In this document: positions 1 through 64,000 of the stretch, piece by piece
How the letters are laid out: each line of letters opens with the position of its first letter
How positions within the stretch are numbered: position 1 is the first letter of the stretch
Assembly (NCBI GenBank): GCA_002331145.1
Contig: DCYT01000001.1
Span: forward strand, 154,002 to 218,001
Source of the DNA: Candidatus Minusculum obligatum
GTDB taxonomy: Bacteria; Patescibacteriota; Minisyncoccia; Phycocordibacterales; Phycocordibacteraceae
Direction: 5' to 3'
DNA length: 64,000 bases
Made by a program: the position numbers and the translations under genes
The notes under the pieces: generated by a model
Told to the model about the DNA's origin: nothing
What the model saw: the letters and a program-made list of their open reading frames with translations, nothing else
Database searches by the model: none

Positions 1-1
1 C

Positions 2-178
2 GCCAAGGGCATCCATCGCGCGAACTACACGAAGTCCAATGGTCGTGGCTTAGCCGCGAGCATTAAGCCAGAAGACGATTGGGTCCTACGTTCCGTCGAG
101 CCAATTGTTTCCGAAGAACTCTGGGATCGGTGCAACGCGAATAGACCAGAATTCAGCCCAAAAGGTGTCAGCGCGGGC
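2..178 (+). pseudogene. Internal fragment of a large serine recombinase (recombinase-domain region). It is truncated by the window edge at the 5' side and loses homology before gspG.
   Basis: Frame-2 translation [46 protein letters not shown] aligns to residues of the intact 642-aa recombinase at 23463-25391 (AKGLRRCNYTTADQRGGKVSIKPEDEWEWHPCEAIVAPELWERCNA). No catalytic N-terminus is present here. Confidence 0.6.
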
Positions 179-236
179 TTGCAAGACGCAACATTACCCG
201 CAAGATGCGCATCTCTGTTAGAGCGAGTCATTAAGA

Positions 237-719
237 GTGGGTACGCGCGTGAAAAATGTCCGACACCGGCGCCGCGTCGAGCACAATGCAGATGCTGGTT
301 TCACCCTGACCGAAATGCTCGTCGTTCTGGTCATCCTCGCCCTGCTCGTCGCCATTATCGCCCCGAATGTCATCGGGCGCCTCGGCGGTGCACGCAGCCA
401 AAGCGCAAGCGTCCAGATGGAAAATCTGGCGGGCTCGTTGGAACTCTACATGATCGATGTCGGCCGCTATCCGACAAGCGATATCGGTCTTACGGCACTA
501 GTCGAGGCTCCCGATGGCGTAAACGGATGGACGGGCCCCTATCTACGCCGGGGCGGCGTGCCCAATGATCCTTGGGGCAATCCTTACATTTATCTTTCGC
601 GCACGCCGGACCATTTTCTGCTGCAAAGCCTTGGCCGTGACGGTGCAGAGGGTGGAACCGGCGAAGACGCCGATATCCTAACCTCGACCGATTTGGCGGA
701 CACTCCTCAAGCGAACTAG
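237..719 (+). CDS. gspG: Type II secretion major pseudopilin GspG. The start codon is uncertain and may be the GTG at 249.
   Basis: Prepilin N-terminus G|[22 protein letters not shown] (class III signal with Glu+5). It also carries the GspG-typical DPWGNPY motif near the C-terminal half. Confidence 0.85.
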
Positions 720-760
720 CAAGCCGTGGGTCTTACACGCCCGCTAACGGGTCGGCAAAT

Positions 761-1225
761 TCAGCGCGGCCCTTCGAAAAGCCGAAGAACTAAAGACTGA
801 TCCTCGGCATTTTGAATTTCCACTTCACTCGTATCAATGCGCACAACCTGCCACTCGGAGATCCAATCTCCTTCCCGCATTAGCTGGGCAAGGCTCTGAT
901 CCGCACGGAGCCAAACAAGCGGCCCGGTCTTGTCGATGGCAATTCCCATCAGGCGCGGGGGTATTGCGTCAGACTGTAGCCCAGCGGGCTCGACCACCTG
1001 TACGGGCACTGCCTCAAGACCAAGCAGTCGAGCAAAAAATTCCGGCGATGAAAATCGAACTGGCGCAAGCTCATCATGCGGACTATCCGCCGAAGCGGCC
1101 CCCGCGGGCGCCTGGCCCTGCTGAGGCACTTCAACCGGCAAGGCCCAAAGAGCGATGGCGGACGAAAGCAGCAACCCACCTAGTACAAAAAGCAAACGCG
1201 CTACCATCATCTGTCCAGCTCCCAA
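761..1225 (-). CDS. Small T2SS-associated membrane protein (GspC/GspN-like). The function call is tentative.
   Basis: 154-aa ORF with one N-terminal transmembrane helix and a periplasmic tail. It is last in the gsp operon after gspM, and no domain signature was recognised. Confidence 0.4.
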   Translation of the reverse strand: MGAGQMMVARLLFVLGGLLLSSAIALWALPVEVPQQGQAPAGAASADSPHDELAPVRFSSPEFFARLLGLEAVPVQVVEPAGLQSDAIPPRLMGIAIDKTGPLVWLRADQSLAQLMREGDWISEWQVVRIDTSEVEIQNAEDQSLVLRLFEGPR

Positions 1226-1722
1226 GCCTGAACAAGTTGAGCTGAAAGCTCGACGGCCTCAACGCCCGCCTCGTCCACACCATGAACATCCAACTCGTGA
1301 ACAATCGCATATGGTAACGCTTCAACTAGACGCTCAAAGCTGGCCCGCATGTCAGCCTCGCGGCCACGCCAAAGGATATGAGCGGTTACAATATCGCTCT
1401 CTTCATCGGCTTGAACCAAAACCGACAAGAGCACACCGGCCGAAAAGCCTGCACGAAGTTGGCCTTCAAGATCACGCGCTGCAATCGCCGCGTCCGGAGC
1501 AATAAGAGTGCGGCCCTGCCAGGCACCGCGCAGCTCGTTGTTTCGTGCGGCCGCACGCGCAAGACGGATGTCGAGCTGGCTTTGTGTGGATTCAAGCTCG
1601 GCCAGTAGACCTCGGGTCGCCAATATCGATCCGATATTCGACCCGACTTGCAGAAACACGAAGCTCACCAACAAGCCCGCAACAAGCCATACCGCTGCGC
1701 GGCGCAGGAAAACAATGCTCAT
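1207..1722 (-). CDS. gspM: Type II secretion protein GspM.
   Basis: About 170-aa bitopic protein with a single transmembrane helix near the N-terminus. It lies immediately downstream of the gspL-like gene, and its size and position match GspM. Confidence 0.6.
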   Translation of the reverse strand: MSIVFLRRAAVWLVAGLLVSFVFLQVGSNIGSILATRGLLAELESTQSQLDIRLARAAARNNELRGAWQGRTLIAPDAAIAARDLEGQLRAGFSAGVLLSVLVQADEESDIVTAHILWRGREADMRASFERLVEALPYAIVHELDVHGVDEAGVEAVELSAQLVQAWELDR

Positions 1723-2645
1723 GGGACACTCTCCGCGAGCGTGACATTTAGCTCTACGCGCGAATATCCGTTGAACGATCCGACGCTTTGAGCGGTAGCA
1801 CTTTCGATCAGGTCAGTTTGCGCTAAAGCCTGAGCGAATTCCTGAGCGCCAGCGACGTCGTCAGCTAAGAGTTCGAACCGGGCTGTCACATGACGCCCGG
1901 CGATCTGGATATTCAACCCGGCCCAGCTCTGCGGTTTATGGGCTGCAAGCGTATTGAGAACGTCCACAGTTGCCCGGCTTTTGATTCCGCTCGGAGTTTG
2001 ACGGCCATTTAGATCTTCAACCTGCCGCGTCGCATCCCTAAGGCTTTGCCGAGTGATACGCTGGTGAACTTGTGCGGATGCAAGACTGCGGTCGAACCGA
2101 TCGCTCCACGCACTGGATGCCGTCACCAAGGCCAGCGCAAAAAACGCAAGACTTGTGCCCGTGAGTAGGAATCGACGCCTGACGCGATCGCGCTCCACTT
2201 CGCCGCGAAGGATGATGGCCTCGCCGCCTTGCCCTCGCGCTTCAAAAGCATCGATCGCGACACCGGCGCTCTTCGCATCATCCCTTAGTCTGGCCAAATC
2301 CTCGTTGCTGACCGCAACGGCATGCCAAGAACCATCGTCCTGCTTCTGCTCTACAGCATAGGTGATGGCATCAAGCGGTAAGGGAGATAGACGTTCGGCC
2401 TGCAGCGAAAAACCGCGCACTGCCTCATGGTAGTCGTCGGTTGAAATTGGAAGACGGGTGCGAAAAAGCGCATCTTCGTCAAGCCGTAGAACAACACAGC
2501 GCTCGGCCAGCCCCAGCTCGTCAATGCTGACCGTTTTGCTCGATCGATCGCGAAGTCCCGCAGGCAACCACGCCCCCGCATCGTCAATCCAGCTGATGAG
2601 TTGATCGAGCCATACTGCCAACACAGAGCGCCAATCCTGCTTCAT
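1719..2645 (-). CDS. gspL: Type II secretion protein GspL.
   Basis: 308-aa protein with a cytoplasmic actin-like N-domain, a central transmembrane segment (LLTGTSLAFFALALVTASSAW) and a periplasmic C-domain. Its stop overlaps the gspM start. Confidence 0.6.
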   Translation of the reverse strand: MKQDWRSVLAVWLDQLISWIDDAGAWLPAGLRDRSSKTVSIDELGLAERCVVLRLDEDALFRTRLPISTDDYHEAVRGFSLQAERLSPLPLDAITYAVEQKQDDGSWHAVAVSNEDLARLRDDAKSAGVAIDAFEARGQGGEAIILRGEVERDRVRRRFLLTGTSLAFFALALVTASSAWSDRFDRSLASAQVHQRITRQSLRDATRQVEDLNGRQTPSGIKSRATVDVLNTLAAHKPQSWAGLNIQIAGRHVTARFELLADDVAGAQEFAQALAQTDLIESATAQSVGSFNGYSRVELNVTLAESVP

Positions 2646-3226
2646 TGTGCGGCCTCAAAGCAGCGGCGGCCGATAGCGTCATAGCGACAATTGCGTTGAG
2701 CTGTAACCCGCTGCCCGCTCAACGCAACGATCTCGGTCCCGCCTCGCACGCTCTGTGACAGGATAAGCGTCGAACCATTTGGCGAAAGATCCTCCATTTG
2801 CAGAACATATCCCTGCCCCTCAAGCAGCAGCACGATTTCACTATCGTCGGCAGATTGCCAAACGAGTTCCGTATGCTCATCGCGTTCACTTAAATTCAGC
2901 GACTGATCCTGAGCGTTGTTGGCCCTGAGCGTCTCTGGATCTAGCGGCCCCGTTTGGGCCGTCTCTCGGGTAACACGATCAAGGAAATGCTGTATTTGCG
3001 CCGTGCCATTTCGGGCGGCACGATCCTCGCGCGTGCGGTTATAGCGATCAGTCAGACCGATCAGGCTATGCGTTGCGATCGCCGCTATGACAGCGAAGAT
3101 TGCCAAAGTCACAAGCATTTCCATCAGGGTAAAGCCGTCATCGGCACGACGTCCGTACGATCGAGAACAATCCGTCTTTCCTGGCCCTGCCAGAACCAAA
3201 CTATCTCTGCGGTGATATCGACCCAT
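2642..3226 (-). CDS. Minor pseudopilin (GspH/GspJ-like). The ORF extends to 3283, but the likely start is an internal Met.
   Basis: Prepilin motif DDG|FTLMEMLVTLAIFAVIAAIA followed by about 165 aa of mature domain. Confidence 0.7.
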   Translation of the reverse strand: MGRYHRRDSLVLAGPGKTDCSRSYGRRADDGFTLMEMLVTLAIFAVIAAIATHSLIGLTDRYNRTREDRAARNGTAQIQHFLDRVTRETAQTGPLDPETLRANNAQDQSLNLSERDEHTELVWQSADDSEIVLLLEGQGYVLQMEDLSPNGSTLILSQSVRGGTEIVALSGQRVTAQRNCRYDAIGRRCFEAAQ

Positions 3227-3516
3227 TTCACTTCCACCCCAGCTAACTGTCCCGGCCCGACCTCCTCGCGCCGCACACGCCAAACCGCTTCGATATCAAA
3301 AGGCTCCAGAGGTTCCCGCCCCTCTGCGACCATACCGAGTTCAAATCTGTGCCGTAAAACCGAAAGCGCGGCGGCTTCCTGTTTGATCTGGGTTTGGCGA
3401 GAAAGGCCATTGGTAACAGCCGAAGAGGCGCCAGCCACTGCGAGCGACAAAATGGTGACCGCAACCAGCGCTTCTATCAGACTGAAGCCCTCTTCGGATC
3501 GGCGCGCCGCCTTCAC
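3124..3516 (-). CDS. gspI: Minor pseudopilin GspI.
   Basis: MKAARRSEEG|FSLIEALVAVTILSLAVAG prepilin N-terminus on a 130-aa protein, which matches GspI size. Confidence 0.8.
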   Translation of the reverse strand: MKAARRSEEGFSLIEALVAVTILSLAVAGASSAVTNGLSRQTQIKQEAAALSVLRHRFELGMVAEGREPLEPFDIEAVWRVRREEVGPGQLAGVEVKWVDITAEIVWFWQGQERRIVLDRTDVVPMTALP

Positions 3517-4700
3517 AACGCCGCCGCATCTGGAAGCGCGGTGAGGCTCGAAAAGAGCGTAACCACCATCAAGCCGATGACAAAACCCAGCAAAATGATG
3601 ATCAGAGGACCTGCCAAAGACGCAATCCGTTCTAGCCGAGTTTCAGCGCGCTCTGCTAGCGTCAAACCGGCCTCAGCGACTAGATCGGCAAAACTACCGC
3701 CACGCATCCCAAGGCGTGAGGCTTGAACGATAAGATGTCGCTCACCAAGCGCTTCGCTAAGCGCGACATCAAGCGATCCACCTTGTCGGACCGAATGGGC
3801 CGACACCAAGAGCCGATCTTTGAGGATTGTATTCGAGGTGGCTGCGCTGGCTTCGGCCATGGCGTCACCTGCGGGTGTTCCTGCCTTGAGCAGAGCAGCG
3901 AACAGCCGGGCAAAAAGCGCGATGTCGATCGCTTCGGCCAGCCCCATCCCTAAAGGCCCTAAAGCGACCTGATCACGCCAACGCGCCATGTGGGCCCGTA
4001 AGGCGGGGATCTGACCCAACAAAATTGCAGCGAGAACCGCAATCAGCATCGCGACCAAAACACTCGGTGCCGCGTCCGAAACCGCCAGCATCCAACGCGC
4101 GCTTGCCGGCATGGCCTCGCCCAGACTTTCAAACACCGGGCGCAGACTGGGAATGACCACGAGCAAAAAAACCACCAACACACCAAGCGCCGTGATGGAG
4201 ACCACCGACGGGTAAAGCATCAGCGAGATGATTTTTTCGCGAAAGCGAGCTGTCGCCGTAAAAAGGGGAGCGGCCGCCTTGAGAGCATCTGCCAATCGCC
4301 CAGAACGCTCCCCCGCCGCCACAACAGCCGATAAAGCCCGTCCAGGCGCGCCTTCAAGGCCCGCAAAGGCCTCGCCGGGCCCCTGTCCCTGCGCAAGTCG
4401 TTTTGCGGCAAGCTCTAACGCATGGCGAGCCGCACGGCTCTCCTGAGCCTGCGACGCCAGAGCCGTCCCGGCTTCAAGAGGCACACCGGCCGCAGTCAAC
4501 CTTGCGATTTCTGAACTTAAACGCCCCGCATCCTTAAAGCTTAGCTTTGGTGTGGCATCGGCCTTGGCCTCGCTCACACGTATGGGCGAGAGTTGTTGAT
4601 GGGCCAAAAGTTCGATCACCTGCGGGGTATTCGCCGCCTCGATCTCGCCTTTGACACGCTCTCCTTTTCCGGTCCGGGCGATATAACGATATGTCGTCAT
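3513..4700 (-). CDS. gspF: Type II secretion inner-membrane platform protein GspF.
   Basis: 395-aa polytopic membrane protein with duplicated T2SS-F domains and three transmembrane segments. It sits adjacent to gspE. Confidence 0.85.
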   Translation of the reverse strand: MTTYRYIARTGKGERVKGEIEAANTPQVIELLAHQQLSPIRVSEAKADATPKLSFKDAGRLSSEIARLTAAGVPLEAGTALASQAQESRAARHALELAAKRLAQGQGPGEAFAGLEGAPGRALSAVVAAGERSGRLADALKAAAPLFTATARFREKIISLMLYPSVVSITALGVLVVFLLVVIPSLRPVFESLGEAMPASARWMLAVSDAAPSVLVAMLIAVLAAILLGQIPALRAHMARWRDQVALGPLGMGLAEAIDIALFARLFAALLKAGTPAGDAMAEASAATSNTILKDRLLVSAHSVRQGGSLDVALSEALGERHLIVQASRLGMRGGSFADLVAEAGLTLAERAETRLERIASLAGPLIIILLGFVIGLMVVTLFSSLTALPDAAAL

Positions 4701-6352
4701 GCCGCCTCCAAAGCACGCAAAACTTCATCGACCGACGTGAGACCTTGGCTGGCTTTGACAAGACCGTCGGTCAACAAGGGGGCCGCAACATGCGCACGCA
4801 TGGGGGCAAGCGATCCACGCTTGCGCACCAGTGCGGCAACCTCGTCGTCAAACACCAAGGTTTCCGAAATCACCATCCGCCCAAGGAAACCACCGCTACA
4901 GGCACTACATCCGACAGGACGGCGAAACCCTTCTCTCAAATTCGACATATTCGCCCGATCGATCAGCTCGCGTGGCGTCTCCGTCGGCTTGGAGCAATGC
5001 GGGCACAAACGCCGCACCAGCCGTTGCGCACTCGTTGCGCTTAGGGTTGCAGCCAGAAGATAGGGCTCGACCTCCATCTCAATAAGGCGGATCGGAACAC
5101 TGGCTGCGTCATTGGCGTGAATGGTTGATAGAACCAGGTGGCCTGTGAGCGCCGCCTGTACAGCAGTTTTTGCTGTGTCGGGATCCCGGATTTCACCGAC
5201 CAGAATGATATCGGGATCGTAACGCAGGAAGGCTTTGAGGGCGCTGGAAAACGTCAAATCAGCTGCCGGATCAAGCTGAGTCTGGTGGACATCCTCGAAA
5301 AAATATTCGATCGGGTCTTCCACCGTGACTATTTTACGATTTGGCGCTCGCAAGGCATTAACCGCAGCGTATAACGTGGTGGTTTTACCGCCCCCGGTTG
5401 GGCCGGAAACAAGGAACAGCCCCTGCGGTTTGGCGACAGCCGTGCGGATTTTCGTAATCTCGCTACCTCGAAACCCCAGATCCGCAAAATCAAGCTCGAC
5501 GTCGGCCCTATCGAGCAAACGGATTACCGCGCCTTCGCCATGAGCAGATGGGATAATGGAAAGACGTACATCGATCGGCCGGCCGCGCGCGCTCAATGCA
5601 GTCCTTCCATCCTGAGCCCGACGATGGTCGGCGACATCAAGGTCGCCGAGGACTTTCAGCCGGGCGATAAGACCATCGGTCATCCCGGGCGAAAGCCTCT
5701 GCCGTTCCTCCAATTGACCGTCAATGCGAAAACGAATGCGCCCGCCATCGGGCTTACGTTCGACATGAATATCCGAAGCACGCATTTCGACGGCTTCGGC
5801 AACCAGGCTTTCGACAAGACGAACAGCCGGCGCATCGAGTGACAGGTCGCGGATGCCGCCCGCGTCCTGTGTCCAGCGCGCTCCGCGCCCACGTGCCCCG
5901 CTGGATGGTGCATCGCTTTCACTACCATAAAGGCGATCAAAGGTTCGCCGCCATGCATGAAATCCGATCGTGGAACACCGGACTGCCAGGCCGGTTGCGA
6001 AACGCACCCCTGCTGCGACTTCATCATCGCTCGGATCGACCACGGCCAGATGAAGCCCCGCATCATCCTGTTTTAGGGGCAAGGCCCGGTGGGTTTTGAG
6101 AAAACCGGACTGGAGTTTAAGGTCAAGCGCTGCGTCCGGGACATCTTCCATTGAAACGATTGGAAGACCGTAGGCCGCCGCCAGCGAGGCCACTACATGA
6201 TCGTCCTGCAGCAACCCCAGCCGGCTAATAACAACCGGCAATGGCTCTCCCGTTTCCGCCTGAGCTGCCGCCGCACGGGCTGCCGCTTCTGGAGTGAGGC
6301 CGGCCGCTTCGAGGTGCTGCAACATCATCATGCGGAGACCTCTCCCGGGCAT
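4697..6352 (-). CDS. gspE: Type II secretion ATPase GspE.
   Basis: Walker A GPTGGGKTTTLYAAV, Asp/His boxes and the C-terminal tetracysteine CPHCSKP...CSACSGGF zinc motif. The N1 domain is present. Confidence 0.9.
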   Translation of the reverse strand: MPGRGLRMMMLQHLEAAGLTPEAAARAAAAQAETGEPLPVVISRLGLLQDDHVVASLAAAYGLPIVSMEDVPDAALDLKLQSGFLKTHRALPLKQDDAGLHLAVVDPSDDEVAAGVRFATGLAVRCSTIGFHAWRRTFDRLYGSESDAPSSGARGRGARWTQDAGGIRDLSLDAPAVRLVESLVAEAVEMRASDIHVERKPDGGRIRFRIDGQLEERQRLSPGMTDGLIARLKVLGDLDVADHRRAQDGRTALSARGRPIDVRLSIIPSAHGEGAVIRLLDRADVELDFADLGFRGSEITKIRTAVAKPQGLFLVSGPTGGGKTTTLYAAVNALRAPNRKIVTVEDPIEYFFEDVHQTQLDPAADLTFSSALKAFLRYDPDIILVGEIRDPDTAKTAVQAALTGHLVLSTIHANDAASVPIRLIEMEVEPYLLAATLSATSAQRLVRRLCPHCSKPTETPRELIDRANMSNLREGFRRPVGCSACSGGFLGRMVISETLVFDDEVAALVRKRGSLAPMRAHVAAPLLTDGLVKASQGLTSVDEVLRALEAA

Positions 6353-7197
6353 GCTGGATTGGCAGCGCCCAGTTTATCCCATGCCTGTATCCAGTAGGGG
6401 TCAGCCGGGTCGCCCGTAAACCGGACGAGCACGGAAACACCACGCCCAGCCAAATTGTCTTCGACCCAGCGCAGCTCCAATCCCAACAGGTCTCCGCTCC
6501 CAAAACTTACCGGTGGCGCGGCCTGTCTTGCCTCACCGCCCGGGTCCAGATTAAGCGCACCAATCAGCCAGGACGGAGCAAATCGCGCATCGGGCGTTTC
6601 TTCCCAGGTCGAAACGGTAATGTGGGACCTCAAACAGAAAACGAGTTCGTCGGTCGCCCCAAGAACAAATTTGAGCTCGTCTTCGTGCCGGAAGAAGCGA
6701 TTGCCCGGGGCGGGCAGCCCGGCGGCGGCATATTCGCGGGCCTCGGCGCCATTATTGGAGCGAAGATCGTCCGGATCACGCCAATCGATGATCGCGGCCG
6801 ACAGCGTGTCTGGCTCCGACGCCCCGGCTGCCGTCAAGAGGACCTGCAATACCGATTGCGGCGCAGCGTTTATGTCGACCCGGCCGAGCGGTGAGAAAAA
6901 CCGTGCTTCCAGCGCTCCAGTGTTCGTCTGGACGACAAAGCCCTCACCAAACTGGATCGGCTCTGTCCCTGTCGCCACAGTACGCAATGCCAAGGCGAAC
7001 CCGGACCGCAGGGCCGCATCCTGCTCGACCAAATGCTTCTCTTGGCGATGAAGATAAGCCGTATCCAGCACGATCTGGATCGTAAGAATGGCGATCGCGG
7101 CGAGTATGACGGTCAAGGCCAGCGCAGAAACGAGCACGGAACCGCGTTCACGGTCCCCGTTCCTTGTCTCAATTCGCTCTGCGCTAGCCATCGCCAA
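6328..7197 (-). CDS. gspK: Minor pseudopilin GspK.
   Basis: N-terminal RGSVLVSALALTVILAAIAIL pseudopilin-like helix that lacks Glu+5, which is typical of GspK. A region INAAPQSVLQVLL...IIDWRDPDD resembles the GspK helix-hairpin-helix / DW(I/R)D motif. Confidence 0.7.
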   Translation of the reverse strand: MAMASAERIETRNGDRERGSVLVSALALTVILAAIAILTIQIVLDTAYLHRQEKHLVEQDAALRSGFALALRTVATGTEPIQFGEGFVVQTNTGALEARFFSPLGRVDINAAPQSVLQVLLTAAGASEPDTLSAAIIDWRDPDDLRSNNGAEAREYAAAGLPAPGNRFFRHEDELKFVLGATDELVFCLRSHITVSTWEETPDARFAPSWLIGALNLDPGGEARQAAPPVSFGSGDLLGLELRWVEDNLAGRGVSVLVRFTGDPADPYWIQAWDKLGAANPACPGEVSA

Positions 7198-9166
7198 ATC
7201 CTGATTGGCGGATGCGGTTCATCCGCGTGCGCAAATCTCGTGTCGCCGCCAGGGCATCTTCGCGCGATCGCATCACCCGCGGAGACAGGAAAACCAACAA
7301 TTCGGTCCGCCGTGTCGTATCGGACGTATCGCGGAAAAGATTGCCAACGACTGGCGCGTTCTGCAGCGCCGGCAACCCTGAGCGCGAGCGCGTCTGCTGC
7401 GCACGGATCAACCCGCCCAGCACGACCGTCTCGCCATCATAGAGCGAAATCATGGATTCCAGCCGGCGTCGCTGGATCGTCGGCGAGTCGATGCCGGATG
7501 TTGTCGTTTCCGATACAGAGCTGACTTCCTGCACCACACCCAGGACGATCAAACCGTTCGGGTCGATGCGAGCCGTCACGTTGAGCGTGACACCGGTGTC
7601 GCGGAACTGGATCGAATTGACAATCGGTGCATCGGGATCGGCGACACTGACGGCACTCTGCGTGACGATAGGAACCTGATCGCCCACCTGCACGACCGCG
7701 GACTGGTTATTGCGCACGACGATCTGCGGCGCCGACACCGTCTCCACCTCCGTCAGGGACGAGATCGCGTTGAGCGCAGCGCGTACATAGTCGGACGCAT
7801 AAGTGTATGAAAAACCAGGAAAGCTCGACACCACAGAGCCGCTGGTCGTCGAGGTCGAGGTCGCCTGGCCGCCATCGCGCGTATCCAAAAACCACTGCAC
7901 GCCGTAACGCAGATCATCCGTCAGCACGACTTCGATGATAAGCGCCTCAATAAGAACCTGATCCGGCGCCCGGTCGAGCTGTTCGACGACATCCTCGACC
8001 TCGCGATGCCCCTGATCATTGGCCGAGATGAGAAGACTATTCGTGCCCTCATCGGCCCGTACGCTGATCGCGCTGTTTGAGGACACCGCAACGTCCGAGG
8101 AAAAAAGATCGGTGAGATGCTGTGCCACTGTAATCGCATCGGAATTGACCAGACCGCGCACCCGAACTTGCCGGGTTTCCTGAGGGTGCACATCCAGGCG
8201 TTCGACCCAGGCTTCAACTTGATCAAGGCGGTAATCATGCTTGGCGATTGCCACGACCGCATTGAGCCGGTTGAACGGCACGAATTCGATCTGCGAACCG
8301 ACGGGTCCGTCCGGTCCGCCTAGAATGGAGTTGAGCTCGGCCACGATCGCGTCCGGCGACGCCGCACGCAGCGGATATAGCCCGAAGGACATCTGATCGA
8401 GCCAATCGACATCGAACAGCGAGACCATTTCCAGCATGGCTTCAAGTTGAGCCGCACTTCCGGAGAGGATCAGGATCTCGCGCGGGGCATCCACCACAAC
8501 ATGACCGCCCGTCCGCCGGAAAGGTTCTAAGAGGCCGGACATATCCTGAGCCGAGGTATAATTGAGCGGCACGATCAGAACGCTTTGGCCGGGCGGTATT
8601 CCGTCGCGGACTAAACGCGGCGCGGCGACGAAATCCTGGGAGCGGCTGGAATTGGCGACGATGTAACTTCCATCCGCGCTCTGGCTCAAACCATAACCGG
8701 AAAGCTGCAAGGCACGGTCGAGCACACGCGGTATATCCTGCTGCCGAACCGGCCGGGTCGAACGCAAACTGACCCGGCCGTTCACATTGGGATCGATCAC
8801 GAAGGCCTCGCCCAACATATCGCCGAGCACCGCAGAAACGACTTCCTGGATGGGCGCATCGTCAAAGGCGAGCTGAATGCTGTCGCGCTCGATGCGGGAT
8901 TGATTGCTGCTACGCGTCAGGGGGCTATCATTCACCTCGGACCTGAAAGGTGCAACTGTCCCTGCCGCTGTTTCAGCCTCAAACAATGGTGCCGGCGCCT
9001 CGCCGGTATCGTCGCCGTTGTCAGAAGGTCGCGTCGCCTGACCAGCCGGAGCCTGCAAAAGCGGATCGGCTAGGCTGAAAACACCGTTCTCACGCAGACC
9101 ACTCGACGCGCAAGCCGAGACGGCGAGCGCGCCCGCCAAAACCATCCAAAATCCTGTTAGTCGCAT
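7184..9166 (-). CDS. gspD: Secretin GspD with an N-terminal lipobox (lipo-secretin).
   Basis: C-terminal secretin domain (VVLGGLIRAQQTRSRSGLPALQNAPVVGNLFRDTSDTTRRTELLVFLSPRVM). The signal peptide ends in ALAVSAC, a lipobox. N0-N3-like repeats are present. Confidence 0.9.
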   Translation of the reverse strand: MRLTGFWMVLAGALAVSACASSGLRENGVFSLADPLLQAPAGQATRPSDNGDDTGEAPAPLFEAETAAGTVAPFRSEVNDSPLTRSSNQSRIERDSIQLAFDDAPIQEVVSAVLGDMLGEAFVIDPNVNGRVSLRSTRPVRQQDIPRVLDRALQLSGYGLSQSADGSYIVANSSRSQDFVAAPRLVRDGIPPGQSVLIVPLNYTSAQDMSGLLEPFRRTGGHVVVDAPREILILSGSAAQLEAMLEMVSLFDVDWLDQMSFGLYPLRAASPDAIVAELNSILGGPDGPVGSQIEFVPFNRLNAVVAIAKHDYRLDQVEAWVERLDVHPQETRQVRVRGLVNSDAITVAQHLTDLFSSDVAVSSNSAISVRADEGTNSLLISANDQGHREVEDVVEQLDRAPDQVLIEALIIEVVLTDDLRYGVQWFLDTRDGGQATSTSTTSGSVVSSFPGFSYTYASDYVRAALNAISSLTEVETVSAPQIVVRNNQSAVVQVGDQVPIVTQSAVSVADPDAPIVNSIQFRDTGVTLNVTARIDPNGLIVLGVVQEVSSVSETTTSGIDSPTIQRRRLESMISLYDGETVVLGGLIRAQQTRSRSGLPALQNAPVVGNLFRDTSDTTRRTELLVFLSPRVMRSREDALAATRDLRTRMNRIRQSGFGDG

Positions 9167-9481
9167 AATGATCCCGTACGCGCTTAAGGGGAAACTCTGG
9201 CATTAGAGGGGCGTTGGAGCAAGCTTGGAGGTGGGTAATATTTCTGACCTGAGACCCATTTGGTCCCGGGCCTGTTTAAGAAAGTGCGGTCAGGTTTTAC
9301 AGGGCGATCCACAACGAGTGTTATTGGCGGAGGCGGGCTGGCCGGGTTGTAGTCGAAGCTCACCGAATCGAATGGTGCGTGTCGCCATTTATTCGTTTAT
9401 TCGCCTACGGAAAAAGGGGTCTGTCCCTACTTTTCCATTAGAACTCACACCTAGACCGGTTCACGGATGGTCGCTCGAATC

Positions 9482-9859
9482 TCACTTTCGACGCCAGAAA
9501 ATCAGGGCGCCAGCGGTGTTGATAACTGCTGCCCCGGTTAGAAGAACCCAAAATTGAAACGAAACCGCGCCCTCTGCAATACCTAGTTCGACGTAGTGAC
9601 CAAGTGATAAAGTAGAACCCAAAACAATCGCCAAAAAGCGAAGCTCCTTTGGGTTTAGGACAACCAATAGACTCCAGAAAACCAGGGCAAACACTATCCC
9701 GAGTTCCAACCGGCTGAACGCATCAATCAATACGTCTATAAAAACCTCAACAATAGCGGCAATCAGGCCGGCAACAAATATCCGAAAAGCCGCTTGTTGT
9801 AGTGCCATATTCCCCGTTTTCATTCCGCGTTCTCTATCCATACAGCACTTCAGTAGCAA
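9482..9859 (-). CDS. Small polytopic membrane protein; candidate immunity protein for the upstream RHS toxin.
   Basis: 125 aa with three or four hydrophobic helices. It lies immediately downstream of the RHS toxin gene on the same strand, a position typical for RHS immunity genes. The start is possibly an internal Met (MALQQAAF). Confidence 0.5.
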   Translation of the reverse strand: MLLKCCMDRERGMKTGNMALQQAAFRIFVAGLIAAIVEVFIDVLIDAFSRLELGIVFALVFWSLLVVLNPKELRFLAIVLGSTLSLGHYVELGIAEGAVSFQFWVLLTGAAVINTAGALIFWRRK

Positions 9860-10039
9860 CCTAAGTCTACACTCGCAGAAATCTACAGTCTGATGCAGCA
9901 GAAAAACCTACCAGATCCAAACGTTTTCTTCGTTCTGTAATACGATCTCACGAACTGAAATATTCCGAAGCTAGCTCTCATTCATTGATTAGAGACTATT
10001 CTTTTGCCCAACATGCATCACTTTAATAGCAAGCGCATA

Positions 10040-13000
10040 CTAATCGACATCTTCAATTGTCACTGTGCCTTCGTCGCGGCGAATCCCCCCTGCACCACGG
10101 TTGGCAAATGAGACCATCCAGCCACCGTATCCTCCCCCAACCCCAGACTCGCCATTACGGGCTTCGGTCACGGGGTCTTGGGTTGGAATATCCACAATAG
10201 AAACGCTACCCTCCGCAATGTCGTTGGCTCCAGGCCGGCTCAAACGAATTCCCGGCGACCAACCATTTTGTGGATCATATGTGGAAATATCCACTATTGA
10301 AACGGTTCCATACCTGGCTGGACCACCATTGCTGATAACTCGATTCCCGACTGCTCCGACAATATCAGCACCACCTTTGACCAGGAGAACACCTGCGGTC
10401 ACGCGCCAAGTGGTCGCGGCCGCCTGGGGATTACACGTGTAGCCAGCGACGCCGCCAGCGGCTCCGCCGACGATGAATCCATTTACAGCCGCACCTAGAA
10501 GTTCGCGACCGGTAGCGCGGCGGCCATCGGCGAGTCCAGTAGATGTCGCTGTGACAAACATCTCCCAACCGGCGGCGGCCACGCCGCCGATAATAGCCCC
10601 ACCGACAGCGGACAGAGGCGTGCCACACTCCCCATTGGGATCCGTATAATTCACTGGATCCCCGCCGACGTAGGCATAGATATTCAAGCCTCCGGCCTGC
10701 CCGATTGGGTCGGTTTGCATGAAGCGGCCGAAGCCGGGGTGATAGGCGCGAGCCTTGTAGTGGTAGAGGCCGGTGTTTTCCAAGAAGACCTGACCGGTAT
10801 AGCCAAACCGGCCGGAGTTTCCCGAATACGGCATGCCGTATTCGTCATAGGTATTGATCTGGGTGGCGTTACCCGAGCCGTTGGTGTGCGCCACGATCGA
10901 GCCGCGCTCGTCCGCGATCAACCACTCCCGGCTGGACGTGCCTGAACCAGTGTACTGAACCAGAGGTTCGTCTATGCCCGGTCCATGCACATAGCGTTTT
11001 TGCAGCGCACCCGATCCATTGTATTCGGCAATTAGATCAAGCCCGTCATACTGGAAGTTCAGCGTGGCTGCGCCCGTCGTCTGCGCCAGACGGCCCAAAG
11101 GATCATAGGACAGCGTGGTACCGCCGGAGACGCTGGTGAGACGGTTATAGTAGTCATAACCGAAGGTCCGCGTGCCATCGTCCGTCATATTGCCCCGCCC
11201 GTCATAGGTGGGGGCAGGCTGAGACGTAACTGAGGTGATCTGGTTGAGGCCGTTATGGCCGTAAAGCAGATCCATATTGACGTGCCCATTCCAGGTAAAA
11301 GCGTCATTACTATCCGTACGCGAGGTGATCTGACCGGCCGGATTATAGTCGAAGCTCACCGTCCGGTCGTTCGACGTACCTGCCAGGTTCTGGCTGAGAC
11401 TATCAAGACGCGAAGCTGCATCGAAGGCATAACTGGTCGTCACGCCATTGCCCCGCGTGATGCTCGTACGGCGGCCATAATCGTCATAGCTGAACTGGGC
11501 GAGAACACCCACGCCGGAGCCGGCTCCGTTCTCGCGGATCGCGGTGGGAGCGCCTAGGGTGTTGTAGTCGTATGTGACGTAAAACCCGTCCGCCCAAGTC
11601 ATACGCGTGCGTTGGCCCAGATTATTGTACTGATAGCTCACCGTGCCATTGGCACCGGTCTGAGCTGTCCTACGGCCCAAGGCATCATAAGCGTTGGTCA
11701 CCGTGCCCTGACCCGCGGCCGTGACCGTCAGAACCCGGCTTAACAGATCATAGCTGTAAGAGGTGTCGGCCTGACCAGACGGTGCGTTTACGTTCGTCAC
11801 CCGGTTCAGATTGTCATAGCTGTACTGGAAAAGCTGGTTCGTGCGCACCCGGCGCGAGGCTAGGCGCCCATATGCATCATAGGTGTAGATCTCGTCGTCA
11901 TTGCCGGTATTGGAGCCGGGAGAGGACGGGTGCGGGTATTCGATAGAAGCCAGACGATCAAAACCATCACGCAGATATTGCGTGCGATTGCCGTTTCCGT
12001 CCTTCAGGCTTTCCAGGAGACCATTGGCGGTAAAGGTGGACACGCCCTCGATTGCCGCCGCAGAGGTCCCATAGGCCGTCGTTACGCTGGTCACACGGCT
12101 CAGATCGTCATAACTGCTGCGCGCGATCCGGTCGGGACCGTAGACACCGGCCGTTCCCAGTGTACACGCCGAAGACGGGGGCGAGGCGAAGGTCGAGGGG
12201 TTAATACGCTGAGCTGTGCAGTCCAGACGGCCTGCACTATCATAGGAATACTGGATCAGTGCCTGGGTCACACCCGTCCCGTCGATAAGACGGCTGTGGG
12301 TGACACGGTGGTTATTGTCATAGGTGACCAGCTGATAGTCGCGCCGGGCGAAGTTGTTCCAGGCTGCATCCGACTGGCTCGTCACCGTACCGAACTCGAC
12401 CATGCGCACACGACCAGAACTGTCATACGTCGTGCGCGAAGCGGCATGTTTGAGCGGACCGCCCCCATCCGGGTCCGGGCCCACCTGGCCGATCACCCGG
12501 CGAAGATCGTCGTAACGCGTGCGCGTCAGATCGGCAGAACCTGAAAGCGGGCCGTCCACCGTCAGAATATTCCCCACGGCGTCATAGGCCAGTGTCGAGG
12601 TCGCTGAGAGCGTGCCATTGCCCGCCATCGCGGTAACCGCTGTGGGCTGAAGGTTGTTGGCCACACCGCTGGAACCATAGGCGATATTGGTGCGCTGCTC
12701 ATTCGCCGTGCCGGCACAAGACGACGATGTGCCGGTGGAACACGCTGCAGATTGATGCGGCAGATAGATCGCAGAAGACGCCTGTACCATCTGACCAGAG
12801 GCGTTTTTGTACCAAGCATAATGCGCAGAATAGCTCACCCGAGTCTGCGGCCGGTCACCGGAACCGGACGGCGCCGGAGCTGTTGCCGTCAGCATTCCGC
12901 CATGCGTGCCCGCATAGGTGAAGTTCGTGGTATTGCCCGCCGGATCGGTCACCGAGGTCGGCTGGTTGCACGTGCGCTCATTCAAACACGAAGACGGATA

Positions 13001-14278
13001 AGACGCCGTAGTCACGATGTCTGCCAGGCCCGAACCGGACTTGGCCACCGCACGCACCTCCGTCATATTGCCCCGGCCGTCATAGCTAAAGCTGGTGTAG
13101 TTGCCCTCCGGCGCCGTGACGCGGGAGACACGCAGGTCAGAATTGTACTGATAGGTCGTGCGGTGGCCTAAAGCGTTCTCAACCGCAGTTAAGAGCCCGT
13201 CATCACCCTCAAATTCATAGCGCGTCACTTCTCCGGCAGGATCGGTGACTGTGGTCACCAGCGTGCCGCCATTGTCGGTGTAACTATAGAACCAAGTTTC
13301 GCCCGCAACTGTCATCGACTGTATGACGCCCGACGTACCGATATAGTTGATCGAGACATCATTGCTGGAGCTGCCTGGCAGGCGCACTCCTGTGATCCGG
13401 CCCGAGCCGTTCCGATAGGTGTGCGTCACGCGACCCAGATTGTCGGTGTAGGACCAATTGGAGCTGGTATAGTTCATCGTCAGGCTCGGCCAATTTTCCG
13501 TCAGGCCCGAGCATGTATTCGCCGTGCGCGAACAATAATTGACCGCATTATTGATGAGCCTAGCCGTCTTCACAGTACGCCAATCGTTCAACTGGCTCTG
13601 AGAACCTACGTTGGACGCGCGCCGGTATTCGAAATGGAGCTGGTATCCGCGATTGGTGGTGACGGATTGGAGCCGGTAATAGGGCCCGTAGGTGACGATG
13701 ATCGGTTCCGGCCAGCCGCCTTGCTGAATAACCATGTTCGTGGAGCTGTAGTGGTAGGTCCACTCCTCCCCATTCGGGAAGGTCACCTTTGTGAGCACAC
13801 CCTCGTCGGCACCGTAAAACGACGTCTGCCCCACCTTCGAGGACGAGAAGGTCGCCACAACCCCGCCGCCCGTCGTGTAAGTGTAATTGCCGCCGCTATA
13901 AGTCAGCGTAGCACCATTTTCCTGTTCCGGCGAATACGTACTGCCAGATTTGGTGAAGACTTCCGTGCCGCCAAACAGGCTAACTCGATATTCGGTAGAT
14001 GTTTGGGCATGGACGGTCCCCATCACCGAATGCGACCAGCCATTATCTTGAAAAGTCTGGCTGTAACTCAGTCCGCCCGCACCAGCGTCGCCGATAGAGA
14101 TCTCTGGCGAAGACCCGGTAAACACATCGTCGGAGAGGTCGACGCCACGCTCATCAAATGTGGGATAGATCCGCGGCTGGCTCCCGCCATCCTGGGCCGA
14201 AGCGATACTTAAACTGGCAATTGAAACGGACAGCGCGGCGACCAAATGCGAAACAAGCGAACGAACAAGCAACATCAA
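10040..14278 (-). CDS. Secreted RHS/YD-repeat polymorphic toxin with a C-terminal glycine-zipper toxin domain.
   Basis: Sec signal peptide (MMLLVRSLVSHLVAALSVSIASLSIASA). Dozens of YD repeats (YDPLGRL, YDALGRR and others). RHS core ...GRFMQTDPIGQAGGLNIYAYVGGDPVNYTDPNGE. This is followed by about 240 aa of variable C-terminus with GxxxG-rich hydrophobic stretches (AVGGAIIGGVAAAG; GFIVGGAAGGVAG) and an internal VSIVDI repeat. Confidence 0.9.
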   Translation of the reverse strand: MMLLVRSLVSHLVAALSVSIASLSIASAQDGGSQPRIYPTFDERGVDLSDDVFTGSSPEISIGDAGAGGLSYSQTFQDNGWSHSVMGTVHAQTSTEYRVSLFGGTEVFTKSGSTYSPEQENGATLTYSGGNYTYTTGGGVVATFSSSKVGQTSFYGADEGVLTKVTFPNGEEWTYHYSSTNMVIQQGGWPEPIIVTYGPYYRLQSVTTNRGYQLHFEYRRASNVGSQSQLNDWRTVKTARLINNAVNYCSRTANTCSGLTENWPSLTMNYTSSNWSYTDNLGRVTHTYRNGSGRITGVRLPGSSSNDVSINYIGTSGVIQSMTVAGETWFYSYTDNGGTLVTTVTDPAGEVTRYEFEGDDGLLTAVENALGHRTTYQYNSDLRVSRVTAPEGNYTSFSYDGRGNMTEVRAVAKSGSGLADIVTTASYPSSCLNERTCNQPTSVTDPAGNTTNFTYAGTHGGMLTATAPAPSGSGDRPQTRVSYSAHYAWYKNASGQMVQASSAIYLPHQSAACSTGTSSSCAGTANEQRTNIAYGSSGVANNLQPTAVTAMAGNGTLSATSTLAYDAVGNILTVDGPLSGSADLTRTRYDDLRRVIGQVGPDPDGGGPLKHAASRTTYDSSGRVRMVEFGTVTSQSDAAWNNFARRDYQLVTYDNNHRVTHSRLIDGTGVTQALIQYSYDSAGRLDCTAQRINPSTFASPPSSACTLGTAGVYGPDRIARSSYDDLSRVTSVTTAYGTSAAAIEGVSTFTANGLLESLKDGNGNRTQYLRDGFDRLASIEYPHPSSPGSNTGNDDEIYTYDAYGRLASRRVRTNQLFQYSYDNLNRVTNVNAPSGQADTSYSYDLLSRVLTVTAAGQGTVTNAYDALGRRTAQTGANGTVSYQYNNLGQRTRMTWADGFYVTYDYNTLGAPTAIRENGAGSGVGVLAQFSYDDYGRRTSITRGNGVTTSYAFDAASRLDSLSQNLAGTSNDRTVSFDYNPAGQITSRTDSNDAFTWNGHVNMDLLYGHNGLNQITSVTSQPAPTYDGRGNMTDDGTRTFGYDYYNRLTSVSGGTTLSYDPLGRLAQTTGAATLNFQYDGLDLIAEYNGSGALQKRYVHGPGIDEPLVQYTGSGTSSREWLIADERGSIVAHTNGSGNATQINTYDEYGMPYSGNSGRFGYTGQVFLENTGLYHYKARAYHPGFGRFMQTDPIGQAGGLNIYAYVGGDPVNYTDPNGECGTPLSAVGGAIIGGVAAAGWEMFVTATSTGLADGRRATGRELLGAAVNGFIVGGAAGGVAGYTCNPQAAATTWRVTAGVLLVKGGADIVGAVGNRVISNGGPARYGTVSIVDISTYDPQNGWSPGIRLSRPGANDIAEGSVSIVDIPTQDPVTEARNGESGVGGGYGGWMVSFANRGAGGIRRDEGTVTIEDVD

Positions 14279-14337
14279 TCCCTCTTCGGGCGAAGATAAA
14301 AAAACGGGTATTTGGGCAGGCTGAAAGAACTGCGCTC

Positions 14338-14538
14338 TTAAGCGCCGGTTTTCTTCTTGCGCGTGCGGTTATCGGCGTCGTCGTATTCGTAATCCGTCGT
14401 TACCCCATCATTGGGGCCGCCGGAGTGCTCGACCTTCACCAATCGCCCCTGGGCGTCATAGGTATAAGTCACAGTCTCGGACGCAAAAGCCGGGGCGGAA
14501 AAAGCCATCACCCCGGCCAGCAATAGTGCTGCACGCAT
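14338..14538 (-). CDS. Small secreted YD-repeat mini-protein.
   Basis: 66 aa. The signal peptide MRAALLLAGVMAFSAPAFA is followed by two YD motifs (TYTYDAQGRLVKVEH; DYEYDDADNRT). It lies 60 bp upstream of the RHS gene on the same strand. Confidence 0.5.
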   Translation of the reverse strand: MRAALLLAGVMAFSAPAFASETVTYTYDAQGRLVKVEHSGGPNDGVTTDYEYDDADNRTRKKKTGA

Positions 14539-14883
14539 ACTTCCCTCCTACCCATGAACACGATTTCCAGTGGGCCTGATCCACACGACTAGACCTGCCC
14601 AATTCGCGCATGAGATAAAAATGTAGGCCGAAATCAGCGCCACAATCAAGGGGGACTTTTGGATTCAATACCATTTTTGCGCGTATTGTTTTTCGGGGAA
14701 ACCGCATGCACGCCTGAGGCGTGATATAGATCACGCTCTGCATATAGCTGTGCCACAAGGAAACCTATTTCCCTTTGAAAAAGGAACGAGAGACCGGAGG
14801 GTCTCAGGTCATCCGCCATCGACGAGACTGATCTGTTGCCGCCGAAAGTCGTCGATCGATTTCCTTTTGTTTTTCTCCGGTGG

Positions 14884-15242
14884 ATCTAACCCATCTTCCC
14901 ATCGCCTGACCGTCCGCGCATCCACGTTAAGCCAATCCGCCATTCGATCTTGCGCCCAACCTCTTTGGGCCCGAAACCGATAAAGTCTGTCTGAGAAGGT
15001 ACCGCTTGGCAGTCAGCTATCATCCTCCAAGAACCGAACTATGGCGGGAATGTGTTGACGCGCAGGGCATGTTCGCCGCGCTCCCACATCCCTATCACTT
15101 CGTGATGGACACCAATCCGGCTTGCGACTTCACGCTTCGAAAGGCGTAGCGCTTTTCTGCGCACTGACCCAGCCCCCAGATTGGGACTTATGAACCTTAT
15201 TCCCGGGCCCAACATGCAGCAACCTAATTCCCATGCCCGCAC
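14884..15242 (-). pseudogene. Frameshifted C-terminal fragment of a large serine recombinase that keeps only the tandem XRE-type HTH domains.
   Basis: Two minus-strand frames read ...LSKREVASRIGVHHEVIGMWERGEH... and ...DRLYRFRAQRGWAQDRMADWLNVDARTVRRWEDGLDPP. These align to the last about 110 aa of the 642-aa recombinase (LGVHHEMIGLWERGEH / ERLYRFRAIRGWTQNEFGKWIGVDGRTIGRWEAG). No catalytic domain lies upstream. Confidence 0.65.
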
Positions 15243-15316
15243 AAGGACACGGAAATACCCCGCACACTCACTTACTTACAACCTGATGCGTAAGCTATTT
15301 GGGAAATGTCACGCGT

Positions 15317-16291
15317 CTACGGGGTCAAGACTACCGACCCTAGCGCCAACCGTTTTTCCAGAAGGGCGTGCGCCCGAGACGCTTCAAGAAACGGTAGAGA
15401 CAAGTGCTGTAGATCGTCGAAAAGACCGTCGGCACAAGTGTTCCACACCGCCTCAACGGCTTCTTTTCTTTGCTCGTTACTCGCCAAATAGGTGCTAGAG
15501 GTAGGACGTGTCACATAGAGCGAACCATGTTTAGCAAGAATTGAGAGGTCGAAATTTACGACCGGCCCGGAAGCGGCGCCATAGTGAACCCAGATTGCCT
15601 GCTCAGCTAACACCGCCAGACAGATATCCGTGGCCGCCGCACCTACGGCATCGTAGACAGCGTCCACACCGCGGCCGCGGGTCAGCTCGCGAACTTGTTC
15701 AATGACTTCGCTCGTATCCCCGCGAAGAACATGATCGCAGCCGGCAGCGGAAGCGAGCGCGACCTTTCCCGGGCTTCCTACTTGGCCGATGACTTCGGCG
15801 CCGAGCATTTTGGCGAACCGAACGACCGCCCCACCGACGCCGCCACTGGCGCCATTGACGAAGACTACGCTACTCTCACGTACGGTCCAAACCTTGTGCG
15901 TGAGATAATAGGCAGTCATGGCTTTGAACAAGATAGCCGCAGCCAGATCCGCTGAAACGCCCGCTGGTCGATGAAAAACGCAGGACTCGTCCAATGCGAC
16001 GTACTCCGCATATGACCGGCGACCGGCAAAAGCGTAGGCAACGCGATCGCCTGGCCGAAACCCTTCCACATCTCCACCGACCTTAGCGACGACTCCCGCG
16101 CCCTCCTCGCCAATCCCGGATGGAAGCGGAACCACATACACCCCTGACCGGTTAAAGATGTCGACATAGTTGACGCCGATCGCGGCGTTTTCGATCAGGA
16201 TCTGAAGCGGTCCGGGTTCGGGAATGGGCGCAGTTTCTTGGATCAAAACATCCGGCCCGCCTGGCGCGGCAAAAACCATCCGTTTCATCAT
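15317..16291 (-). CDS. qor: NADPH:quinone oxidoreductase / zinc-type medium-chain dehydrogenase.
   Basis: 324-aa MDR-family protein with nucleotide motif VNGASGGVGGAVVRFAKMLGAEVIG and a GroES-like N-domain. Confidence 0.8.
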   Translation of the reverse strand: MMKRMVFAAPGGPDVLIQETAPIPEPGPLQILIENAAIGVNYVDIFNRSGVYVVPLPSGIGEEGAGVVAKVGGDVEGFRPGDRVAYAFAGRRSYAEYVALDESCVFHRPAGVSADLAAAILFKAMTAYYLTHKVWTVRESSVVFVNGASGGVGGAVVRFAKMLGAEVIGQVGSPGKVALASAAGCDHVLRGDTSEVIEQVRELTRGRGVDAVYDAVGAAATDICLAVLAEQAIWVHYGAASGPVVNFDLSILAKHGSLYVTRPTSSTYLASNEQRKEAVEAVWNTCADGLFDDLQHLSLPFLEASRAHALLEKRLALGSVVLTP

Positions 16292-16767
16292 GCCACGACC
16301 TCCTTTTCATTTGCGCTCGCCGATGCAGAGTGCCGGGCACTCGTGCGGCGAAATTGCAGACGTTCACGCTCAAGCAGGCGATCGAGATTCCTCCAGGCAT
16401 CCGGCCCGCTTAAGACAGCGTCATATCCTGCCCGTTTGAGCGCCAGTACAACCATCGGGGGCACGAGACCATCGATCGTCAGCTTGCCGCCAATGACGAT
16501 CGTCGAGGCGCTGAACGCCTGATATTGCAGGAGCGTTTCCGCCAGCGCCAGACCGCTCAAAGCGCCGTGACCATTGACGGAGCTGATCACGGTCAGATCG
16601 GGCCGGTGATCGCGAACACTCTCGGCGACGTGTTCCGGCTGGGTGCAGCAGCCCAAATTCATCACGTCGAAGCCGCGATCGCGCAGCTCTAGCTCGACAC
16701 CAGTCAAATTCCAGATGTGGCTGTCGTCAACGGTAGACGCCACGATTGCTAACGGCTGGTAGGTCAT
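16288..16767 (-). CDS. glmS: Glutamate mutase (methylaspartate mutase) B12-binding subunit S. The start was taken at an internal Met to avoid overlap with glmE.
   Basis: Cobalamin-binding Rossmann-like domain (IVASTVDDSHIWNLTGVELELRDRGFDVMNLG...). It has small-subunit size and sits directly after the E subunit, consistent with the GlmE/GlmS pair. Confidence 0.6.
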   Translation of the reverse strand: MTYQPLAIVASTVDDSHIWNLTGVELELRDRGFDVMNLGCCTQPEHVAESVRDHRPDLTVISSVNGHGALSGLALAETLLQYQAFSASTIVIGGKLTIDGLVPPMVVLALKRAGYDAVLSGPDAWRNLDRLLERERLQFRRTSARHSASASANEKEVVA

Positions 16768-16771
16768 CGCA

Positions 16772-18052
16772 TTACTCCTCTTCTGCGGCATCAAATCGGC
16801 GCTGGTTGAAGCCGAGCATGGTGTGAAATCGCTCGGCGGTGAGACTGCCCTGGCTCGCTGGCGCATCAGCCTCTATCGGCATGGAGCCGGTGGTGGCCCA
16901 CCTGATTGCGCCTGTGCTTTCGTCCAGCACACTCAGGGATTGATTGCGATTGTCTTGGTGTGTGCAGAAAGGCACGTCGAGCAGCCCCTGCTCGAACGCC
17001 TTTCCAAGCGCGCGCCCCACATCGGGATCCAGGCTCAGGGTTGCGGCGATCAGCCTTTCGGCATTCGACCGGATCATGTTGCGCCACACTCCGACGGCTG
17101 CAGGCCGCTCCGTAGCCTCCTCGGCGGCAGAAGCCGCGGCAGCGGCGGAGCGATCCAAAGCCTCAAGATTGTCGGCGAGCGTCGGGATGCCGTGCGCCTC
17201 GGCCTTGGTCTTAACGATCAGCCGGTGGGCACCGCCTCGGGCGGCGATTCTCGACCCATTTTCGATTAAGGCGTAGCTGCCCGCTTCGGTCTTAGGGAAT
17301 TGGCCCATGAAGTGGTAAGCGACAATGTGCCAGTCGCGCTCAAAAAACCGCTCTTCGCAGATATCGTTCAACGCAAGAAGCGCGCCCTCATCCTGCTCGT
17401 CGCACGTCCCCAATGCGAGAGATGCGGAGACGCTCGGAATGCCGAGCTGAAAGAAGTACGCACACTCCAACACCGAAAGCGCGATCAGCAAGTCGGGCGG
17501 ACACGCCTGGCCCATCATGCAGCCGCCGAATGTTTCGTGATGAACCTCAATCCCCCGGCGTTCGGCAGCATTAGCCAGGCACCGGAGCGCTTCGCGCCAG
17601 TATCGCAGTGTGTCTCGCAGCGGCACGCGGCCATAGGGCAAGGCGTAGCTTACCGGTCCGCCCTCGGTTGCGCTGAATCCGCCTCCTATCACGCGGCTAT
17701 AAAGGTGACGGGGATCCGGTGTACCGTGTCGGATCTGGATCGTGAACCGCTCGCCCTGCTCCGCCGCAAGCGAACACACATCGGCCAATCGGTGGCTGAG
17801 TAGCGGGAAGCCGTTCAAGGCCTCACCCCGCCGTAACGCTTCGGTCGCATCCTCAATCAGGCCCTGGCGTGTTTTGGCATCGATCGTGATCGTGCCGGCT
17901 ACAAAAGCGGCACTGGAGTCATCGCGAAAGGCTGTCAGCAAGCTGCGCATATCCTCAAGGTCGGCAACTCCCGAGCGTGGTTGGACGATGATCTGCCCGG
18001 CGGAGCGCGCGGTACGCGCGAACTCCGCGAAGCTGTAGAGCGCATTACCCAT
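16772..18052 (-). CDS. glmE: Glutamate mutase (methylaspartate mutase) epsilon subunit E.
   Basis: Motifs matching clostridial GlmE (from memory): QPRSGVADL, LNGFPL, IRHGTPDPRHL, TEGGPVSYALPYG, HHETFGG, VIVKTKAEAHGIPT. The ATG overlaps the upstream desaturase stop (TAATG). Confidence 0.7.
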   Translation of the reverse strand: MGNALYSFAEFARTARSAGQIIVQPRSGVADLEDMRSLLTAFRDDSSAAFVAGTITIDAKTRQGLIEDATEALRRGEALNGFPLLSHRLADVCSLAAEQGERFTIQIRHGTPDPRHLYSRVIGGGFSATEGGPVSYALPYGRVPLRDTLRYWREALRCLANAAERRGIEVHHETFGGCMMGQACPPDLLIALSVLECAYFFQLGIPSVSASLALGTCDEQDEGALLALNDICEERFFERDWHIVAYHFMGQFPKTEAGSYALIENGSRIAARGGAHRLIVKTKAEAHGIPTLADNLEALDRSAAAAASAAEEATERPAAVGVWRNMIRSNAERLIAATLSLDPDVGRALGKAFEQGLLDVPFCTHQDNRNQSLSVLDESTGAIRWATTGSMPIEADAPASQGSLTAERFHTMLGFNQRRFDAAEEE

Positions 18053-19257
18053 TAGAGGCCCTCCTTTCGCGCCGGTGCTGCCGCCTTCGCGCTGCGCAAG
18101 AAGCCAAGCAGCGCGGCGCAATAACCCCAGTTGACCGGGTTGAGGGGATCGCCTTTGGCGATCAGGCGGCAGCGGAACTCATAGGCCGCTCGTTCACCGT
18201 CTCCGATATCGAAGGCACGCTCATGATGGGCGGCATGTCCCCACGCGCTGTCGCGTGGGAAAGCAATCGCACGCAAGGCAAAGTTCAATGCTTGACGCAC
18301 ATAGTACGTGCTGCGCGCGGCGAGGCCGGCATTATCAGCCAGACAAGGCTCGACGAGGTGATTGACCGGGGTGAGGAAACGGCGCAGAGCGCGCGGTTCA
18401 AATGCATCCTCACGGGCCGGCCGCCAACGGTGCTCGAGCGGCAGACGCAGCATCTGTGCGAGCTGGAAGCCCAGCGTGATAGGTAGCACCCAAGCAATCA
18501 GCAGAACCTCACCGAGGCCGACCGCCGCCAGCGCGCCCCAGGTGCAGAGCTGGATCCCCGCAGCAGCCTTGGTGAACGTCGCCCCGGTAAAATTAGCGGC
18601 CACCCTGCCGAAGAAGATGCGAGCGTGCGTCCACGGGTTGAAGAAGTTCAAAGCTAGGCGCCGCGCATTTTCGCGCACCGGGGCACCCGGGCGGACTCCC
18701 ATATAGAAGGTGAGGAACCAGTAGGTCGGGTCGCTCGGTGTCGACAATTTGAAGGGCGAGTGGTGATCGTTTTTGTGATCGGGCGCATAGCCGGACTTGC
18801 CTAATTCGAAGGGCTCGATCAGCAGGAGCGCAGACAAGATGTGCCCCGCCGCGCGCAAAGCACGCTCGTGCGGTTTCGCGTGCGCGGCGATATGAATGGT
18901 CACAAGTTGAGCCCACCGCGCCGAGCGGACCACGATCAGGGCCGGCAGGATTGCAGTCCAAGCCATCCCATTCAACGCGAGGCCGGCAGCCACGATGCTG
19001 GCACCTGCCAGGACGCAAGCATTAATGACCATGCGGATGGAAGCGCTCAGCCGAGCCAGCGGCTGACTAAATACCGGCAGGCCCGACATGAACTCAAACA
19101 TCGCGAGCGGAATCCAGCCCAGCCGACCCCAAGCTTTCGCGTTCGCACACTCTCCATCGATACGCTCTTCCGGCGTTTCCTGATAACCTCCCTGCGAAAA
19201 CGGCTTCAGATCCGGTTCTGCCAGGGTGACATTTTCTGTTGCATATTGGTTGGACAC
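18052..19257 (-). CDS. Membrane-bound di-iron fatty-acid desaturase / hydroxylase family protein.
   Basis: 401-aa polytopic protein with histidine boxes HIAAH, HKNDHH and HAAHH. Confidence 0.6.
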   Translation of the reverse strand: MSNQYATENVTLAEPDLKPFSQGGYQETPEERIDGECANAKAWGRLGWIPLAMFEFMSGLPVFSQPLARLSASIRMVINACVLAGASIVAAGLALNGMAWTAILPALIVVRSARWAQLVTIHIAAHAKPHERALRAAGHILSALLLIEPFELGKSGYAPDHKNDHHSPFKLSTPSDPTYWFLTFYMGVRPGAPVRENARRLALNFFNPWTHARIFFGRVAANFTGATFTKAAAGIQLCTWGALAAVGLGEVLLIAWVLPITLGFQLAQMLRLPLEHRWRPAREDAFEPRALRRFLTPVNHLVEPCLADNAGLAARSTYYVRQALNFALRAIAFPRDSAWGHAAHHERAFDIGDGERAAYEFRCRLIAKGDPLNPVNWGYCAALLGFLRSAKAAAPARKEGL

Positions 19258-19718
19258 CGCTATCCCTCCATAGTTGTTACAGAGAGCCGCGGCACACGTT
19301 GCGGTACTACGCTGAAGACTGCGTGGCCCATGTACGCCGCACTCACGCCAGCAGCTTCCGCGATGAGCAATTCGTTCGAAAATTGAAAAATGCGGCGAAC
19401 TTTCGTCTTCGCCGCGATGACGGTCCGATGGACATAAAAGTCTTAACCCTCGGATGCGTTAAGGATTAAGAAACCGAGACCACTACAAGGTGTTTCGGTT
19501 TTAAATCAAATAGTTAATAGACAAAAACGCTTCACCAATTAACCATATTCCGTCCGCGCTCTCTCGCTCGGTGCGGCGAAGCCAATAGAATTGGTGACCA
19601 TCTTCAGAACTGCTTTTTGAACGTCAAACTTTTTAGTTCTCACCTGGCGTGACGCTTCAACCTGTGATTTAAACCCGCTCGGGTTTGCTGATAAATATCG
19701 GCAACAAGGGGGACGTGC

Positions 19719-22700
19719 ATGCCTGGGTCTAACCCAAGAAAAAACCGGAACTTCACGGCCGCGGCATGGGAAAGTGTTCTCACTTGGCGAACCCTAAGCG
19801 ACCATGAGCGTGCGTCAATAAAGGCGAGCAAGAACGACCCGGATCGCGAGAAGCTGCGCCTCGCGGGCAGCTACTATGACCGCCACGAAGTTAAAAAGAA
19901 CGGTTGGATCTACGGCGAGGCGGATAACGGGATGGAAGTCTCGGAAACCGGCCTTGGTTGGAAGTTCCGTGCGCGTATCATCTGGCATCTGTTTGAAGAG
20001 ATCTCGACCTATCCAGGCCTAGAGATCAAAGATCTCCAGGATCTCGTTCGGGATCACGATGATCAAGTGACATCCGTCACTCGTAGTGCTGCCTCCAGCG
20101 GCCCGAAACCCGAAGCAATCCGCTTAGATTATCTTTGCGACCTCGGGTACCCGGGCAAACCTGCCATGTATGAGCGTAGTTTCAATGCGCTGCTTCGCTG
20201 TGCATTCGACACGTTTGTCCAGAAAGCCAATGAGAAACTGGACTTCGAAACATTCGTTAAGCGTTGCAAGGAAACTCCACTCACCGACCGCGACGCGCCG
20301 GCCCAATTCCAACGCTTGCTAAGCCGCGGTTTCGTGGACATCCAATCGCAATTCGATATCAAGCCCGAACGAAATCTCTATAGCCTCGATCTGCGTCAGC
20401 CAGCGCTCGACGCGCTGGCAACATTTCTGCGGAAGTCAGATTATCGTCCAGTTCAAACGGTGCACAGCAAGAACAATCGAAGTGCGCTGACGGCGATCGC
20501 CGACCGGATCCACCGGATTGGCGTCGAGTATCAAACGAAGAGTGACGATGGTGATCTAGTCGCCAAGACTTATTTGCTCGCTGGAGATCAGCGCCCTTGC
20601 CTTTACCTCCGAGCCTCGCGCGTCAGCAAGGAGCGGCCCGTCACCCTGCCGCAGCTCGTCGGCAAACTTAAAGCCTTCTACCTCGGCGAAGCGGTGGAAA
20701 CCGCACCGACACCAACATCGCACGCGGAGTATCTGTCCGCGCTGAAATTCGTCCGTTCCGCGGTCATGCAAACGCCAGCGATCATAGTGTTCGATGGTCA
20801 TCGCTCCCCACGCGGTTGGCCGACCGCCCTGCCGAGCCTCATCTCTGATGATGGATTGTCGACGCTCCTGCGCGATTTACTGACGCCGCGCCTCAGCCAA
20901 CGCGATGCGCAACTAGATGTCCGCGCGTTCTACAAAACCCGCATCCTGGTATTGACGGACGACGAATTCTCAGAGGACGGCGAGGGTAAGAAACCGCCGC
21001 TTCAGGTACACCCGCTACAGCAACAGAAACCGATCAACATTGTCGCCCCCGATCCGGACGATATCCCTCAGCTGATCGACGACCACAAATGGCAGAATAA
21101 AACGAGCTTGAAGAGCATCGCTCAAAGCCGGTCAGCGAGCTTCGTCGATGGTGCGGTGCTGCGATTGACCGACACTTGGTTGACCGTTGTCGGTCACACA
21201 TACAATTTGGAGCGGGATCGAAACAGCGCGCTCAATTCCCTTCTCGGAAACTCATCTCGCGATTTAGCGGACGCGATGAACGAGCACCTGCTCGAAAACA
21301 AGCCTTCCGCGTTCTTGCTCCTGCGATGGATTGCGCTCGCGGAAAGCGAGATCCGCGCCTCGACGCTCGCGCGCCTCCTGACGAGTTGGAATTATCTCGC
21401 AGCCAAACGCAGCAAACGCCAGGGACAGTCCGGGATTGCACAAGCGAAAGCCGTGCCCACGAAAGATATCGTTAAGCTTCTGGAACCATTTGATTCCATT
21501 CTAACCTACGGACCAGATGAAAGTATGGACGGGCTTGATGGCCCTTACTTTCCACCGATCGAACGAATTCCGATCGCACGCAAAAAATCATCGCCCATCC
21601 CCGCCTATCGTCGAACTCGCTCTTACTCTTTCGTGACGAATCAAATCTGTTCGGATTTTCTGGAGTTTCGCCGCGATGACGACGCGCTGGAGGCTGAGCG
21701 GCTTGACATGTACCGGCTCCTCGCCGAGGAAGCCTTCCGGCAAGAAGCGGCGATCATGCGTCATGCACCGCGAGCTGCGTCACTAAACGTCCGCCGCCTG
21801 CGCCGCATGTGTGAAGGGCTTCATTACGGGTTTGCCAGCTTGCCCAACGATCCGTCGAGTATCGACCAGTCGCTGCGCGTCCTAAGCCGAAGTCTCGCCG
21901 TAAATCCGAGAAACGCATTCAATCATTTGTATCTAACTTTTTACCGGCACGTCTTGCAGCATGCGCCAGATTTTGCACTGACCCGCAATTTGGGGCGGCC
22001 AGCAATCGCTTCCGATCTCATCATGAGTGCGGTTTGGTGCGGCATTCGCAACCCGCCGGTCCACCGGACTACTAGTCTACCGCCAACCAATTCCCCGTAC
22101 TTGAACCCAGACCTCAGCAGGTCTGAATCACACAACCTGCCCGATAATGGGATACGCGAAAAGAATACGCACAAGGCACTCGCCAAAGACATCTATGTCT
22201 CGCTAATTCGCAACCTCATCAACGCAAACCGCCTGGACCTAGCTCATTCGGCGCTTGAGAAGGCCAAGGAAAACTGGACCGGTCCACGGGCCAACGGCAC
22301 GGGCCTGGATGCCCTTTCGAAAGTCGAGATCGACTTGGAATTGCTGCGGACGGATCCATCGCGCAATATCGCCAATATCAAGGGGCTATTCGATAAAGTT
22401 CTTATCGCGGGACCGCGCAGATGGCGCCTACTGAAATATCGAATTGAGAAAACAGTGCGCTGGCTGCCGAGCCGCCTCAATAAAGCCGGACCGTTTGAAG
22501 ATCTGACCAATGTCTACGACTTTCATCATCAGCTAAAGTCCGACATCAAGGCAGCGGCGGTTCAACTGACCCGCGGCATGAGCACACAGGATATTGAACG
22601 CGGTGCGGATCTATTCGCGCGCCTGGCCGAAGCGGAAGCCATACGAGCAGACAGTAGCTCAGACAACACGGATAAGATCGCGCTATCACGCTTCGTAACC

Positions 22701-23453
22701 GCTTGGGGCTTTTTCCATGTGGCAGAGGTTCTGCGGGATCAAGTCTTTCAAACCGACCCGTTGGGCCGGGACTACTTACCGAACCCGCATACCAACCGGG
22801 TCTTCGTGCGGGTTAGCTTGAAGCTACATACCATTCTCCGAGATCACACGCGACGATCGGCTCCAGGCTTATTGCTCGGCGCAGAAGGAGACTGGAGGGG
22901 TTCAGACGAGGGCACAACGTTGAAGCCGAATGCGTGCAGTCTGCTCGCTCAGTTCTTTGCCTATCAAGCCCAAAAACAGCTAGATCTCGTAACCCGGTTT
23001 CAGTTTCAGTTTTTGGCCGAAAGACCGAGTTTGCTCATGAGCGAGGCCGCTGTGATACGCACAGTTCGCGACGCGCCGGAAAAAGCTCTGGTTCTTCTCG
23101 GCGAAGCCGACGATCTCATCGCCGGCAATATGGATCGGCCGAGGCTGACCTTCCGCCTCGCGCTAGAGCGCGCCAAGGCGCTCCGGCAATTGGCGAAAAA
23201 ACCTGATGAGCCGTCGCGGCAGGCCATGCTGCTGATCGCAGCGGCAACGGAAACGCTGCGCTTAGAAGCCTTGCAGCAACGCGATGACGAGGGTGATCAA
23301 CGGGCGACGGGCGAGCGCCTGTGGAAGTTTGTGACGGTCCAGCAGAAAGCGGCGGTTAAGAAGAGCATTCAAGAGCTACGTAAAGCGCTTGGCAAAGAGC
23401 TTCACCAAGAAGACGACAAGGAACTTGAGCAACTCTGCAATTTGCTTTCCTAA
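19719..23453 (+). CDS. Large orphan hypothetical protein (1244 aa), mostly alpha-helical, with no recognisable catalytic motifs.
   Basis: Single uninterrupted ORF. It is preceded by a 460-bp AT-richer spacer with hairpins and RBS-like GGGGGA before the ATG. No Walker A, nuclease or methylase motifs were found. The C-terminal half is repeat-like helical. Codon GC is slightly lower than in the neighbours. Confidence 0.7.
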   Translation: MPGSNPRKNRNFTAAAWESVLTWRTLSDHERASIKASKNDPDREKLRLAGSYYDRHEVKKNGWIYGEADNGMEVSETGLGWKFRARIIWHLFEEISTYPGLEIKDLQDLVRDHDDQVTSVTRSAASSGPKPEAIRLDYLCDLGYPGKPAMYERSFNALLRCAFDTFVQKANEKLDFETFVKRCKETPLTDRDAPAQFQRLLSRGFVDIQSQFDIKPERNLYSLDLRQPALDALATFLRKSDYRPVQTVHSKNNRSALTAIADRIHRIGVEYQTKSDDGDLVAKTYLLAGDQRPCLYLRASRVSKERPVTLPQLVGKLKAFYLGEAVETAPTPTSHAEYLSALKFVRSAVMQTPAIIVFDGHRSPRGWPTALPSLISDDGLSTLLRDLLTPRLSQRDAQLDVRAFYKTRILVLTDDEFSEDGEGKKPPLQVHPLQQQKPINIVAPDPDDIPQLIDDHKWQNKTSLKSIAQSRSASFVDGAVLRLTDTWLTVVGHTYNLERDRNSALNSLLGNSSRDLADAMNEHLLENKPSAFLLLRWIALAESEIRASTLARLLTSWNYLAAKRSKRQGQSGIAQAKAVPTKDIVKLLEPFDSILTYGPDESMDGLDGPYFPPIERIPIARKKSSPIPAYRRTRSYSFVTNQICSDFLEFRRDDDALEAERLDMYRLLAEEAFRQEAAIMRHAPRAASLNVRRLRRMCEGLHYGFASLPNDPSSIDQSLRVLSRSLAVNPRNAFNHLYLTFYRHVLQHAPDFALTRNLGRPAIASDLIMSAVWCGIRNPPVHRTTSLPPTNSPYLNPDLSRSESHNLPDNGIREKNTHKALAKDIYVSLIRNLINANRLDLAHSALEKAKENWTGPRANGTGLDALSKVEIDLELLRTDPSRNIANIKGLFDKVLIAGPRRWRLLKYRIEKTVRWLPSRLNKAGPFEDLTNVYDFHHQLKSDIKAAAVQLTRGMSTQDIERGADLFARLAEAEAIRADSSSDNTDKIALSRFVTAWGFFHVAEVLRDQVFQTDPLGRDYLPNPHTNRVFVRVSLKLHTILRDHTRRSAPGLLLGAEGDWRGSDEGTTLKPNACSLLAQFFAYQAQKQLDLVTRFQFQFLAERPSLLMSEAAVIRTVRDAPEKALVLLGEADDLIAGNMDRPRLTFRLALERAKALRQLAKKPDEPSRQAMLLIAAATETLRLEALQQRDDEGDQRATGERLWKFVTVQQKAAVKKSIQELRKALGKELHQEDDKELEQLCNLLS

Positions 23454-23462
23454 ATCGTGGCA

Positions 23463-25391
23463 TCAAAAAAGCAGCTGACCAGATGCGAACCTCATCCGCT
23501 TCTCCAAATCCCGTTGGCGATGGTTCGGGACAGATTTGCCAGCTTCCCAACGGCCAATAGTTCGCCCATCGACACCTATCCATTTCCCAAACTCATTCTG
23601 TGTCCACCCCCGTATCGCTCGGAAACGATATAGTCGCTCGCCGAACGAGGTGTTCGGCAGCCAACCATCGCTCTCGAGTAGCTCGATTACCTTTGGAAGG
23701 TGCTTGATCCTCGGTTCATGCTCGCCGCGCTCCCACAGACCAATCATCTCATGATGTACGCCGAGGCGATGCGCGAGCTGTCGCTTGGTCACGCCGAGTT
23801 CTCGCCGCCTTTGAAACAGTTGCTCGCCAACTGATCCGACCGCTATATCGGCGTACTCGGTATTTCGCCCCCAAAGGCTCAGAGGCCTGTTGGGGAAAAA
23901 GATGCAGCAACCCAACGTATTCTTCATGTAATTCCCGTCGTCTTGTTGGGAAGGGACATAGTGAAGGTGAATCGCTATGTCCCTTCCCCCTATTACGATT
24001 TGGTCGGTGATCGCCTCGATCACCGACCTTTTTTGTTCGAAGGTTAGTTCGTCCCAACGGTCATAGAGGGTTCTAGCGCCTGAGATGATCTCCTCACTGG
24101 AGTCTGAGGTCACGCGGAGCGCTGCAACTTCGCCCTCGATGGCAGCTATGCCGAGGGCGAGTTCATCGATCCGCTCCCCCATCTCCTTGTCGAGCGGCGT
24201 AAAGCGTGTGGCTTCCACCTCTTCATCCAGATACCCACGAAGCAGCTTCTCACGGTCTCTGCCGAGCTGGGATCGCTCCTTCTCCAGAGCCTGGATCTGG
24301 GCTTCTTTCGCGTTGACTTCGTCGAGGGTCGTTTTGAGGAAATCTGCCAGCTCTTCCGGAGACGCGAAGAAGGCGCGAAGCCGGTCACAGAAAATCGCCT
24401 CAAGATCATCTTGAGGAATTTTGCGACGGCACTTCCGGCAAACGAATTTCGGTGACTCATTGAGGACGTACATTGTCTCGCCGTCCGCCTCGCATTTCAC
24501 CTTCCCGGAGAACAGGTAATTGCCCCGCGGCCCTGGCGATCGCCCTTCGCGTTGTTTCTTCAAAATTGCGTTGCAGCGCTCCCAAAGCTCCGGTGCGACG
24601 ATCGCCTCGCAAGGATGCCATTCCCACTCATCCTCTGGCTTGATCGAGACCTTGCCACCGCGCTGATCGGCCGTCGTGTAGTTGCAGCGGCGCAATCCCT
24701 TCGCTGCCGGATCGACGAGCAAGAGTTGAATGGACTGGATTGAGAACTTGTTGCCTCGGCGCGTGCGAAAGCCTCGCTCATTGAGAATGCGCGCGACGGT
24801 TCCTTTGCGCTGGTATTCCGCGAAGAGCTCGTAGGCGAGCGCGCGAACCGGCGCTTCGTCCGGATGGGGTAAAAACTCATCCCCGACCCAGTGGTAGCCA
24901 TAGGGTGCCGCACCGGCGACTTTTCTGCCCATCTTTGCGCGGGTGACGACGGCGGCCTTGACGCGATCAACAATCTCCTCGCGCTCCCACTCCGCCAGCC
25001 CGGCAATCATCGTGTAGAAGAGCCGGCCTGACGGCGTGGTGGTGTCGATGCTCTCTTGCAAGGAGATGAGGTCGGCATTGTGCTCGCGGAAGAACTCGGA
25101 GACTTCCAGCAGACCTTTGGTGCTACGAGCCAGGCGCGCCAGCTTGGAGAAGACCAATGCCGAGATGCGGCCGGTTCGAACGTCGTCCAGCATCCGCTTG
25201 GCTTCAGGATGGTCCATAACCGCTTTTCCGGACACCCCAGAGAGGTCATAGACCTCCGCGACCGACCAACCCTTGAACTGCGCATACTGCTCGGCGCGCG
25301 CCTTGTGAGTGGCTGGGCTGTCGCCCTTGGCTTGGTCTTCCGTCGATACGCGAATCCAAACGCCGACCGATCTGACATCCTGTTGGTGCAT
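23463..25391 (-). CDS. Large serine recombinase with C-terminal tandem XRE-family HTH domains.
   Basis: N-terminal resolvase domain with catalytic VWIRVSTEDQ. Recombinase domain and zinc-ribbon (CEADGETMYVLNESPKFVCRKC) plus a coiled-coil. The last about 110 aa carry two Cro/C1-type HTH (LGVHHEMIGLWERGEH; FGKWIGVDGRTIGRWEAG). Confidence 0.85.
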   Translation of the reverse strand: MHQQDVRSVGVWIRVSTEDQAKGDSPATHKARAEQYAQFKGWSVAEVYDLSGVSGKAVMDHPEAKRMLDDVRTGRISALVFSKLARLARSTKGLLEVSEFFREHNADLISLQESIDTTTPSGRLFYTMIAGLAEWEREEIVDRVKAAVVTRAKMGRKVAGAAPYGYHWVGDEFLPHPDEAPVRALAYELFAEYQRKGTVARILNERGFRTRRGNKFSIQSIQLLLVDPAAKGLRRCNYTTADQRGGKVSIKPEDEWEWHPCEAIVAPELWERCNAILKKQREGRSPGPRGNYLFSGKVKCEADGETMYVLNESPKFVCRKCRRKIPQDDLEAIFCDRLRAFFASPEELADFLKTTLDEVNAKEAQIQALEKERSQLGRDREKLLRGYLDEEVEATRFTPLDKEMGERIDELALGIAAIEGEVAALRVTSDSSEEIISGARTLYDRWDELTFEQKRSVIEAITDQIVIGGRDIAIHLHYVPSQQDDGNYMKNTLGCCIFFPNRPLSLWGRNTEYADIAVGSVGEQLFQRRRELGVTKRQLAHRLGVHHEMIGLWERGEHEPRIKHLPKVIELLESDGWLPNTSFGERLYRFRAIRGWTQNEFGKWIGVDGRTIGRWEAGKSVPNHRQRDLEKRMRFASGQLLF

Positions 25392-25418
25392 ATCCTCACC
25401 GATACTCGAATTACGTGT

Positions 25419-25664
25419 TTAGAGCCAGTTGTGGCTCGCCCCGTCGATCAAAGTTGATACCGAGATATCCATCGTTCGCGCCGCGGCGAACAGGCGGGAT
25501 GCGCCCAGGCGCCCGCGGGCATCTTCGATCAACGCCAGGTGCGCGGGAGTAAGGCCAATCTCTCGAGCGAGATCATTGGTGCGTATTCCCTTGAGGCATC
25601 GCCAGAGACGCACCTGCCCGCCAATTCTCGTATCAATCGCGTCCTGCACGTCTGCCCCCGGCAA
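25419..25664 (-). CDS. XRE-family HTH transcriptional regulator.
   Basis: 81-aa protein with the motif LAREIGLTPAHLALIEDARG, typical of Cro/C1 HTH. Confidence 0.7.
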   Translation of the reverse strand: MPGADVQDAIDTRIGGQVRLWRCLKGIRTNDLAREIGLTPAHLALIEDARGRLGASRLFAAARTMDISVSTLIDGASHNWL

Positions 25665-25666
25665 CG

Positions 25667-26020
25667 CTATGGCTTGCCTGTGGACGCCTCAGCGTCACTT
25701 CCACGAAGGGCCGACCAGACCAGAGCCGCAATCGGAATGGCATGCGCCACGATGAAGATGAGCCAGACCATGGTCGGGCCACTCTCCCCTTCGGTGAACT
25801 CGTGCGTCATCAGCCGGAATGTCGGGCTGAGGAACAACACTTTCACGCCGGACAAGACCACGGTGATGATCGTGAACAATCGCTCGCCGAAAAAGGCGCC
25901 AAACGCGACCAGGCCGAGCGCGATCCCGCCGACGTACAGACCGTAGATCGGGATGATCAAAGAAATAAGAAGGATGACGAAGCCGGCGATCGCAAGGCCA
26001 GCCGCTGCTTGCTTGTTCAT
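25667..26020 (-). CDS. Small integral membrane protein.
   Basis: 117 aa with three transmembrane helices. Its start is adjacent to the stop of the upstream gene. Confidence 0.5.
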   Translation of the reverse strand: MNKQAAAGLAIAGFVILLISLIIPIYGLYVGGIALGLVAFGAFFGERLFTIITVVLSGVKVLFLSPTFRLMTHEFTEGESGPTMVWLIFIVAHAIPIAALVWSALRGSDAEASTGKP

Positions 26021-26051
26021 TTTGAATGTCCCCTATGAGTTTGCGAGCGCG

Positions 26052-26375
26052 CTATCGGCACGCGTAGGCAGTTCCGACCCATTCGTTCGTGAGGCTGGTC
26101 CCGCGCTCGCGCCAGACCACGTGAGTGGCTCGAAGGTGAGCGGCTTGATTGAGGGCGGCGTTTTGCGCGTGTGTCCGGCCCACCGAGGCGCTCAAGCCCA
26201 CGAAGACCGCATTGGACCCGGACACGCTGCCAAGCTCCTCACACCCGGCTACGTCGCTCGCTCGCGCATCGATGATGGAGGTTTCAACGGGCGTGGCACA
26301 TCCGGCCAGGCTGAGAACTCCCGCTGCCAAGCTGCAACCTAGCACGGCCTGACGACACCAACTCTGCTTTTTCAT
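26052..26375 (-). CDS. Lipoprotein of unknown function.
   Basis: The signal peptide ends in the lipobox LSLAGC. 107 aa. It is the first gene of a minus-strand operon that starts 14 bp from inverted repeat IR-A-left. Confidence 0.55.
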   Translation of the reverse strand: MKKQSWCRQAVLGCSLAAGVLSLAGCATPVETSIIDARASDVAGCEELGSVSGSNAVFVGLSASVGRTHAQNAALNQAAHLRATHVVWRERGTSLTNEWVGTAYACR

Positions 26376-26388
26376 CGCTATCTCCTGC

Positions 26389-26415
26389 TGTGAACACTTT
26401 GGGGTAGAGTGTTCA
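26389..26415. repeat. Recombination core-type site A-left: 8-bp inverted arms GTGAACAC / GTGTTCA around an 11-bp asymmetric spacer TTTGGGGTAGA.
   Basis: The sequence TGTGAACACTTTGGGGTAGAGTGTTCA was read directly. Its reverse complement recurs at 27060-27088, a 26-bp perfect match. Confidence 0.8.
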
Positions 26416-26461
26416 TCGTAGTATTTCGCCCGTCAAGAAAGAAATAGGCCACCGGCCCACC

Positions 26462-27058
26462 TTGGCGCGCTTCACATCCATGATTTTCGATCTTCACGGC
26501 AACAGGAAGTACCTCACGCCTGCCGAGCGGGAGAGGTTTATCAATGCTTGTTATGCATTGCCTGAAGAAGAACAAACCTTTTGCCTCGCCCTCGCGTTTT
26601 CCGGATGCCGGATATCGGAGGCGCTCGCCTGCACTCCTGGTCGGGTCGACCGGGATATGCAGGCGCTAGTTATTCGATCGCTCAAAAAGCGTGTTGATGA
26701 GCCAGTATATCGTGCTGTTCCCCTACCTTCATGGCTTCTCGATAAGTTTAGCAGGCTCAGCGAAGGTTTGGATCCTCACCAGCGTTTGTGGCCCTGGGGC
26801 CGCACCCACGGTTGGAAAACTATCAAGCGCGTGATGAGCGCTGCGAGGATATCTGGAATGCATGCGACGCCGAAGGGGTTGCGCCACGGGTTTGGGGTGG
26901 CAGCGGTTCAAAGCGGAGTGCCGCTAAATCTGGTGCAGAGGTGGCTTGGTCACGCAAAGCTGGAAACAACCGCGATCTACACCAATGCGATTGGTGATGA
27001 GGAGCGCGCTATCGCCGCTCGGTTATGGGGCGACGTACAGCCCAAGCAGGCCGCCTGA
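26462..27058 (+). CDS. Short tyrosine recombinase (FimB/FimE-sized, 198 aa); putative DNA invertase.
   Basis: C-terminal catalytic region LRHGFGVAAVQSGVPLNLVQRWLGHAKLETTAIYT (R...H-x-x-R...Y). The gene lies entirely between inverted sites A-left and A-right. Confidence 0.8.
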   Translation: MARFTSMIFDLHGNRKYLTPAERERFINACYALPEEEQTFCLALAFSGCRISEALACTPGRVDRDMQALVIRSLKKRVDEPVYRAVPLPSWLLDKFSRLSEGLDPHQRLWPWGRTHGWKTIKRVMSAARISGMHATPKGLRHGFGVAAVQSGVPLNLVQRWLGHAKLETTAIYTNAIGDEERAIAARLWGDVQPKQAA

Positions 27059-27059
27059 C

Positions 27060-27088
27060 TGTGAACACTCTACCCCAAAGTGTTCACG
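27060..27088. repeat. Recombination core-type site A-right (inverted copy of A-left).
   Basis: TGTGAACACTCTACCCCAAAGTGTTCACG. The spacer is the reverse complement of the A-left spacer, so the two sites are inverted relative to each other. Confidence 0.8.
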
Positions 27089-27172
27089 AATACTTTAGCG
27101 CTGTCAGTGGATCCCTCCAAGTGAAGTAGTGGACCATAGACACCAAAAAAAGATTGGGTAATAATTCATTTA

Positions 27173-27199
27173 TTTGAATACTATAGTGCATAGCGTTCA
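27173..27199. repeat. Recombination site B-left (TTTGAATACTATAGTGCATAGCG).
   Basis: 21 of 23 bp identical to the reverse complement of 29953-29975. It shares the TGAA(C/T)AC half-site with the A sites. Confidence 0.65.
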
Positions 27200-28009
27200 A
27201 TGTGGTGACTGGCTCTCGATTCGGGTCAACGCTTGTTGAACACCCCGCAGCGCCTCTCGACGCCCTTCGAGAACGAACGACGCATCTGGCCCACGGCACC
27301 GGGTCCAATCCGACAGCTCTGGCAAATTTTCTGTGATCGCTGCTTCCGACGAAACCTGAACTTGATCGATGATATCGGCGTTTGCACTCAAGTGCTCATC
27401 CACACCAAATCCGGACACGCGAGCCTTGTTAAGGTCCAGCGATATCCTGGCTGCCTTTCCGAACATCTCTACCACGGCTCGGAGTTCTTCAGGCGACACT
27501 CCGATATGCAAGGGCGTCCGATGTTGGCCGGTCGCGGAAGTCAAATAGTACGAGCCATTTTCAATTAGGAGCGGCATCTGTCGACTGGCTGCGTAGTCAC
27601 CGAGTTCACGCATTGATGGCTCAGCGTTCCGCCAGTAATTCTTGGTCTGCTGCTCCTGGGACCTCCATCCGCCAAACATATACCCGGTATGGATGGTGAC
27701 AGAACGGCCGCCAATGTCCTTCGCCAAATCAATAACCGACCTGACAACAGCCTTGGAGGAGTCGCGGACCTCAGGCACGAGTGAAGTGTAATTGATGTCG
27801 TAATAGACGCTGTGAACGTGAAGTTCGACTCCGAGACTTTCGGCTAAGGCACGAAGGCTTGATCTACGCTCACTGTCGAATTCCACAATGAGATTTGGAG
27901 TTTGATCGGGAATTAGCTGAACCGCAGAAAATTCTTGCTCCGCTGCAGCCACAATAAAGTCTTCAAACCGCGACCCATAGGCTCTCGAATATGACAATAT
28001 CGTGTTCAT
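27197..28009 (-). CDS. Xylose-isomerase-like TIM-barrel protein (sugar-phosphate isomerase/epimerase, AP-endonuclease-2 fold).
   Basis: 270-aa protein with a TIM-barrel pattern (VQLIPD..., ...HVHSVYYDINYTS..., TIHTGYM..., PLLIENGSY). Confidence 0.55.
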   Translation of the reverse strand: MNTILSYSRAYGSRFEDFIVAAAEQEFSAVQLIPDQTPNLIVEFDSERRSSLRALAESLGVELHVHSVYYDINYTSLVPEVRDSSKAVVRSVIDLAKDIGGRSVTIHTGYMFGGWRSQEQQTKNYWRNAEPSMRELGDYAASRQMPLLIENGSYYLTSATGQHRTPLHIGVSPEELRAVVEMFGKAARISLDLNKARVSGFGVDEHLSANADIIDQVQVSSEAAITENLPELSDWTRCRGPDASFVLEGRREALRGVQQALTRIESQSPH

Positions 28010-28012
28010 GAT

Positions 28013-29263
28013 TTAGATTATATTTCTTATGTATTCAATTATGGAGCCGATATTCTCCCCATATACCATTCTCGCTATTCCGAATAAATATACCACAATA
28101 ACAAACGAATATGTTATCCATTTCTTGAATATTTTTGGCCTCACCTTGATCATATAAAACGGAATCAACACCATTGGCGCGACAACAATTATGTCCAGGT
28201 AACTCGGGGCCGACAGATAAAATCTGTGAAGTCCAAACATAATGATGACCGCTAAGCATACAAAAAACCAAAACGCCGCCCGGTACAAATGAGCCGGCAT
28301 TATCGTCGCCCAGCGGCTATGCACTTTGAATTTCACAAAATCAGGCTCTTCGAGTTTCGGCTGCACGATAGTCGCGTCCACTCGAAGCGTATCCCGTGAT
28401 GGATCAAATCCGCGCTGAATGGCATTCAGCGTCTCCGCGGCCCAGAACTGAACGCGCACTGTCCGCCCAGAAGAACGCCCGCTCTCTGTCCAACCAGCTC
28501 CGTTGAGATGCGTACTGTTTATCCATCGCACGGCCTGGGAAATACTTTCGCCGTAAACAGGCACCCCTAGTGCAATCATAGCTGGAATGATTGCGTAGGC
28601 ATCGCAGTGCTTCCATAGCGTGCCATCGACACGCGCCTCAAAGAAGCCCCATGAGAACGGCGCTTCGAATTGATCGCGAACGGCCTCAAAATCTCCCGGG
28701 TCGAAATCACGACAACAAGCCAGCGCTTGAATTGCGTACCCCGTAGCTACCACAGTCGGCTCATCGTCGCTGGCAAGCGACCAAGAATTTCCGCGCCGTT
28801 GAACGCGGAGCCACTTCGCCGCATTGCTAATTTCATCATCAAACTGTTCAGCAAGCGAAAGCGCCTTTGTTGCCAGGTGCGTCGAAAACACATCTGACTG
28901 ATCGTCAGCCGCCGTGGCACCCCATCCCCCATCACTGTTAACCGCTTGGAGAAGATGATTTATCGGACCGGTAGCGAGCGAGGCTGCATCTGGCCTGTTA
29001 GCCCAATAGCAAGCCATTGCGGCGAACGCTGAAAAACGGGTGCGCGCACCACGCTCCTCAATATGACTCGCGTAAACGTCGAGGAGGAAGTCCAGCCCCG
29101 ACAGAGCCGTATCTTCATCGCCAGCAAGTTTAAGTACACGAATTGCCTCAGCAGTATTTACGATTGAACTCGGTTGCTGATGGGTCAATCCCCAGCCGCC
29201 GTTGTGATTGCGATTCTTTCGCAACCAACGCGCAGCAGATTCTAGTTGAGTTTCATACGGCAT
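28013..29263 (-). CDS. Prenyltransferase/squalene-oxidase-repeat (alpha/alpha-toroid) protein fused to an AT-rich C-terminal multi-transmembrane extension.
   Basis: Repeats NHNGGWGL, NSDGGWGAT and NGAGWTESG. The last about 100 codons are conspicuously AT-rich and encode three or four transmembrane helices (FWFFVCLAVIIMFGL...). Confidence 0.6.
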   Translation of the reverse strand: MPYETQLESAARWLRKNRNHNGGWGLTHQQPSSIVNTAEAIRVLKLAGDEDTALSGLDFLLDVYASHIEERGARTRFSAFAAMACYWANRPDAASLATGPINHLLQAVNSDGGWGATAADDQSDVFSTHLATKALSLAEQFDDEISNAAKWLRVQRRGNSWSLASDDEPTVVATGYAIQALACCRDFDPGDFEAVRDQFEAPFSWGFFEARVDGTLWKHCDAYAIIPAMIALGVPVYGESISQAVRWINSTHLNGAGWTESGRSSGRTVRVQFWAAETLNAIQRGFDPSRDTLRVDATIVQPKLEEPDFVKFKVHSRWATIMPAHLYRAAFWFFVCLAVIIMFGLHRFYLSAPSYLDIIVVAPMVLIPFYMIKVRPKIFKKWITYSFVIVVYLFGIARMVYGENIGSIIEYIRNII

Positions 29264-29332
29264 GGCAGTCTCTATCTATTTCACATGCTAGCGGCTGACG
29301 GCTTAACTCGCACCAGCTTAGATGGTCGGTCT

Positions 29333-29890
29333 TTAACCCCACATGCGAGACGCGATCAGTCGTTCTTCCTCGCCAACTGCATTTGCGTAGATGGCCGTCG
29401 TTTCCATCTTAGCGTGCCCAAGCCATTTTTGAACCAGGCTAAGCGCCACTCCGCATTGTATCGCGTTTACACCAAATCCGTGCCGCAGCCCCTTAGGAGA
29501 CGCGTGTGCGCCGACGATTTTCGCGGCTGACATGACGCCCTTGACCTTGCTCCAACCAGTGGTGCGGGACCACGGCCACAGGCGATCCGATTGCTCTAAC
29601 CCCGCTGCTCGAATGTATTCCTTCAATTCCGCAATCACGCTCGGCGGAACTGGCACAGCTCGGAATTCCCGCCGTTCGCGCTTCTTGAGACTCTTGAATA
29701 TGACGACGCAATCTGTGTCGTCGACTAGATCGACTGTCGTCGCCAAAGCCTCGGAAATTCGGCATCCGGTAAACGCCAACACGACGCAGAAGAGCCGATC
29801 GGCAGCTGCAAGTTTCTCGGACAAGCTCAGAAAGCGCGCCCGCTCGGATCGATTAAGGTACATTCTCGCTCCAGCGTTGGAATACATCAT
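29333..29890 (-). CDS. Second short tyrosine recombinase (185 aa), a paralog of the first (about 60 % identical).
   Basis: LRHGFGVNAIQCGVALSLVQKWLGHAKMETTAIYANAVGEEERLIASRMWG. The whole protein is colinear with the first recombinase. It lies inside the B-left / B-right inverted pair. Confidence 0.8.
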   Translation of the reverse strand: MMYSNAGARMYLNRSERARFLSLSEKLAAADRLFCVVLAFTGCRISEALATTVDLVDDTDCVVIFKSLKKRERREFRAVPVPPSVIAELKEYIRAAGLEQSDRLWPWSRTTGWSKVKGVMSAAKIVGAHASPKGLRHGFGVNAIQCGVALSLVQKWLGHAKMETTAIYANAVGEEERLIASRMWG

Positions 29891-29952
29891 AAAACTCTGC
29901 GCTAACCGAACCCGATTTCAAACGGTCTTGACGCGCGCTGTTAGCTGATAAT

Positions 29953-29975
29953 CACTATGCACTATAGTGTTCAAA
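29953..29975. repeat. Recombination site B-right (CACTATGCACTATAGTGTTCAAA).
   Basis: Inverted, near-identical copy of B-left. It contains GTGTTCA, identical to the A-site arm. Confidence 0.65.
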
Positions 29976-30028
29976 TTTAACTATGTTTCTTGAAAACACG
30001 CTATTTCACGCGGCACGGTGACCGGCGT

Positions 30029-32908
30029 TCAGTCGCCATCCTGAGGCGGTTTGTTCACACTCGACGCGATGATCTTCGCAACTGTTTCTCGGCGGTGTTT
30101 GGCCTCTTCCTCAGAAACCGGCGTATAGCGGGTCGTTACCTTCCAGCCTCGCACGACGGTCTCGTCGACGGTGAGCTTGGCAGCTCGCGCATTGATTAGT
30201 TCGGTCAGCTCATCAGGCCCGATGATTGAGCAGGACTGTGTGTTGGCTTGATCAAGGTGTTCCTGGATATGGGCGCGATATCGCGTACGCCGGCCAACAT
30301 CCGGGACAACCAGGATGACCTCGTCAAATCCAGCCTTGAAGCATTTTTCAACATTACGCAGCTCAGCGTCTGCGGTGTTTGAGACGGATATCTCAACCGC
30401 GATCGAAAGCTTTTCGTGTTCGAGCCCGACATCGACGCTCCCGCTGCCGTCCAGAACGGTTTGCTCGACCGTCGCCTTGAACCCACGCGCTTGGGCCAGC
30501 TCTCTCACCCATTGCTGCAACCGTCTGTGTTGGCGCCCTCCCACGCCAGCCGCGTATGCATCGATTTCCGCCTTGCGGGTCTCTTTCACATTCTCCTTGG
30601 GGGCTGCATCCTTCTTCGCCGGATCGGATCGAGCCTCGTCTCCAGGTGCATCGGGTTTTTTGGCGCTAGCGGTGTGATCTGGCGCGGAGGGTGGGTCTTC
30701 AGCCCGCTTAGCGGGTGGAGGTGCTTGGTTCTCGGTATGCCGCGTTGGCTCTGTCGGCTCAGGCGCCGCGGGATTATCAGGAGCATCGGCCGCTTCGATC
30801 AGCGCCTCGATCTCATCCAAGGTGCTGCAATAGCGCTCCCGATTTTGGTCGAGAAGGCGGTAATATGCGTCGTCGTCGAGCGAGGCTTGTGTGTTGACCA
30901 AGCCAAGCTGGACATCCATGCGCAAGGCCTGTTCGGTCACACCCTTGGCGTAAACCGCAAACTCAGTGCGGTCGCGGCGCTTGCGCATGGACTGGATCAT
31001 GCCGGCGTCAACGCGCATGTCCTCTGCCATTGCCCGCGCATCCTTGGCCGATACGCCACCAGCAAACTTGATGGAGGTCGAGGCCATGACCGTCGAGCGC
31101 AGGCGCGTTGGCATCTGATCGAGGTGTTGAGCGGCGATGTGAAGGCCCACGCGGTATTTTCGGGCCTGGTTGAAAAGCTGCTCAAGCGTCTCATCGAAGT
31201 AGTCGTGAGCTTCATCGATATAGACATGCACGCGCCGGCGCGCATCTTCCTCCAAGGTCGCCCGCTCAAGGGAGGCCTGGGCGATCTTCGCAATGAAGAA
31301 GCGCCCGAAGATGGAACACCCATCGGCCTTGAGGAGATCTTTGGCCGTATTGATCAGGATGATCTTGCCGGCACTCATCGCTTCGAAGACGTCGAGTTTG
31401 TTTTGCGGGTGCGAGAACATTCGCTCAAATACCGGATTGGCGAGCACGCCCCAAAGCCGTCTCAGAATTTGTTTTTTGGTCGCCGAAAAGCTTGGCGCGA
31501 AGAACTCGGTCTGAAAGAAGCGTTTGGCTGATCCGTCGAGCTTTTGCATATAGGGCCTGAAGGGTTTGCCATCCTCCATCAGCGCGCGCAGCGTTTGAAC
31601 CGTCGCATCGGGAATGACCATCATCAGCCGAGCCAGATAGCGAAAGACGACACCCTGCTTTTGCGTGAGCTCCGCCCCCAATAGCGCCGCGAAGAAATAC
31701 TCATAAAGATCTATGACAGAGTTGAGGACGCGCTCCCTATCGGCCCGGGAATAGCCCTCGAGCCGGTCATGATCGAAAGCGAATAAATTGAGCGCGACTG
31801 GAAACTCCACATCGCTCGGATCGATCAAAACCAGCCGGTCGGCCAACCCTTCCGCGAGATAGGGATCAAAGAGTGCCAGTCGCGAGATCGTCTGAATGAG
31901 ATCGCCCTGGCTATCGATCACGATGACGCCAGGCGCGCAGTCTGCCCCCCTAACCAGATCATGATGGATCAGCTTGAGCAGGAGTTGGGTCTTGCCATGT
32001 CCGGACCCACCGACAATGAGCGCATGCTCACAGCGAAGCTCATCAGGCAGAAAGACTGGAACATGTGCCTCAAGCAGGCCCTGAAAGGGCGTATGACGCA
32101 AATAGGTCTCAACCAACTCAGCGGGACTATCGAAGCGGGCGTCTGCAGGCAGGATATAGGGCCGGGTGGGTGCCGGGTCTTGCGGGTTGATGTTGGAGGC
32201 CAGTGCCAGATTGGCCATCAGCTGCGTCCGGCAATCGAAGAAAAGTTCGTTCATAAAGGCGGGACCGCTTTCGCTGCAGACCTCCCGGACCCAGTCATCC
32301 ATCACGTCGGCCGGGTTTTCGATCATGCCCGCGAGTGGCACTTCAAGCGCAACCGCATCGGCTGAATGCTCATCATCAATGGCGGACCGCTCCGCGACTG
32401 CGTCCAGAACGCTGGCACACATGTGCAGCAGTAAGCCCTTTAAAAGGGGCAGGCGCTTATCAAAAAGATCAAAGAGCCGCTCACGCCGCAGCAAATAGCT
32501 GCGCAGCTCCACCCGCGTTCGCATCGGCAAGGCCGCGATCTCGGTGGGTGGGTCATCGTAGCGCGGATACCAATAGCATTCTTCGATGAGGACATGATCG
32601 ATCAGGTCAAAAAGCGCCTCTGCGAGCGCTCCTGAATAATGGGCATCGCTAGCATGCCAGGCACCGCTTAAAACTTCGGTGATCAGATCAAACCGGTTTT
32701 CAAGTGGGCCTTCCAGCAGCGCATCCTGTCGCGCCTCCAAACGCGCATGCAGGTCCACCAGCTCCGCCAGCTCACGGTCGCGCTCACTCATGCCCCAGCT
32801 GGAAAAAAGGCCTCGCCCGACTTTGGGGCCGAGCGAGGGCATATTGGCAGAACTATTCCAGCCTTCTTGCCAGGCCTTGGCGATCTCGGAGAAAAAGTCT
32901 CCCGCCAT
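30029..32908 (-). CDS. Large cytoplasmic FtsK/HerA/TraD-superfamily P-loop ATPase (959 aa) with a long N-terminal helical region and a C-terminal alpha/beta, possibly nuclease-like, domain.
   Basis: Walker A LIVGGSGHGKTQ and Walker B VHVYIDEAHDYF. The C-terminal about 150 aa (GSVDVGLEHEKLSIAVEISVS...FDEVILVVPD) is loosely PD-(D/E)xK-like. A low-complexity Pro/Ala/Lys linker is present. No transmembrane helix. Confidence 0.7.
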   Translation of the reverse strand: MAGDFFSEIAKAWQEGWNSSANMPSLGPKVGRGLFSSWGMSERDRELAELVDLHARLEARQDALLEGPLENRFDLITEVLSGAWHASDAHYSGALAEALFDLIDHVLIEECYWYPRYDDPPTEIAALPMRTRVELRSYLLRRERLFDLFDKRLPLLKGLLLHMCASVLDAVAERSAIDDEHSADAVALEVPLAGMIENPADVMDDWVREVCSESGPAFMNELFFDCRTQLMANLALASNINPQDPAPTRPYILPADARFDSPAELVETYLRHTPFQGLLEAHVPVFLPDELRCEHALIVGGSGHGKTQLLLKLIHHDLVRGADCAPGVIVIDSQGDLIQTISRLALFDPYLAEGLADRLVLIDPSDVEFPVALNLFAFDHDRLEGYSRADRERVLNSVIDLYEYFFAALLGAELTQKQGVVFRYLARLMMVIPDATVQTLRALMEDGKPFRPYMQKLDGSAKRFFQTEFFAPSFSATKKQILRRLWGVLANPVFERMFSHPQNKLDVFEAMSAGKIILINTAKDLLKADGCSIFGRFFIAKIAQASLERATLEEDARRRVHVYIDEAHDYFDETLEQLFNQARKYRVGLHIAAQHLDQMPTRLRSTVMASTSIKFAGGVSAKDARAMAEDMRVDAGMIQSMRKRRDRTEFAVYAKGVTEQALRMDVQLGLVNTQASLDDDAYYRLLDQNRERYCSTLDEIEALIEAADAPDNPAAPEPTEPTRHTENQAPPPAKRAEDPPSAPDHTASAKKPDAPGDEARSDPAKKDAAPKENVKETRKAEIDAYAAGVGGRQHRRLQQWVRELAQARGFKATVEQTVLDGSGSVDVGLEHEKLSIAVEISVSNTADAELRNVEKCFKAGFDEVILVVPDVGRRTRYRAHIQEHLDQANTQSCSIIGPDELTELINARAAKLTVDETVVRGWKVTTRYTPVSEEEAKHRRETVAKIIASSVNKPPQDGD

Positions 32909-32913
32909 CGTGG

Positions 32914-33318
32914 TCAGGCCGGCTCGATCTCGACAATCTGTTCGGACCCGTCAAATTGCCGCGCGACATCGATATAGCCGCGAATGTTCCGGCAGGCTTG
33001 ATGAACCTGGTTTTCCGTGGCGACCACCTCGTTCAGATCCTTGCATTCCAAGTGCTGGCCACTCACCAGGTCGCCGAGCGAAAAAGAGCGCTTCGTCACG
33101 CGGTCCATGAGCGCGCCGCCCAGGCCGGCCCAGCTTCCCGCTTCTGATTTTGCGAGGTTTTGGTCAGCCGCCTCGGATGTGTAAACGAGTTGGCCTTTGA
33201 GCTTGTACTTTTTGACCAGCTCGGCCTCCTCGTCGGTCAGTTCAGCCATCACGTCGAGAATGAAAATCGGTGTTCCGGTCAGTCCTGATTTTTGGCTACG
33301 GCGTAGTTTGAGTTGCAT
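32914..33318 (-). CDS. Small hypothetical protein (about 133 aa) encoded between the two ATPases.
   Basis: The ORF is tightly packed between the ATPase genes (6-bp gap downstream). No recognisable motifs. Confidence 0.45.
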   Translation of the reverse strand: MQLKLRRSQKSGLTGTPIFILDVMAELTDEEAELVKKYKLKGQLVYTSEAADQNLAKSEAGSWAGLGGALMDRVTKRSFSLGDLVSGQHLECKDLNEVVATENQVHQACRNIRGYIDVARQFDGSEQIVEIEPA

Positions 33319-33399
33319 CTCTGCCTCCCCTGTTATTCGCGTCAAGCGCGAACCGATCAAAGCAAGACAACCTAAAAGAGTCGAGATAAATTTGGCGAT

Positions 33400-34602
33400 C
33401 TATAGTTTTGCCATGGATTTCAACACGACATCGGGCAACACGGTACAGGCACTAAAGGGCTTGGACGGGTTCCCATCGATCAGCAGGCGCAAGTAAATCT
33501 GCTGATTGGCCAGATTGATCATGTCGAGCCGAGCAAACTTGGGATCAAACTCCTTGGCCAAGTATCCCGCATCCTCCGCGCCCACCCGAAAAGCGATGAG
33601 CGTGCCGGCATTACCCAGCGCGGCCCGGCGGATATCCGGATCGATCTGATGGAGATATTGATGGGCCATCGTCAAGCCGAGCCGGTATTTGCGTAGCTCG
33701 GAGAGCATCTGGGCGATCGCCAGGGTCGTGAAGTTCTGAAACTCATCGACATAGACAAAAAAGTCCCGTCGGTCGGCTTCCGGAATACTGGCCCGGGAGA
33801 ACGCAGCAACCGCCAACATGGTCGTCAGGACACCGCCAACCAGACGCGTACTGTCCGCGCCCAATCGCCCCTTGGCGAGGTTCACGATCAAGACCTGTCC
33901 CTCATCCATGATTTTGCGAAGCCGGATCTGTCCCCCATCATCGGTGAAAAAGCGCAAAAGCCGCGGGTCCGCCAATAGCGCCCCGACTTTGGATTGAACC
34001 GGCGCGATGGCGTCAGCCTGATATCGATAAGAGTATTTGGGAAACTCAACCTGCCAGAAGCGTTTGATGGTCGGGTTTTCAATGTGCGGCAAAATGGATC
34101 GGCGATAATCCGCGCTGGTGAGCAATTTGAGCAAGTCCGGCAAATGGGCTGATGGCTGGTCAAGCAGGGCCATGATCGCATTGCGCAAGACATGCTCCAT
34201 GCGCGACCCCCAAGCATCCGCCCACATCATGCGAAAGACATCCAAGAGGCTGGCCGCCACCAATGGCCGCAAAACACTGGGTACCCGCGCAAACGGATTA
34301 TACGCCAAGGCGCAGTCCGGATCGGCCGGGTCAAGATAGACGACATCCTCGCGGCCCAGAGCTTTCGCGTGAGCCAGGCAGCGTTCGGCCAGGTCGCCAT
34401 GCGGATCGAGCACCGCGCAGCCGGCCTCATCCATCACATCGCCTGCAATCAGGGTCTCCAGCAAAGTCGTCTTGCCGGTACCGGTCTTGCCGATGATGTA
34501 GACATGAGAGAAGCGATCCTCAGTCTTGATCCCGAAAAGCCGCGTGTCGATGCGAAATCGGACACGGGCAAATCGGCGGACATTGGCGGCAAGATCTGAC
34601 AT
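33400..34602 (-). CDS. FtsK/HerA/TraD-superfamily P-loop ATPase (about 400 aa), a paralog of the ATPase core of the 959-aa protein.
   Basis: Walker A VYIIGKTGTGKTTL and Walker B FFVYVDEFQNF. Its blocks are colinear with the 959-aa protein (KYRLGLTMAHQYLHQ versus KYRVGLHIAAQHLDQ). The start was chosen at the Met just before the P-loop. No transmembrane helix. Confidence 0.7.
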   Translation of the reverse strand: MSDLAANVRRFARVRFRIDTRLFGIKTEDRFSHVYIIGKTGTGKTTLLETLIAGDVMDEAGCAVLDPHGDLAERCLAHAKALGREDVVYLDPADPDCALAYNPFARVPSVLRPLVAASLLDVFRMMWADAWGSRMEHVLRNAIMALLDQPSAHLPDLLKLLTSADYRRSILPHIENPTIKRFWQVEFPKYSYRYQADAIAPVQSKVGALLADPRLLRFFTDDGGQIRLRKIMDEGQVLIVNLAKGRLGADSTRLVGGVLTTMLAVAAFSRASIPEADRRDFFVYVDEFQNFTTLAIAQMLSELRKYRLGLTMAHQYLHQIDPDIRRAALGNAGTLIAFRVGAEDAGYLAKEFDPKFARLDMINLANQQIYLRLLIDGNPSKPFSACTVLPDVVLKSMAKL

Positions 34603-34896
34603 GCCCTTCAGTGTGCGCCAGGACGGGCTATCCCCGCAGACTGGGTGCGGCGCGCTTTGCGCGCCTTTGTCCTGACCAACCAGACAGAGATCGACTTTAC
34701 CAGAGGCTTCATGTGTGCACCGCCTGTCAGGGCTCCTCATCGCGCCTAGCGCTGTGCGCCGCCGATCGCAACCCGGCAAGCCGGGTCCTTCGCTTCGCTA
34801 CGGTCCATTGGATGCGCTCTGCGGCTTGAACACAGCGCTGGGTCTCTTCGTGTCGCCCGCATCCAGGCGGGCCTTCAAACCAGCGGAGAAACCCCG

Positions 34897-36645
34897 ATGA
34901 ATATAATTACCCTCCCAATTGAGCAGCTTTCCATTTCCAAGCTCAATATGCGCCATGGCCGAAAGGCTCCGGACATCGACGATCTCATCCCCAGCATCAA
35001 AGAAAGGGGCCTCCTCAATCCCCTGATCGTGGTGCCAACCGAGCAATCAGACCGTTTCGAGATTATCGCAGGTCGGCGCCGTTACTTCGCCGCCAAGGCT
35101 GCAGAGACCCTCACCGAGCTGCCTTGCATGGTCTTGGACACTCAAAGCGATGCCGATGCCTTGGAAATCTCGCTGATTGAAAACCTCGCCCGGCTCGAGC
35201 CGGACCCGATGAGTGAATGCGAAGCCTTCGCCAAACTCGTTGCCAAGGGCCGCAGCGTCGAAGAGGTCGCGGCCCTGTTCGCCAAGACGCCCCGCCATAT
35301 CAAACAGCGCCTCGCTCTGGGCAAGCTGATCACGCCGATCAAATCAGCCTTCCGCAAGGACGAGATCGATGCCGCAACGCTGCAAACCCTCACCCTCGCC
35401 AGCAAGGACCAACAACGCGAATGGATGCGACGCCTCACCGACAAGGCCGACTACGCCCCGACCGGCTTGCGCTTGAAGCAATGGTTGATGGGCGGCCAAT
35501 CGATCCAAACCGAGACGGCTCTTTTTGATCTGAACGACTACCCCGGCCAGATCATCACAGACCTTTTCGGCGAGGCGAGCTATTTTGACGATAGCGAAGC
35601 CTTCTGGTCACTCCAGATGTCTGCCATCGACGCCCTGCGCGACAAATACCTTGAAGCCGGTTGGTCCGATGTCGAGGTGATCCCCGCAGAGCGCTATTTT
35701 GAGACGTGGGAGTATGAGAGCCGTACCAGGGCCAAAGGAGGCCATGTCGTCATCGACGTCGCCTCCAGCGGGGCTGTGAGTACGCATGAGGGTTATCTCT
35801 CCCGCCGGGCCATTCGACAGCTCGAAGCGGAAGCTTCCGGCGAGGTGCCTTCCAAGCCGATCAGGCCGGAAATGACCAAGAAGCTTGAAAACTATGTCGC
35901 ACTCCACCGGCATGGGATGGTGCGCACGGCGCTTCTTGAAGCGCCCGATCTGGCCTTGGTGCTGATGGCAGCCCATCTTCTGGTCGGCTCGAATCTTTGG
36001 TCTGTGCGCGCTGATCCGCAGCGGGCCGCGTGTGCGTCAACCGCCACGAGCGTTACGGACTCTTCCGCAAAGGCCGGATTTGAAATGGCCCGTGAACGGG
36101 TCTGCTCTCTTCTCGACATGCCATTTGATGCCAGCCCGTTGGTCACCTCCTCCGGTAAGCCGAAAGCCTTCGCCGAAATGTTCAAGCGCCTGGCTGGATT
36201 GTCACAGCCTGAGCTGATGACGGTACTCACCTTCTTGATGGCCGAAAGCCTTGAAGTCGGGTCCATCGGTGTCGAATTGGCGGGAAGTGCAATGGGCATC
36301 GATCCGGCCGCGCATTGGACACCGGATGAGGCCTTCTTTGAACTCCTGCGGGATAAGCCCGCGATCAACGCCATGCTTGTCCAGACGCGCGGCGAGGCCA
36401 TCGCGAACGCCAACAAGAACCAGACCCGCAACCAGCAGATTGAAGCGCTCAAGACCGGTCTTGGCCAAAGCGACGAGCCTTGGGCCCCGGCCTATCTGGC
36501 CTTTCCCTTCTCCATCTATACGGACAAGTCTGGTGGCGAGTTGGCAGACCATGCCGCCATCATCGAAGCGGTCACAGCTGGCGATGAAGCTGCGAGCGAG
36601 ACGGTCGGTGAAACTACCGCGGAACCGGTTCCCGATGCCGCGTGA
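34897..36645 (+). CDS. ParB/Srx-like nuclease-domain protein with a long C-terminal extension (582 aa).
   Basis: The N-terminal ParB N-domain IEQLSISKLNMRHGRK...GLLNPLIVVP...FEIIAGRRRYFAAK (GxxRxxA box) is followed by about 400 aa without known motifs. It is transcribed divergently from the ATPase operon. Confidence 0.7.
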   Translation: MNIITLPIEQLSISKLNMRHGRKAPDIDDLIPSIKERGLLNPLIVVPTEQSDRFEIIAGRRRYFAAKAAETLTELPCMVLDTQSDADALEISLIENLARLEPDPMSECEAFAKLVAKGRSVEEVAALFAKTPRHIKQRLALGKLITPIKSAFRKDEIDAATLQTLTLASKDQQREWMRRLTDKADYAPTGLRLKQWLMGGQSIQTETALFDLNDYPGQIITDLFGEASYFDDSEAFWSLQMSAIDALRDKYLEAGWSDVEVIPAERYFETWEYESRTRAKGGHVVIDVASSGAVSTHEGYLSRRAIRQLEAEASGEVPSKPIRPEMTKKLENYVALHRHGMVRTALLEAPDLALVLMAAHLLVGSNLWSVRADPQRAACASTATSVTDSSAKAGFEMARERVCSLLDMPFDASPLVTSSGKPKAFAEMFKRLAGLSQPELMTVLTFLMAESLEVGSIGVELAGSAMGIDPAAHWTPDEAFFELLRDKPAINAMLVQTRGEAIANANKNQTRNQQIEALKTGLGQSDEPWAPAYLAFPFSIYTDKSGGELADHAAIIEAVTAGDEAASETVGETTAEPVPDAA

Positions 36646-36716
36646 GCCATCACCTCAATAATCAAGAGCGGGCTTGCGCCCGCTCTTTTTTGCCCATCGC
36701 GTGGGACTTAAAGGAC

Positions 36717-37061
36717 CTAATACTCCTCTGCCAAAAAGAGCGTCAGAACCCGCGTCGTTTTTTCCGGATCGGTGGGATCATCCGAGCCATATTTCAGCGT
36801 CGGATCATAATAATCGATCTTCCACAGGACCGGCTCGTCCTCAATCACGACCCGCCCAAAATCATGCTCGCCATATGGGTCGTTTTCTTCGGAGAACTCA
36901 CTTTGGGCCTGCATGGCTGTCACCGCTTGGGCAATGAACGCATCGCCGCGGTGGACTACCCCCGGGGTGATCAGGATTTGTCCGCCTTCTCCTTTGATGC
37001 GCAAGGCATCATTGAGGTCGCGGATCGCGCAGGTTCGACAATCGTCATCAGTCATCGACAT
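36717..37061 (-). CDS. DUF3768-like small conserved protein (plasmid/ICE-associated family).
   Basis: MSMTDDDCRTCAIRDLNDALR...DPYGEHDFG...WKIDYYD. An AAGGAG RBS lies 7 nt upstream of the chosen ATG. Confidence 0.55.
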   Translation of the reverse strand: MSMTDDDCRTCAIRDLNDALRIKGEGGQILITPGVVHRGDAFIAQAVTAMQAQSEFSEENDPYGEHDFGRVVIEDEPVLWKIDYYDPTLKYGSDDPTDPEKTTRVLTLFLAEEY

Positions 37062-37340
37062 GATTTTGCTCCTTATCGCGTCGCCGGCATCGAGGATCGG
37101 TGCCGGCGGACGACACCGAGCAAAACGGTGTCTTCCAAACTGAACGCTTGTTTGTGCGGGCGGCAGGTCCCGCACACCCATCATGGTCGCATGAGCAGCG
37201 TTATCCCCACAGGCTGGGTCATGCGCGGTTTTCGCGCGTGCGCGCGCCTTCGGGGATGTTAGGGACATCCCCGAAGGCGCGACGGCGCGAGGCCAGGGCG
37301 AACGGCGCGTATCGGTGGTGGACGGCTAAGCCGTCTCGGC

Positions 37341-38750
37341 CTACCGGCCATCCTCCCCGACATCCCCGGTCTCCACCCGCGTGATCTCACCGAGCTTTTC
37401 AGCCAGAAGGGCCACATCCTCATCGCTCACGCCATAGCGTCGATAAAGCCGTTCCAACGTTTCGCCCTGCAGCTTTGGCACGATGAAAACGCCATGGCTC
37501 TTGGTGGTCTTCACATTGAGCCGGGTGCGCACGACATGCCCCATGGCGCGCGCGCCCACCGGTTTGACCGATCGGTCCTGAAAGGCGCGGGCATGATCTG
37601 TTGCAATGGACTGCACGCTCACGCCCGGTCCTGTCTCCGCCTGCATACGCTTTTTGATGACGGTGAGCACTTCCGCTTCCAGAGATTGTCCGCGCGCATC
37701 CGCCAATGCGGCCTGAGCGGCAACCGCATGGGCCAGTATCGCTTCGCGGTCCTCTTGCGCCTCTGTCACCGACAAGAGCGGTGCCAGGATCTGATGCATA
37801 CGCGGTTCGATGGCGTGTTGGTCAACGTCCAGAGGTTTGGGGTCACCAAAGCGCGCGAACTGGGTGAAGCGATACATCAAGAGCTTGTTGCGCAGGATCG
37901 AAGCATCGGCCTCCTGCTGGCTGGGCAAGCTGATGGGCACATCGGCGCGCAAGGAGGGGTTCGAGCTGGTCTCGGTTAAAAATCGGCTCTCCAAGGCCGG
38001 ATCATCATAACGGCCGCGCATACCAATGATTTTGGGTCCGAACACCTTGAACGCGCGCGGCACGAAGTCCTTGCCATTACTGGTCTCGCTACGCAGCACC
38101 GGATAGCCTTTGACATTGCCGGCATTGAGGATTTTCGCGATGAGCGCGCTCTCGTCGGAAAACCGAAAATCTGCCTCATCGATGATCAGCGTACCGCCGA
38201 TCTGATCGAGTAGATGAAAGATCGGCGAGGTCGTTGAGGCACCCCCGGCAAAGATCGGTTTGTAACAAATCGATCCGATGACCGTGAGAAAGCGCGTCTT
38301 GCCCGTTCCATAATCGCCGCGTCGGCGCAGATAGGGCAGCTCGTTGAACCGGTCATGCACCCAGCTTAGCAGGACATAGTTGGCAGCCAGTCGCTCAAAG
38401 GCGTCCGGCACATCGACATATTTATGGATATAGGCACGGATCGCCTCGACCAGATCCGCCACCTCGCCATAATCCATCGGTGCCTGGGGCAAGCGCACCA
38501 CATTATGCTCGACCAAGGCTGCGATATTGCGCATCGGCACATAACGCGTGGCCGTGTCCGGACAATAGCTATCGAGGATCGCCGCTTTGCCGTGCCGCCA
38601 GATCGCCAGGCGCGGCTTGTCGTCCTTGCTATCAAACACCGTCTCGATGATTTCGCCAGATGGACCGATTGCCGACACGACCGGGACAAGGGTCTTGTTT
38701 TGCCTGTTGCGCTCCGACCCTTTAGGAGCGTCCTGATTATTTTGTGTCAT
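37341..38750 (-). CDS. P-loop NTPase, possibly a primase/helicase-type (D5/P4-like) replication protein of a mobile element.
   Basis: Walker A RRRGDYGTGKTRFL and Walker B GTLIIDEADF. 469 aa with no transmembrane helix. Confidence 0.45.
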   Translation of the reverse strand: MTQNNQDAPKGSERNRQNKTLVPVVSAIGPSGEIIETVFDSKDDKPRLAIWRHGKAAILDSYCPDTATRYVPMRNIAALVEHNVVRLPQAPMDYGEVADLVEAIRAYIHKYVDVPDAFERLAANYVLLSWVHDRFNELPYLRRRGDYGTGKTRFLTVIGSICYKPIFAGGASTTSPIFHLLDQIGGTLIIDEADFRFSDESALIAKILNAGNVKGYPVLRSETSNGKDFVPRAFKVFGPKIIGMRGRYDDPALESRFLTETSSNPSLRADVPISLPSQQEADASILRNKLLMYRFTQFARFGDPKPLDVDQHAIEPRMHQILAPLLSVTEAQEDREAILAHAVAAQAALADARGQSLEAEVLTVIKKRMQAETGPGVSVQSIATDHARAFQDRSVKPVGARAMGHVVRTRLNVKTTKSHGVFIVPKLQGETLERLYRRYGVSDEDVALLAEKLGEITRVETGDVGEDGR

Positions 38751-38860
38751 AGAGTTTCAGCCTACCGGCGATGCCTCTATCCCCTCAGGCTTGCTGGCGC
38801 GCGAATAGCGCGCTTCTCCAAGCCTCGTCGGATAGTCGTGGGCCAGTAGGCTTAGGGGGT

Positions 38861-39067
38861 ATGGCGAAGCCCCCTCCAAAGCCCCCACATATCGAGGTTC
38901 TGCGGACACTCCTGCCGGCCGGCTTGGCAAAGGCCGAGATCGAAGCGGAAGAAGCGCGGTTTTGGACCTATCTACGTCTCTACCGCGCAGCTGCAAAACG
39001 CGCTGTCGAAGGCGAGCAAGATTCGACTCTTTGCCATTCCGATTCTATGCTAGGAGACATTAAGTAA
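38861..39067 (+). CDS. Small hypothetical protein upstream of the terminal serine recombinase (possible directionality or regulatory factor).
   Basis: 68-aa ORF (MAKPPPKPPHIEVL...) that ends 6 bp before the recombinase ATG. No motif was recognised. Confidence 0.25.
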   Translation: MAKPPPKPPHIEVLRTLLPAGLAKAEIEAEEARFWTYLRLYRAAAKRAVEGEQDSTLCHSDSMLGDIK

Positions 39068-39073
39068 CTGTTT

Positions 39074-40609
39074 ATGAATGAATATTTTGCCTACACGCGA
39101 GTGTCGACCGCCAAACAAGGCCAAAAGGGCGTGTCGCTGCAGGAACAGCGCGACGCCATTGAGCGATACGCTCAGCGCAAGCAGATCGTGATTTCCCAGT
39201 GGTTTGAGGAACGACAGACCGCTGCCAAGACCGGACGGCCTGTGTTCAATGATATGGTTCGACGCTTGCGAAAGCGCAAAGCGGTCGGTGTCATCCTTCA
39301 CAAAGTCGACCGAGCGACCCGTAACTTTCGGGACTGGGCTGATCTGGGCGAGCTTGGTGAACTCAATATCGAGATACATTTCGCCATGGATGAGTTGGAC
39401 CTCAACTCTCGCAGCGGTCAACTCATGGCGGACATCCAAGTCGTGATGGCGGCCGACAATATTCGCAACCTTCGAGAAGAAACGAAAAAGGGTATCTATG
39501 GCCGCTTCAAGCAGGGTCTTTATCCGCTGCCAGCCCCAATGGGCTATCGCAACAACGGCCCCGGCAACCCTAAAACAATCGACCCCAAGCTCGGTCCGCT
39601 CATCGCAGAGGCGTTCGACCTCTATGCCACCGGCGAGTACTCATTTGCACCCCTCCGCGCGCATCTCGCAAAGCGAGGCCTCACCACCAGCAAGGGCAAG
39701 CCGATCTCTAAGGGCATGATGGGGCGCATCCTCAACAATCCCTTCTACATGGGGCTGATTAAGGTCAGGCGAACAGGCGAGACCTTCCAGGGCGTACACG
39801 ATCCATTGATATCGCCGACAACGTTCAAACGGGTTCAAACCCGTCTGGCCGGAAAAACCGTCAATCGCGTTTGTCGGCATAGCTTTTTGTACAAGCGGCT
39901 TTTGCAATGCGGAAAGTGCCAATCCTTCTTGATCGGGGAGGTGCAGAAGGGCCGCACCTATTATCGCTGTCGTAGCGAGGGCTGCTCCGGTGCATGCATC
40001 AATGAGGTGCTCGTCACCCGTCAGGTCGAGGCCACACTGTCCAAGCTAAGGCTCTCGGAAGCGGAGGCAAAAAAGCTGGCTGATGCATTTGAAGCCATCG
40101 AACAGGAAGAAGGCTCTGAACTCGCCGACGAGCGCCAACGCATTGTCGCGCGCCACGCGCACTTGGAACAGCGCCTCGATCGGCTGGACGAATTGGTCTT
40201 GGACGAAACCATGACCCGTGAAAGCTACCGCCGCCAGCATGAGCGCATCATTTGTGAGCAAAATGAGCTCAAGCAAGACATGGCGAAACTAGGCGCTTCA
40301 GGGGCCGCGAAACGTGAACGGTTCGAAAAATTCTTCGAACTCGTGCAAAGCCCGTCATTGAGCCATTTTTCTCAAGATCGGGCTGAAATGCGCGAAATCC
40401 TGAAAACGACTACTTCGAACTTTTGGGTGGACGGAAAAAACGTCTCTGTTGAGCTGTTTTTGAGCTATCAAGCGCTCGAAAAACGCCACTCCGTCCCTAC
40501 TGGCTACCCGACAGGGATTCGAACCCCAATTTCTTGGACCAAAACCAAGCGTCCTACCATTAGACGATCGGGTAATTACTTACCTCTTAGGCATCATCTT
40601 GCCCAATAA
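39074..40609 (+). CDS. Large serine recombinase (integrase-type) at the terminus of the high-GC segment. The ORF reads through the antisense of tRNA-Gln, so its true C-terminus is uncertain.
   Basis: The N-terminus YTRVSTAKQGQKGVSLQEQ has the catalytic Ser. A resolvase domain (VGVILHKVDRATRN), a recombinase domain and a zinc-ribbon (CGKCQS...YYRCRSEGC) plus a coiled-coil follow. The last about 35 codons overlap the tRNA on the opposite strand. Confidence 0.85.
   Translation: MNEYFAYTRVSTAKQGQKGVSLQEQRDAIERYAQRKQIVISQWFEERQTAAKTGRPVFNDMVRRLRKRKAVGVILHKVDRATRNFRDWADLGELGELNIEIHFAMDELDLNSRSGQLMADIQVVMAADNIRNLREETKKGIYGRFKQGLYPLPAPMGYRNNGPGNPKTIDPKLGPLIAEAFDLYATGEYSFAPLRAHLAKRGLTTSKGKPISKGMMGRILNNPFYMGLIKVRRTGETFQGVHDPLISPTTFKRVQTRLAGKTVNRVCRHSFLYKRLLQCGKCQSFLIGEVQKGRTYYRCRSEGCSGACINEVLVTRQVEATLSKLRLSEAEAKKLADAFEAIEQEEGSELADERQRIVARHAHLEQRLDRLDELVLDETMTRESYRRQHERIICEQNELKQDMAKLGASGAAKRERFEKFFELVQSPSLSHFSQDRAEMREILKTTTSNFWVDGKNVSVELFLSYQALEKRHSVPTGYPTGIRTPISWTKTKRPTIRRSGNYLPLRHHLAQ
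40501..40574 (-). tRNA. tRNA-Gln (anticodon UUG), with CCA encoded.
   Basis: Manually folded reverse complement TACCCGATCGTCTAATGGTAGGACGCTTGGTTTTGGTCCAAGAAATTGGGGTTCGAATCCCTGTCGGGTAGCCA. The 7-bp acceptor stem, D-arm, anticodon loop UUUUGGU and TPsiC loop TTCGAAT all pair. Confidence 0.8.
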
Positions 40610-41612
40610 GTTTGATTACTGCAAGTTCTAGAGGAAGAGAAGGAATTGGAGCAAAGCGCATTTCCTTACTTGCCTCAAGATGAGCTATAAGAGCTGCAGG
40701 AGATATTGCACCTGTAAGCTCTTTCATTTGAGCAACTTCATCCTCTCCATACTGGGCTATAAAGTCCTTTTCCATACTTGCCACGCTCTTTAGAAGCAAC
40801 ACTGCTCGAAGATAATCAAGCACAAGTGTAAGGAAGGTGCGCATATCAACTCCAGACTCTTCAGCTGAAGCTATAGAAGAAAGCGCTTTCTCTTTCTCCC
40901 CTTTTAGTGTTCCTTCTACATAGTCACTTATAAGCTTTCTCTTTGGAGCTCCAGTTACTTCCTCTACCTCATCTACTGATACTTTCTTATCTTTAGATGA
41001 AGCATGAATCTTCTGCAAGATTGAAAGCGCATCTCTAAATGATCCATCTGCAAGAAGTGCTATAAGTTCTGCAGCTGATGTCTCAAGTTCAAACTCTTCT
41101 TTCTTCGAAACTTTACTTACAACACTTGTAAGTACTTTTCGTGAAGGCTTTTTAAAGGTAAAAGTCTGGCAACGAGAAACAATAGTCTCTGGAAGTTTAT
41201 CTGTCTCTGTTGTAGCAAGAATGAATACAACATGCTTTGGCGGCTCTTCTAAAGTTTTAAGAAATGCGTTGAAGGCACTCTTTGAAAGCATGTGTACCTC
41301 ATCGATAATGTAGACCTTGTATGGAGAATCAAATGGAAGTGTATATACATTCTCTGAAAGCTCTCGAATATTATCTACTCCTGTGTGAGATGCAGCATCA
41401 ATCTCATAGAGATCATTTTCAGTACATCCAATAGCTTTTGCAAAGATACGAGCAATAGTTGTCTTTCCAAGACCTCGAGAACCCGCAAAGAGATATGCGT
41501 GCCCTATGTTTTCTTGTTCAATAGCACCTTCTAGAACTTTTGTTATGTGATCTTGTCCTACTACCTCTGAGAATTTTTTCGGACGATACTTTCGATAGAG
41601 CGCTTCTGCCAT
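40587..41612 (-). CDS. dnaX: DNA polymerase III subunit gamma/tau (short form).
   Basis: MAEALYRKYRPKKFSEVVGQ...GHAYLFAGSRGLGKTTIARIFAKAIGC is the clamp-loader AAA+ signature. The likely start is the internal Met of the 370-aa ORF. Confidence 0.85.
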   Translation of the reverse strand: MAEALYRKYRPKKFSEVVGQDHITKVLEGAIEQENIGHAYLFAGSRGLGKTTIARIFAKAIGCTENDLYEIDAASHTGVDNIRELSENVYTLPFDSPYKVYIIDEVHMLSKSAFNAFLKTLEEPPKHVVFILATTETDKLPETIVSRCQTFTFKKPSRKVLTSVVSKVSKKEEFELETSAAELIALLADGSFRDALSILQKIHASSKDKKVSVDEVEEVTGAPKRKLISDYVEGTLKGEKEKALSSIASAEESGVDMRTFLTLVLDYLRAVLLLKSVASMEKDFIAQYGEDEVAQMKELTGAISPAALIAHLEASKEMRFAPIPSLPLELAVIKLIGQDDA

Positions 41613-41679
41613 ATGGGACGAGTATACCATTAAAGAAAAAGCGCCGCCTGGGTATAAAACCCGGCGACGCTGAAATTGA

Positions 41680-41919
41680 TCAAAATGCTGAACGCACATA
41701 CCTGCGTTCGCAAATACGAGCCGCGAACCGCTTCACAAGACCATTTTCGGTATTGTCTTTACGGCCTTCTTCACGAAGCCCGTCTGCAATAGCACGAACC
41801 TGCCTTTTCTGAACAACGCTGGAATCAGCACAGTTGCCCCAAAGAACTTCCCATTCATACTTTGCAAGAGCTTTGGCGCGGCTGATGATTGCTCTCATTT
41901 GAGCAAAGGTCATAACCAC
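41680..41919 (-). CDS. Small hypothetical protein (79 aa) in a locally GC-richer patch.
   Basis: ORF only; no motif recognised. Confidence 0.25.
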   Translation of the reverse strand: MVMTFAQMRAIISRAKALAKYEWEVLWGNCADSSVVQKRQVRAIADGLREEGRKDNTENGLVKRFAARICERRYVRSAF

Positions 41920-41949
41920 CTCCTCTAACTACCATAAATAAAAGTACAA

Positions 41950-42912
41950 TTAAATTATTTTCTCGTCAATGAGAATCTTTTCTACCTCCTCCCTACTCTT
42001 TGTTTCAAATAATTTAGCTCTTAGCTCTGCAGCACCATCAAATCCATTTGCATACGCCTTATAATGCTTTCTCATTATTGAAAAATTCTTTTGTGGAAGC
42101 AGCTCTTCATACAACTTTGTATGCTCAAACATTACTTTCAGCTTCTCGTCTTTTGAAACTTCCTTTCCACTGAAAAACCATGGGTTTCCAAAAATTCCAC
42201 GACCAACCATAACGCCATCACACCCCGTCTCTTCTATCTTCTTATTTCCATCTTCAATACTCTCCACATCCCCATTCCCAAGAATAAGAGTGTCTGGAGC
42301 AAGCTCATCTCGAAGCGCAACAATACGCGGCATAAGCTCCCAATGCGCTGCCACCTTACTCATTTCTTTTCGAGTACGTAGATGCACAGTTAAACAAACT
42401 AGATCCTGAGAGAGAAGCTCTGGAATCCAAGCATCAATTTCTTCTTTGTTATACCCAATACGAGTTTTAACAGACACGGGAAGTCCTGACTTCTTTGCAG
42501 CCTGGATTACCTTCTTTGCAGTCTCCGGATCTTTCATATGTGCTGCTCCTGCTCCTTGCTTCTCAATAGATCTGTCAGGACACCCCATATTGATATCAAT
42601 CCCATCAAACCCAAGCTTCGCGCAAAGCTTTGCCGCATACTCCATATTCTCTGGATTACTTGAAAAAAGCTGAGCAACAATTGGAGACTCTTCTTTAGTA
42701 AACAAAAGAGATTGCATAAGGGGATTTTCCTCATCCTTCATGCCTACCTTCTCTCGCGTAGCATAGAGTCCGTCTGCTGCGACAAACTCAGTCCACATAA
42801 CATCAGGCTTTCCATACTTTGCAATTACAGACCGAAAAGCCACGTCCGTGACATCTGCCATCGGCGCTAATACAAAAAGTGGCTTCTTCAGTGTCTGCCA
42901 AAAGTTATTCAT
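41950..42912 (-). CDS. dus: tRNA-dihydrouridine synthase.
   Basis: FVLAPMADVTD...DGIDINMGCP...VSVKTRIG is a Dus TIM-barrel/FMN signature. Confidence 0.85.
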   Translation of the reverse strand: MNNFWQTLKKPLFVLAPMADVTDVAFRSVIAKYGKPDVMWTEFVAADGLYATREKVGMKDEENPLMQSLLFTKEESPIVAQLFSSNPENMEYAAKLCAKLGFDGIDINMGCPDRSIEKQGAGAAHMKDPETAKKVIQAAKKSGLPVSVKTRIGYNKEEIDAWIPELLSQDLVCLTVHLRTRKEMSKVAAHWELMPRIVALRDELAPDTLILGNGDVESIEDGNKKIEETGCDGVMVGRGIFGNPWFFSGKEVSKDEKLKVMFEHTKLYEELLPQKNFSIMRKHYKAYANGFDGAAELRAKLFETKSREEVEKILIDEKII

Positions 42913-43678
42913 TACGCTTAATGTATACCCGCTTCCCAAAGCGCATGTCAATATATAGAACCTCTTCTAGATTTTCTATTCCCTCAAGAACTGATGGAAA
43001 GGCCTCTGCAATTTGAGCTTCTTCTCCAAGCACATACTCAAGCCTTGGACCTGACACAAGTTCTAATACCACCTCATCTGGATTACGAAATGAAATACTT
43101 TTTGTTTCTTGCCCTAATGTCTCGAGTGCTTTTCTAAGAGAATTTACTTTAGAAACCGCACCTTCTTCAAAAATTGTATTTCGTAAAGCTGGCCCATCAT
43201 CTGCAAGTAACCCATATATAGGAATGAGCTCTTGATCTGCTTGCGCAAATATAAACCCTTCATTGTCTGCTGCCATACACGGTGTACTTGTAGCTTCTGT
43301 GCACCATGCAAACTTTGCTACCCGCTCTGCAATTGATACATCGATACTTGTAAAACTAGTTTGTGCCACTGATGCAGAATGTATCCGCGGAAATGCGTCT
43401 TTAAGAGTTTTTTCTATTTCCTCTTCTGAGACTAAGAAAATACTGTCTTTGGGAAAAATATAAAAACGTGCACCCGAGAGCACTTCTTCTACCTTTTCTC
43501 CAATTATGTGAGGCAAGAGAACCTGCGCTCCTGATACAGCAACAGAATCTATTCGAACTTCAGGGCGCCATACTCCATATGCTCCTCCTCCAAATAAAAT
43601 GGAGATAAGTAAAATGCCAAGAAGCGTATATAGCCTGATGATTATGGTGCGGCGCTCTTTAAGACGACGCTTTCCCAT
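42905..43678 (-). CDS. ftsQ: FtsQ/DivIB-like cell-division protein (POTRA).
   Basis: N-terminal transmembrane anchor then POTRA-like region. The position (before serS) and size are consistent. Weak call. Confidence 0.45.
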   Translation of the reverse strand: MGKRRLKERRTIIIRLYTLLGILLISILFGGGAYGVWRPEVRIDSVAVSGAQVLLPHIIGEKVEEVLSGARFYIFPKDSIFLVSEEEIEKTLKDAFPRIHSASVAQTSFTSIDVSIAERVAKFAWCTEATSTPCMAADNEGFIFAQADQELIPIYGLLADDGPALRNTIFEEGAVSKVNSLRKALETLGQETKSISFRNPDEVVLELVSGPRLEYVLGEEAQIAEAFPSVLEGIENLEEVLYIDMRFGKRVYIKRNE

Positions 43679-43679
43679 A

Positions 43680-44939
43680 TTATTTAATTACTTCCTTGCC
43701 CATGTACGGCACAAGCACTTCAGGAACCGTAATGCTTCCATCTTCGTTCTGGTAGTTCTCAATAAGAGGAACTAGAAGTCGTGGCGTTGCCATAAATGTA
43801 TTGTTCAGAGAGTGAGCAAAACGAACCTCTCCATCTTCATCTCGATACCTGATACCTAGACGACGTGTTTGGAAATCATGGAAGTATGAAGACGAGTGAG
43901 TCTCCCTATACTTCTCTTCAGTTGGCACCCATGCCTCAAGATCGTATTTCTTCACCTGCCCTAATCCTAGGTCTCCTCCACAATTAACTACCGCATGGTA
44001 TGGAAGCTTAAGAGCCTGCAGCATCTCCTCTGCATTTGCTGTAAGTTCTTCGTGATATTTTACACTCGCCTCGTGTGACGCTTCACACAAAAGCACCTGT
44101 TCAAACTTAAAGAACTCATGCACTCGAACAAGTCCCTTTGTGTCCTTTCCGTGAGATCCTGCCTCTCGCCTAAAACAGGGAGAGAAAGAGAAGTACTTCA
44201 TCGGAAATTCTTTCTTATCAAGAATTTCATTCATGTGGAGCCCCATGGTTGCAACCTCTCCAGTACCAGCTAAGTACTCTCCGTCTTGTGTCTTGTATAG
44301 ATCCTCTTCAGATTGTGGAAGATATCCTGTTCCAAAGAACGGCTCCCCTCGAACAAGTGATGGCACTACCATTGGCACAAAATCTTTCTTAGAGAAGAAG
44401 TCCATTGCAAATTGCCATAGAGCAAAGTTAAGTCGTGCTCCATCTCCTTTGAGGAAGTATCCTCGGAATCCTGAAACTTTTGCGCCACGCTCAAGATCAA
44501 CCATGTCGAGGTTTTCCATAAGCTCTATATGACTTTTTGGAGTAAATGAAAATGTTGGTTTTTCTCCCCAGACTCTAATCTCTTCATTATCAGAATCTTC
44601 CTTTCCTTCAGGAACTGACATGTCAGGCACATTAGGAACCTCGACCATAAGATTCCGCCACTTCTGGATAACTTCTTTTAGCTTTTCCTCGTCATTCTTC
44701 AATTTGTCTTTAAGAAGTTTTGATTCTGCGATTTTTACCTCTCGCTCACCTCCCTCAAGCTTTGGAATCTCTTCACTAATCTTATTTTGCTCAGCGCGTC
44801 TATCATCAACCTTCTGCTGAAGCTCTCTCCTCTCATCATCTACTTTTAATAGAGCATCGATATCTACATCGATGTGTTTCTTTTTGGCACCAGCTTTCAC
44901 AATATCGCTGTGCTCTTTAATGAAATTTATATCCAACAT
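43680..44939 (-). CDS. serS: Seryl-tRNA synthetase.
   Basis: N-terminal coiled-coil arm plus class II aaRS motifs (…GTGEVATMGLHM…, …RFAHSLNNTF…). Confidence 0.9.
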   Translation of the reverse strand: MLDINFIKEHSDIVKAGAKKKHIDVDIDALLKVDDERRELQQKVDDRRAEQNKISEEIPKLEGGEREVKIAESKLLKDKLKNDEEKLKEVIQKWRNLMVEVPNVPDMSVPEGKEDSDNEEIRVWGEKPTFSFTPKSHIELMENLDMVDLERGAKVSGFRGYFLKGDGARLNFALWQFAMDFFSKKDFVPMVVPSLVRGEPFFGTGYLPQSEEDLYKTQDGEYLAGTGEVATMGLHMNEILDKKEFPMKYFSFSPCFRREAGSHGKDTKGLVRVHEFFKFEQVLLCEASHEASVKYHEELTANAEEMLQALKLPYHAVVNCGGDLGLGQVKKYDLEAWVPTEEKYRETHSSSYFHDFQTRRLGIRYRDEDGEVRFAHSLNNTFMATPRLLVPLIENYQNEDGSITVPEVLVPYMGKEVIK

Positions 44940-44967
44940 AATCTGCTACAGTAAATACTACTGTACT

Positions 44968-45834
44968 ATGCCAGAGGATGTGTACCAAGTCTCTAAAGAA
45001 TCTTTTCCTGGGACACTCAGGCATATCGCCGACCCTCCTAAAACACTCTATGTGCGAGGGAAACTTCCTCCCAAAGACCACAAGTTACTTTGCATCGTTG
45101 GCTCTCGGGCACTAAGTGACTATGGAAGACGTGTACTTACTCACTTTTTTAAAACACTCCAGGGCCATCCTATATCTATAGTCTCAGGATTAGCCCTTGG
45201 TACTGATGGATTAGCTCACAAACTAGCCTTACAGCACGGCCTCCATACTATTGCGGTGCCAGGCTCTGGAATAAGTGACAAGGCACTCTATCCAAAAACA
45301 CATGCATACCTTGCTCAAAATATACTAGAGTCAGGTGGCGCACTCCTTTCTGAATTCCCTCCTGAGTTTAGAGCGCAGATGTGGTCCTTTGCTAAGAGAA
45401 ATAGAATTATGGCAGGAATGAGTGATGCTGTTTTTATGCTTGAAGCTGGAGAGAAAAGCGGGACACTCATAACAGCAAAAATGAGTGCTGAGTACAATAA
45501 GGAACTTTGTACTATTCCTCACCCACTCTTTAGTGAGCACGGGAAAGGCCCACATCAATTCTTGCGACTTGGCGCGACTATTGTTACAGAAGCCGAACAC
45601 CTTCTAGAGATACTTGGCCTTGATATAGAGCAGCAAGATCTCTCTGTATCACTGCGACCTCTTGAGAGAAAAGTTCTTGATTTACTTGATACCCCACAAA
45701 CACTTGAGCAACTTATTCTTCTTTTAAGTCTTCCTCGAGAAGATATTTTATCTTTACTATCAGGTCTTGAACTTAAAGGAATTATAAGCTCAGAAGGTGG
45801 CGCATACGTATCTATACGCAATAGAAAGACTTGA
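44968..45834 (+). CDS. dprA: DNA-processing protein DprA (Smf).
   Basis: Rossmann-like DprA core GSRALSDYGRRVL...VSGLALGTDGLAHKLAL...VPGSGI plus a C-terminal winged-helix domain. Confidence 0.85.
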   Translation: MPEDVYQVSKESFPGTLRHIADPPKTLYVRGKLPPKDHKLLCIVGSRALSDYGRRVLTHFFKTLQGHPISIVSGLALGTDGLAHKLALQHGLHTIAVPGSGISDKALYPKTHAYLAQNILESGGALLSEFPPEFRAQMWSFAKRNRIMAGMSDAVFMLEAGEKSGTLITAKMSAEYNKELCTIPHPLFSEHGKGPHQFLRLGATIVTEAEHLLEILGLDIEQQDLSVSLRPLERKVLDLLDTPQTLEQLILLLSLPREDILSLLSGLELKGIISSEGGAYVSIRNRKT

Positions 45835-45866
45835 CCTTACATATATAAGTGCGGTATGCAGTGTGC

Positions 45867-48029
45867 ATGAGCAAACTAGTAATTGTAGAGTCGCCTGCAA
45901 AGGCAAAGACAATTCAAAAGTATCTGGGAGATGATTTTGTAGTCCTTCCATCGGTTGGACACGTGCGAGATCTTCCCAAGAGTAACAAGGATGCCGTAGA
46001 CATTGAGGCAGGCTTTGTTCCTCGATATGTAAACTCTCCAAAAAAAGAAGAGGTTATTGCTGATATTAAAAAAGCAGCAAAGAAAGCAGACGAAATTTAT
46101 CTTGCTCCCGATCCCGACCGAGAAGGAGAAGCTATTGCTTGGCACGTAAAAGAAGCAGCTGAAATTAAAAAGGCAAAGCGAGTTGTGTTCCACGAGATTA
46201 CAAAAGACGCTGTGCTTGAAGCAATGAAGCATCCTCGTGCTATTGATGAGAACCTATTACGAGCTCAAGAAGCTCGGCGTGTTCTTGATCGACTTGTAGG
46301 ATATGACCTCTCTGGTCTTATCTGGAAGAAGGTTCGATACGGACTCTCAGCAGGACGAGTACAGTCCCCTGCACTTCGTATCCTTATGGAGCGAGAGCGA
46401 GAGATCCGAGCATTTATTCCTGAGACATATTTTGTACTAGAAGCACTCTTTAAATCAGCTGCAGGAAAATTTGAAGCAACTGGAACCGAAGAGCCCAAAG
46501 AAGCAAAGGAAGCAGATAGAATTCTAAAAGAAGCTAAAGAGGGTTCTTGGAGTGTAGAGAGTGTTACTGAGACAAAACAAAATAGGCAGCCAAAGCCACC
46601 CTTTACTACCTCTACTATTCAGCAGGTAGCTTCAACTCGTCTTGGCTTCTCTCCGAGCAGAACTATGCGCGCAGCACAGAAGCTGTATGAAGCGGGACGT
46701 ATTACCTACATGCGAACAGACAGCACAACTCTTTCAAAGGAAGCAATTGGGCAAATCTCTACTGCAATTGAAAAAGAATACGGAAAAGAAAATCTTGAGG
46801 TAAAGGCATTTAAAACAACTTCAAAAAATGCTCAAGAAGCTCACGAAGCCATTCGTCCAACAGACGCACTCCGCGCCACAGCTGGAAGGACTGATGATGA
46901 AAAGCGGCTGTACCAACTTATCCGTACACGAACACTAGCTTCTCAAATGATCCCAGCTGAACTTATGCGAACAAAGATTGTGGCAGTATGTGATAAAGAT
47001 ATTCCTACATTTGCTGCAACTGGATCACGAGTACTAAATCCAGGATGGTTGGCTTGTGATACTGAAGCACGAGGAGAAGATAAAGAGCTTCCAAAGGTTG
47101 CAGATGGAGATAAGCTTGATCTGGAAGATATTACATCTACTGAAAAGCAGACTGAGCCACCAAAACGCTACACAGAGGCTGGCCTTATTAAGGAGCTTGA
47201 GAAGCGTGGCATTGGACGACCTTCAACATATGCTTCAACTATTCGAACTATTGTTGATCGAGAATATGTAGAGAAAGTTGGACGAACACTCTTCCCAACT
47301 GCCACAGGAGATGTTGTTTCTAGTTTCCTAGAAGAGCACTTCACTGACTATGTAGATGATGACTTTACTGCAGAGATGGAAGATAAGCTTGATGATATTG
47401 CTGCTGGAAAGGCAAAGTACGAAAAGACTCTCAAGGATTTCTATGGACCATTCCAAAAGGCTGTAGATTCAAAAGAAGATATTCCAAAGCTAACAACTCT
47501 TGGAGATGCTCCAGAAGAATTCAAATGTCCAAAGTGTGGAAGCAACATGCACTTTAAGCTTGGGCGTGGAGGAATCTTTATGAGTTGTGACAAGTTCCCT
47601 GATTGTGATGGTATGCGAACACAAGAAGGTGAAGAAATCGCAGAAGATAAGCCAATCGGAACTCACCCTGAATCAGGAGAAGAGATTTTTGTACTTAGTG
47701 GACGATACGGGCCATACGTACAGCTTGGTGAAAAAACAGATAAAAACAAAAAACCTCGACGAGCTTCTGTTCCAAAAGACAAAGAACCTAAAGAAGTAAC
47801 TATAGAAGATGCAGTGAAATACCTCTCACTTCCTCGAGAGCTTGGAGAGCATCCTGATACTGGAGAGATGATTAGTGCGAGCATTGGACGCTTTGGGCCA
47901 TACATTGTGCATGAGAGTGACTTTAGGTCTCTTAAGACAGACGATGTATATACGATTGAGCTTAAACGAGCTCTGGAGATTTTAGCTGAACCAAAGAAGA
48001 AAAGGGGCGCAAAGAAGAAAGATAAATAA
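45867..48029 (+). CDS. topA: DNA topoisomerase I.
   Basis: Toprim domain LVIVESPAKAKTIQKYLG, a catalytic Tyr region and C-terminal zinc ribbons (CPKCGSNMHF...CDKFPDC). Confidence 0.9.
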   Translation: MSKLVIVESPAKAKTIQKYLGDDFVVLPSVGHVRDLPKSNKDAVDIEAGFVPRYVNSPKKEEVIADIKKAAKKADEIYLAPDPDREGEAIAWHVKEAAEIKKAKRVVFHEITKDAVLEAMKHPRAIDENLLRAQEARRVLDRLVGYDLSGLIWKKVRYGLSAGRVQSPALRILMEREREIRAFIPETYFVLEALFKSAAGKFEATGTEEPKEAKEADRILKEAKEGSWSVESVTETKQNRQPKPPFTTSTIQQVASTRLGFSPSRTMRAAQKLYEAGRITYMRTDSTTLSKEAIGQISTAIEKEYGKENLEVKAFKTTSKNAQEAHEAIRPTDALRATAGRTDDEKRLYQLIRTRTLASQMIPAELMRTKIVAVCDKDIPTFAATGSRVLNPGWLACDTEARGEDKELPKVADGDKLDLEDITSTEKQTEPPKRYTEAGLIKELEKRGIGRPSTYASTIRTIVDREYVEKVGRTLFPTATGDVVSSFLEEHFTDYVDDDFTAEMEDKLDDIAAGKAKYEKTLKDFYGPFQKAVDSKEDIPKLTTLGDAPEEFKCPKCGSNMHFKLGRGGIFMSCDKFPDCDGMRTQEGEEIAEDKPIGTHPESGEEIFVLSGRYGPYVQLGEKTDKNKKPRRASVPKDKEPKEVTIEDAVKYLSLPRELGEHPDTGEMISASIGRFGPYIVHESDFRSLKTDDVYTIELKRALEILAEPKKKRGAKKKDK

Positions 48030-48080
48030 AAAAATGCCGATCCCGGAGGATCGGCTTTATTTTTGGCAGCGAATTTATGT

Positions 48081-48254
48081 TACCCGCTATGATGCATTAC
48101 CCAACAGGGTTCTCCATCACAATATGTACAATTTTCCCTTCCGGGACAGGTGCTTGGCGGAGGAATCTGATCAGAGACATCCAGAACGTGTTCGTTCGGA
48201 CCGCCATCATCTACCAACTCAAGTTTAGGAGTTGGTTTTTCTGAAGAATCTGTC
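48081..48254 (-). CDS. Small Cys-containing hypothetical protein (GTG start; about 57 aa).
   Basis: RBS AGGAAAGGAGAG before the GTG. Sequence ...STCPGRENCTYCDGEPCW. Confidence 0.25.
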
Positions 48255-48441
48255 ACGCTACTCTCCTTTCCTTAAAATTGGGACACCTTGCCTGACTTGC
48301 AGCAATTTCTTCCTGCGGCAGAGGCTGTCCAGTTGAAGGACAATTCAGACAACAACCTCTTGCTTCTGAATCCTTAAAAACTTGAAGGCACCCAGTGCAA
48401 GCAAATTGTGACTGAGGTTTTTCCCTTTTGTTGCCACTCAT
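48253..48441 (-). CDS. Small Cys-rich (zinc-ribbon-like) hypothetical protein.
   Basis: 62 aa with CTGC...CLNC...C spacing. Confidence 0.3.
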   Translation of the reverse strand: MSGNKREKPQSQFACTGCLQVFKDSEARGCCLNCPSTGQPLPQEEIAASQARCPNFKERRVA

Positions 48442-48474
48442 GGTTTTCCCCTTGCCAATTTCCTGTTCGATAGT

Positions 48475-49992
48475 ATGCTAAATAATATGACATCCGTCAA
48501 GGAAATTCAAAAAGAGATGCAGGGAGCAAGTGAGAAAGAACTTGCACTCGTTAAAGAAGCATATGCTTTTGCAAAGAAAGCTCATGACGGACACACTCGA
48601 TATTCTGGAGAACCATACTTCATGCACCCTGCTGCTGTTGCAAAGAAATTGGCAGAATTTGGCGCTGATGGATCAGTTGTTGCTGCAGGACTATTGCACG
48701 ACACTGTAGAGGATGTAGGAGCAAGCGAAGAAGAGATTGAAAAACTTTTTGGCAAAGATGTTCGCTTTCTGGTGCACGGTGTTACTAAGCTTGGAAAGCA
48801 TAAGTACCGAGGAATGAAGCGGCACGCCGAAAGTTTGCGACGACTTCTTGTTGCTACTTCAGCTGATATCCGAGTACTTCTTATTAAGCTTGTTGATCGC
48901 TACCACAACATGACAACTATTGATCATGTGCCTGAGCGAAAGAGAAAGAGAATTGCAATTGAGACTCTTGAAATCTATGCTCCTATCGCAGACCGTCTTG
49001 GAATGGGACTTATGAAGCGAGACCTTGAAGATCTTTCATTCCCCCATGTTGATCCTGATGCATACACGCACACTCTTGAGGTAATGAAGCAAAAGAGTAA
49101 AGAAAATGAAGATGGTCTTAAAAAGATTCAGAGAACGCTTCGAAAAGAACTTGCGAAGGGCTCTATTACTGACTTCAGTACAGAGCTTCGAGTAAAAGGT
49201 TTATATAGCCTGTACCAAAAACTCGAGAGAAAAGATAAAGATATTACAAAGATTTTTGATATTGCCGCACTTCGCATCATTGTAAAAGATGTAAATGATT
49301 GTTATGCAACACTTGGAATTGTTCACAATCTCTTTAAGCCAATCCCAGGAAAAATCAAAGACTACATTGCTTTCCCCAAACCAAATGGATACCAAAGTCT
49401 TCACACAACAGTAATGACGGGAAACGCTGGAATTGTAGAGGTGCAAATTCGAACGGAAGAAATGCACCGTTCTGCAAAATACGGAATCGCATCTCATATT
49501 TCATACAAACAACTTGGAGATAGCAATAAGAAAACTTTTGAAACTCTTGCCCGCACATGGATGGGAGAACTTATTCCAAAGGTAAATAAAGAAGCTAAAC
49601 AAAGCGCCTCAACTCCAACTTGGATTGCAGACCTAGCAGAAGCACAAACTGCACTCTCAGAGAGTGACGAATTCCTACAGGGAGTAAAAGAAGATGTGAC
49701 AAGCTATCGAGTATTTGTATTTACCCCAAGAGGAGATGTGATTGATTTGCCTGTTGATTCAAGCCCTATTGATTTTGCATACGCTATTCATAGCGACATT
49801 GGAGACCATCTAGCCGGCGCAAAAGTAAACGGAAAGCTTGTCTCGCTTGATACAAAGCTAAAAAATGGAGATCGAGTTGAAATCATGACAAGAAAAAATG
49901 CCGCGCCAACTGAAAAGTGGCTCGACATGGTAAAGACATCAATTGCACGAAAGAGTATTCGACAGAAAACAGGAAAGAAACCTATACAGTAA
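48475..49992 (+). CDS. Short bifunctional (p)ppGpp synthetase/hydrolase (Rel/SpoT homolog, HD + synthetase + TGS).
   Basis: HD motif LLHDTVEDV, synthetase motif YQSLHTTV and a TGS domain near the C-terminus. Only 505 aa. Confidence 0.85.
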   Translation: MLNNMTSVKEIQKEMQGASEKELALVKEAYAFAKKAHDGHTRYSGEPYFMHPAAVAKKLAEFGADGSVVAAGLLHDTVEDVGASEEEIEKLFGKDVRFLVHGVTKLGKHKYRGMKRHAESLRRLLVATSADIRVLLIKLVDRYHNMTTIDHVPERKRKRIAIETLEIYAPIADRLGMGLMKRDLEDLSFPHVDPDAYTHTLEVMKQKSKENEDGLKKIQRTLRKELAKGSITDFSTELRVKGLYSLYQKLERKDKDITKIFDIAALRIIVKDVNDCYATLGIVHNLFKPIPGKIKDYIAFPKPNGYQSLHTTVMTGNAGIVEVQIRTEEMHRSAKYGIASHISYKQLGDSNKKTFETLARTWMGELIPKVNKEAKQSASTPTWIADLAEAQTALSESDEFLQGVKEDVTSYRVFVFTPRGDVIDLPVDSSPIDFAYAIHSDIGDHLAGAKVNGKLVSLDTKLKNGDRVEIMTRKNAAPTEKWLDMVKTSIARKSIRQKTGKKPIQ

Positions 49993-50950
49993 ATCCTGAG
50001 ATGTTGTAGAGATCATCATCCTTCTTCTCTTCTTTCTTTTCCTCCACAACGCCCTCAAGGGCGTTTTCTACATCTTCAACAATCTCTTCTTCTGAAAGCT
50101 CTTCCTCTTTTACAGCCTCCTCTGCAATGTGATTTCTAATCGCACTTAGATCATCTTCTGAGAAGAAATCAATAACCACCTTCCCTCCAGATTCAGCTCG
50201 TTCAATATGCACTCGTGTCCCAAGAGCATCTGAGAGTTCTTTTTCAAGCTTTTGTAATTCAGGAGAAAGATCATTCTTCCGAGTTTTCTCAACAGCAATG
50301 CGCCGCGCCAATTGCTCACTATCTCGCACTGAAATCTTTCGGGTAACAATCTCCTTATATAGGGTTGCTTGCTCATCAGGACGATCAGAAAGCATTAGGA
50401 GTGGCCTTGCATGTCCCTCAGTAATATTTTTACTTCGAATGGCTTCTTGCATCTCTTCAGGAAGTCCAAGGAGCCGAATACTGTTACTTACATACTCTCG
50501 ACTCTTCCCCATCTTCTTTCCAATCTCTGCATGAGTTAATTTAAATTTCTGTGCAAGAAGATCAAAGGCTTTTGCTCGATCTACAGCATTGAGGTCTTCT
50601 CTTTGAAGATTCTCAATAATCGCAAGCTCAAGCTTCATCTGACTATCCTCATTTTGAGTTCTAATCACTGCAGGAACCTCACGCAACCCTACAAGCTTTG
50701 AAGCTCGGAGCCTTCGCTCTCCAGCGATAAGCTCATAGCTTGTTTGAAGACCTCCATCTTCTTTTTCAGTTTCAGTACGAGTAACAACAAGTGGCTGCAA
50801 TACTCCATACTGCCGAATACTCTCTGCAAGAGTTTTTAGATTTAGCTCGTCAAATTCTTTCCGTGGTTGGTATGGATTAGGTTGAATTTTCTCTACCTCA
50901 ATCCAGAATACCGAATCATACCGCTGTGCTTCAGCTAATTTCGCGTCCAT
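49982..50950 (-). CDS. parB: Chromosome partitioning protein ParB/Spo0J.
   Basis: ParB box GERRLRASKLVGLREVPAVI plus HTH ...THAEIGKKMGKSREYVSNSIRLL. Confidence 0.9.
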   Translation of the reverse strand: MDAKLAEAQRYDSVFWIEVEKIQPNPYQPRKEFDELNLKTLAESIRQYGVLQPLVVTRTETEKEDGGLQTSYELIAGERRLRASKLVGLREVPAVIRTQNEDSQMKLELAIIENLQREDLNAVDRAKAFDLLAQKFKLTHAEIGKKMGKSREYVSNSIRLLGLPEEMQEAIRSKNITEGHARPLLMLSDRPDEQATLYKEIVTRKISVRDSEQLARRIAVEKTRKNDLSPELQKLEKELSDALGTRVHIERAESGGKVVIDFFSEDDLSAIRNHIAEEAVKEEELSEEEIVEDVENALEGVVEEKKEEKKDDDLYNISGFTV

Positions 50951-51015
50951 ATACAGCCAATTGTATCATATGTAATTTGCACCATTTAAGAACTTTACGT
51001 AGGATAACGTGTATT

Positions 51016-51097
51016 GCCGGGGTGGCGGAATTGGTATACGCGATAGATTCAAAACCTATTGCCGCAAGGCTTGAGGGTTCAAGTCCCTCTCCCGGCA
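51016..51097 (+). tRNA. tRNA-Leu (anticodon CAA), class II with a long variable arm.
   Basis: Manual fold GCCGGGG...anticodon loop TTCAAAA...variable arm TGCCGCAAGGCT...TPsiC GGTTCAAGTCC. Confidence 0.75.
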
Positions 51098-51149
51098 CAA
51101 ACAAGAAAAAGCGTCTTACGGCGCTTTTTCTTTTTGGTACAATAGGTCG

Positions 51150-51719
51150 ATGTCAAAACTCTATTTCTCTTACTCAGCAATGAATGCAGGAAAATCTACT
51201 GCCTTACTCCAAGTGGCACACAACTATGAGGAGCGTGGTATGAATGTGTATCTCCTTACCGCAAAAATGGATACTCGAGATGGACAAGGATTTATTTCTT
51301 CTCGCATTGGAATAAAACACGAGTGTGATACGTATGATGAAAAAGACAACCTCTTTGAAAAAGTAAAAGAACAAAATCCTATCTCTTGCGTTTTAATAGA
51401 TGAAGCACACTGGCTATCTCCAAAGCACGTTGATGAGCTTGCGCATGTTGCTGATGAGTTACATATTCCTGTTATGTGCTACGGACTTCGAACTGATTTT
51501 AAAGGAAATTTATTTCCAGGATCTGAGAGGCTACTTGCACTTGCCGATACTCTAAGAGAAATACGAACTATTTGTCATTGTGGAAAGAAAGCGACTATGG
51601 TGTTGCGACTTGGAGAGGATGGGAAAGTACTGCAAGACGGTCCACAAAATCAGGTTGGAGGAAACGAATCATACGTCTCTGTGTGTAGGAAACATTGGAA
51701 AGAGGCATTAAATAAATAA
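51150..51719 (+). CDS. tdk: Thymidine kinase.
   Basis: P-loop YFSYSAMNAGKST. The zinc ribbon CHCGKKAT...VCRKHW is typical of TK. Confidence 0.9.
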   Translation: MSKLYFSYSAMNAGKSTALLQVAHNYEERGMNVYLLTAKMDTRDGQGFISSRIGIKHECDTYDEKDNLFEKVKEQNPISCVLIDEAHWLSPKHVDELAHVADELHIPVMCYGLRTDFKGNLFPGSERLLALADTLREIRTICHCGKKATMVLRLGEDGKVLQDGPQNQVGGNESYVSVCRKHWKEALNK

Positions 51720-51745
51720 AAAAGCGCCCGAAGGCGCTTTTTTAT

Positions 51746-52279
51746 TTATGAGTTCTCTTTAAGATATTTGAGCATTGTATCTACATCAGATACCTCAAAT
51801 GGATCTTCCTCGCAGTTATCTTCAAATCCAGGCTCAATAAATGCCTTCTTGATTTCTCCATCTTCTACAAGTACAGAGTATCGCCAAGACCGCTCTCCAA
51901 ACCCAAGATTCTCTTTCTTTACGTTCATTCCCATCCCCCGAGTAAATTCAAGGTTTCCATCAGGAAGAAGGCGCACCTTATCTGCCCCAAGGTCCTTCCC
52001 CCATGCATTCATCACAAATGTGTCATTTACTGAAAGACAGTATGTGTGATCAATACCAAGCTCCTTTAACTCATCAAACTTCTCCTCATACCCTGGAAGA
52101 TGTGTTGAAGAACATGTTGGTGTAAATGCACCAGGCAGTGCAAACATTACAATCTTCTTTCCTTTAAAGATGTCGTCAGTTGTAATGTCTCTCCACTGAT
52201 ACTCTCCCGCATCATCCTTTGCTCTAATTTTGAAAGTCGTCTGTGGAACCTTCTTTCCTTCTAGTGCTGAACTATCCAT
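51746..52279 (-). CDS. Peroxiredoxin (Prx5/AhpC-TSA family).
   Basis: FALPGAFTPTCS carries the peroxidatic Cys motif. The likely start is an internal Met of the 198-aa ORF. Confidence 0.8.
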   Translation of the reverse strand: MDSSALEGKKVPQTTFKIRAKDDAGEYQWRDITTDDIFKGKKIVMFALPGAFTPTCSSTHLPGYEEKFDELKELGIDHTYCLSVNDTFVMNAWGKDLGADKVRLLPDGNLEFTRGMGMNVKKENLGFGERSWRYSVLVEDGEIKKAFIEPGFEDNCEEDPFEVSDVDTMLKYLKENS

Positions 52280-52308
52280 AATAATTTCTCTTAGTTTACT
52301 AATTTTGT

Positions 52309-53214
52309 ATGCGTAGTATAACGAAGCTAATGAAAGACGCAAAAGTTATTGCGATTGTTGGCCCAACAGCATCTGGAAAAACGTCTCTTGCTATAGAAAT
52401 TGCCAAGAAATATAACGGCGAGGTTATTTCTGTTGACTCAAGACAAGTGTATAAAACACTCGATATTGGAACTGAGAAAGTTACAGAAGAAGAAATGAGT
52501 GGAATCCCTCACCATATGATCGATATTGTAGAGCCAGAGGAAACTTTCTCTGTGCAAGAATTTCAAGAAATGGCGAAAGAGAAAATTGAAGACATTTTGT
52601 CTCGAAATAAACTTCCTATTCTGGCTGGAGGATCAGGGCAGTACATGGACGCTGTTTTATATGACGGAACATTTCCTATTGTCCCGCCAAACGAAAAACT
52701 TCGAGAAGAATTAAAGAACGTGCCAACTACAGCACTTTTTAAAATTCTAGAGTCACAAGATCCAGCACGAGCTGAAACTATAGACCCTAAAAATAAAAGA
52801 CGTCTTATTCGAGCCCTTGAAATAATTGAGGCTTTAGGAGAAGTTCCAAAAAAAGAGAAAGGAGAACTTCTTTACGACACGCTCTACTTAGGAATCGATA
52901 TTTCTCGAGAAGATATTCGAGAGAAAATAACAAAAAGACTTTCTGAAACTATGAAGAAAGGACTTATTAAAGAAACACGAGAACTTAGAGAACGTGTTGG
53001 TGACAAGCGCCTTGATGCATTTGGACTTGAGTATCGAGTTATAAAAGAATATTTAGACGAGACTATTGCGGAAGAAGATTTAATACCAAAACTTATCTCA
53101 GAACTTATGGGATATGCAAAACGACAAATGACGTGGTTTAAGAAAAATGAGGATATCGTTTGGGGGACGAGAGAAAAACTCTTAGAAGAATCCGAAAGTT
53201 TTCTTAGAAATTAA
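52309..53214 (+). CDS. miaA: tRNA dimethylallyltransferase.
   Basis: IAIVGPTASGKTSLAIEIAKK...ISVDSRQVYKTLDIGTEK. Confidence 0.9.
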   Translation: MRSITKLMKDAKVIAIVGPTASGKTSLAIEIAKKYNGEVISVDSRQVYKTLDIGTEKVTEEEMSGIPHHMIDIVEPEETFSVQEFQEMAKEKIEDILSRNKLPILAGGSGQYMDAVLYDGTFPIVPPNEKLREELKNVPTTALFKILESQDPARAETIDPKNKRRLIRALEIIEALGEVPKKEKGELLYDTLYLGIDISREDIREKITKRLSETMKKGLIKETRELRERVGDKRLDAFGLEYRVIKEYLDETIAEEDLIPKLISELMGYAKRQMTWFKKNEDIVWGTREKLLEESESFLRN

Positions 53215-54022
53215 CATCTACACACGTTCCATCATTATGGCAAGCTGCAGCATGACTTACTGTCTTTGGGTATGCTTCAGTTACTCTGAAATTTGGAACA
53301 TTTTCATCCAGATCTACTCTACTAAGAGCTTCGGCAAGAACCCTTGTTGCCATGTCTCCATCTTTTGTTGATATTCCATAGTCATTAAGATCTACACAAT
53401 CATGACATTCATCACTTCCTGTCCCACCAGAACCATATGAACTATAGACTGAGAAATGAGGTGATGTAATTCTTCGCACTTGCAACACATTTTCTGCAGG
53501 TACTCCAAAATCTATTAGAGCTTGTCTTTGTGATGCTCTAGAAACTTCATATATCGCACTTAACCCATTTGCCTGTGCTGTTGCAATAAAAGCTGCGACA
53601 TACCCAGCAAATTCTTCTGTGATGGAATCTGTTCCAATAAGACGGTTATCTGTACCTGGGTCTTGTGGAAAGATAAGAGATTCTTCACAAGCTTGTTTTT
53701 CAATCCCAAAGAAGCTATCCCAATCTCCGTATTCATTCTTATCTGCAAAGGTGCTCATAATAGTACTTACAATTAAGAAGCCTCCAAGAATAATGACAAA
53801 CCCAATAACGGCACTCATTGCCATGCTTCGAGCTTTTTGAATCGCCCCTGGATTTCCCTGACTTGTTATAAATAGAAAGCCAACATATACCAAGATAAGA
53901 ACAAGAACCATCGTTCCAAGGTAAATCATGAAATTCATGATGTTCTGCACAAGCTGCATGACATCTACAAAATCACATCCGCACAAAGAATCTCGACAAG
54001 CAGGTACAAGTTGTTCAAACAT
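53204..54022 (-). CDS. Hypothetical membrane-anchored protein (two N-terminal transmembrane helices; Cys-rich C-terminus).
   Basis: 272-aa ORF with no recognised domain. Confidence 0.4.
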   Translation of the reverse strand: MFEQLVPACRDSLCGCDFVDVMQLVQNIMNFMIYLGTMVLVLILVYVGFLFITSQGNPGAIQKARSMAMSAVIGFVIILGGFLIVSTIMSTFADKNEYGDWDSFFGIEKQACEESLIFPQDPGTDNRLIGTDSITEEFAGYVAAFIATAQANGLSAIYEVSRASQRQALIDFGVPAENVLQVRRITSPHFSVYSSYGSGGTGSDECHDCVDLNDYGISTKDGDMATRVLAEALSRVDLDENVPNFRVTEAYPKTVSHAAACHNDGTCVDVNF

Positions 54023-54074
54023 GCACTCATAATACCGCGAAAGAGCTCCTATCTGGAGCTCTTTCTGTTAATTG

Positions 54075-54145
54075 CGGGCGATGAGGGAATCGAACCCCCG
54101 ACTAAGGTTTTGGAGACCTTCATTATGCCACTTAACTAATCGCCC
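54075..54145 (-). tRNA. tRNA-Trp (anticodon CCA).
   Basis: Manual fold of the reverse complement GGGCGATTAGTTAAGTGG...CTCCAAA...GGTTCGATTCCC...ATCGCCCG. Confidence 0.7.
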
Positions 54146-54204
54146 TATACACAAACGCACGACAGTGTGCCGTGCGGAGAGTGTAGCATAAAGAAGAAAG
54201 AGTT

Positions 54205-54360
54205 CTACTTCTTCACTTCTGTATACATTACGTGCTTTCGAACCTTGGGATCGTACTTCTTAAGCTCAAGCTTTCGCTCTACACGCTTCTTATTCTTCCG
54301 AGTCCAATACATATGATCGGATTCGGTTGATTTCATTTTTGCCAAATGGTCTTGACTCAT
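54205..54360 (-). CDS. rpmG: 50S ribosomal protein L33.
   Basis: Unlisted 51-aa ORF MSQDHLAKMKSTESDHMYWTRKNKKRVERKLELKKYDPKVRKHVMYTEVKK. It matches the L33 pattern (…TxKNKR…KLELKK(Y/F)DPxVRKHV…). Confidence 0.75.
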   Translation of the reverse strand: MSQDHLAKMKSTESDHMYWTRKNKKRVERKLELKKYDPKVRKHVMYTEVKK

Positions 54361-54389
54361 AGTGCGGCTACTCTATCAAATTAAGGGAT

Positions 54390-57077
54390 TTACGCAACTG
54401 TTTTCACCTTTTTACTTACTGTTGCGGCTTTCTTTCGAGCTGTAAATGTAAGCTCATCTCCCTTAATTCCTACTGTTACAGACCCTCCTGCCATAAGCCC
54501 CTTATCTACCATAAGAGATGCGATTGGAGTTAGAAGCTTTGTTTGAATTACACGCCGCAATGGTCGCGCTCCATATTGTGGATTGTATCCTTTGGCAGCA
54601 AGCCAATCCTTAACTTTAGGAGCAATAGACAAGGCAATTTTCTTTTGTGAAAGTCGCTCAATAACATCTGCCACTTGCATGTCCACAATTTCTCGAAGCA
54701 CTTCCTTTGAAAGAGTCTTGAAGAAGACAATGTCATCTAGACGGTTCAAGAACTCTGGACGGAACTGCTCACGCAACTGCTTCATCACCTTCTCCCTTGC
54801 CTGCTCCTGCTGATCTTCCACCTCATGTGCTTCACTCTCATGCGTTGCAAAACCAATTGAACTCATCTTGTCGATATATTCAGCCCCAACATTTGAAGTT
54901 AGAATAACGATAGTATTTTTGAAGTTCACCTTCCTTCCCTTTCCATCTGTTAGGTGTCCACTATCTAGAACCTGAAGCAAGATATTAAACACTTCAGGGT
55001 GAGCCTTCTCAATCTCATCAAATAAGATCACCGAGTACGGACGATGTCGTACTTGCTCGGTTAGTGTTCCACTCTCTTCGTGTCCCACATACCCCGGAGG
55101 AGCTCCCACAAGCTTCGCTACGGAATGTTTTTCCATAAACTCACTCATATCTACACGAATAAGATTATCCGCGTCATTAAACATGAATTCTGTAAGACGA
55201 CGAGCAAGCTCTGTCTTTCCAACTCCTGTTGGCCCCAAGAACATAAATGATCCAATAGGGCGGTTTGGATCTGCAATTCCTACACGTGATCGCTTCACAG
55301 CATCAGCAACAGATTGAATTGCCTCATCTTGTCCTACAAGATTTTCCTTGAGGGCTTCTTCCATACGAGCAAGCTTCTGAGCTTCCTCCTCAAGCATTCG
55401 TGACACTGGGATACCAGTCCACCTTGAAACAACAGCTGCGATGTCTGATTCGGTAATTTCTTCCTTAAGAATTCGTCGAGACTTCTGAAGCGTCTTCATT
55501 CTCTTCATCTTTGTCTCAAGCTCCTTCTGAAGCACCGGGATCTTTCCATAACGAATCTCAGCTGCAGTACCAAGATCTGCAGTTGCCTCTGCTGCATCTG
55601 CCTGCTGCTTAAGTTCTCCAAGCTGTGTCTTCATACCTCGAATAGATTCAAGAACCTCCTTCTCATTCTTCCACTTAAGCTCAAGCTCACTTGTCTTCTC
55701 TTTTAGATCCGCAATGTCTTTTTCTACCTTTCGAATACGAGACTTGATCTCTTTCTCCATATCTTCATCCTGCAGATCCTTTGCAAGTGCTGCCTTTTCA
55801 ATCTCAAGACGACGAATCTTTCGATCTGTCTCTTCAAGCTCAACCGGCTTGTTCTCAAGCGCAATGCGAAGCATTGACCCTGACTCATCGATAAGATCAA
55901 CAGCCTTATCTGGAAGATGTCGCTCTGTTAGATATCGAGAAGATAATTCTACTGCTGCAACAATGGCGTCGTCTGTAATCCGAATACCGTGGAAGAGCTC
56001 GTACTTATCTCGAAGTCCTCGCAAAATAGCCACCGCGTCCTCAATACTTGGCTCATGTACATAAATTGGCTGGAAACGCCTGGTAAGAGCTGCATCCTTT
56101 TCAATATACTTTTGATACTCCTTAATAGTTGTGGCTCCAATAGTCCTGATCTCCCCACGAGCTAGCGCCGGCTTAAGCATCTCACTTGCTCCCATTGCGC
56201 CTTCTGCATTTCCAGCTCCCACAAGTGTGTGTAGCTCATCAATAAAGAGAAGCACCTTTCCTTCAGACTTCTCAACCTCTTTCATAATGCTCTTCATCCG
56301 CTCCTCAAACTCTCCTCGGTACTTTGTACCTGCAATCATCGCTCCAAGATCAAGCGAGAGAAGCTCTTTATCCTTTAGAGACTCAGGAATGTCACCTGAT
56401 GCTATTCGCTGTGCTAACCCTTCTGCAATGGCAGTCTTTCCAACTCCAGCTTCTCCAATAAGAACAGGGTTGTTCTTTGTTCTTCGAGAAAGAATCTGCA
56501 CAACACGATTAATCTCCTCATCACGTCCAATAACAGGATCAAGCTTATTGTCTTGAGCCATCTGCGTTAGATTTCGTGTGTACTTTGTAAGAGCCCTGAA
56601 TTTCTTTGGCTCTACAATCTCTCCCCCATTATTCTGCTTGATTTCAGAAAGCACATTAAGCGATGTCTCCTGATCAATAGTGAATCGCTGCAATAGATCA
56701 GCTGCAGGCCCTGGGTTCTCGATAAGAGCAATAAACAGGTGCTCTGTCCCAATAAATGAATCTCCTAGGTCTGACGCAATAGTTCCAGCATTTTCAAGAG
56801 CTTGTGCTAGATCTGGAGTTAAATAAAGCTGGTAGCTTGGAGAAAGTGTTGAAGCATTCTCTGGAGCTTCAAGCATCTCAAGCAATGAATCTGCAAGCAA
56901 AATGGCATCTACATCCATTTTATCTAGTACTGAAAATACGAGACTTTCCTCCTGCAATACAAGTGCAGCAAGAAGATGTACGGGGTTCACATGATTTTGC
57001 CCTCTCTCTATTGCAAGTTCATGTGCCTTTCGTACTGCCTCTTTCGCTTTGGTTGTGAAATTTTTAAATGGTTGCAT
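54390..57077 (-). CDS. clpB: Chaperone ClpB.
   Basis: Clp N-domain, two AAA+ modules ([13 protein letters not shown]; [12 protein letters not shown]) and a long middle coiled-coil. 895 aa. Confidence 0.9.
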
Positions 57078-57873
57078 TTTCTTCTTCAGCTACTTGCTGC
57101 GAAGATACATATGCATCAACTGCTCCTAGAATGTCCTCAGCACTGATGAACTGTGCACCAGATCCTTCGGTTACAGCTACATGCATTCCAATAATATCTC
57201 CGAGCGTTGAAATAAGTGTTGTTCCGTATGGCAATCGAGACTGCGCTAGATTTGTACCAATATCAGAACCTTCTACTACAGAAACAATTCCTGTCTCTAG
57301 CGCAGATCCTGCGCCAAGTGCGAAGACACTTTGTCCCCGCCGCACTCCCTCAAGTGTTGCAAACTCATATCCCCCAATTACAGGAAGAGTCTCGCCCTCT
57401 CCTAATGCTGGCTTAATGAGTGCAACGCCACTTTCAGTATTCTCTACTACTTCTCCCTCAAATACAGAACCTCCTGCAAATTTGATAAGAACTTCGTCTG
57501 CACTGACCCCATCAGAGCCAGACGCAATAAGTCCTTGATTTGGCAGGAAGAGTCCTGTTGCTACAGATGCGCTTGTTGTTGTTCCAACATGCAGATTAAC
57601 AACACGACTTGCATGTGCTTCTACAGAATCTCCAAGCACATCTTCTTCTTTCACTACTACCGTAGTCTCTCGAGTTACAACAGCTGCTCCAGCTTCTCCT
57701 TGCTCCACCTTTTCAATTGTTCGCTCTACAACTCGGTTTACTGTCTGTGTCACCGTCTGAGGAGTCTCCTCAAGAAGTGACACGGTAAGTACTCCTGTTG
57801 CAGTAGACGTAACAAAAGAAACTAGCAAAGTAAGAAGAAGTAATTGTGATTTTGAGAGCTGTTCAATATCCAT
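57064..57873 (-). CDS. Trypsin-like (HtrA-like) peptidase-fold protein that apparently lacks the canonical catalytic Ser/His motifs.
   Basis: N-terminal transmembrane anchor. A fold-like pattern is present, but no GDSGGP or TNAHV motifs are. Confidence 0.35.
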
Positions 57874-57940
57874 AAGAGCAGTATACGAAGCAAGCGTCAG
57901 AATGACAAATCGTTACGCCTGTACTGCTTAAAATGTACGA

Positions 57941-59113
57941 CTAAATTGTGTGCTCGTCAAGAAATTCTACGCCCTCTTTTAGAGCTTTCACAAACCCTCT
58001 CATCTGCTGTTTTGTATGATCTGGACCTAATGTAATTCGAAGTGTTGAAAGTGCTTTTTCTTCATCTCCTGTAACTACTCGCACAACATCTGAACCTTCT
58101 CCTGCTCCACTGTCACAAGTTATCTTCGTAGAAACTGCATATCCTTTCTTATCTAAAAATGCAGCAAGGTACTCACTATCTCTTCCAGGGAAAGAAATGT
58201 TTATGTTGTTTGCGACTCGCTTGATCTTGTCTCCATTTAAATGCACATTCTTTATTTCCTTCTCAATCTCATTAAGAGTCCAGTTTCGAAGCATTGTTAT
58301 CTCTTCACCCACCTTTTCATGATTCTCTTGCGCATCTACAAGTGCGTGAGCAAATCCAACGGCAAGCGCTACGTTCTCTGTCCCTGGTCGCATGCCACCC
58401 TCTTGTCCTCCACCAAATAGAATTGGAGCTAGTGCTACAGGCCTCTTTTTAATAAGGGCTCCAATTCCTCGTGGTCCTCCAAACTTCTGTCCGTCAAGCA
58501 CCATCATATCTACTCCGATACTTTCAATAAGGACTGGAAGAAATAGAGCAGCTTGTGCTGCATCTGTATGCACTGCAATCTCTTTATTAAATTCAGATAC
58601 TTTTTGCTTTATCTTTCGAAGCGGCATGATTGTTCCAATCTCACTATTTACATACTGAACAGAAACAAGAACTGTTTTATTTGTTAGAACCTCTTTTACA
58701 CTTTCGGGTGTAATGATTCCCTCTTCATTTGGAAACACAATACTTACCAATACTCCTTTCTCTTTTAGCGCCTCAATGCTCTTAAGTACATTTACATGCT
58801 CAATAGCAGAGGTAACAACATGCATGTCCTTATATGTGCGTCCCTGCTGACGCAGTCCTTCTATATGCCCTAGGATTGCGAGTGTGTTTGCTTCAGTTGC
58901 TCCTGATGTAAAAATAACTTCTTCCTTTTTTACCTTCACAACGTCAGCAACATCAGAGCGTGCTTTCTCAAGCGCTTCCTTTGCCTCTCTTCCTTCCTGG
59001 TGGTTTGCTCCTGGATTTCCAAAGAAATTAAGAATGTGTGGCCTCATTGCAGAAAATACCGACTTCTTTGTTGGCATTGCGCTGGCATAATCTAGATATA
59101 CTCGCTTACTCAT
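57941..59113 (-). CDS. Cysteine desulfurase (class V aminotransferase, NifS/IscS-like).
   Basis: 390-aa PLP-fold protein with SGATEANTLAILG and a C-terminal Cys-containing loop (TCDSGAGEGS). Confidence 0.8.
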   Translation of the reverse strand: MSKRVYLDYASAMPTKKSVFSAMRPHILNFFGNPGANHQEGREAKEALEKARSDVADVVKVKKEEVIFTSGATEANTLAILGHIEGLRQQGRTYKDMHVVTSAIEHVNVLKSIEALKEKGVLVSIVFPNEEGIITPESVKEVLTNKTVLVSVQYVNSEIGTIMPLRKIKQKVSEFNKEIAVHTDAAQAALFLPVLIESIGVDMMVLDGQKFGGPRGIGALIKKRPVALAPILFGGGQEGGMRPGTENVALAVGFAHALVDAQENHEKVGEEITMLRNWTLNEIEKEIKNVHLNGDKIKRVANNINISFPGRDSEYLAAFLDKKGYAVSTKITCDSGAGEGSDVVRVVTGDEEKALSTLRITLGPDHTKQQMRGFVKALKEGVEFLDEHTI

Positions 59114-59132
59114 TACCTACTGTTGTACGCTC

Positions 59133-59657
59133 TTGTTTGCAAAACTGCAAGAGAGCAACTACCATGCTCTTATGACTGAGCTTCTCACCGTATTTAGTAG
59201 TGCAACACCCACCACACTCTTTATAGGAGGTCTTTTTCTTTTCAATCTCATTCTCCTTATATTGGTAGTTATTCTTTTTGTACGTCTTGGAAAGGTTTTC
59301 AAAGGAAAAAATGGAAAAGACCTTGAAGCTGTTGTCACTTTACTTGTAGAACATAAGCAAGATGCTGAGCAATTTCACAGAGAAGTTGCAGAAACATTCA
59401 TCGCATATGACGCTCGAATCAAGAAAAGTGCCCAGATGCCATCTGTTATGCGCTTTGATGCTTTTAATGGAACGGGAGAAGGTGGAAAGCAGAGTTTTGC
59501 CACTGCCCTTGTAAGTGAGGATGGGGATGGTATGGTGCTTTCAAGCCTTTATATGCGCGACAAGATGCGCATCTATGCAAAGCCTGTTGAGAAATACACA
59601 TCATCATTTGAACTAACTGATGAAGAGCAAGCAGTGCTAGCTAAAGCAAAGAAATAA
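59133..59657 (+). CDS. Hypothetical membrane-anchored protein (174 aa).
   Basis: Single N-terminal transmembrane helix with a charged C-terminal domain. It lies immediately upstream of infB. Confidence 0.4.
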   Translation: MFAKLQESNYHALMTELLTVFSSATPTTLFIGGLFLFNLILLILVVILFVRLGKVFKGKNGKDLEAVVTLLVEHKQDAEQFHREVAETFIAYDARIKKSAQMPSVMRFDAFNGTGEGGKQSFATALVSEDGDGMVLSSLYMRDKMRIYAKPVEKYTSSFELTDEEQAVLAKAKK

Positions 59658-59658
59658 T

Positions 59659-61146
59659 ATGAGTAACAAAACAACAGTACGACCTCCAGTAGTAGCCGTG
59701 ATGGGACACATCGATCACGGTAAATCTTCTTTGCTTGATTATGTTCGAAAGACAAATGTAGTAGATGGAGAAGCAGGAGGAATCACCCAGCACGTATCAG
59801 CGTATGAGGTAAATCACAAAACCGATGATGGTGAAAAGAAGATTACCTTCCTTGACACTCCAGGACATGAAGCATTCCAGGCAATGCGATCAAGCGGAGC
59901 TGTTATTGCTGACATCGCTATTTTGATTGTTGCAGGAGATGATGGCGTAAAACCTCAAACTCTTGAGGCATACACTGCTATTAAAGAAGCTGGCATTCCT
60001 TTTGTTGTTGCTATTACAAAAATAGACACCAACAATGCAAATGTTGAGAAGGTAAAGACCTCTCTTCTTGAGAATGAAATCTACCTTGAGGGTCTTGGAG
60101 GAGATATTCCCTTCGCTCCTATCTCATCAAAAACTGGAGAAGGTATTCCTGAGCTTCTTGACCTTATTCTTCTAACTGCAGACCTTGAGGAGCTAACAGG
60201 AGACGAATCTCTTCCAGCTGAAGGAGTCGTGCTTGAGGCAACAAAAGACAAGCAGCGAGGAGACTCAGCCACTCTTATCATCAAGAATGGATCTCTAAAG
60301 ACTGGTTCATTTGTTGTGGCAGGAAATACTATGGCACCTATTCGATTTATTGAAGACTTTAAAGGAGATCGGATAGATTCTGCAACATTCTCATCTCCTA
60401 TTCGTATTGTTGGATTTAACGAACTCCCTACTGTTGGATCTGCTTTCACTACCGTTGCCAAAAAGAAAGATGCCGAGAAGTTGGCAAAAGAAGGAGTTGC
60501 AGTACCCAAAGAGACTTTGGAACAGAAAGAAACTGAAACTGGAGCCATCCTCCCTCTTATTATCAAAGCTGATGTAGTTGGAAGTATTCCTGCTATCGAG
60601 CACGAGCTTAAAAAGCTCTCACACGATAATATCGCCATTAAGGTGCTTGATAGTGGTGTTGGAGCTATTAATGAAGGAGATATTAAAACTGCAGTAGCGG
60701 CTCCTAATGGAGTCTGTGTGGCATTCCACACTGGTATTGATAAGGCAGCAGCAGATCTTGCAGATCGCTCTGATATTGAAGCAAAGAGCTTTGATATCAT
60801 CTATGAGCTTGCTGAGTACGTAGAAGAGATTCTTAACTCTCGTGCTCCTAAAGTACAAAAGGAAGAAGTGCTTGGACGAGCAAAGATTATCCGTCTTTTC
60901 AATAAGGTTGGAACAAAGCAAGTATTTGGAGGGAAGGTAAAAGAAGGAGAAGTTCGTCTAAATAGTACCGTGCGTGTCTTACGACGAGATGTGGTACTTG
61001 GAGAAGGAAAACTTATAAACCTTCAGAGTATGCGAGTAGATGTAGATTCAGTTCCTGTAGATACTGAGTTTGGAGGACAGCTTGATTCAAAAGTTGAAAT
61101 GGCTGAAGGAGACTACATTGAGGCATACCACATTGTTGAATCATAA
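59659..61146 (+). CDS. infB: Translation initiation factor IF-2 (short form lacking the long N-terminal region).
   Basis: G-domain [16 protein letters not shown]...DTPGHEAF...NKID followed by beta-barrel domains. Confidence 0.9.
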
Positions 61147-61469
61147 TGACTGAGCGACAAGAAAAAGTTAGAGAGGAGCTACTGAAGATTGCGGGAGAGT
61201 TTATTTCTCGTGAAGCAAATAGGAATAACCTTATTACCGCAACAGATGCATCAATCTCCCCCGACCTAAAGCAAGCAACTGTATTCATTAGTGTATTCCC
61301 AAATGACAATGAGCAAGGAGCTCTTGCCTTCCTAAAGCGACATCGAAATGATTTTAGGACCTTCCTAAAGCAGAGAATATCGTTTAAAGTACTACCATTC
61401 GTTGATTTTAAAATTGACGAAGGAGAAAAAAATAGACAGCGTATTGATGAGCTGTCACAGCAAGATTAA
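61146..61469 (+). CDS. rbfA: Ribosome-binding factor A.
   Basis: 107-aa KH-like protein. Its ATG overlaps the infB stop, the classic infB-rbfA arrangement. Confidence 0.8.
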   Translation: MTERQEKVREELLKIAGEFISREANRNNLITATDASISPDLKQATVFISVFPNDNEQGALAFLKRHRNDFRTFLKQRISFKVLPFVDFKIDEGEKNRQRIDELSQQD

Positions 61470-61470
61470 A

Positions 61471-61541
61471 GGCCTGGTGGCGAAGTGGTAACGCTGGGGT
61501 TTGCAAAACCTCCATGCGCGGGTTCGATTCCCGCCCAGGCC
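61471..61541 (+). tRNA. tRNA-Cys (anticodon GCA).
   Basis: Manual fold GGCCTGG...anticodon loop TTGCAAA...GGTTCGATTCC...CCAGGCC. Confidence 0.75.
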
Positions 61542-61549
61542 TCACTCTT

Positions 61550-61635
61550 GCCGGGATGGTGGAATTGGTAGACACGAGGGACTTAAACTCCCTTGATCAA
61601 TTATGATCGTGCGGGTTCAAGTCCCGCTCCCGGCA
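61550..61635 (+). tRNA. tRNA-Leu (anticodon UAA), class II.
   Basis: Manual fold GCCGGGA...loop CTTAAAC...long variable arm...TCCCGGC. Confidence 0.75.
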
Positions 61636-61680
61636 CAAACGTTGCAAAATCTTGATAGTTCGTTACTATCTGGTGCATAT

Positions 61681-61753
61681 CCGCCTATAGCTCAGTTGGT
61701 AGAGCAACTGCCTCTTAAGCAGTGGGTCCTAGGTTCGAGTCCTAGTGGGCGGA
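61681..61753 (+). tRNA. tRNA-Lys (anticodon CUU).
   Basis: TAGCTCAGTTGGTAGAGCA D-arm, anticodon stem-loop ACTGC-CTCTTAA-GCAGT and TPsiC GGTTCGAGTCC. The acceptor pairs C1-G72 (unusual but it pairs). Confidence 0.65.
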
Positions 61754-61789
61754 CTCGCAAGTTTTTGATATACTGCGAACCGATCACAT

Positions 61790-61874
61790 GGGGATGTGGC
61801 GGAATTGGTAGACGCGCTAGTCTTAGGAACTAGTAGGGCAACCTGTGGGAGTTCAAGTCTCCCCATCCCCACCA
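61790..61874 (+). tRNA. tRNA-Leu (anticodon UAG), class II, with CCA encoded.
   Basis: GGGGATG...loop CTTAGGA...variable arm...CATCCCCACCA. Confidence 0.75.
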
Positions 61875-61998
61875 ATATATTGAAAGAAAGACCGCTATAC
61901 AAAGCGGTCTTTCTTTTTGACAAAGAGAGTGTTTATGGTATAATATATATAGACGTACAGATCTTCGTCAAAAAATCTAGCTACAAAGGAGGCTCCCT

Positions 61999-63000
61999 AT
62001 GTGGACCCTATCAATTGCGGTCACTACGGGGACTCTCCTCGTACTGATCACTGCGTTTTTCTTTTCTAAAAAAGGAACTACGCTTTCTTTGGCCATCGGT
62101 ATCGCTTTCAGCGTGTTGCTCGGCCTCATCATATACGGATTGATTATCTACGGATTCAGAATCGAGCTTTTTGCTCCCTCCTGGATTTCGCAGATTTTCG
62201 CACAGGTTGCTGGAGCCACTTCAGGCTTTACGCTTTTTCGGGCTGGAAGCATTCTTGTTCCCCTAAAGCACAGGGCGGTCATCACCGTGCTCGAAGAGCG
62301 TCGTAATGAATGCCCTACGCTTGGCGAAGGTGCTGCCTGGCTCTTCCCTGGGATCATGGATGCTGTTGCCGTCGATGCAAGGGACTTTGAGGTCAATGTT
62401 TCTGAGTTTGACGTACTTACATCTGATTACATGACGGTCAAGACCAACCCGACCATCGTGCTCGCCGTTGAGTGCCCGAGCGGATACCTAAACGTTGAAG
62501 GTCTCGAAGAGATTGTTCGTCAATTGACGCGACGTGCTACGCGCGCTCGCGCAAATGACCTTGATGTCGACAAGATCGTCATGGAAGACGAAGCACTTTC
62601 CGTTGCGGTCCTGAGTGAACTTCAGGAGTCCTCAGACAGAAATGGCTGGGGTATCAAAATCAAAGAAGTTCGGTTCGAAGGAATCACACCTCCCAAAGAG
62701 ATAACTAAGGCTGCTGAACTGGAGAAAATTGAAGAGTATCAGCGTAGTGCCGAAATATATGAGGCCAAAACCCTCGAAAAGAAAGTAAGTGTTCTTATGG
62801 ACAAGTTCGGCGATGTCGGCATGACACCTGATAAAGCGTTCAATCTGCTTCAGGCAGAGTCAGGGAAAATCACTCGTACCGCCTTCGACCTTGAGGGTAT
62901 CAATACGAGTGACGTTCTCGGAGCAATCGTTGCTGTTGTTGAAGAGCTACGGAAACAAGGTTCAAAAAACGACAGTAAGAATGATGGAGACGCATCATGA
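61999..63000 (+). CDS. SPFH/band-7 (stomatin/HflK-like) membrane protein.
   Basis: Two N-terminal transmembrane helices then an SPFH-like region. Local GC is clearly higher than the surrounding low-GC DNA. Confidence 0.55.
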   Translation: MWTLSIAVTTGTLLVLITAFFFSKKGTTLSLAIGIAFSVLLGLIIYGLIIYGFRIELFAPSWISQIFAQVAGATSGFTLFRAGSILVPLKHRAVITVLEERRNECPTLGEGAAWLFPGIMDAVAVDARDFEVNVSEFDVLTSDYMTVKTNPTIVLAVECPSGYLNVEGLEEIVRQLTRRATRARANDLDVDKIVMEDEALSVAVLSELQESSDRNGWGIKIKEVRFEGITPPKEITKAAELEKIEEYQRSAEIYEAKTLEKKVSVLMDKFGDVGMTPDKAFNLLQAESGKITRTAFDLEGINTSDVLGAIVAVVEELRKQGSKNDSKNDGDAS

Positions 63001-63422
63001 GTATGCCAACTTCACGCACCGTAGAGCACGGTCCGAAAGCAACACCTCGATGGCTTTGGCTTTGGTTGGTTATTGCTGTAATTCTCAGCTTGAATGGCAT
63101 CTACTATGCCCATCAAACTGAGCGGCGCAGCTTACAGAGCTCTCGCTCCTCACCCACACAGACCCAGGAAGTCGGGGTTGAAACCTTAACCCTGGCTCCT
63201 GGTGAGAATACACCAATTCAATATGTGCGGGGCAATCGCAGAGTTTGTTTTGACTCTTGGAGCATTGTTCGACCATACTTTTGGTACGATGATGACTCCA
63301 CTGGATCTCTCAAAAAATACGAGGATTCAGAAGTTACTTTTGTACGGTTCCAGATCAGAAATGACTCGGGAGATTCTCTCCCAATTCGCTTCTGGTATAG
63401 GCCATATAATGAAACTTGCTAG
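62997..63422 (+). CDS. Hypothetical membrane protein (141 aa), start-overlapped with the SPFH gene.
   Basis: ORF with a single transmembrane helix. No motif recognised. Confidence 0.35.
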   Translation: MSMPTSRTVEHGPKATPRWLWLWLVIAVILSLNGIYYAHQTERRSLQSSRSSPTQTQEVGVETLTLAPGENTPIQYVRGNRRVCFDSWSIVRPYFWYDDDSTGSLKKYEDSEVTFVRFQIRNDSGDSLPIRFWYRPYNETC

Positions 63423-63435
63423 ATAAATTGGCAAA

Positions 63436-63471
63436 ACGGTGAGCCTTTATGGCCCGCCGTTTTTCTTTTTT
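63436..63471 (+). terminator. Rho-independent terminator.
   Basis: 10-bp GC-rich stem ACGGTGAGCC/GGCCCGCCGT with a 5-nt loop, followed by TTTTCTTTTTT. Confidence 0.7.
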
Positions 63472-63653
63472 GCGTGTTGAGACAATAGGTCATTTTTTAT
63501 GAAATTGATTCACTTATTAAGAAAATGGCTTAAAATAAAGATTTTTTAGTTAATTTTCTTACTGAATATGTTAAATATTTACAACATTTTCTGAAAACCT
63601 AATATTTGTCTATAGTTCATAATTTTGTGAGCTATAGAAAAAGGAAAGAGAAA

Positions 63654-63824
63654 ATGAGTGGTAAAGAATATGGCCGCGGACGTAGCGATGGACAAGCAAA
63701 CAGCTACAAACCCCCGAGCGGCGACAGCACCTTTGGTTTCGGCGAAAGCCAGAAATCTATCGAAGCAAAAAAGGATTATTCTCAAGGCTGGAGGCACGGT
63801 CAAGAAGACCGTAAAAAGTCCTGA
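63654..63824 (+). CDS. Small hydrophilic Gly/charged-rich protein (56 aa), possibly stress-associated.
   Basis: Strong RBS AAAGGAAAGAG before the ATG. It is preceded by a very AT-rich promoter-like region and followed by a terminator. Confidence 0.4.
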   Translation: MSGKEYGRGRSDGQANSYKPPSGDSTFGFGESQKSIEAKKDYSQGWRHGQEDRKKS

Positions 63825-63839
63825 GTTCTCTAACTGCAA

Positions 63840-63874
63840 ACGGCGAGCCTTTATGGCCCGCCGTTTTCTTTTTT
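63840..63874 (+). terminator. Rho-independent terminator (near-identical copy of the one at 63436).
   Basis: ACGGCGAGCC-TTTAT-GGCCCGCCGT plus TTTTCTTTTTT. Confidence 0.7.
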
Positions 63875-64000
63875 ATAACGATTCTATTGGAGCATCTAAG
63901 CCGAACGTATTTAATACAATCCGTAAGATTCCGAACACACCAAACATAATGGCAAGCCCAACAATACCCCAAATCATATGACTTCTTCCTTTTGCACGCG

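Follow-up and report, generated by a model that had tools for sequence, protein, structure and literature searches.

A locus in the window (the whole 64,000-nucleotide stretch of DNA analysed) is probably an operon of a marine alphaproteobacterium for a polymorphic RHS toxin linked to Sec and the T2SS, encoding a bacteriocin-like RHS protein rather than a T6SS effector. Directly downstream of the YD/RHS operon comes a compact gspD-K-E-F-pseudopilin cluster, which is intact (Table 1). An earlier note on this DNA had placed an RHS protein directly beside a T2SS, and the gspD-K-E-F and pseudopilin genes found downstream on the same strand bear this out.

Table 1. Features of the RHS-T2SS locus (window positions; strand "." where neither strand applies).
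Feature	Positions	Strand	Basis
Compact T2SS-like cluster, nine ORFs	761..9166	-	Pfam Secretin, T2SSK, T2SSE, T2SSF, N_methyl; NCBIfam GspD
Three further ORFs of the T2SS-like cluster	1719-2645, 1207-1722, 761-1225	-	
Two pseudopilin-like genes	3124-3516 and 2642-3283	-	N_methyl
gspF-like	3513-4700	-	T2SSF; GspF best match, below NCBIfam cutoff
gspE-like	4697-6352	-	T2SSE; GspE best match, below NCBIfam cutoff
gspK-like	6328-7197	-	T2SSK; GspK best match, below NCBIfam cutoff
gspD	7184-9166	-	GspD 402.6 bits vs equivalog cutoff 351
Candidate immunity gene, small inner-membrane protein, 3-4 TM segments	9482..9859	-	Hydropathy, Hessa scans, GC3
Variable 195-aa C-terminal toxin candidate	10043..10627	-	Hydropathy/Hessa scans; family-wide divergence; low GC3
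Mature RHS beta-cocoon, residues 28-1216, incl. Rhs_assc_core	10628..14194	-	Pfam, NCBIfam, AF2, Foldseek
Sec signal peptide of RHS, 27 aa, predicted cleavage between ASA and Q	14195..14275	-	Hydropathy, Hessa-scale scans
66-aa secreted YD-repeat mini-protein ORF	14338..14538	-	RHS_repeat E=6e-9, YD_repeat_2x E=2.7e-8
Likely promoter of YD-mini-protein/RHS operon	14618..14649	-	Invariant TTGATTG; function putative
Interrupted inverted repeat GCGTGAT-ATAG-ATCACGC (first "palindrome")	14719..14736	.	Candidate regulatory site only
Hairpin GAGACC-CTCC-GGTCTC then TCGTTCCTTT (second "palindrome")	14790..14805	-	Terminator-like, just past XRE stop
Decayed XRE-type (HTH_3) regulator gene	14809..15242	-	Pfam HTH_3 E=1.2e-6

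An RHS Cocoon Behind a Sec Signal

The minus-strand RHS ORF (10040-14278) encodes 1412 aa from a TTG or 1411 aa from the ATG at 14275. In Pfam and NCBIfam profile searches it matched RHS_repeat six times (E=2e-48), and Rhs_assc_core was placed at residues 1144-1216; only RHS families were matched, and no PAAR, VgrG or other T6SS-type domain was found at the N-terminus. The N-terminal sequence MLLVRSLVSHLVAALSVSIASLSIASA, with QDGG following the cleavage site, reads as a plausible Sec/SPase I signal in hydropathy and Hessa-scale scans. An AF2 model of residues 28-1216, built on a 53-sequence alignment, was all-beta (pLDDT 88.3, pTM 0.80), and its best Foldseek matches were T6SS-linked Rhs cores (E ~1e-45, TM up to 0.69); the mature core is predicted to be one complete RHS cocoon. 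The signal scans, the exclusive match to RHS families and the all-beta model uphold the earlier description of a Sec-signal RHS protein without a PAAR- or VgrG-type N-terminus.

The core closes with DPNGE, as had been noted and as is seen in the translation. A conserved C-terminal aspartyl autoprotease motif is evidently present, with a presumed catalytic Asp pair (D1189/D1212, or D1162/D1185 in mature numbering) that is invariant in the family and spaced 23 residues apart within RxYxPxxGRFxxxDP...DPxG. The residue that follows DPxG is E, whereas L is usual, and this departure counts against an RHS toxin of the Sec/T2SS-linked class. Eight Cys of the core are conserved as well and lie in four close pairs, a pattern that suggests disulfide bonds and extracytoplasmic folding.

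A family search returned 1370 hits, the best 120 of which are ~1400 aa long and almost all carry signal peptides; the N-terminal signals of nearly all 115 relatives are comparable to the RHS signal peptide. By these alignments, the RHS protein is a member of a large, mostly alphaproteobacterial family of ~1400-aa proteins with a signal peptide and swapped C-termini.

A Glycine-Zipper C-Terminus and a Membrane Protein

Since the best 120 relatives align over ~85% of the query and then diverge, the variable C-terminus is, to judge from family alignments, a swapped polymorphic module. It measures 195 aa (residues 1217-1411), shorter than the roughly 240 aa first estimated. Composed of 20% Gly and 13% Ala, it contains two glycine-zipper segments (10553-10615 and 10442-10504, minus strand), with the runs GxxxSxxxGxxxGxxxA and AxxxGxxxGxxxGxxxG, and a third, weaker hydrophobic segment (10343-10405). 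The zippers score ~+4 kcal/mol on the Hessa scale, against ~+1 for the TM segments of the membrane ORF. The other half is beta-rich and carries three G[TS]V[ST]I[VE]D[IV] repeats (10271-10309, 10172-10210 and 10043-10069). Two full copies, GTVSIVDISTYDP and GSVSIVDIPTQDP, account for the internal repeat described earlier, and the third is a degenerate GTVTIEDVD at the extreme C-terminal end. GC3 is 0.505 in the C-terminus and 0.465 in the membrane ORF, versus 0.681 in the RHS core and 0.685 in gspD; values so far below that of the core suggest that the C-terminus plus membrane ORF came in as a cassette.

We infer that a depolarising or pore-forming toxin is the best reading of the C-terminus, because it combines two glycine-zipper segments with a membrane immunity candidate. 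Against a membrane toxin stands the final ~100 aa, which is not hydrophobic, and no fold, family or homologue backs any activity: structure prediction gave no fold (pLDDT 31), comparison with solved chains gave no match, and homologue and Pfam searches recovered no relatives or families. The homologue searches missed the RHS protein itself, so they are blind to the C-termini of non-representative RHS proteins.

The zippers could instead form an entry or translocation module, leaving the real activity, or receptor or TonB binding, to the beta-rich half with its three repeats. We consider this unlikely, although the C-terminus does have two distinct halves and precedents exist. The glycine zipper of the T6SS DNase Tde1 is reportedly needed for translocation, not catalysis (PMC10240207), and CDI ionophore toxins keep their entry and ionophore domains separate (PMC11630599). 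In P0080, another member of the family, a distinct domain that looks soluble lies beyond a glycine-zipper stretch, but that domain matched no Pfam family. The repeats GTVTIED and GSVSIVDIP loosely resemble the variant TonB boxes GGVTVTE and GSVRVEAP of sphingomonad TonB-dependent receptors, yet a TonB-box-like PSSM of the family scores them non-significantly (best window p ~0.1). Profile and solved-chain searches found no catalytic motif or family in the C-terminal half, and a polytopic membrane immunity candidate better suits a membrane-acting toxin than a cytoplasmic enzyme.

The depolarising or pore-forming reading thus leans in part on the membrane ORF, described earlier as a 125-aa polytopic protein. 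Its hydrophobic character, with 3-4 TM segments, holds, but its length varies with the start codon: 125 aa from TTG 9859, 119 aa from ATG 9841, 113 aa from ATG 9823 and 108 aa from ATG 9808. It is annotated publicly at 113 and at 119 aa, whereas the best Shine-Dalgarno sequence precedes ATG 9808. Its only relatives in public data are identical copies, and it has no Pfam family; an immunity role is plausible. In favour of membrane activity, a downstream ORF with at least two TM segments occurs at 26 of 56 non-redundant loci across the family. Such ORFs follow hydrophobic C-termini at 11 of 18 loci, against 15 of 38 other loci (p=0.16, not significant), so that hydrophobic C-termini are not significantly more often trailed by TM ORFs, which argues against a membrane-toxin/immunity pairing.

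Linkage to the T2SS Cluster

The start of gspD lies 316 bp beyond the membrane ORF on the same strand. In two Maricaulis loci (L007 and L008) the gene order is XRE, A24 peptidase, YD mini-protein, RHS, variable ORFs and gspD-K-E-F-G, which the window reproduces save for the A24 prepilin peptidase. At least two T2SS components lie within ~9 kb of a family RHS gene in 8 of 80 species genomes (binomial p 1.5e-6 to 2.8e-3 at assumed background rates of 1% and 3%). The linkage appears in varied orders and orientations in Maricaulis, Caulobacter, the Sphingomonas group, Amphiplicatus and Asticcacaulis, and on the Asticcacaulis plasmid pASTEX02 one compact T2SS is flanked by four signal-peptide RHS genes. 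The T2SS link of the RHS genes is, by gene order, more than adjacency, and this conserved and recurrent synteny, together with published T2SS-dependent RHS bacteriocins, strengthens the earlier suggestion of export through the adjacent T2SS.

The coupling is evidently not obligatory, because in L004 and L005 the neighbouring gspD has been cut short or joined to a piece of RHS, with the RHS gene intact. For 70 of the 80 family members, the flanks examined held no T2SS gene. A less likely reading is that the adjacency reflects co-mobility on a genomic island, the RHS protein being exported by a housekeeping T2SS or vesicles, or acting by contact while attached to the envelope. The destroyed gspD of L004/L005 fits this reading, as do the scarcity of nearby T2SS genes (8-10 of 80 family loci), a second family RHS (L009) without an adjoining T2SS in the same Maricaulis MAG, and the lack of a prepilin peptidase in the window. 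Mobility itself is suggested by the window's three large serine recombinases, ParB-like gene and coupling-protein-like gene, and by the location of the Asticcacaulis case on a conjugative plasmid. A single hitch-hiking event, however, poorly explains a linkage that recurs in varied orders across five groups, and the activity of the Xanthomonas bacteriocin Bcn-A genetically requires the T2SS secretin. Unlinked RHS paralogues are no argument against T2SS export, because one T2SS can serve unlinked substrates.

The Upstream Region

The YD mini-protein consists of a signal peptide, with a hydrophobic N-terminus that closes AFA before SE, and a ~46-aa mature part with two YD motifs. Its gene, absent from the earlier note, sits between what was there called the promoter region and the RHS gene. 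Of 82 loci, at least 37 have a mini-protein gene just upstream of RHS on the same strand, and a longer YD-plus-Gly-rich version occurs in other clades of the family; this recurrence makes the gene a conserved partner of the signal-peptide RHS family. The putative promoter combines a -35-like TTGATTG (14643-14649) and a -10-like GCCTACAT, ~100 nt upstream of ATG 14538. Alignment of six upstream regions (window, L004, L006, L007, L012 and L016) showed TTGATTG unchanged in every one.

Farther upstream is a decayed XRE-type gene, whose first part is the ORF at 15039-15242 and whose second HTH part continues in another frame, with an internal stop codon, to a stop at ~14809. Compared with the intact 134-aa homologue of L004, it has a frameshift and an in-frame stop (DDS-stop-LPSG vs DESWLPNG); tblastn with the L007 homologue gave 59% identity at 15057-14881. 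Neither this decay nor the lack of a prepilin peptidase figured in the earlier note.

The two inverted repeats between this gene and the promoter had been described as perfect palindromes, at 14716-14733 and 14787-14802, and as candidate operators. Both were found 3 nt away and both are interrupted, the first having 7-bp arms round a non-palindromic ATAG and the second 6-bp arms round GGAG; the first also overlaps another repeat, CACGCC-TCA-GGCGTG (14709-14723). They are not beyond chance, because at spacers of 0-8 nt the window contains 0.7 repeats with 7-bp arms and 2.05 with 6-bp arms per 500 bp. That the pair are operator sites controlling the toxin operon is improbable: the first palindrome is itself unconserved in relatives, the second behaves as a hairpin with a terminator-like score, directly after the decayed XRE stop and ahead of a T-rich run, and the candidate regulator is a pseudogene in the window. 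Some features do suit operators, as XRE-family regulators generally bind inverted repeats, the first repeat lies ~70 bp upstream of TTGATTG and adjoins the XRE-type gene, and a partly similar AGCGT...ACGCT element occupies the equivalent place in L004 and L007.

The searches found no prepilin peptidase in the window; the A24 peptidase is present in L007 and truncated in L004. Because the XRE gene is a pseudogene and the peptidase is missing, the local system may rely on genes at other sites, or may be in decay. The same two observations would fit a toxin island that is decaying and no longer deployed, a reading to which we give little credence. The RHS gene, the YD mini-protein, the membrane ORF and all nine ORFs of the T2SS cluster are intact, and those compared with Maricaulis match in length. 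If a repressor has been lost, expression could just as well be constitutive, and two XRE ORFs may be the normal state, because the L007 gene is split at about the same position.

Comparison with Known Systems

A close published parallel to a deployed, T2SS-linked RHS toxin is Bcn-A of Xanthomonas perforans (Marutani-Hert et al. 2020, PMC7259588), a 1398-aa RHS protein. Cell-free supernatant shows its activity, but not when the T2SS secretin gene xpsD is mutated. Bcn-A has a downstream, predicted inner-membrane immunity ORF without homologues and needs accessory small ORFs (PMC7259588). Compared by description only, the two share an RHS protein of ~1400 aa and a downstream, predicted inner-membrane ORF without homologues, which in the window is a candidate for immunity. 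Unlike the window, Bcn-A comes from a gammaproteobacterial plant pathogen and has its accessory ORFs downstream, with no upstream YD mini-protein or adjoining T2SS cluster reported. The Rhs families XRhs F VIII of Xanthomonas and RRhs F II of Ralstonia are linked to gspG (bioRxiv 10.1101/2025.05.08.652813); they are likewise syntenic with a T2SS gene, and their export is predicted to run via the T2SS, not the T6SS. Also compared by description, these families belong to other bacterial classes and are linked to gspG only, whereas the toxin operon of the window is followed by gspD-K-E-F as one whole, compact cluster.

Tse5 (RhsP1) of Pseudomonas aeruginosa is an Rhs-borne pore former with a non-enzymatic ~150-aa C-terminus of TM and amphipathic helices that inserts into membranes and depolarises cells, and its immunity protein Tsi5 is an integral inner-membrane protein (PMC9637101). 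The window shares the RHS cocoon, whose fold matches 8cp6_B (Foldseek E=4e-41), and a membrane immunity candidate; in sequence, only the RHS repeat region is detectably similar to solved Tse5, and the toxin domains are likened by description only. Unlike the RHS protein of the window, Tse5 has a PAAR-like N-terminus and no signal peptide, and is delivered from the cytoplasm by the H1-T6SS.

Tox-WTIP, a pore-forming domain described by Zhang et al. (2012, PMC3482391) in polymorphic toxins, is predicted to span the membrane with two helices and is found on alpha-, beta- and gammaproteobacterial RHS proteins with signal-peptide ("T2SS") trafficking. It was rejected as an identity for the C-terminus, which has neither the RxxR and Wx[ST]IP motifs that define it nor a Pfam match.

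Pore-forming colicins and glycine-zipper bacteriocins are a further likeness: they are bacteriocins, either released or at the surface, whose target is the potential of the inner membrane, and small polytopic proteins of that membrane give immunity to them. Microcin V is Gly-rich; no sequence similarity to these toxins was seen, as BLASTP of the C-terminus against CvaC gave E=1.7 and Pfam gave no matches. Caulobacter CdzC/CdzD have glycine zippers (PMC5380434). Unlike these free proteins, which are exported by lysis proteins or T1SS, the toxin candidate of the window would travel inside an RHS cocoon and is proposed to use Sec/T2SS.

Proposed Mechanism and Significance

In the mechanism we propose, the YD mini-protein and the RHS protein would cross the inner membrane via Sec, the modest hydrophobicity of the zippers allowing passage through the producer's translocon without stop-transfer anchoring. 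The RHS cocoon would fold in the periplasm, enclosing the self-cleaved C-terminus, and the neighbouring T2SS would export the particle. Released on a competitor cell, the C-terminus would act in the cytoplasmic membrane, where its glycine-zipper helices, which are only marginally hydrophobic, would oligomerise and collapse the membrane potential, while the 3-4 TM protein would protect the producer's own membrane. T2SS-dependent RHS bacteriocins have already been published, as with Xanthomonas Bcn-A, so that the locus would be a new example of this little-studied group, not a new type of system, and one with a previously unseen glycine-zipper tip.

The RHS Protein and Its Core

The earlier note had described a signal-peptide RHS toxin with a variable C-terminus and a membrane immunity candidate next to a type II secretion system (T2SS). 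That observation is largely real: the RHS ORF, the repeats, the membrane ORF, and the neighboring gspD were all found, with their lengths and coordinates corrected as tabulated here.

Features of the RHS-T2SS locus in the window, with the related plasmid-borne cluster
Feature	Position	Strand	Remarks
gspK-like, gspE-like, gspF-like, two pseudopilin-like, and three unassigned ORFs	from gspD down to 761	-	
gspD	7184-9166	-	TIGR02517, 402.6 bits (equivalog cutoff 351.35); N0, Secretin_N, and Secretin domains
Hydrophobic small ORF (membrane ORF)	9482-9859	-	Candidate immunity gene, 3-4 TM
RHS gene	10040-14278	-	1412 aa from TTG; 1411 aa from ATG 14275
YD mini-protein	14338-14538	-	66 aa; signal peptide and YD repeats
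Hairpin	14790-14805		Directly past the decayed XRE stop; T-rich run after it; terminator-like
Decayed XRE/HTH_3 regulator	14809-15242	-	Upstream of the YD mini-protein
pASTEX02 cluster (L091/L092)	NC_014819.1, record positions 892-36324		Asticcacaulis excentricus CB48 conjugative plasmid

The RHS protein has six RHS_repeat matches in Pfam (E = 2e-48) and an Rhs_assc_core at residues 1144-1216 (TIGR03696, 76.9 bits vs. a cutoff of 32.5). Its N-terminus, MLLVRSLVSHLVAALSVSIASLSIASA/QDGG, is a typical Sec signal in hydropathy and Hessa-scale scans, and searches of Pfam and NCBIfam returned RHS families only, with no PAAR or VgrG family, in agreement with the claim of a Sec signal in place of a PAAR/VgrG-type N-terminus. 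With 53 relatives in the alignment, AlphaFold2 confidently models residues 28-1216 as all-beta throughout (pLDDT 88.3, pTM 0.80). In Foldseek, this core model matched solved Rhs cores with E ~1e-45 and TM scores up to 0.69, the cocoons concerned being the Salmonella bongori Rhs core, RhsA, Tse5, and Tse15, followed by teneurins and TcB/TcC; at the sequence level, likeness to solved structures is limited to residues ~795-1216. The Sec signal, the RHS-only families, and the all-beta model aligning with solved Rhs cores speak against a T6SS-delivered Rhs effector. No T6SS genes were seen among the other annotated genes, which cover part of the window.

A search with the whole RHS protein gave 1370 matches. 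The best 120 of these are ~1400 aa long and come from Maricaulis, Glycocaulis, Caulobacter, Brevundimonas, Terricaulis, Hyphomonadaceae, and many sphingomonads; their alignments span 83-87% of the query, that is, the core portion, and almost all carry a signal peptide at the N-terminus. The relatives end in unrelated C-termini of 150-340 aa. A variable C-terminus on a conserved core marks the window RHS as a polymorphic toxin.

Two features of the core are conserved in this family. First, two aspartates of the RxYxPxxGRFxxxDP...DPxG region, D1162 and D1185 (mature numbering), do not vary across 53-112 relatives. They lie 23 residues apart, a spacing that agrees with the positions altered in the cleavage mutants of solved structure, TccC3-D651A and Tse15 D1369N/D1391N, and they are predicted to be the catalytic Asp pair for self-cleavage of the C-terminus. 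The window core ends in DPNGE, where DPxGL is usual. Second, eight cysteines form four close pairs (mature residues 221/228, 403/409, 485/493, and 659/677; window ~12164-13534) that are invariant or nearly so among 53-112 family members, which suggests disulfide formation outside the cytoplasm. Several family C-termini also have a cysteine at both start and end. The paired cysteines of the core and the cysteine-flanked C-termini would fit disulfide bonding of an exported protein.

Linkage to a Compact T2SS

Apart from GspD, the T2SS components score below their NCBIfam cutoffs: the best match to GspE reaches 454 bits (cutoff 630), that to GspF 164 (424), and that to GspK 38 (130), and two pseudopilin-like proteins, which have the N-terminal methylation motif, also stay below the equivalog cutoffs. 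The cluster would therefore be a compact, divergent variant of a T2SS. No A24 prepilin peptidase (GspO) was detected by tblastn in the 64-kb window, and one is present both in the Maricaulis locus L007 and on pASTEX02. GspC, GspL, and GspM were not identified at the window cluster; the three ORFs at 761-2645, which lack a family match, could be L/M/C analogues.

The same association recurs in relatives. In Maricaulis (L007/L008), whose RHS is 59% identical to that of the window, XRE is followed by the A24 prepilin peptidase, the 66-aa YD protein, RHS, variable small ORFs together with a pectate-lyase-like gene, gspD-K-E-F, and a pseudopilin. The pectate-lyase/beta-helix gene (L007 16295-17701), between the RHS cassette and gspD, encodes a second candidate substrate in this cluster. 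An N-terminal profile specific to the family served to fetch 80 species-representative genomes, which we surveyed over flanks of ~9.4 kb upstream and 7.8 kb downstream of the RHS gene. At least one T2SS component lies near RHS in 10/80 genomes and at least two in 8/80; for the latter count, the binomial p is 1.5e-6 to 2.8e-3 if the background rate is taken to be 1-3%. The linked genomes, labeled Maricaulis, Caulobacter, Caulobacteraceae, Sphingomonas, Sphingomonadaceae, Parasphingorhabdus, and Amphiplicatus, vary in gene order and orientation. The plasmid pASTEX02 carries one compact T2SS (GspD, GspG, A24 peptidase, GspE, GspF, GspMb/PilO, and others) with four RHS genes on its two sides; a signal peptide is present at each of the three RHS N-termini inspected, and the RHS genes have secreted YD proteins and a small TM ORF as neighbors. 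Since A. excentricus CB48 is cultured, it offers a ready test system. As read from gene order, the T2SS-RHS link exceeds local adjacency.

Several findings speak against an obligatory link. Most family loci have no T2SS gene inside the surveyed flanks, the second RHS of the same Maricaulis MAG (L009) is unlinked to a T2SS, and the window itself lacks the prepilin peptidase and has a broken XRE gene. For the reverse question, whether this T2SS subtype always carries RHS, a GspD scan of metagenomes gave 3 loci only, too few to inform. In the contigs of the closest relative (L004 15630-19757, L005 15630-17787), the gspD beside RHS is cut to N0/N1 and joined to, or placed before, an RHS C-terminal fragment, and the prepilin peptidase is reduced to 62 aa; the T2SS of these contigs was apparently destroyed when RHS sequences recombined.

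A functional precedent comes from Bcn-A of Xanthomonas perforans, a 1398-aa RHS bacteriocin whose activity is found in the supernatant and abolished in an xpsD mutant, and whose immunity ORF is predicted to be an inner-membrane protein (PMC7259588). Similarly, Rhs families of Xanthomonas and Ralstonia are syntenic with gspG, and T2SS export has been predicted for them (bioRxiv 10.1101/2025.05.08.652813). The recurrent synteny and the precedents of Bcn-A and gspG-linked Rhs support the reading of an RHS protein exported by Sec and the T2SS; for the window RHS, T2SS export of the Bcn-A type is a prediction from synteny and the Bcn-A precedent.

The YD Mini-Protein and the Upstream Region

Directly upstream of RHS and on the same strand, a YD mini-protein gene occurs in at least 37/82 loci, with copies at L004 9742-9942, L006 9745-9945, L007 9737-9937, and in many of L008-L087. 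The mature protein has ~46 aa and the consensus ETVTYTYDAxGRLVKVxxSGxVNNxVTTxYxYDxADNRT. In Terricaulis/Hyphomonadaceae relatives, its place is taken by a divergently transcribed ~330-aa protein that begins with the same YD part and ends in a long Gly-rich tail. Possible roles of the mini-protein are those of a cocoon cap, chaperone, or secretion adaptor.

The upstream region had been credited with two perfect palindromes serving as candidate operators. These are interrupted inverted repeats of 7+4+7 and 6+4+6 nt, lying 3 nt from where they had been placed, and an operator role is not borne out: such repeats occur in the window at 0.7 (7-bp arms) and 2.05 (6-bp arms) per 500 bp, i.e., at chance frequency, one of them is the terminator-like hairpin, and the other (14719-14736) is not conserved among the upstream regions of relatives. 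The heptamer TTGATTG at 14643-14649, by comparison, is invariant across six aligned upstream regions and is followed ~16 nt downstream by a CTAC-containing -10-like element; together, they probably form the operon promoter.

The XRE regulator is a single 134-aa ORF in L004 (8733-9137) and is split by a frameshift in the window and in Maricaulis L007 (8278-8614). Both copies are shifted at about the same codon (after ...ERGxxxxRV); in that of the window, a premature stop is present as well. The shared split may reflect decay that happened independently, a two-ORF arrangement that is normal, or a slippery site.

Elsewhere in the window are three large serine recombinases, a ParB-like gene, and a TrwB/T4 coupling-protein-like gene (1-568 (+), 23463-25391 (-), 39074-40609 (+), and 33400-36645). 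The recombinase at 23463-25391 carries HTH_3 domains toward its C-terminus, and segment 23535-23711 of this gene is 46% identical to the Maricaulis L007 XRE homologue. The RHS-T2SS block may lie on an integrative element. Two very large ORFs, at 19719-23453 (+; 1244 aa) and 30029-32908 (-; 959 aa), match no Pfam family at E <= 1e-5.

The C-Terminal Toxin Candidate and the Membrane ORF

A variable C-terminus does follow the DPNGE core, as the earlier note had it, and measures 195 aa, not ~240 aa, because the core ends at DPNGE. It is rich in glycine (20%) and alanine (13%) and contains two moderately hydrophobic segments with glycine-zipper runs, as well as a weaker third segment. Runs of five small residues with i, i+4 spacing occupy C-terminal positions 2-18 and 46-62, one of them reading AxxxGxxxGxxxGxxxG, and the zipper segments have a Kyte-Doolittle hydropathy of 1.5-1.6. 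With (G/A/S)xxxG repeated on one helix face of a hydrophobic segment, the C-terminus would count among the glycine-zipper membrane-active toxins, a functional class and not a homologous family. The half that follows the zippers is non-hydrophobic, probably beta-rich, and bears three repeats: the internal repeat described before is present in two copies, and the nine residues that end RHS make up a third, degenerate one.

The membrane ORF has 3-4 TM segments, three of its four hydrophobic segments summing to +0.9 to +1.3 kcal/mol on the Hessa scale. It is compatible with four helices in an N-in/C-in topology, the side predicted to be cytoplasmic bearing basic residues. For the zipper segments, the Hessa sums are about +4.1 to +4.7 kcal/mol, so the C-terminus is marginally hydrophobic only, which would fit its prior passage through the producer's Sec translocon.

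We searched widely for relatives of the C-terminus. None was found in a word-indexed protein search, in a tblastn scan of metagenome contigs, or by phmmer/BLAST among 114 other family C-termini. An exhaustive phmmer search of 1.84 billion representatives gave one match, the Gram-positive surface protein P0002, which is spurious: a 27-residue beta-strand motif is amplified by 13 repeats. The RHS protein itself was not recovered by the C-terminus query in the word-indexed and exhaustive searches, though it is in the collection; C-termini on clustered, non-representative RHS proteins can therefore be missed, and the failure to find homologues on other polymorphic toxin scaffolds is a weak negative for such proteins. 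Neither the C-terminus nor the membrane ORF matches a Pfam family at E <= 1, a PDB sequence search with the C-terminus returned a chance match alone (E = 1.5), and an AlphaFold2 model of the C-terminus by itself is unusable (pLDDT 31.5). A resemblance to microcin V was dropped at a BLASTP E of 1.7. Pfam likewise gave no matches for seven other hydrophobic family C-termini, including the suspected GIY-YIG-like tail of P0080.

The membrane ORF starts 180-230 bp past the RHS stop, depending on its start codon. Third-position GC (GC3) is 0.505 in the C-terminus and 0.465 in the membrane ORF, vs. 0.681 in the RHS core and 0.685 in gspD; given this shared low GC3, the C-terminus and the membrane ORF appear to have been acquired as a single cassette. 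Searches for relatives of the membrane ORF yielded nothing but identical copies, on three contigs that belong to the same organism (TARA and Logan assemblies). In 26/56 non-redundant family loci, the first downstream ORF has two or more TM-like segments, which makes candidates for membrane immunity common in the family; an association between a hydrophobic C-terminus and a downstream TM ORF was not significant (11/18 vs. 15/38, p = 0.16). A depolarizing or pore-forming C-terminus with the membrane ORF as its immunity protein is a predicted pair and the best available reading.

A TonB-Box-Like Motif in Family C-Termini

The motif [DEQN][IVLT][IVLT]V[TSVNI][AG], typically (D/E)(D/E)IVVTGxR, occurs in 30/115 family C-termini (P0004-P0121), vs. 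a mean of 1.0 and a maximum of 4 in shuffled C-termini. Its density per 1000 aa is 1.47 in C-termini vs. 0.01 in RHS cores, and the majority of copies fall within the first 93 C-terminal residues, frequently behind a Gly-rich stretch. In three of the five alphaproteobacterial TonB-dependent receptors examined, a like motif (DEVVVTG, RDVIVTG, or ERLTVTG) occupies the TonB-box position directly ahead of the Plug domain. All TonB-dependent colicins have a TonB box of their own (PMC11658791), and we found no literature linking TonB boxes with Rhs C-termini. The motif suggests that many family members may be diffusible bacteriocins imported through the Ton system. The window C-terminus itself gave no significant match to the motif in a PSSM scan, its best-scoring segment being AGWEMFVTATST (p ~0.1). 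Its repeats are loosely like the variant boxes GGVTVTE and GSVRVEAP.

Relation to Known Systems and Significance

Signal-peptide ('T2SS') RHS toxins were listed by Zhang et al. in 2012, together with the two-helix pore-forming domain Tox-WTIP (PMC3482391). Tox-WTIP is defined by two TM helices with the motifs RxxR and Wx[ST]IP; the window C-terminus differs in lacking these motifs and has no Pfam match at E <= 1, and this assignment was rejected. Tse5 is an Rhs-borne pore former whose immunity protein is membranous (PMC9637101). With this report and those on Bcn-A and T2SS-linked Rhs, both main ideas of the earlier note have precedents. The window locus is a further T2SS-linked RHS toxin, with an orphan C-terminus.

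A broader reading, possible and rather doubtful when taken with every step of its route and the zipper toxin, is that the locus represents an undescribed, mainly alphaproteobacterial system in which a ~150-kDa RHS cocoon serves as a diffusible, colicin-like bacteriocin. The protein would be exported by Sec, fold in the periplasm with disulfide stabilization, and leave through a dedicated compact T2SS that is mobile (plasmid-borne in Asticcacaulis), with the 46-aa YD hairpin partner co-secreted. The C-terminal toxins would often carry their own TonB box for crossing the target outer membrane; that of the window would be a new glycine-zipper depolarizing toxin whose repeats serve as variant strands for TonB binding.

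Mechanistic work on Gram-negative Rhs proteins has dealt nearly entirely with T6SS injection, and T2SS-linked Rhs toxins have so far been the subject of one genetic study and one comparative preprint, both on plant pathogens. The window locus and its relatives place a T2SS-linked RHS class widely in marine and soil Alphaproteobacteria, with the toxin operon physically joined to a compact T2SS in several cases, once on a conjugative plasmid. Noteworthy points are the clean set of RHS and T2SS genes, the conservation of the YD mini-protein, and possible TonB-box import. The YD mini-protein, RHS, the immunity gene, gspD-K-E-F, and so on form a compact set for testing how a folded cocoon exits the producer and by what means its cargo gets into a competitor. 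Provided that it is real, the TonB-box-like motif of the family would point to the route of import. To the few non-enzymatic, membrane-targeting polymorphic toxins, the locus would contribute a new toxin/immunity pair in its C-terminus and membrane ORF.

Follow-up and report, generated by a model that had tools for sequence, protein, structure and literature searches.

Gene organisation at the locus

We analysed a 64,000-nucleotide stretch of DNA from Candidatus Minusculum obligatum (contig DCYT01000001.1), referred to here as the window. At positions 19719..23453, on the forward strand, lies the gene for a 1244-residue P-loop-less STAND/NLR-like protein, a designation that draws on the open reading frame (ORF), on 155 remote relatives and on an AF2 model. 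The gene is the single ORF reported in a preliminary description of this DNA. It starts with ATG behind a GGGGGA ribosome-binding site and ends with a stop codon at 23451-23453, and the N-terminus of its product is kept in a homologue of 61% identity.

Upstream and divergently oriented, on the reverse strand, is a four-gene operon. Its genes encode a 401-residue membrane desaturase/hydroxylase-like protein (18052..19257; weak FA_desaturase match), a glutamate (methylaspartate) mutase E-like subunit (16772..18052; Pfam Met_asp_mut_E, 5.5e-79) that scores below the NCBIfam equivalog cut-off and, from profile matches, a B12-binding, MutS-like small subunit (16288..16767) and an enoyl/quinone-reductase-like enzyme, an NADPH:quinone-reductase-type MDR oxidoreductase (15317..16288). 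The same four divergent genes are kept at all three close loci, namely the window and those encoding the homologues of 73% (L004/L017) and 61% (L001) identity, and the outer flanks differ. The desaturase-like protein has exactly three relatives, at 100, 72 and 59% identity, in parallel with the distribution and divergence of the 1244-residue protein. The gene and the operon form a mobile five-gene cassette; the preliminary description had called the gene isolated, and had taken what proves to be its constant partner for a mere neighbour.

Downstream, the ORF of a convergent 642-residue serine recombinase, composed of Resolvase, Recombinase and two Xre HTH domains, ends 9 bp from the stop codon of the 1244-residue gene. 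The GC content of the gene (0.559) is slightly below that of the operon (0.608) and the recombinase (0.579), as described earlier. On a larger scale, a block of 57.5% GC (1-40500) meets core DNA of 42.6% GC (dnaX, tRNAs) at a tRNA-Gln; a second large serine recombinase adjoins this junction, which recurs in an independent assembly. The integrated element also carries ParB/TrwB-like genes. Among relatives of the protein, neighbouring genes include transposases, integrases, ArdA, IS6 on a plasmid and defence genes. The proposal that the 1244-residue gene lies in horizontally acquired, mobile DNA is therefore supported. Adjacency to a serine recombinase, suggested as a possible constant among orthologues, is seen only in the window: the 73% homologue is followed by an M90 peptidase and a tyrosine integrase, and the 61% homologue by unrelated small genes.

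The divergent intergenic region

The intergenic region common to the 1244-residue gene and the mutase operon (19258..19718) spans 461 bp, and 454-461 bp across the three loci. Both promoters, and any operator, presumably lie within it. It is AT-richer (GC 0.492), as first noted, although its limits had been placed at 19260-19718. The spacers of the window, L004 and L001 have conservation blocks in common. The best-conserved block in a three-way alignment (TTNGNTCTCACNTG...TCAACCTNTGATT; 19633..19669), a candidate promoter or operator, lies 50-86 nt 5' of the ATG. The mutase operon has in its 5' leader a terminator-like stem-loop followed by a T-run (19392..19415, reverse strand), a possible attenuator; the T-run overlaps one of the blocks that the three loci conserve, and Rfam returned no match for the stem-loop. 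We found no repeated operator motif conserved across the three orthologous spacers, and no iterons or repeats in the spacer.

Two further structures are specific to this lineage. A hairpin at 19471..19501, previously given as a perfect one at 19476-19506, exists and folds stably (-15.5 kcal/mol; z = -4.6 relative to shuffled sequences), but its 10-bp stem contains one G·T pair and encloses an 11-nt loop. The palindrome AAACCCGCTCGGGTTT (19671..19686) is also real but lies 33-48 nt 5' of the ATG rather than immediately at the start codon, and its fold is only modestly unusual (z = -2.2). Neither retains the significance once attached to it: the hairpin is not kept in the L004 or L001 spacers (z = 0.39 and 0.21) and the palindrome is not conserved in the three-way alignment. 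The idea that the spacer marks an element boundary or an att remnant finds no support: the spacer recurs at all three loci as the internal divergent region of the conserved cassette; repeats of its motifs are absent near 40.5 kb and elsewhere in the window beyond chance.

Family membership and predicted fold

The 1244-residue protein has no matches in Pfam, NCBIfam, PADLOC or the PDB sequences. At an identity of at least 61%, only three proteins are found among 5.8 billion, namely the window protein and its two close relatives, so the label 'orphan' is apt at this level; a profile search nevertheless identifies about 155 remote relatives of 1050-1350 residues, counted as clusters at 50% identity. 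The protein thus belongs to a rare, unnamed and uncharacterised family of proteins of about this size.

We modelled the protein with AF2 from an 81-sequence alignment (pLDDT 86.5, pTM 0.88), and the N-terminal half separately with AlphaFold (pLDDT 80). The predicted order of domains is a helical N-terminal domain, an α/β nucleotide-binding-like domain, a helical domain, a winged helix and a long α-solenoid. In Foldseek searches against the PDB, of the kind recommended in the preliminary description, the best matches of the N-terminal half are the wheat G10, NRC4 and Sr35 plant NLR resistosomes, CED-4 and Orc1/Cdc6 (E 6e-5 to 2e-3, probability about 1.0), with a weak match to DnaA domain III. 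The alignments to CED-4, NLR and Cdc6 chains extend over 400-570 columns and cover the nucleotide-binding, helical and winged-helix domains, with low global TM-scores of 0.2-0.43. The C-terminal half matches TPR-type solenoids only, such as APC5.

The N-terminal domain (residues 1-244; 19719..20450) was delimited from alignments, contains the family motifs GLGxxxRxR (residues 78-86) and FxGxxAxxxFxxWL (about 185-201), and may represent an HTH/DNA-binding module. An hhalign comparison with an Xre set places residues 81-120 in the expected helix register with a Prob of only 5.3%. The window's N-domain has no Pfam HTH match, and Pfam searches of 23 N-domain sequences gave one weak Xre-like-HTH match (E 0.055) and a single GerE match (E 0.14); PDB sequences returned nothing for the HTH-like N-terminus. 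The α/β domain (residues 245-415; 20451..20963), defined by strand and helix order, Foldseek and column counts, has a degenerate P-loop VHSKNNRSALTAIA, a Walker-B-like strand AIIVFDG and a β4 strand TRILVLTDD. The helical and winged-helix-like domain (residues 416-645; 20964..21653) was assigned from AF2 secondary structure and Foldseek alignments, and the TPR-like α-solenoid (residues 646-1244; 21654..23450) from AF2 and Foldseek; all four segments are on the forward strand. The solenoid is the most conserved part of the family, with many near-invariant arginines and a coiled-coil-like tail at its end.

The predicted models thus contain the STAND core, a nucleotide-binding domain with helical and winged-helix domains followed by a repeat sensor. 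The relationship comes from fold comparison only, with the low TM-scores given above: none of the 42 members searched matched NB-ARC, NACHT, AAA, AAA_16 or nSTAND profiles in Pfam or NCBIfam, and a profile of the nucleotide-binding and winged-helix domains found no PDB sequence and no sequence-profile link to solved STANDs. The earlier statement that the protein has no Walker signature holds at the sequence level, but the fold is that of a STAND/AAA+-type nucleotide-binding domain.

The nucleotide-binding site is degenerate

The Walker A motif GxxxxGK[ST] is absent after β1, where the window protein reads VHSKNNRSALT. Among the 81 aligned members, the column of the Walker A lysine holds leucine in 66 and lysine in none. 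The Walker B pattern hhhhD[DE] is replaced by hhhh-D-G, with the first aspartate in 65/81 and glycine at the second position in 75/81. Regular-expression P-loop matches elsewhere in the family sequences are scattered and not homologous. The consensus of the NB-ARC P-loop is GMGGxGKTTLA, and the family remnant, G-M-x-x-G-L-[TS]-A-L-A, resembles it. With these substitutions, the NTPase site is dead family-wide.

Divergent partner operons recur across the family

A divergent upstream gene or operon is present in seven of eight independent family contexts, the exception being L015, and its contents are unrelated between subfamilies. By our own estimate, this proportion has a P of about 1e-3 given an assumed background of 25-30%. 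Two members that are 35% identical (P0008 and P0009) have in common a different divergent operon comprising small ORFs, two unknown proteins and a radical SAM enzyme; Oceanicaulis (L010), L011, the P0012 locus, a Rhodovulum plasmid (L020) and L021 each have another divergent gene or operon upstream. Linkage to the operon extends from the same divergent operon at 73% and 61% identity to a different one kept at 35%. The partner operons of different subfamilies have no homologous protein in common, and they encode enzymes or exported proteins, not classic defence effectors. In conserved divergent pairs, one partner is reportedly often a regulator, as Korbel et al. are said to have described in 2004. 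Divergent orientation is a predictor of functional linkage in prokaryotes (PMC2686466, which cites the Korbel study).

A putative sensor and regulator of the partner operon

The explanation that we tentatively prefer, at a confidence that stops short of an even chance, is that the 1244-residue protein is a nucleotide-independent, STAND-like sensor and regulator of its partner operon, carried as cargo of the integrated element. Starting from the observed fold, motif degeneracy, co-inheritance with the operon and family-wide divergent arrangement, we infer a scheme in which the signal, the DNA binding and the direction of control are putative. The solenoid would serve as receptor for a ligand or protein signal, which would pass through the pseudo-NTPase/winged-helix core as a conformational change or oligomerisation, without nucleotide hydrolysis. 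The N-terminal domain (or winged helix) would then switch the operon on by acting at the common 461-bp region. Known STAND regulators require ATP binding, and the lack of such a site in this family argues against a regulator, as does the failure to detect a DNA-binding domain, the GLGxxxRxR segment only resembling an Xre HTH. The lack of a conserved repeated operator motif, the low TM-scores of the STAND comparison and the L015 context also count against it. Several relatives also adjoin defence genes (L012, L015 and L021), which fits an immune role too. There is precedent for such a role in STAND transcription regulators such as MalT, GutR and AfsR, which belong to non-defence STAND clades (PMC13581612).

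Unlikely, in our view, is a bacterial NLR-like (Avs-type) immune sensor whose solenoid recognises a phage or mobile-element protein and whose core oligomerises, with toxicity or protection coming from the N-terminal domain or the operon products. The architecture of nucleotide-binding, helical, winged-helix and TPR-like domains is that of NLRs and CED-4, the gene sits in an integrated element, and the family is rare and patchily distributed, with gene GC below that of the flanks in L004 and L010. Defence-type neighbours occur in three of about nine contexts, a small sample with no background rate, namely QatABCD (L012), McrA-HNH/AAA_13 (L015) and caspase/trypsin (L021); ArdA is found beside a relative as well. 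In addition, both Walker motifs (A and B) of KpAvs8 are reported to be degenerate, its ATPase activity is predicted to be lost, and the Avs8 family, represented in the tests by EcAvs8 and KpAvs8, triggers cell death once it senses the major capsid protein (PMC13581612). Against this, no member of the family with the window protein retains the Walker A lysine, Pfam detects no nuclease, TIR, SIR2 or protease effector in the window protein or 42 relatives, and PADLOC 2.0, which lacks the families named after 2023 (Avs7-24), gives no match for the window protein and one chance match among the 42 members. Moreover, the conserved partners change from one subfamily to another and are metabolic or exported proteins, no relatives lie on viral contigs, and there are no viral structural matches.

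A further reading, which we regard as decidedly speculative, is a modular pseudo-NLR with a swappable operon. A nucleotide-independent, NLR-like sensor would detect an invader or stress signal and turn on a neighbouring small-molecule or lipid-modifying operon. The outcome would be an inducible defence, chemical or by envelope remodelling, carried between genomes as a cassette by integrative elements and plasmids. In the window the operon is the B12 mutase/desaturase/reductase set; elsewhere it is a radical-SAM/peptide cluster.

Somewhat less probable again is a non-regulatory scaffold, assembly or targeting factor, in which the solenoid organises the B12 mutase together with the membrane desaturase-like enzyme, and their analogues in other subfamilies. 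The strict inheritance of gene and operon together, their equal divergence, the very large, conserved solenoid of a protein-binding type and the lack of a proven DNA-binding domain are in its favour. However, a common physical client is unlikely because the partner operons of different subfamilies have no homologous protein in common, and scaffolds are normally encoded within the operon rather than divergently across a spacer of about 460 bp. The protein might also initiate or maintain the integrated element in the manner of Orc1/Cdc6 or DnaA, with the hairpin-containing, AT-richer spacer beside the gene as an origin-like site. This would suit the Orc1/Cdc6 and weak DnaA matches but is very improbable, given the missing ATP site that initiators need, the association of the gene with a metabolic operon and not with the ParB/TrwB-like genes of the element, and a spacer free of iterons and repeats whose hairpin is not conserved.

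Implications and comparison with known systems

STAND/NLR proteins are thought to act as nucleotide-driven switches. An entire family of about 155 clusters keeps the fold but neither the P-loop lysine nor the catalytic acid, and any switching that it still performs must take a route other than the nucleotide-driven one. Searches of Pfam, NCBIfam, PADLOC and PDB sequences do not see the family, so surveys of bacterial STANDs that rely on the P-loop would probably miss it. Its members are repeatedly paired, on mobile DNA, with divergent operons that are unrelated to one another, which suggests a rule that can be tested: a single sensor, interchangeable outputs. The window also draws attention to an unstudied cassette of the B12-mutase/desaturase-like type, and only three relatives of its desaturase-like protein are known.

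Among known systems, Orc1/Cdc6 initiators are similar in that their AAA+-like α/β domain, lid and winged helix superpose on the model (2qby; TM by target length 0.40-0.43), whereas the window protein adds a solenoid of about 600 residues and an N-terminal domain of about 240 residues, has a dead ATP site and shows no link to replication genes. Antiviral STANDs (Avs1-24, bNACHT) resemble it in architecture, size, residence on mobile DNA or in defence islands, and a sensor big enough to wrap a protein, and KpAvs8 is reported to have degenerate Walker motifs too (PMC13581612). Unlike them, the window family has no effector domain and is constantly paired with a divergent enzyme operon. The AP-ATPase/NB-ARC STANDs (CED-4, Apaf-1 and the plant NLR resistosomes) have the same α/β nucleotide-binding domain, helical domain, winged helix and C-terminal helical-repeat sensor, and the CED-4/NLR group provides the best Foldseek matches of the N-terminal half; in contrast to this clade, no member examined has the Walker A lysine or the second Walker B acid, and CARD, TIR or CC-type effector domains are absent. 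MalT, GutR and AfsR/SARP-LAL bind ATP and have recognisable DNA-binding domains of the LuxR or SARP type, whereas Pfam finds no GerE, Trans_reg_C or BTAD match in the window protein or its relatives, beyond the GerE match in one of the 23 N-domains mentioned above, and the nucleotide site is degenerate. Like the window protein, these regulators are large single-chain signal integrators (about 900-1200 residues) with an NTPase-type core and a TPR-like sensor, and they control a nearby operon or biosynthetic cluster, as we propose for the window protein.

A constant divergent partner operon

The gene occupies 19719-23453 on the forward strand as a single ORF encoding 1244 aa. A GGGGGA ribosome-binding site closely precedes its start, and the N-terminus is retained in relatives. 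A divergent intergenic spacer of 461 bp (19258-19718) separates it from four genes on the reverse strand (15317-19257). The preliminary description had pictured an isolated gene with a GC content slightly under that of its neighbours, preceded by an AT-richer spacer of about 460 bp. The composition is as described (GC 0.492 for the spacer, 0.559 for the gene, 0.608 for the operon and 0.579 for the downstream serine recombinase), but the gene is not isolated, as the upstream operon is its constant partner at three loci.

In the window, in a relative at 73% identity (L004-L007, L017) and in one at 61% (L001-L003), the same set of four genes lies divergently upstream of the gene, across a spacer of 454-461 bp. 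They encode a desaturase-like protein, a glutamate-mutase E-like protein, a B12-binding S-like protein and a quinone-reductase-type MDR enzyme. The first resembles membrane desaturases and hydroxylases, and the mutase E/S pair is divergent in sequence, falling below NCBIfam equivalog cut-offs; a literature search for a cluster combining a mutase with a desaturase found none. The flanks differ between loci. Beyond the operon and downstream of the gene, respectively, lie an RHS toxin and a serine recombinase in the window, an IS240-type transposase fragment and an M90 peptidase followed by a tyrosine integrase in the 73% relative, and an rve-type transposase and unrelated small genes in the 61% relative. 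Among 5.8 billion proteins, the desaturase-like protein has the same three-member distribution as the 1244-aa protein (100/72/59% identity). Because operon and spacer length are shared by loci with differing flanks, and because these distributions match, the five genes form one co-inherited, co-diverging cassette, repeatedly beside mobility genes. The suggested link with the serine recombinase does not hold at the other two loci, which carry other downstream genes.

The spacer lies inside the cassette as a divergent control region and is no element boundary. It had been proposed to mark such a boundary or an att remnant, but no spacer motif recurs elsewhere in the window beyond chance, and a search for direct repeats of spacer motifs near 40.5 kb found none there. 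Its best conserved block in a three-locus alignment, 19633-19669, is a candidate promoter or operator. A k-mer search for a repeated operator motif across the three orthologous spacers gave low-information AT-rich words only. The AT-rich word ATTGAAAA and its complement form an inverted pair at a distance of 117 bp both in the window (19382-19389 and 19499-19506) and in L004, from the 73% relative (118 and 235); the spacer of L001, from the 61% relative, also has an inverted pair, spaced by just 11 bp. These pairs are low in information content and may have arisen by chance.

The hairpin reported in the spacer exists, although at 19471-19501 rather than 19476-19506 and with an imperfect stem of 10 bp that includes one G·T pair; its fold energy is -15.5 kcal/mol (z = -4.6 against shuffles). 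The short palindrome AAACCCGCTCGGGTTT ahead of the gene is likewise present, at 19671-19686. Both are restricted to the window lineage and are gone from the spacers of the 73% and 61% relatives, in which the matching hairpin positions fold no better than shuffles (z = 0.39 and 0.21, respectively). A conserved hairpin or palindrome is ruled out by this absence from the orthologous spacers. Rfam matches in the window were limited to tRNAs, with none in the spacer. Within the operon leader, about 135 nt ahead of the desaturase-like gene, lies a terminator-like stem-loop with a T-run (19392-19415, reverse strand). Its stem has 8 pairs, 6 of them G-C, and is partly retained in L004, and the T-run falls in a block common to all three loci. 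It has no Rfam match; a role as attenuator or as an unknown riboswitch of the B12-dependent operon is possible.

A STAND-like fold with a degenerate nucleotide site

The protein was described as lacking any recognisable motif, and sequence libraries are indeed silent. Pfam, NCBIfam and PADLOC left it unmatched, as they did 42 relatives bar one chance PADLOC match, and profiles of the full length, the N-domain and the region spanning the nucleotide-binding-like and winged-helix domains gave no meaningful match among PDB sequences. The predicted fold, however, resembles that of STAND/NLR nucleotide-switch proteins. An AlphaFold2 model of residues 20-1219, built from an 81-sequence alignment, reached a pLDDT of 86.5 and a pTM of 0.88, and a second model of residues 1-640 reached a pLDDT of 80.3. 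AlphaFold2 predicts a helical N-domain (residues 1-244), an α/β domain in which parallel strands and helices alternate (245-415), a helical domain with a small winged-helix-like unit (416-645) and, after residue 645, an α-solenoid that is unbroken to the C-terminus. Foldseek searches of the PDB with the whole model returned TPR-type solenoids only, plus low-ranked Cdc6 and SAMD9. The top matches of the N-terminal half were plant NLR resistosomes (9h2l, 9cc8, 7xx2), CED-4 (2a5y) and archaeal Orc1/Cdc6 (2qby, 1w5s), with probabilities of ~1.0 and E values of 6e-5 to 2e-3.

The STAND consensus GxxxxGK[ST] after β1 is replaced family-wide by G-M-x-x-G-L-[TS]-A-L-A, and the 1244-aa protein has SKNNRSALTAIA at the P-loop position. 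The Walker A lysine column holds Leu in 66 of 81 members and Lys in none of the 81. The Walker B strand reads hhhh-D-G, with Gly at the catalytic-acid position in 75/81 members. As judged from the alignment, the nucleotide site is predicted to be dead across the family.

Remote relatives recurrently face divergent operons

The label of orphan fits at close range, since in a word-indexed search of 5.8 billion proteins the protein itself was joined by one relative at 73% and one at 61% and by no others. It fails at longer range: a complete HMMER scan of 1.84 billion cluster representatives with a three-sequence profile gave 155 proteins at E <= 1e-3, of which 94 also passed E <= 1e-10, and their lengths are nearly always 1050-1350 aa. 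The conserved core of the family spans approximately residues 260-1170, and the first ~200 residues are conserved among the closest members only, two short motifs excepted. A scan of GTDB genomes found only a member in an Oceanicaulis MAG, a metagenome scan returned the two known relatives only, and PLSDB holds one plasmid with a relative.

Two remote relatives that are 35% identical to each other (P0008 and P0009) are both divergent from another operon, comprising small ORFs, two unknown proteins (~400-500 aa) and a radical SAM enzyme (L012 12910-20822; L014 233-8206). Because PALP, hexapeptide-transferase and AlaX-like genes adjoin, the region looks like a RiPP or peptide-modifying cluster. 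At L012, a complete QatABCD system and an AAA_21 ATPase come directly after this cluster. The Oceanicaulis member and P0017 are each divergent from three unknown genes, and the member on a Rhodovulum sp. P5 plasmid (WP_081536260.1) from three hypothetical genes, two of whose products have N-termini that look like signal peptides. P0006 and P0012 are each divergent from one gene, and P0011 alone has a co-directional upstream gene. A divergent upstream gene or operon is thus present in 7/8 independent contexts (P ~1e-3 by our own estimate, against an assumed and unmatched background of 25-30%). The partner operons of different subfamilies have no homologous proteins in common, the L012/L014 pair excepted. 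A role as a reactivase or chaperone of the B12 mutase is ruled out, because relatives are paired with operons that lack a B12 enzyme.

The gene is cargo of a probable integrated element

Mean GC falls from 57.5% over the first 40.5 kb of the window to 42.6% over the remainder (0.575 to 0.426). At the break lie a tRNA-Gln (40501-40574, reverse strand) and a second large serine recombinase of 511 aa (39074-40609, forward strand), the 3' end of which overlaps the tRNA and abuts dnaX (40587-41699, reverse strand), where the core genes start. Because the recombinase/dnaX junction is also found in an independent 11.9-kb assembly (L019), a chimeric assembly is ruled out. The break at 39074-41699 is probably the right end of an integrated element of at least 40 kb. 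The GC-rich block contains TrwB/HerA-like ATPases, a ParB-like protein, two small tyrosine recombinases, an RHS toxin and type II secretion genes. Given the GC break, the recombinases and such gene content, the gene is cargo on DNA that was acquired horizontally, in agreement with the preliminary description.

The 642-aa large serine recombinase convergent with the gene (23463-25391, reverse strand) is correctly identified and oriented in that description; its ORF ends 9 bp from the stop of the gene (10 bp in the description). It has two tandem C-terminal Xre HTH domains (residues ~521-573 and 583-625), which we think is an unusual fusion, and an 81-aa Xre-like ORF (25419-25664, reverse strand) lies just upstream. 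L008 and L009, which represent the same sequence assembled independently, both stop at about window 26.42-26.44 kb. Just past their ends are two homologous, inverted tyrosine-recombinase genes of ~190 aa (26462-27058, forward; 29333-29890, reverse), between which a segment of lower GC (0.50-0.52) carries a xylose-isomerase-like TIM-barrel gene and a prenyltransferase/cyclase-like membrane protein. The interval 26440-29900 may vary between strains, or may represent a cassette that is nested or invertible. The TrwB/HerA-like P-loop ATPases (959 aa and 459 aa, within 30029-36645) each match the PADLOC 'mad8' model at ~1e-14 and are adjoined by a 582-aa ParB-N-domain protein; within the island, this region could have a role in conjugation or partition, or could be a defence-like module. 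The RHS-repeat protein, of polymorphic-toxin type (1412 aa; 10040-14278, reverse strand), is encoded ~1 kb beyond the 3' end of the mutase operon, and the type II secretion genes lie upstream of it in the window (secretin, 7184-9166; T2SSE ATPase, 4697-6352).

Proposed role

We tentatively propose that the protein, carried as element cargo, acts as a STAND-like sensor independent of nucleotides and regulates its divergent partner operon. The solenoid would sense a signal, the pseudo-NTPase/winged-helix core would relay it, and the N-domain or winged helix would act as the output onto the shared intergenic region. Korbel et al. reportedly found in 2004 that conserved divergent pairs typically consist of a regulator and its target. 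Prokaryotic divergent gene pairs predict functional linkage (PMC2686466, in which Korbel et al. 2004 is cited). The regulator model is weakest at the DNA-binding step. In many members an N-terminal segment reads like an Xre HTH (for example, GLGIYFRTRAAYKALEMTQEALAQECSITPRHLQ), which hhalign aligned to a small Xre set in the register expected for an Xre HTH at 5% probability, and Pfam gave no consistent HTH match to the N-domain.

The main alternative, an Avs-like immune sensor, fits the architecture, the location on mobile DNA and the defence-type neighbours in three contexts (QatABCD; McrA-HNH with AAA_13; caspase with trypsin). We consider it unlikely, however, as the protein has no effector domain or PADLOC match, the partner genes encode enzymes or exported proteins, and neither relatives in a viral contig scan nor viral fold matches in BFVD were found. 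A scaffold role is less probable still, and an Orc/Cdc6-like initiator role highly improbable.

The P-loop consensus of NB-ARC domains is GMGGxGKTTLA; the remnant in this family is alike, except that one residue is deleted and the lysine is replaced by leucine. Because of this resemblance, the remnant hints at descent from an AP-ATPase-like ancestor. Among proteins of STAND/NLR architecture, this one is a novel form that lacks annotation; its NTPase site is dead family-wide and its divergent partner operon recurrent. The degenerate Walker motifs have a reported precedent in KpAvs8 (PMC13581612).

Follow-up and report, generated by a model that had tools for sequence, protein, structure and literature searches.

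Natural inversion of a recombinase-bearing segment and a probable pair of adjacent tyrosine-recombinase inversion modules

Segment A, a 672-bp unit comprising a leader and the recombinase gene int1, inverts in nature: both of its orientations occur at one locus, with the breakpoints in its flanking repeats. Segments A and B probably represent two independent, side-by-side site-specific inversion modules, each run by a tyrosine recombinase encoded inside it. The locus is an inverton, a known kind of element, and its recombinases belong to a large uncharacterised family that is alphaproteobacterial and undescribed. Both modules would sit in an integrated mobile island beside tRNA-Gln. Coordinates refer to the window, the whole 64-kb stretch of DNA that was analysed.

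Architecture of the sites and of segment B

The 64-kb window was scanned with the pattern TGAACACT-N9-AGTGTTCA, allowing up to three mismatches. Four matches were obtained against 0.13 expected, and none of 100 shuffles reached four. In all, the window has four core sites and no more, each conforming to TGAAYACT-N9-AGYGTTCA; they form two inverted pairs. Pair A brackets int1, and pair B brackets int2, a squalene-hopene-cyclase-like (SQHop-like) membrane gene and a TIM-barrel gene. Inverted-repeat searches returned a perfect 26-nt repeat for A (26390-26415 / 27062-27087) and a 22-nt, 95% repeat for B (27172-27193 / 29955-29976); together with the pattern search, they confirmed the repeat positions given in a previous, sequence-only reading of this DNA. 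The site layout given there, 8-bp arms around 11 bp, is better replaced by arms of 9 bp that enclose an asymmetric centre of 9 bp (GTGAACACT/TTGGGGTAG/AGTGTTCA), and the modules that the reading called nested are in fact adjacent, with an 86-bp spacer (27088..27173) between them. This spacer is 76% conserved in contig L002, where it lies between an A site and a B-type site.

The int1-proximal A-left core site (26390..26415) reads GTGAACACT / TTGGGGTAG / AGTGTTCA and the int1-distal A-right core site (27061..27087) reads GTGAACACT / CTACCCCAA / AGTGTTCAC. The two A centres are reverse complements of each other, and all four A arms are perfectly conserved. The B-left (27174..27200; TTGAATACT / ATAGTGCAT / AGCGTTCAA) and B-right (29948..29974; ATAATCACT / ATGCACTAT / AGTGTTCAA) core sites were, like those of A, recovered both as repeats and as pattern matches. 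The inner arm of B-left holds the stop codon of the TIM-barrel gene, and that of B-right (ATAATCACT), which is int2-proximal, is degenerate, matching the consensus at six of nine positions. The TGAAYACT-type arms of about 9 bp would be the binding places of recombinase monomers, with strand exchange taking place in the asymmetric centre between them. Because the centres within each pair are reverse complements, recombination would invert the DNA between the copies. The usual overlap is 6-8 bp; the strand-exchange centre, drawn here as 9 bp, is longer than this and may measure 7-9 bp, so that the cleavage positions are tentative.

Each central sequence occurs once per strand in the window; neither further A-centre sites nor further copies of the B centre were found in the 64 kb beyond the respective pairs. 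In either polarity, only four of nine positions agree between TTGGGGTAG, the centre of A, and ATAGTGCAT, that of B. Since the centres differ, crossovers between A and B should fail, as mismatched centres block exchange for Cre, Flp and lambda Int. Recombination of A with B in the manner of a shufflon, as suggested before, is therefore unlikely. A shufflon has at least three sites with a compatible crossover core, and the locus was not assigned to this class, having two pairs with different centres.

Segment B spans 2.77 kb and contains int2 and two cargo genes, both on the minus strand. One encodes a xylose-isomerase-like TIM-barrel protein of 270 aa (27197..28009; PF01261, 77 bits) and the other a squalene-hopene-cyclase/prenyltransferase-like protein of 416 aa with a hydrophobic C-terminus (28013..29263; PF13249, 34 bits), for which PF13243 and PF00432 scored slightly under threshold. 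L006 also pairs a TIM-barrel gene (37% identity) with an SQHop-like homologue. Both modules have flanking inverted repeats and a nearby recombinase gene, as an inverton does. The proposal that B is invertible keeps its structural basis, the paired inverted sites with int2 inside, and its flipped state was absent from every assembly: L084, L085, L086 and L102 agree with the window in orientation, and so does every contig of 100% identity. The sole hint of another B state comes from L002, where a different int occupies the end of a B-type site that faces A.

Orientations of segment A in assemblies

Orientation was read from assemblies at all loci. Two contigs that are 90-97% identical to the window, L002 and L099, carry flipped A between both conserved flanks. 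In L002, positions 460-1158 correspond to window 26389-27087 in the forward direction, with the flanks at 1133-1881 (window 26415 to 25667) and 353-486 (window 27196 to 27062) running backwards. L099, a single 37.5-kb contig, has the segment forward at 9912-10608 and both flanks reversed. The flipped state also occurs in L001, and the window orientation is found in L086 and L102. Moreover, the same marine strain carries both A junction types: L085, a Tara scaffold with 100% identity, has a flipped junction in which window 27062 is joined to 26390 through 27116, and the contig ends 29 bp beyond the 26-bp repeat. The inversion breakpoints of L002, L099 and L085 are inside the A-left site. The invertible unit of about 670 bp predicted from sequence is thus found in both orientations, and the arrangement predicted for its flipped state, int1 immediately preceding the lipoprotein operon and sharing its direction, is seen in L001, L002 and L099 and at the junction in L085.

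These orientations could alternatively stem from independent insertions of an IS-like mobile element, without in-place inversion. Such an element might be expected from the exact bracketing of int1 by inverted repeats, from the size of the recombinase family and its frequent occurrence on plasmids and in ICE-like regions, and from the ATPase-side sequence next to A, which differs among the window, L001, L002 and L099 from the exact site edge. However, all relatives have A at the same spot, with 14 bp between it and the same lipoprotein gene, whichever its orientation. It is present as a single copy in the window, target-site duplication is not visible (the flanks read CTGCT and GAATA), and each end is composed of palindromic arms and an asymmetric centre, which is a recombination core and unlike a transposon end. 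The occurrence of both junction types at 100% identity in one strain also argues against independent insertions, which we regard as very unlikely. Classification as an insertion sequence or transposon was rejected, given the single pair, constant locus and lack of duplication.

That assembly errors at a short inverted repeat produced the orientation differences, and that the repeats are inert relics, we consider extremely improbable. All of the evidence does come from assemblies, the end of L085 is odd and hairpin-like, and short contigs start or stop at A sites. Nonetheless, full flips with both junctions on each contig were obtained from three independent pipelines and samples (L002, JGI; L099, Logan; L001, ENA), and the 26-bp repeat is shorter than the final assembly k-mers. 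Two other genera show flips as well: int-only elements of this recombinase family in Sphingomonadales are flipped in place, with breakpoints in the repeats, between L012 and L015 and between L075 and L076, and L015 is an isolate genome (Sphingomonas trueperi DSM 7225). Inert relics would also be at odds with the perfect conservation of the A arms.

Recombinases, candidate promoters and adjoining operons

The inversion of segment A observed in assemblies is accompanied by a recombinase gene on the segment itself. int1 (26480..27058, plus strand) lies wholly inside segment A and encodes a tyrosine recombinase of 192 aa that consists of the catalytic domain only. Its paralogue int2 (29333..29890, minus strand; 185 aa, 54% identity) lies at the ATPase-operon end of segment B, and its next database match is only 58% identical, leaving it with no close relative. 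Both proteins match PF00589 (59 bits for int1 and 60.3 bits for int2; cut-off 27.1), in the case of int1 over residues 16-176 of a 198-aa ORF, for which public gene calls use the 192-aa start. As neither matches PF00239, a serine invertase of the Hin/Gin type was rejected. Residues R44, K69, R135, H158 and Y167 of int1 align with R148, K172, R247, H270 and Y279 of XerD, and align with XerA as well. They are invariant in 14 family members, and int2 has all of the invariant family residues. The catalytic tyrosine, whose loss would have spoken against the switch, is therefore kept in both recombinases. His-II, the first His of HxxR, is Lys132 in int1 and is invariant as such in the family, so that five of six catalytic residues are canonical.

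The description of these enzymes as FimB/FimE-like holds for their size and single catalytic domain and fails for family membership. Against the NCBIfam models NF007370 and NF007371 (cut-offs 221 and 222), int1 scored 30.6 and 25.8 bits and int2 22.3 and 20.4 bits. The NF007370 alignment covers positions 9-179 of 200, and the N-terminal core-binding domain is absent. int1 is the presumed enzyme that flips A, a role that int2 or a distant enzyme may have instead; with arms shared between A and B, either enzyme may act on either site pair.

Across the family, 41 of 79 genome loci have inverted repeats with a length of 18 nt or more and an anchor no further than 260 bp upstream of int; among control anchors the figure is 7 of 128. 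At 19 family loci, the gene is accompanied by a fimS-like segment about 100 bp long. Some members are plasmid-borne and lie beside parA with a single site, and the family is thus not exclusively one of invertases.

A candidate outward promoter, P_out(A), was located at 26408..26436 on the minus strand, directed at the lipoprotein operon. It has a -35 element TTGACG (26436 to 26431), a 17-nt spacer and a -10-like AACACT (26413 to 26408) that is the inner arm of A-left. Its counterpart P_out(B) (29928..29956, plus strand) pairs TTGACG (29928-29933) over a 17-nt spacer with ATCACT (29951-29956), the inner arm of B-right and a poorer -10-like hexamer than that of A; in the window orientation it points to the 3' end of the ATPase gene. 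An arrangement of TTGACR, 17 nt and the inner arm, reading outward from the int-proximal site on the strand opposite int, is present in all 12 clade loci (12/12), among which the leader around it has otherwise diverged. A generic sigma-70 scan did not call P_out. Judging from this conservation pattern, the element would act as a promoter.

The operon abutting site A (23463..26375, minus strand) begins with a lipoprotein gene (26052-26375; lipobox LAGC), followed by genes for a membrane protein (25667-26020), an XRE regulator (25419-25664) and a 642-aa large serine recombinase with two HTH domains (23463-25391), in an order common to L001, L002, L086 and L099. The lipoprotein start codon is 14 bp outside site A; both the distance and the gene content agree with what had been read from the sequence. 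All transcription of the operon must consequently cross the switch. In L006 and L019, as in the window, 14-15 bp separate the site from the start of the first flanking gene, and the first genes flanking the sites are lipoproteins. The conserved outward element and the operon start 14 bp beyond site A make it most likely that the switch redirects a promoter; besides bringing int1 to a position ahead of the operon, inversion of A probably relocates P_out. The candidate P_out(A) is aimed into the lipoprotein operon in the window orientation. In the flipped orientation, the operon follows 43 bp behind int1 and P_out is aimed into the variable region, and expression would be expected to change with orientation.

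It has also to be considered that the flips are real and mainly control the recombinase itself or the large serine recombinase, and thereby island excision or mobility. The operon behind A ends in the serine recombinase, XRE and serine recombinase genes come after the int element in L004 and L099 too, and a second serine recombinase is located at the tRNA-Gln end of the island. The flipped state, moreover, makes int1 and the operon one co-directional unit. On the other hand, the first genes beyond the site encode envelope proteins, and in Sphingomonadales the element lies beside an EAL gene with pilin genes instead of a recombinase gene. As a main function, excision control appears rather unlikely to us. 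It is compatible with the promoter switch, and the two are not exclusive.

Upstream, an operon for a HerA/VirD4-like ATPase (459 aa), a 148-aa protein and a 959-aa ATPase (30029..34779, minus strand; conserved) runs co-directionally into segment B. Homologous ATPase operons adjoin family recombinases in L003, L007, L019, L071, L072, L093 and L099. B-type sites with the same centre, or one differing by a single base, follow a homologue of the 959-aa ATPase gene in L003, L019 and L093. Same-centre sites in other lineages flank different cassettes, each locus with its own int. The cargo is visible in three loci and unrelated among them: the cyclase-like and TIM-barrel pair in the window, a CN-hydrolase in L003, and methyltransferase, GreA-like and kinase-like genes in L019. 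The sequence adjoining site A also varies among four near-identical strains, from the exact site edge onward. B-type sites might therefore be a docking frame for interchangeable recombinase-and-cargo cassettes on ATPase-operon loci, a conjecture that we hold to be doubtful. If true, an integrative element would here possess a natural system for recombinase-mediated cassette exchange or for cargo capture. The head-to-head P_out pair could then activate each module from the other, and the state of A could control the serine recombinase of the island.

Comparison with known inversion systems

The promoter switch proposed for A resembles E. coli fim, where FimB and FimE act on fimS, in its catalytic-domain-only enzymes of about 190-200 aa, its short inverted repeats and an expected change in promoter position beside envelope or fimbrial genes upon inversion. 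It differs from fim in family-model scores far under the cut-offs, in an invariant Lys at His-II and in a candidate promoter that has a recombination arm as its -10. Furthermore, in modules A and B the recombinase gene is inside the invertible DNA and flips along with it, and the hosts are Alphaproteobacteria, often with the genes on mobile elements.

Carriage of the recombinase gene within the inverted segment is shared with Hin, Gin, Cin and Pin. The Hin segment has an outward promoter from which the flanking operon is driven in just one of the two orientations. The enzymes of these systems, however, are of the serine type (PF00239) and depend on an enhancer and Fis, whereas PF00589 enzymes and lox/FRT-like sites are found here. 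As in Cre/loxP and Flp/FRT, inverted arms surround an asymmetric centre that sets polarity, and inverted sites lead to inversion; the arms here are about 9 bp rather than 13 bp, the centre is maybe 7-9 bp and, unlike Cre, the enzyme is without an N-terminal core-binding domain. In nature, Cre resolves plasmid dimers, and of the present family only the members beside parA look similar in this respect.

The Rci shufflons of IncI plasmids likewise combine a tyrosine recombinase with clustered inverted sites on a mobile element. Their sites share a crossover core, and any pair reshuffles coding segments of one gene, whereas the pairs here differ in their centres and coding sequence is left unshuffled; Rci is also larger, at about 384 aa. 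The invertons of Bacteroides and Clostridioides (Tsr, RecV) are promoter inversions controlling surface structures. Although their recombinases are of other families and hosts and lie outside the inverted DNA, often serving many invertons, they share with the present locus inversion by tyrosine recombinases and the occurrence of both orientations in populations.

Core sites and recombinases of the two modules

Segment A (672 bp) is a real, active DNA switch whose recombinase belongs to a large, uncharacterised family, and segment B (2.77 kb) is its cargo-carrying sister, a putative switch. A perfect 26-nt inverted repeat (26390-26415 and 27062-27087) encloses the recombinase gene int1 in segment A, and a 22-nt inverted repeat matching at 95% (27172-27193 and 29955-29976) surrounds three minus-strand genes in segment B, as the sequence-only reading had described. 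That reading had also called the modules nested; the two site pairs are 86 bp apart, and the modules are therefore adjacent instead. Read base by base, all four sites have an asymmetric centre with a palindromic pair of arms on either side: arm GTGAACACT, centre TTGGGGTAG and arm AGTGTTCA in A-left; GTGAACACT, CTACCCCAA and AGTGTTCAC in A-right; TTGAATACT, ATAGTGCAT and AGCGTTCAA in B-left; and ATAATCACT, ATGCACTAT and AGTGTTCAA in B-right. The pattern TGAACACT-N9-AGTGTTCA, with at most three mismatches, has exactly four matches in the 64-kb window against 0.13 expected, a count reached in 0 of 100 shuffles, and the A centre and the B centre each occur once per strand of the window. The stop codon of the TIM-barrel gene (27197-27199) lies within the inner arm of B-left; despite this overlap, inversion of B would leave the coding sequence unaltered.

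The products of int1 (26480-27058, 192 aa) and int2 (29333-29890, 185 aa) are covered over essentially their full length by PF00589 and are 54% identical to each other. Alignment to XerA (4a8e) and XerD (1a0p) places R44, K69, R135, H158 and the nucleophile Y167 of int1 at the catalytic positions. Both short recombinases keep the catalytic tyrosine, the lack of which had been named as a refuting result. The first His of the HxxR motif is replaced by Lys in int1, and this Lys is invariant across the family (PKGLRH). The proposed likeness to FimB/FimE holds in that both enzymes are devoid of an N-terminal core-binding domain, and fails as to family membership, with scores of 20-31 bits against FimB/FimE model cut-offs of ~221. 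Judged by their sequences, int1 and int2 appear to be FimB/E-type in their working, and they stand outside the FimB/FimE family.

Orientation of segments A and B in related contigs

In two contigs 95-97% identical to the window, L002 (JGI) and L001 (ENA), the int1 segment is reversed relative to the lipoprotein operon. Positions 460-1158 of L002 correspond to window 26389-27087 in forward orientation, its positions 1133-1881 and 353-486 run from window 26415 to 25667 and from 27196 to 27062, respectively, and both inversion junctions lie within the repeats. L099 (Logan, 37.5 kb, 90-93% identical) carries the flipped A in a single contig, flanked by the ATPase and lipoprotein operons. All three contigs have the arrangement that had been predicted for the flipped state, with int1 co-directional with the operon and directly upstream of it. 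Both junction types also occur in the window's own strain, as represented by 100%-identical contigs. L086 and L102 are colinear with the window, L102 starting exactly at A-left, and the Tara scaffold L085 joins window 27062 directly to 26390 through 27116, which is the flipped junction, then exits via the normal junction and ends 29 bp beyond the second 26-bp site. This path is the assembly-graph outcome of a mixed population, and we infer that k-mers longer than the repeat were required to produce it. Segment A inverts in nature and is an active switch, of which the sites, the enzymes and both states are directly observed. Near-identical DNA was also sought in the plasmid collection, with no match.

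Four strains are 90-100% identical across the A element and lipoprotein operon. On the other side of A (the window 27088 side; L001 1-629; L002 1-459; L099 5225-9911) the four sequences are unrelated, with divergence beginning at, or no more than 86 bp from, site A, and the region resembles a hot spot for cargo, with this recombination site as its boundary.

The segment B cargo encodes a xylose-isomerase-like TIM-barrel protein together with a squalene-hopene-cyclase/prenyltransferase-like protein whose tail is hydrophobic, a pair that again adjoins a family recombinase in L006. PADLOC gave the cargo no defence-system assignment when applied to the cargo and flanking genes, and gave the ATPases only weak mad8/HerA matches. 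In L003, L019 and L093, a homologue of ATPase959 (the 959-aa ATPase gene beside segment B) is followed by a B-type site whose centre is likewise ATAGTGCAT. The inverted partner lies 3.0-3.2 kb away in L003 and L019, where the cassettes comprise an int (74% identical to int1) with a CN-hydrolase, and a methyltransferase with GreA-like and P-loop kinase-like proteins, respectively. L099 has ATP-grasp and peptidase M15 genes in place of int2 and the B sites. In L002, a B-type site adjoining the 86-bp spacer is followed by a different family recombinase directed into the segment; a B-type cassette can therefore have its int end at either flank.

The inverted sites bracketing segment B are significant and conserved, which upholds that part of the proposed inversion; the flipped state was found in none of the window-identical contigs retrieved with int2 and the TIM-barrel gene, all of which have the window orientation. 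The databases contained no close relatives of int2 for comparison of orientation. When JGI metagenome contigs were scanned for the B-type core, 12 matches were obtained, with L093 as the sole real relative; it has the polarity of the window and so gives no evidence of B inversion. Because the identical contigs share one orientation and int2 has no close relative, B is considered a plausible invertible cassette, not a demonstrated one.

Shufflon-like recombination between A and B had also been envisaged. The arms are common to all four sites, so either int1 or int2 may bind all of them, an idea supported by the location of the int1-like enzyme of L003 between B-type sites. Whichever polarity is compared, the A and B centres agree at only 4 of 9 positions. 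Productive exchange by tyrosine recombinases needs matching overlap sequences, a rule established with Cre, Flp and lambda Int; if it is applied here, the limited agreement of the centres makes A x B exchange unlikely.

The host island and a candidate outward promoter

The genes left of A encode a lipoprotein with the lipobox LAGC, a small membrane protein, an XRE regulator and a large serine recombinase of 642 aa; those right of B form an operon for two HerA/VirD4-like ATPases and a 148-aa protein. The surrounding ~21 kb (~19.3-40.6 kb; 19300-40610) form a lower-GC island that ends at tRNA-Gln (40501-40574) and contains two large serine recombinase genes (23463-25391; 39074-40609, the latter abutting tRNA-Gln) along with ParB-like, DUF3768 and two HerA/VirD4-like ATPase genes. 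This island, which hosts both inversion modules, is probably an integrative mobile element. A 1244-aa ORF at its left edge (19719-23453, plus strand) had no Pfam, NCBIfam or PADLOC match, and Rfam gave no match over 18-40 kb of the window. Outside the island, the minus strand encodes a 1412-aa RHS-repeat protein (10040-14278), a type II secretion secretin (7184-9166) and a glutamate-mutase-like pair of MutE and a B12-binding subunit (16288-18121).

In the window, 14 bp separate A-left from the start of the lipoprotein gene, and in L006 and L019 the gap between the site and the start of the first flanking gene is 15 bp. A gap of 14-15 bp has room for a ribosome-binding site only; therefore, all transcription of the flanking operon must cross the switch. 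A generic sigma-70 and terminator scan gave nothing convincing and missed an element that was later found via alignment, where GTCAAG is the one block, apart from the site, that the otherwise diverged leaders have in common. Read on the strand opposite int, it is TTGAC(G/A), and it lies exactly 17 nt from the inner-arm hexamer (AACACT, AACATT, AACAAT and similar) of the int-proximal site in 12 of 12 clade loci. The resulting TTGACR-N17-arm element has the geometry of a putative sigma-70-type promoter directed outward through the site, and the recombination site seems to serve as a promoter as well.

In the window orientation, the candidate promoter at segment A, P_out(A), is directed into the lipoprotein, membrane protein, XRE and serine recombinase operon. 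Inversion would direct P_out(A) into the variable region and place the operon 43 bp behind int1. The equivalent P_out(B) is now directed at the ATPase gene's 3' end, and would face A if B were flipped. Promoter activity, the enzyme at work and which A state is ON or OFF are inferred; the switch may provide phase-variable control of mobile-island genes in abundant marine bacteria. A weak terminator-like hairpin with a T-rich run (26442-26462, minus strand) occurs directly upstream of P_out(A) on the same strand, and might insulate it from antisense read-through across int1. A candidate inward promoter noted by eye in the 86-bp spacer (CTGACA-N17-AACACT) is not kept in L001, L002 or L099, and was rejected.

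A widespread recombinase family and its relation to known systems

Database searches gave more than 5000 relatives of int1, 4425 clusters for int2 at E <= 1e-40, and 543 relatives among GTDB species genomes, mostly Alphaproteobacteria. Of 79 genome loci, 41, or about half, have an inverted repeat of at least 18 matching bases anchored within the 260 bp that precede the recombinase gene, against 7 of 128 control anchors. Three layouts were found: int-only as in A, with the partner site just 3' of a self-flipping recombinase gene (15 loci); recombinase plus cargo as in B, with the partner kilobases off (5 loci); and a fimS-like, promoter-only layout with the partner ~130 bp further upstream, bounding a ~100-bp segment that excludes the gene (19 loci). 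Two further in-place flips of int-only elements, with breakpoints at the repeats, distinguish L012 from L015 (isolate S. trueperi DSM 7225) in Sphingomonas, and L075 from L076, in which a 100% identical 932-bp segment is reversed between flanks of 92% and 99.98% identity. Both orientations of the class-2 (~100-bp) inner segments were compared at 22 loci, giving no orientation polymorphism with only two pairs alignable.

The family's switches adjoin lipoprotein operons, pilus/EAL genes and conjugation genes. In Sphingomonadales (L012/L015, L075/L076, L031, L034-L038, L041, L051) the int-only element abuts an EAL-domain gene followed by SCPU (Csu-type) pilin genes, and is divergent at 10 loci and co-directional at 3. 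Genes for VirD4-like coupling proteins, relaxases, ArdC and ParA, typical of ICE/plasmid backbones, recur beside family members. In Rhizobiales and relatives (L013, L014, L040, L042, L045, L061, L065, L066 and others; locus ~5750-5935), the recombinase adjoins a ~100-bp site-bounded segment in which a promoter-like TTGATC-N17-TAxxxx motif toward int was seen by eye, with VirD4-like coupling protein and relaxase genes nearby. Nine predicted viral/prophage contigs (L103-L111, IMG/VR) carry relatives 36-55% identical to int1. On small Acetobacteraceae plasmids, such as the Komagataeibacter plasmid pKNA03 (L131, 4645-6596), a member lies between a WGR-domain gene and parA, and in L046, L048, L052, L056, L067 and L079 a single palindromic site (TGAAACAGAAT...ATTCTGTTTCA) touches the int start codon. 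These parA-adjacent or single-site members probably serve in multimer resolution rather than inversion; the family as a whole is best seen as a set of compact site-specific recombinases, many of them recruited as invertases.

Most work on invertible DNA switches concerns gut Bacteroidota, Firmicutes and enterobacteria. In one survey (PMC5903667), none of four Alphaproteobacteria showed signatures of inversion, and our literature search, of incomplete coverage, found no described alphaproteobacterial family of short tyrosine invertases. The inverton mechanism is already known; the unnamed and very large family of ~190-aa recombinases appears to be new, and its compact enzyme and 27-bp site make a candidate genetic tool. 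Mechanistically, the system is a tyrosine-recombinase inverton. The fim switch is the nearest known system in enzyme architecture, although int1 and int2 are from a different family, and Hin/Gin is the nearest in layout, with a recombinase and outward promoter carried on the invertible segment, although the chemistry of int1 and int2 differs.
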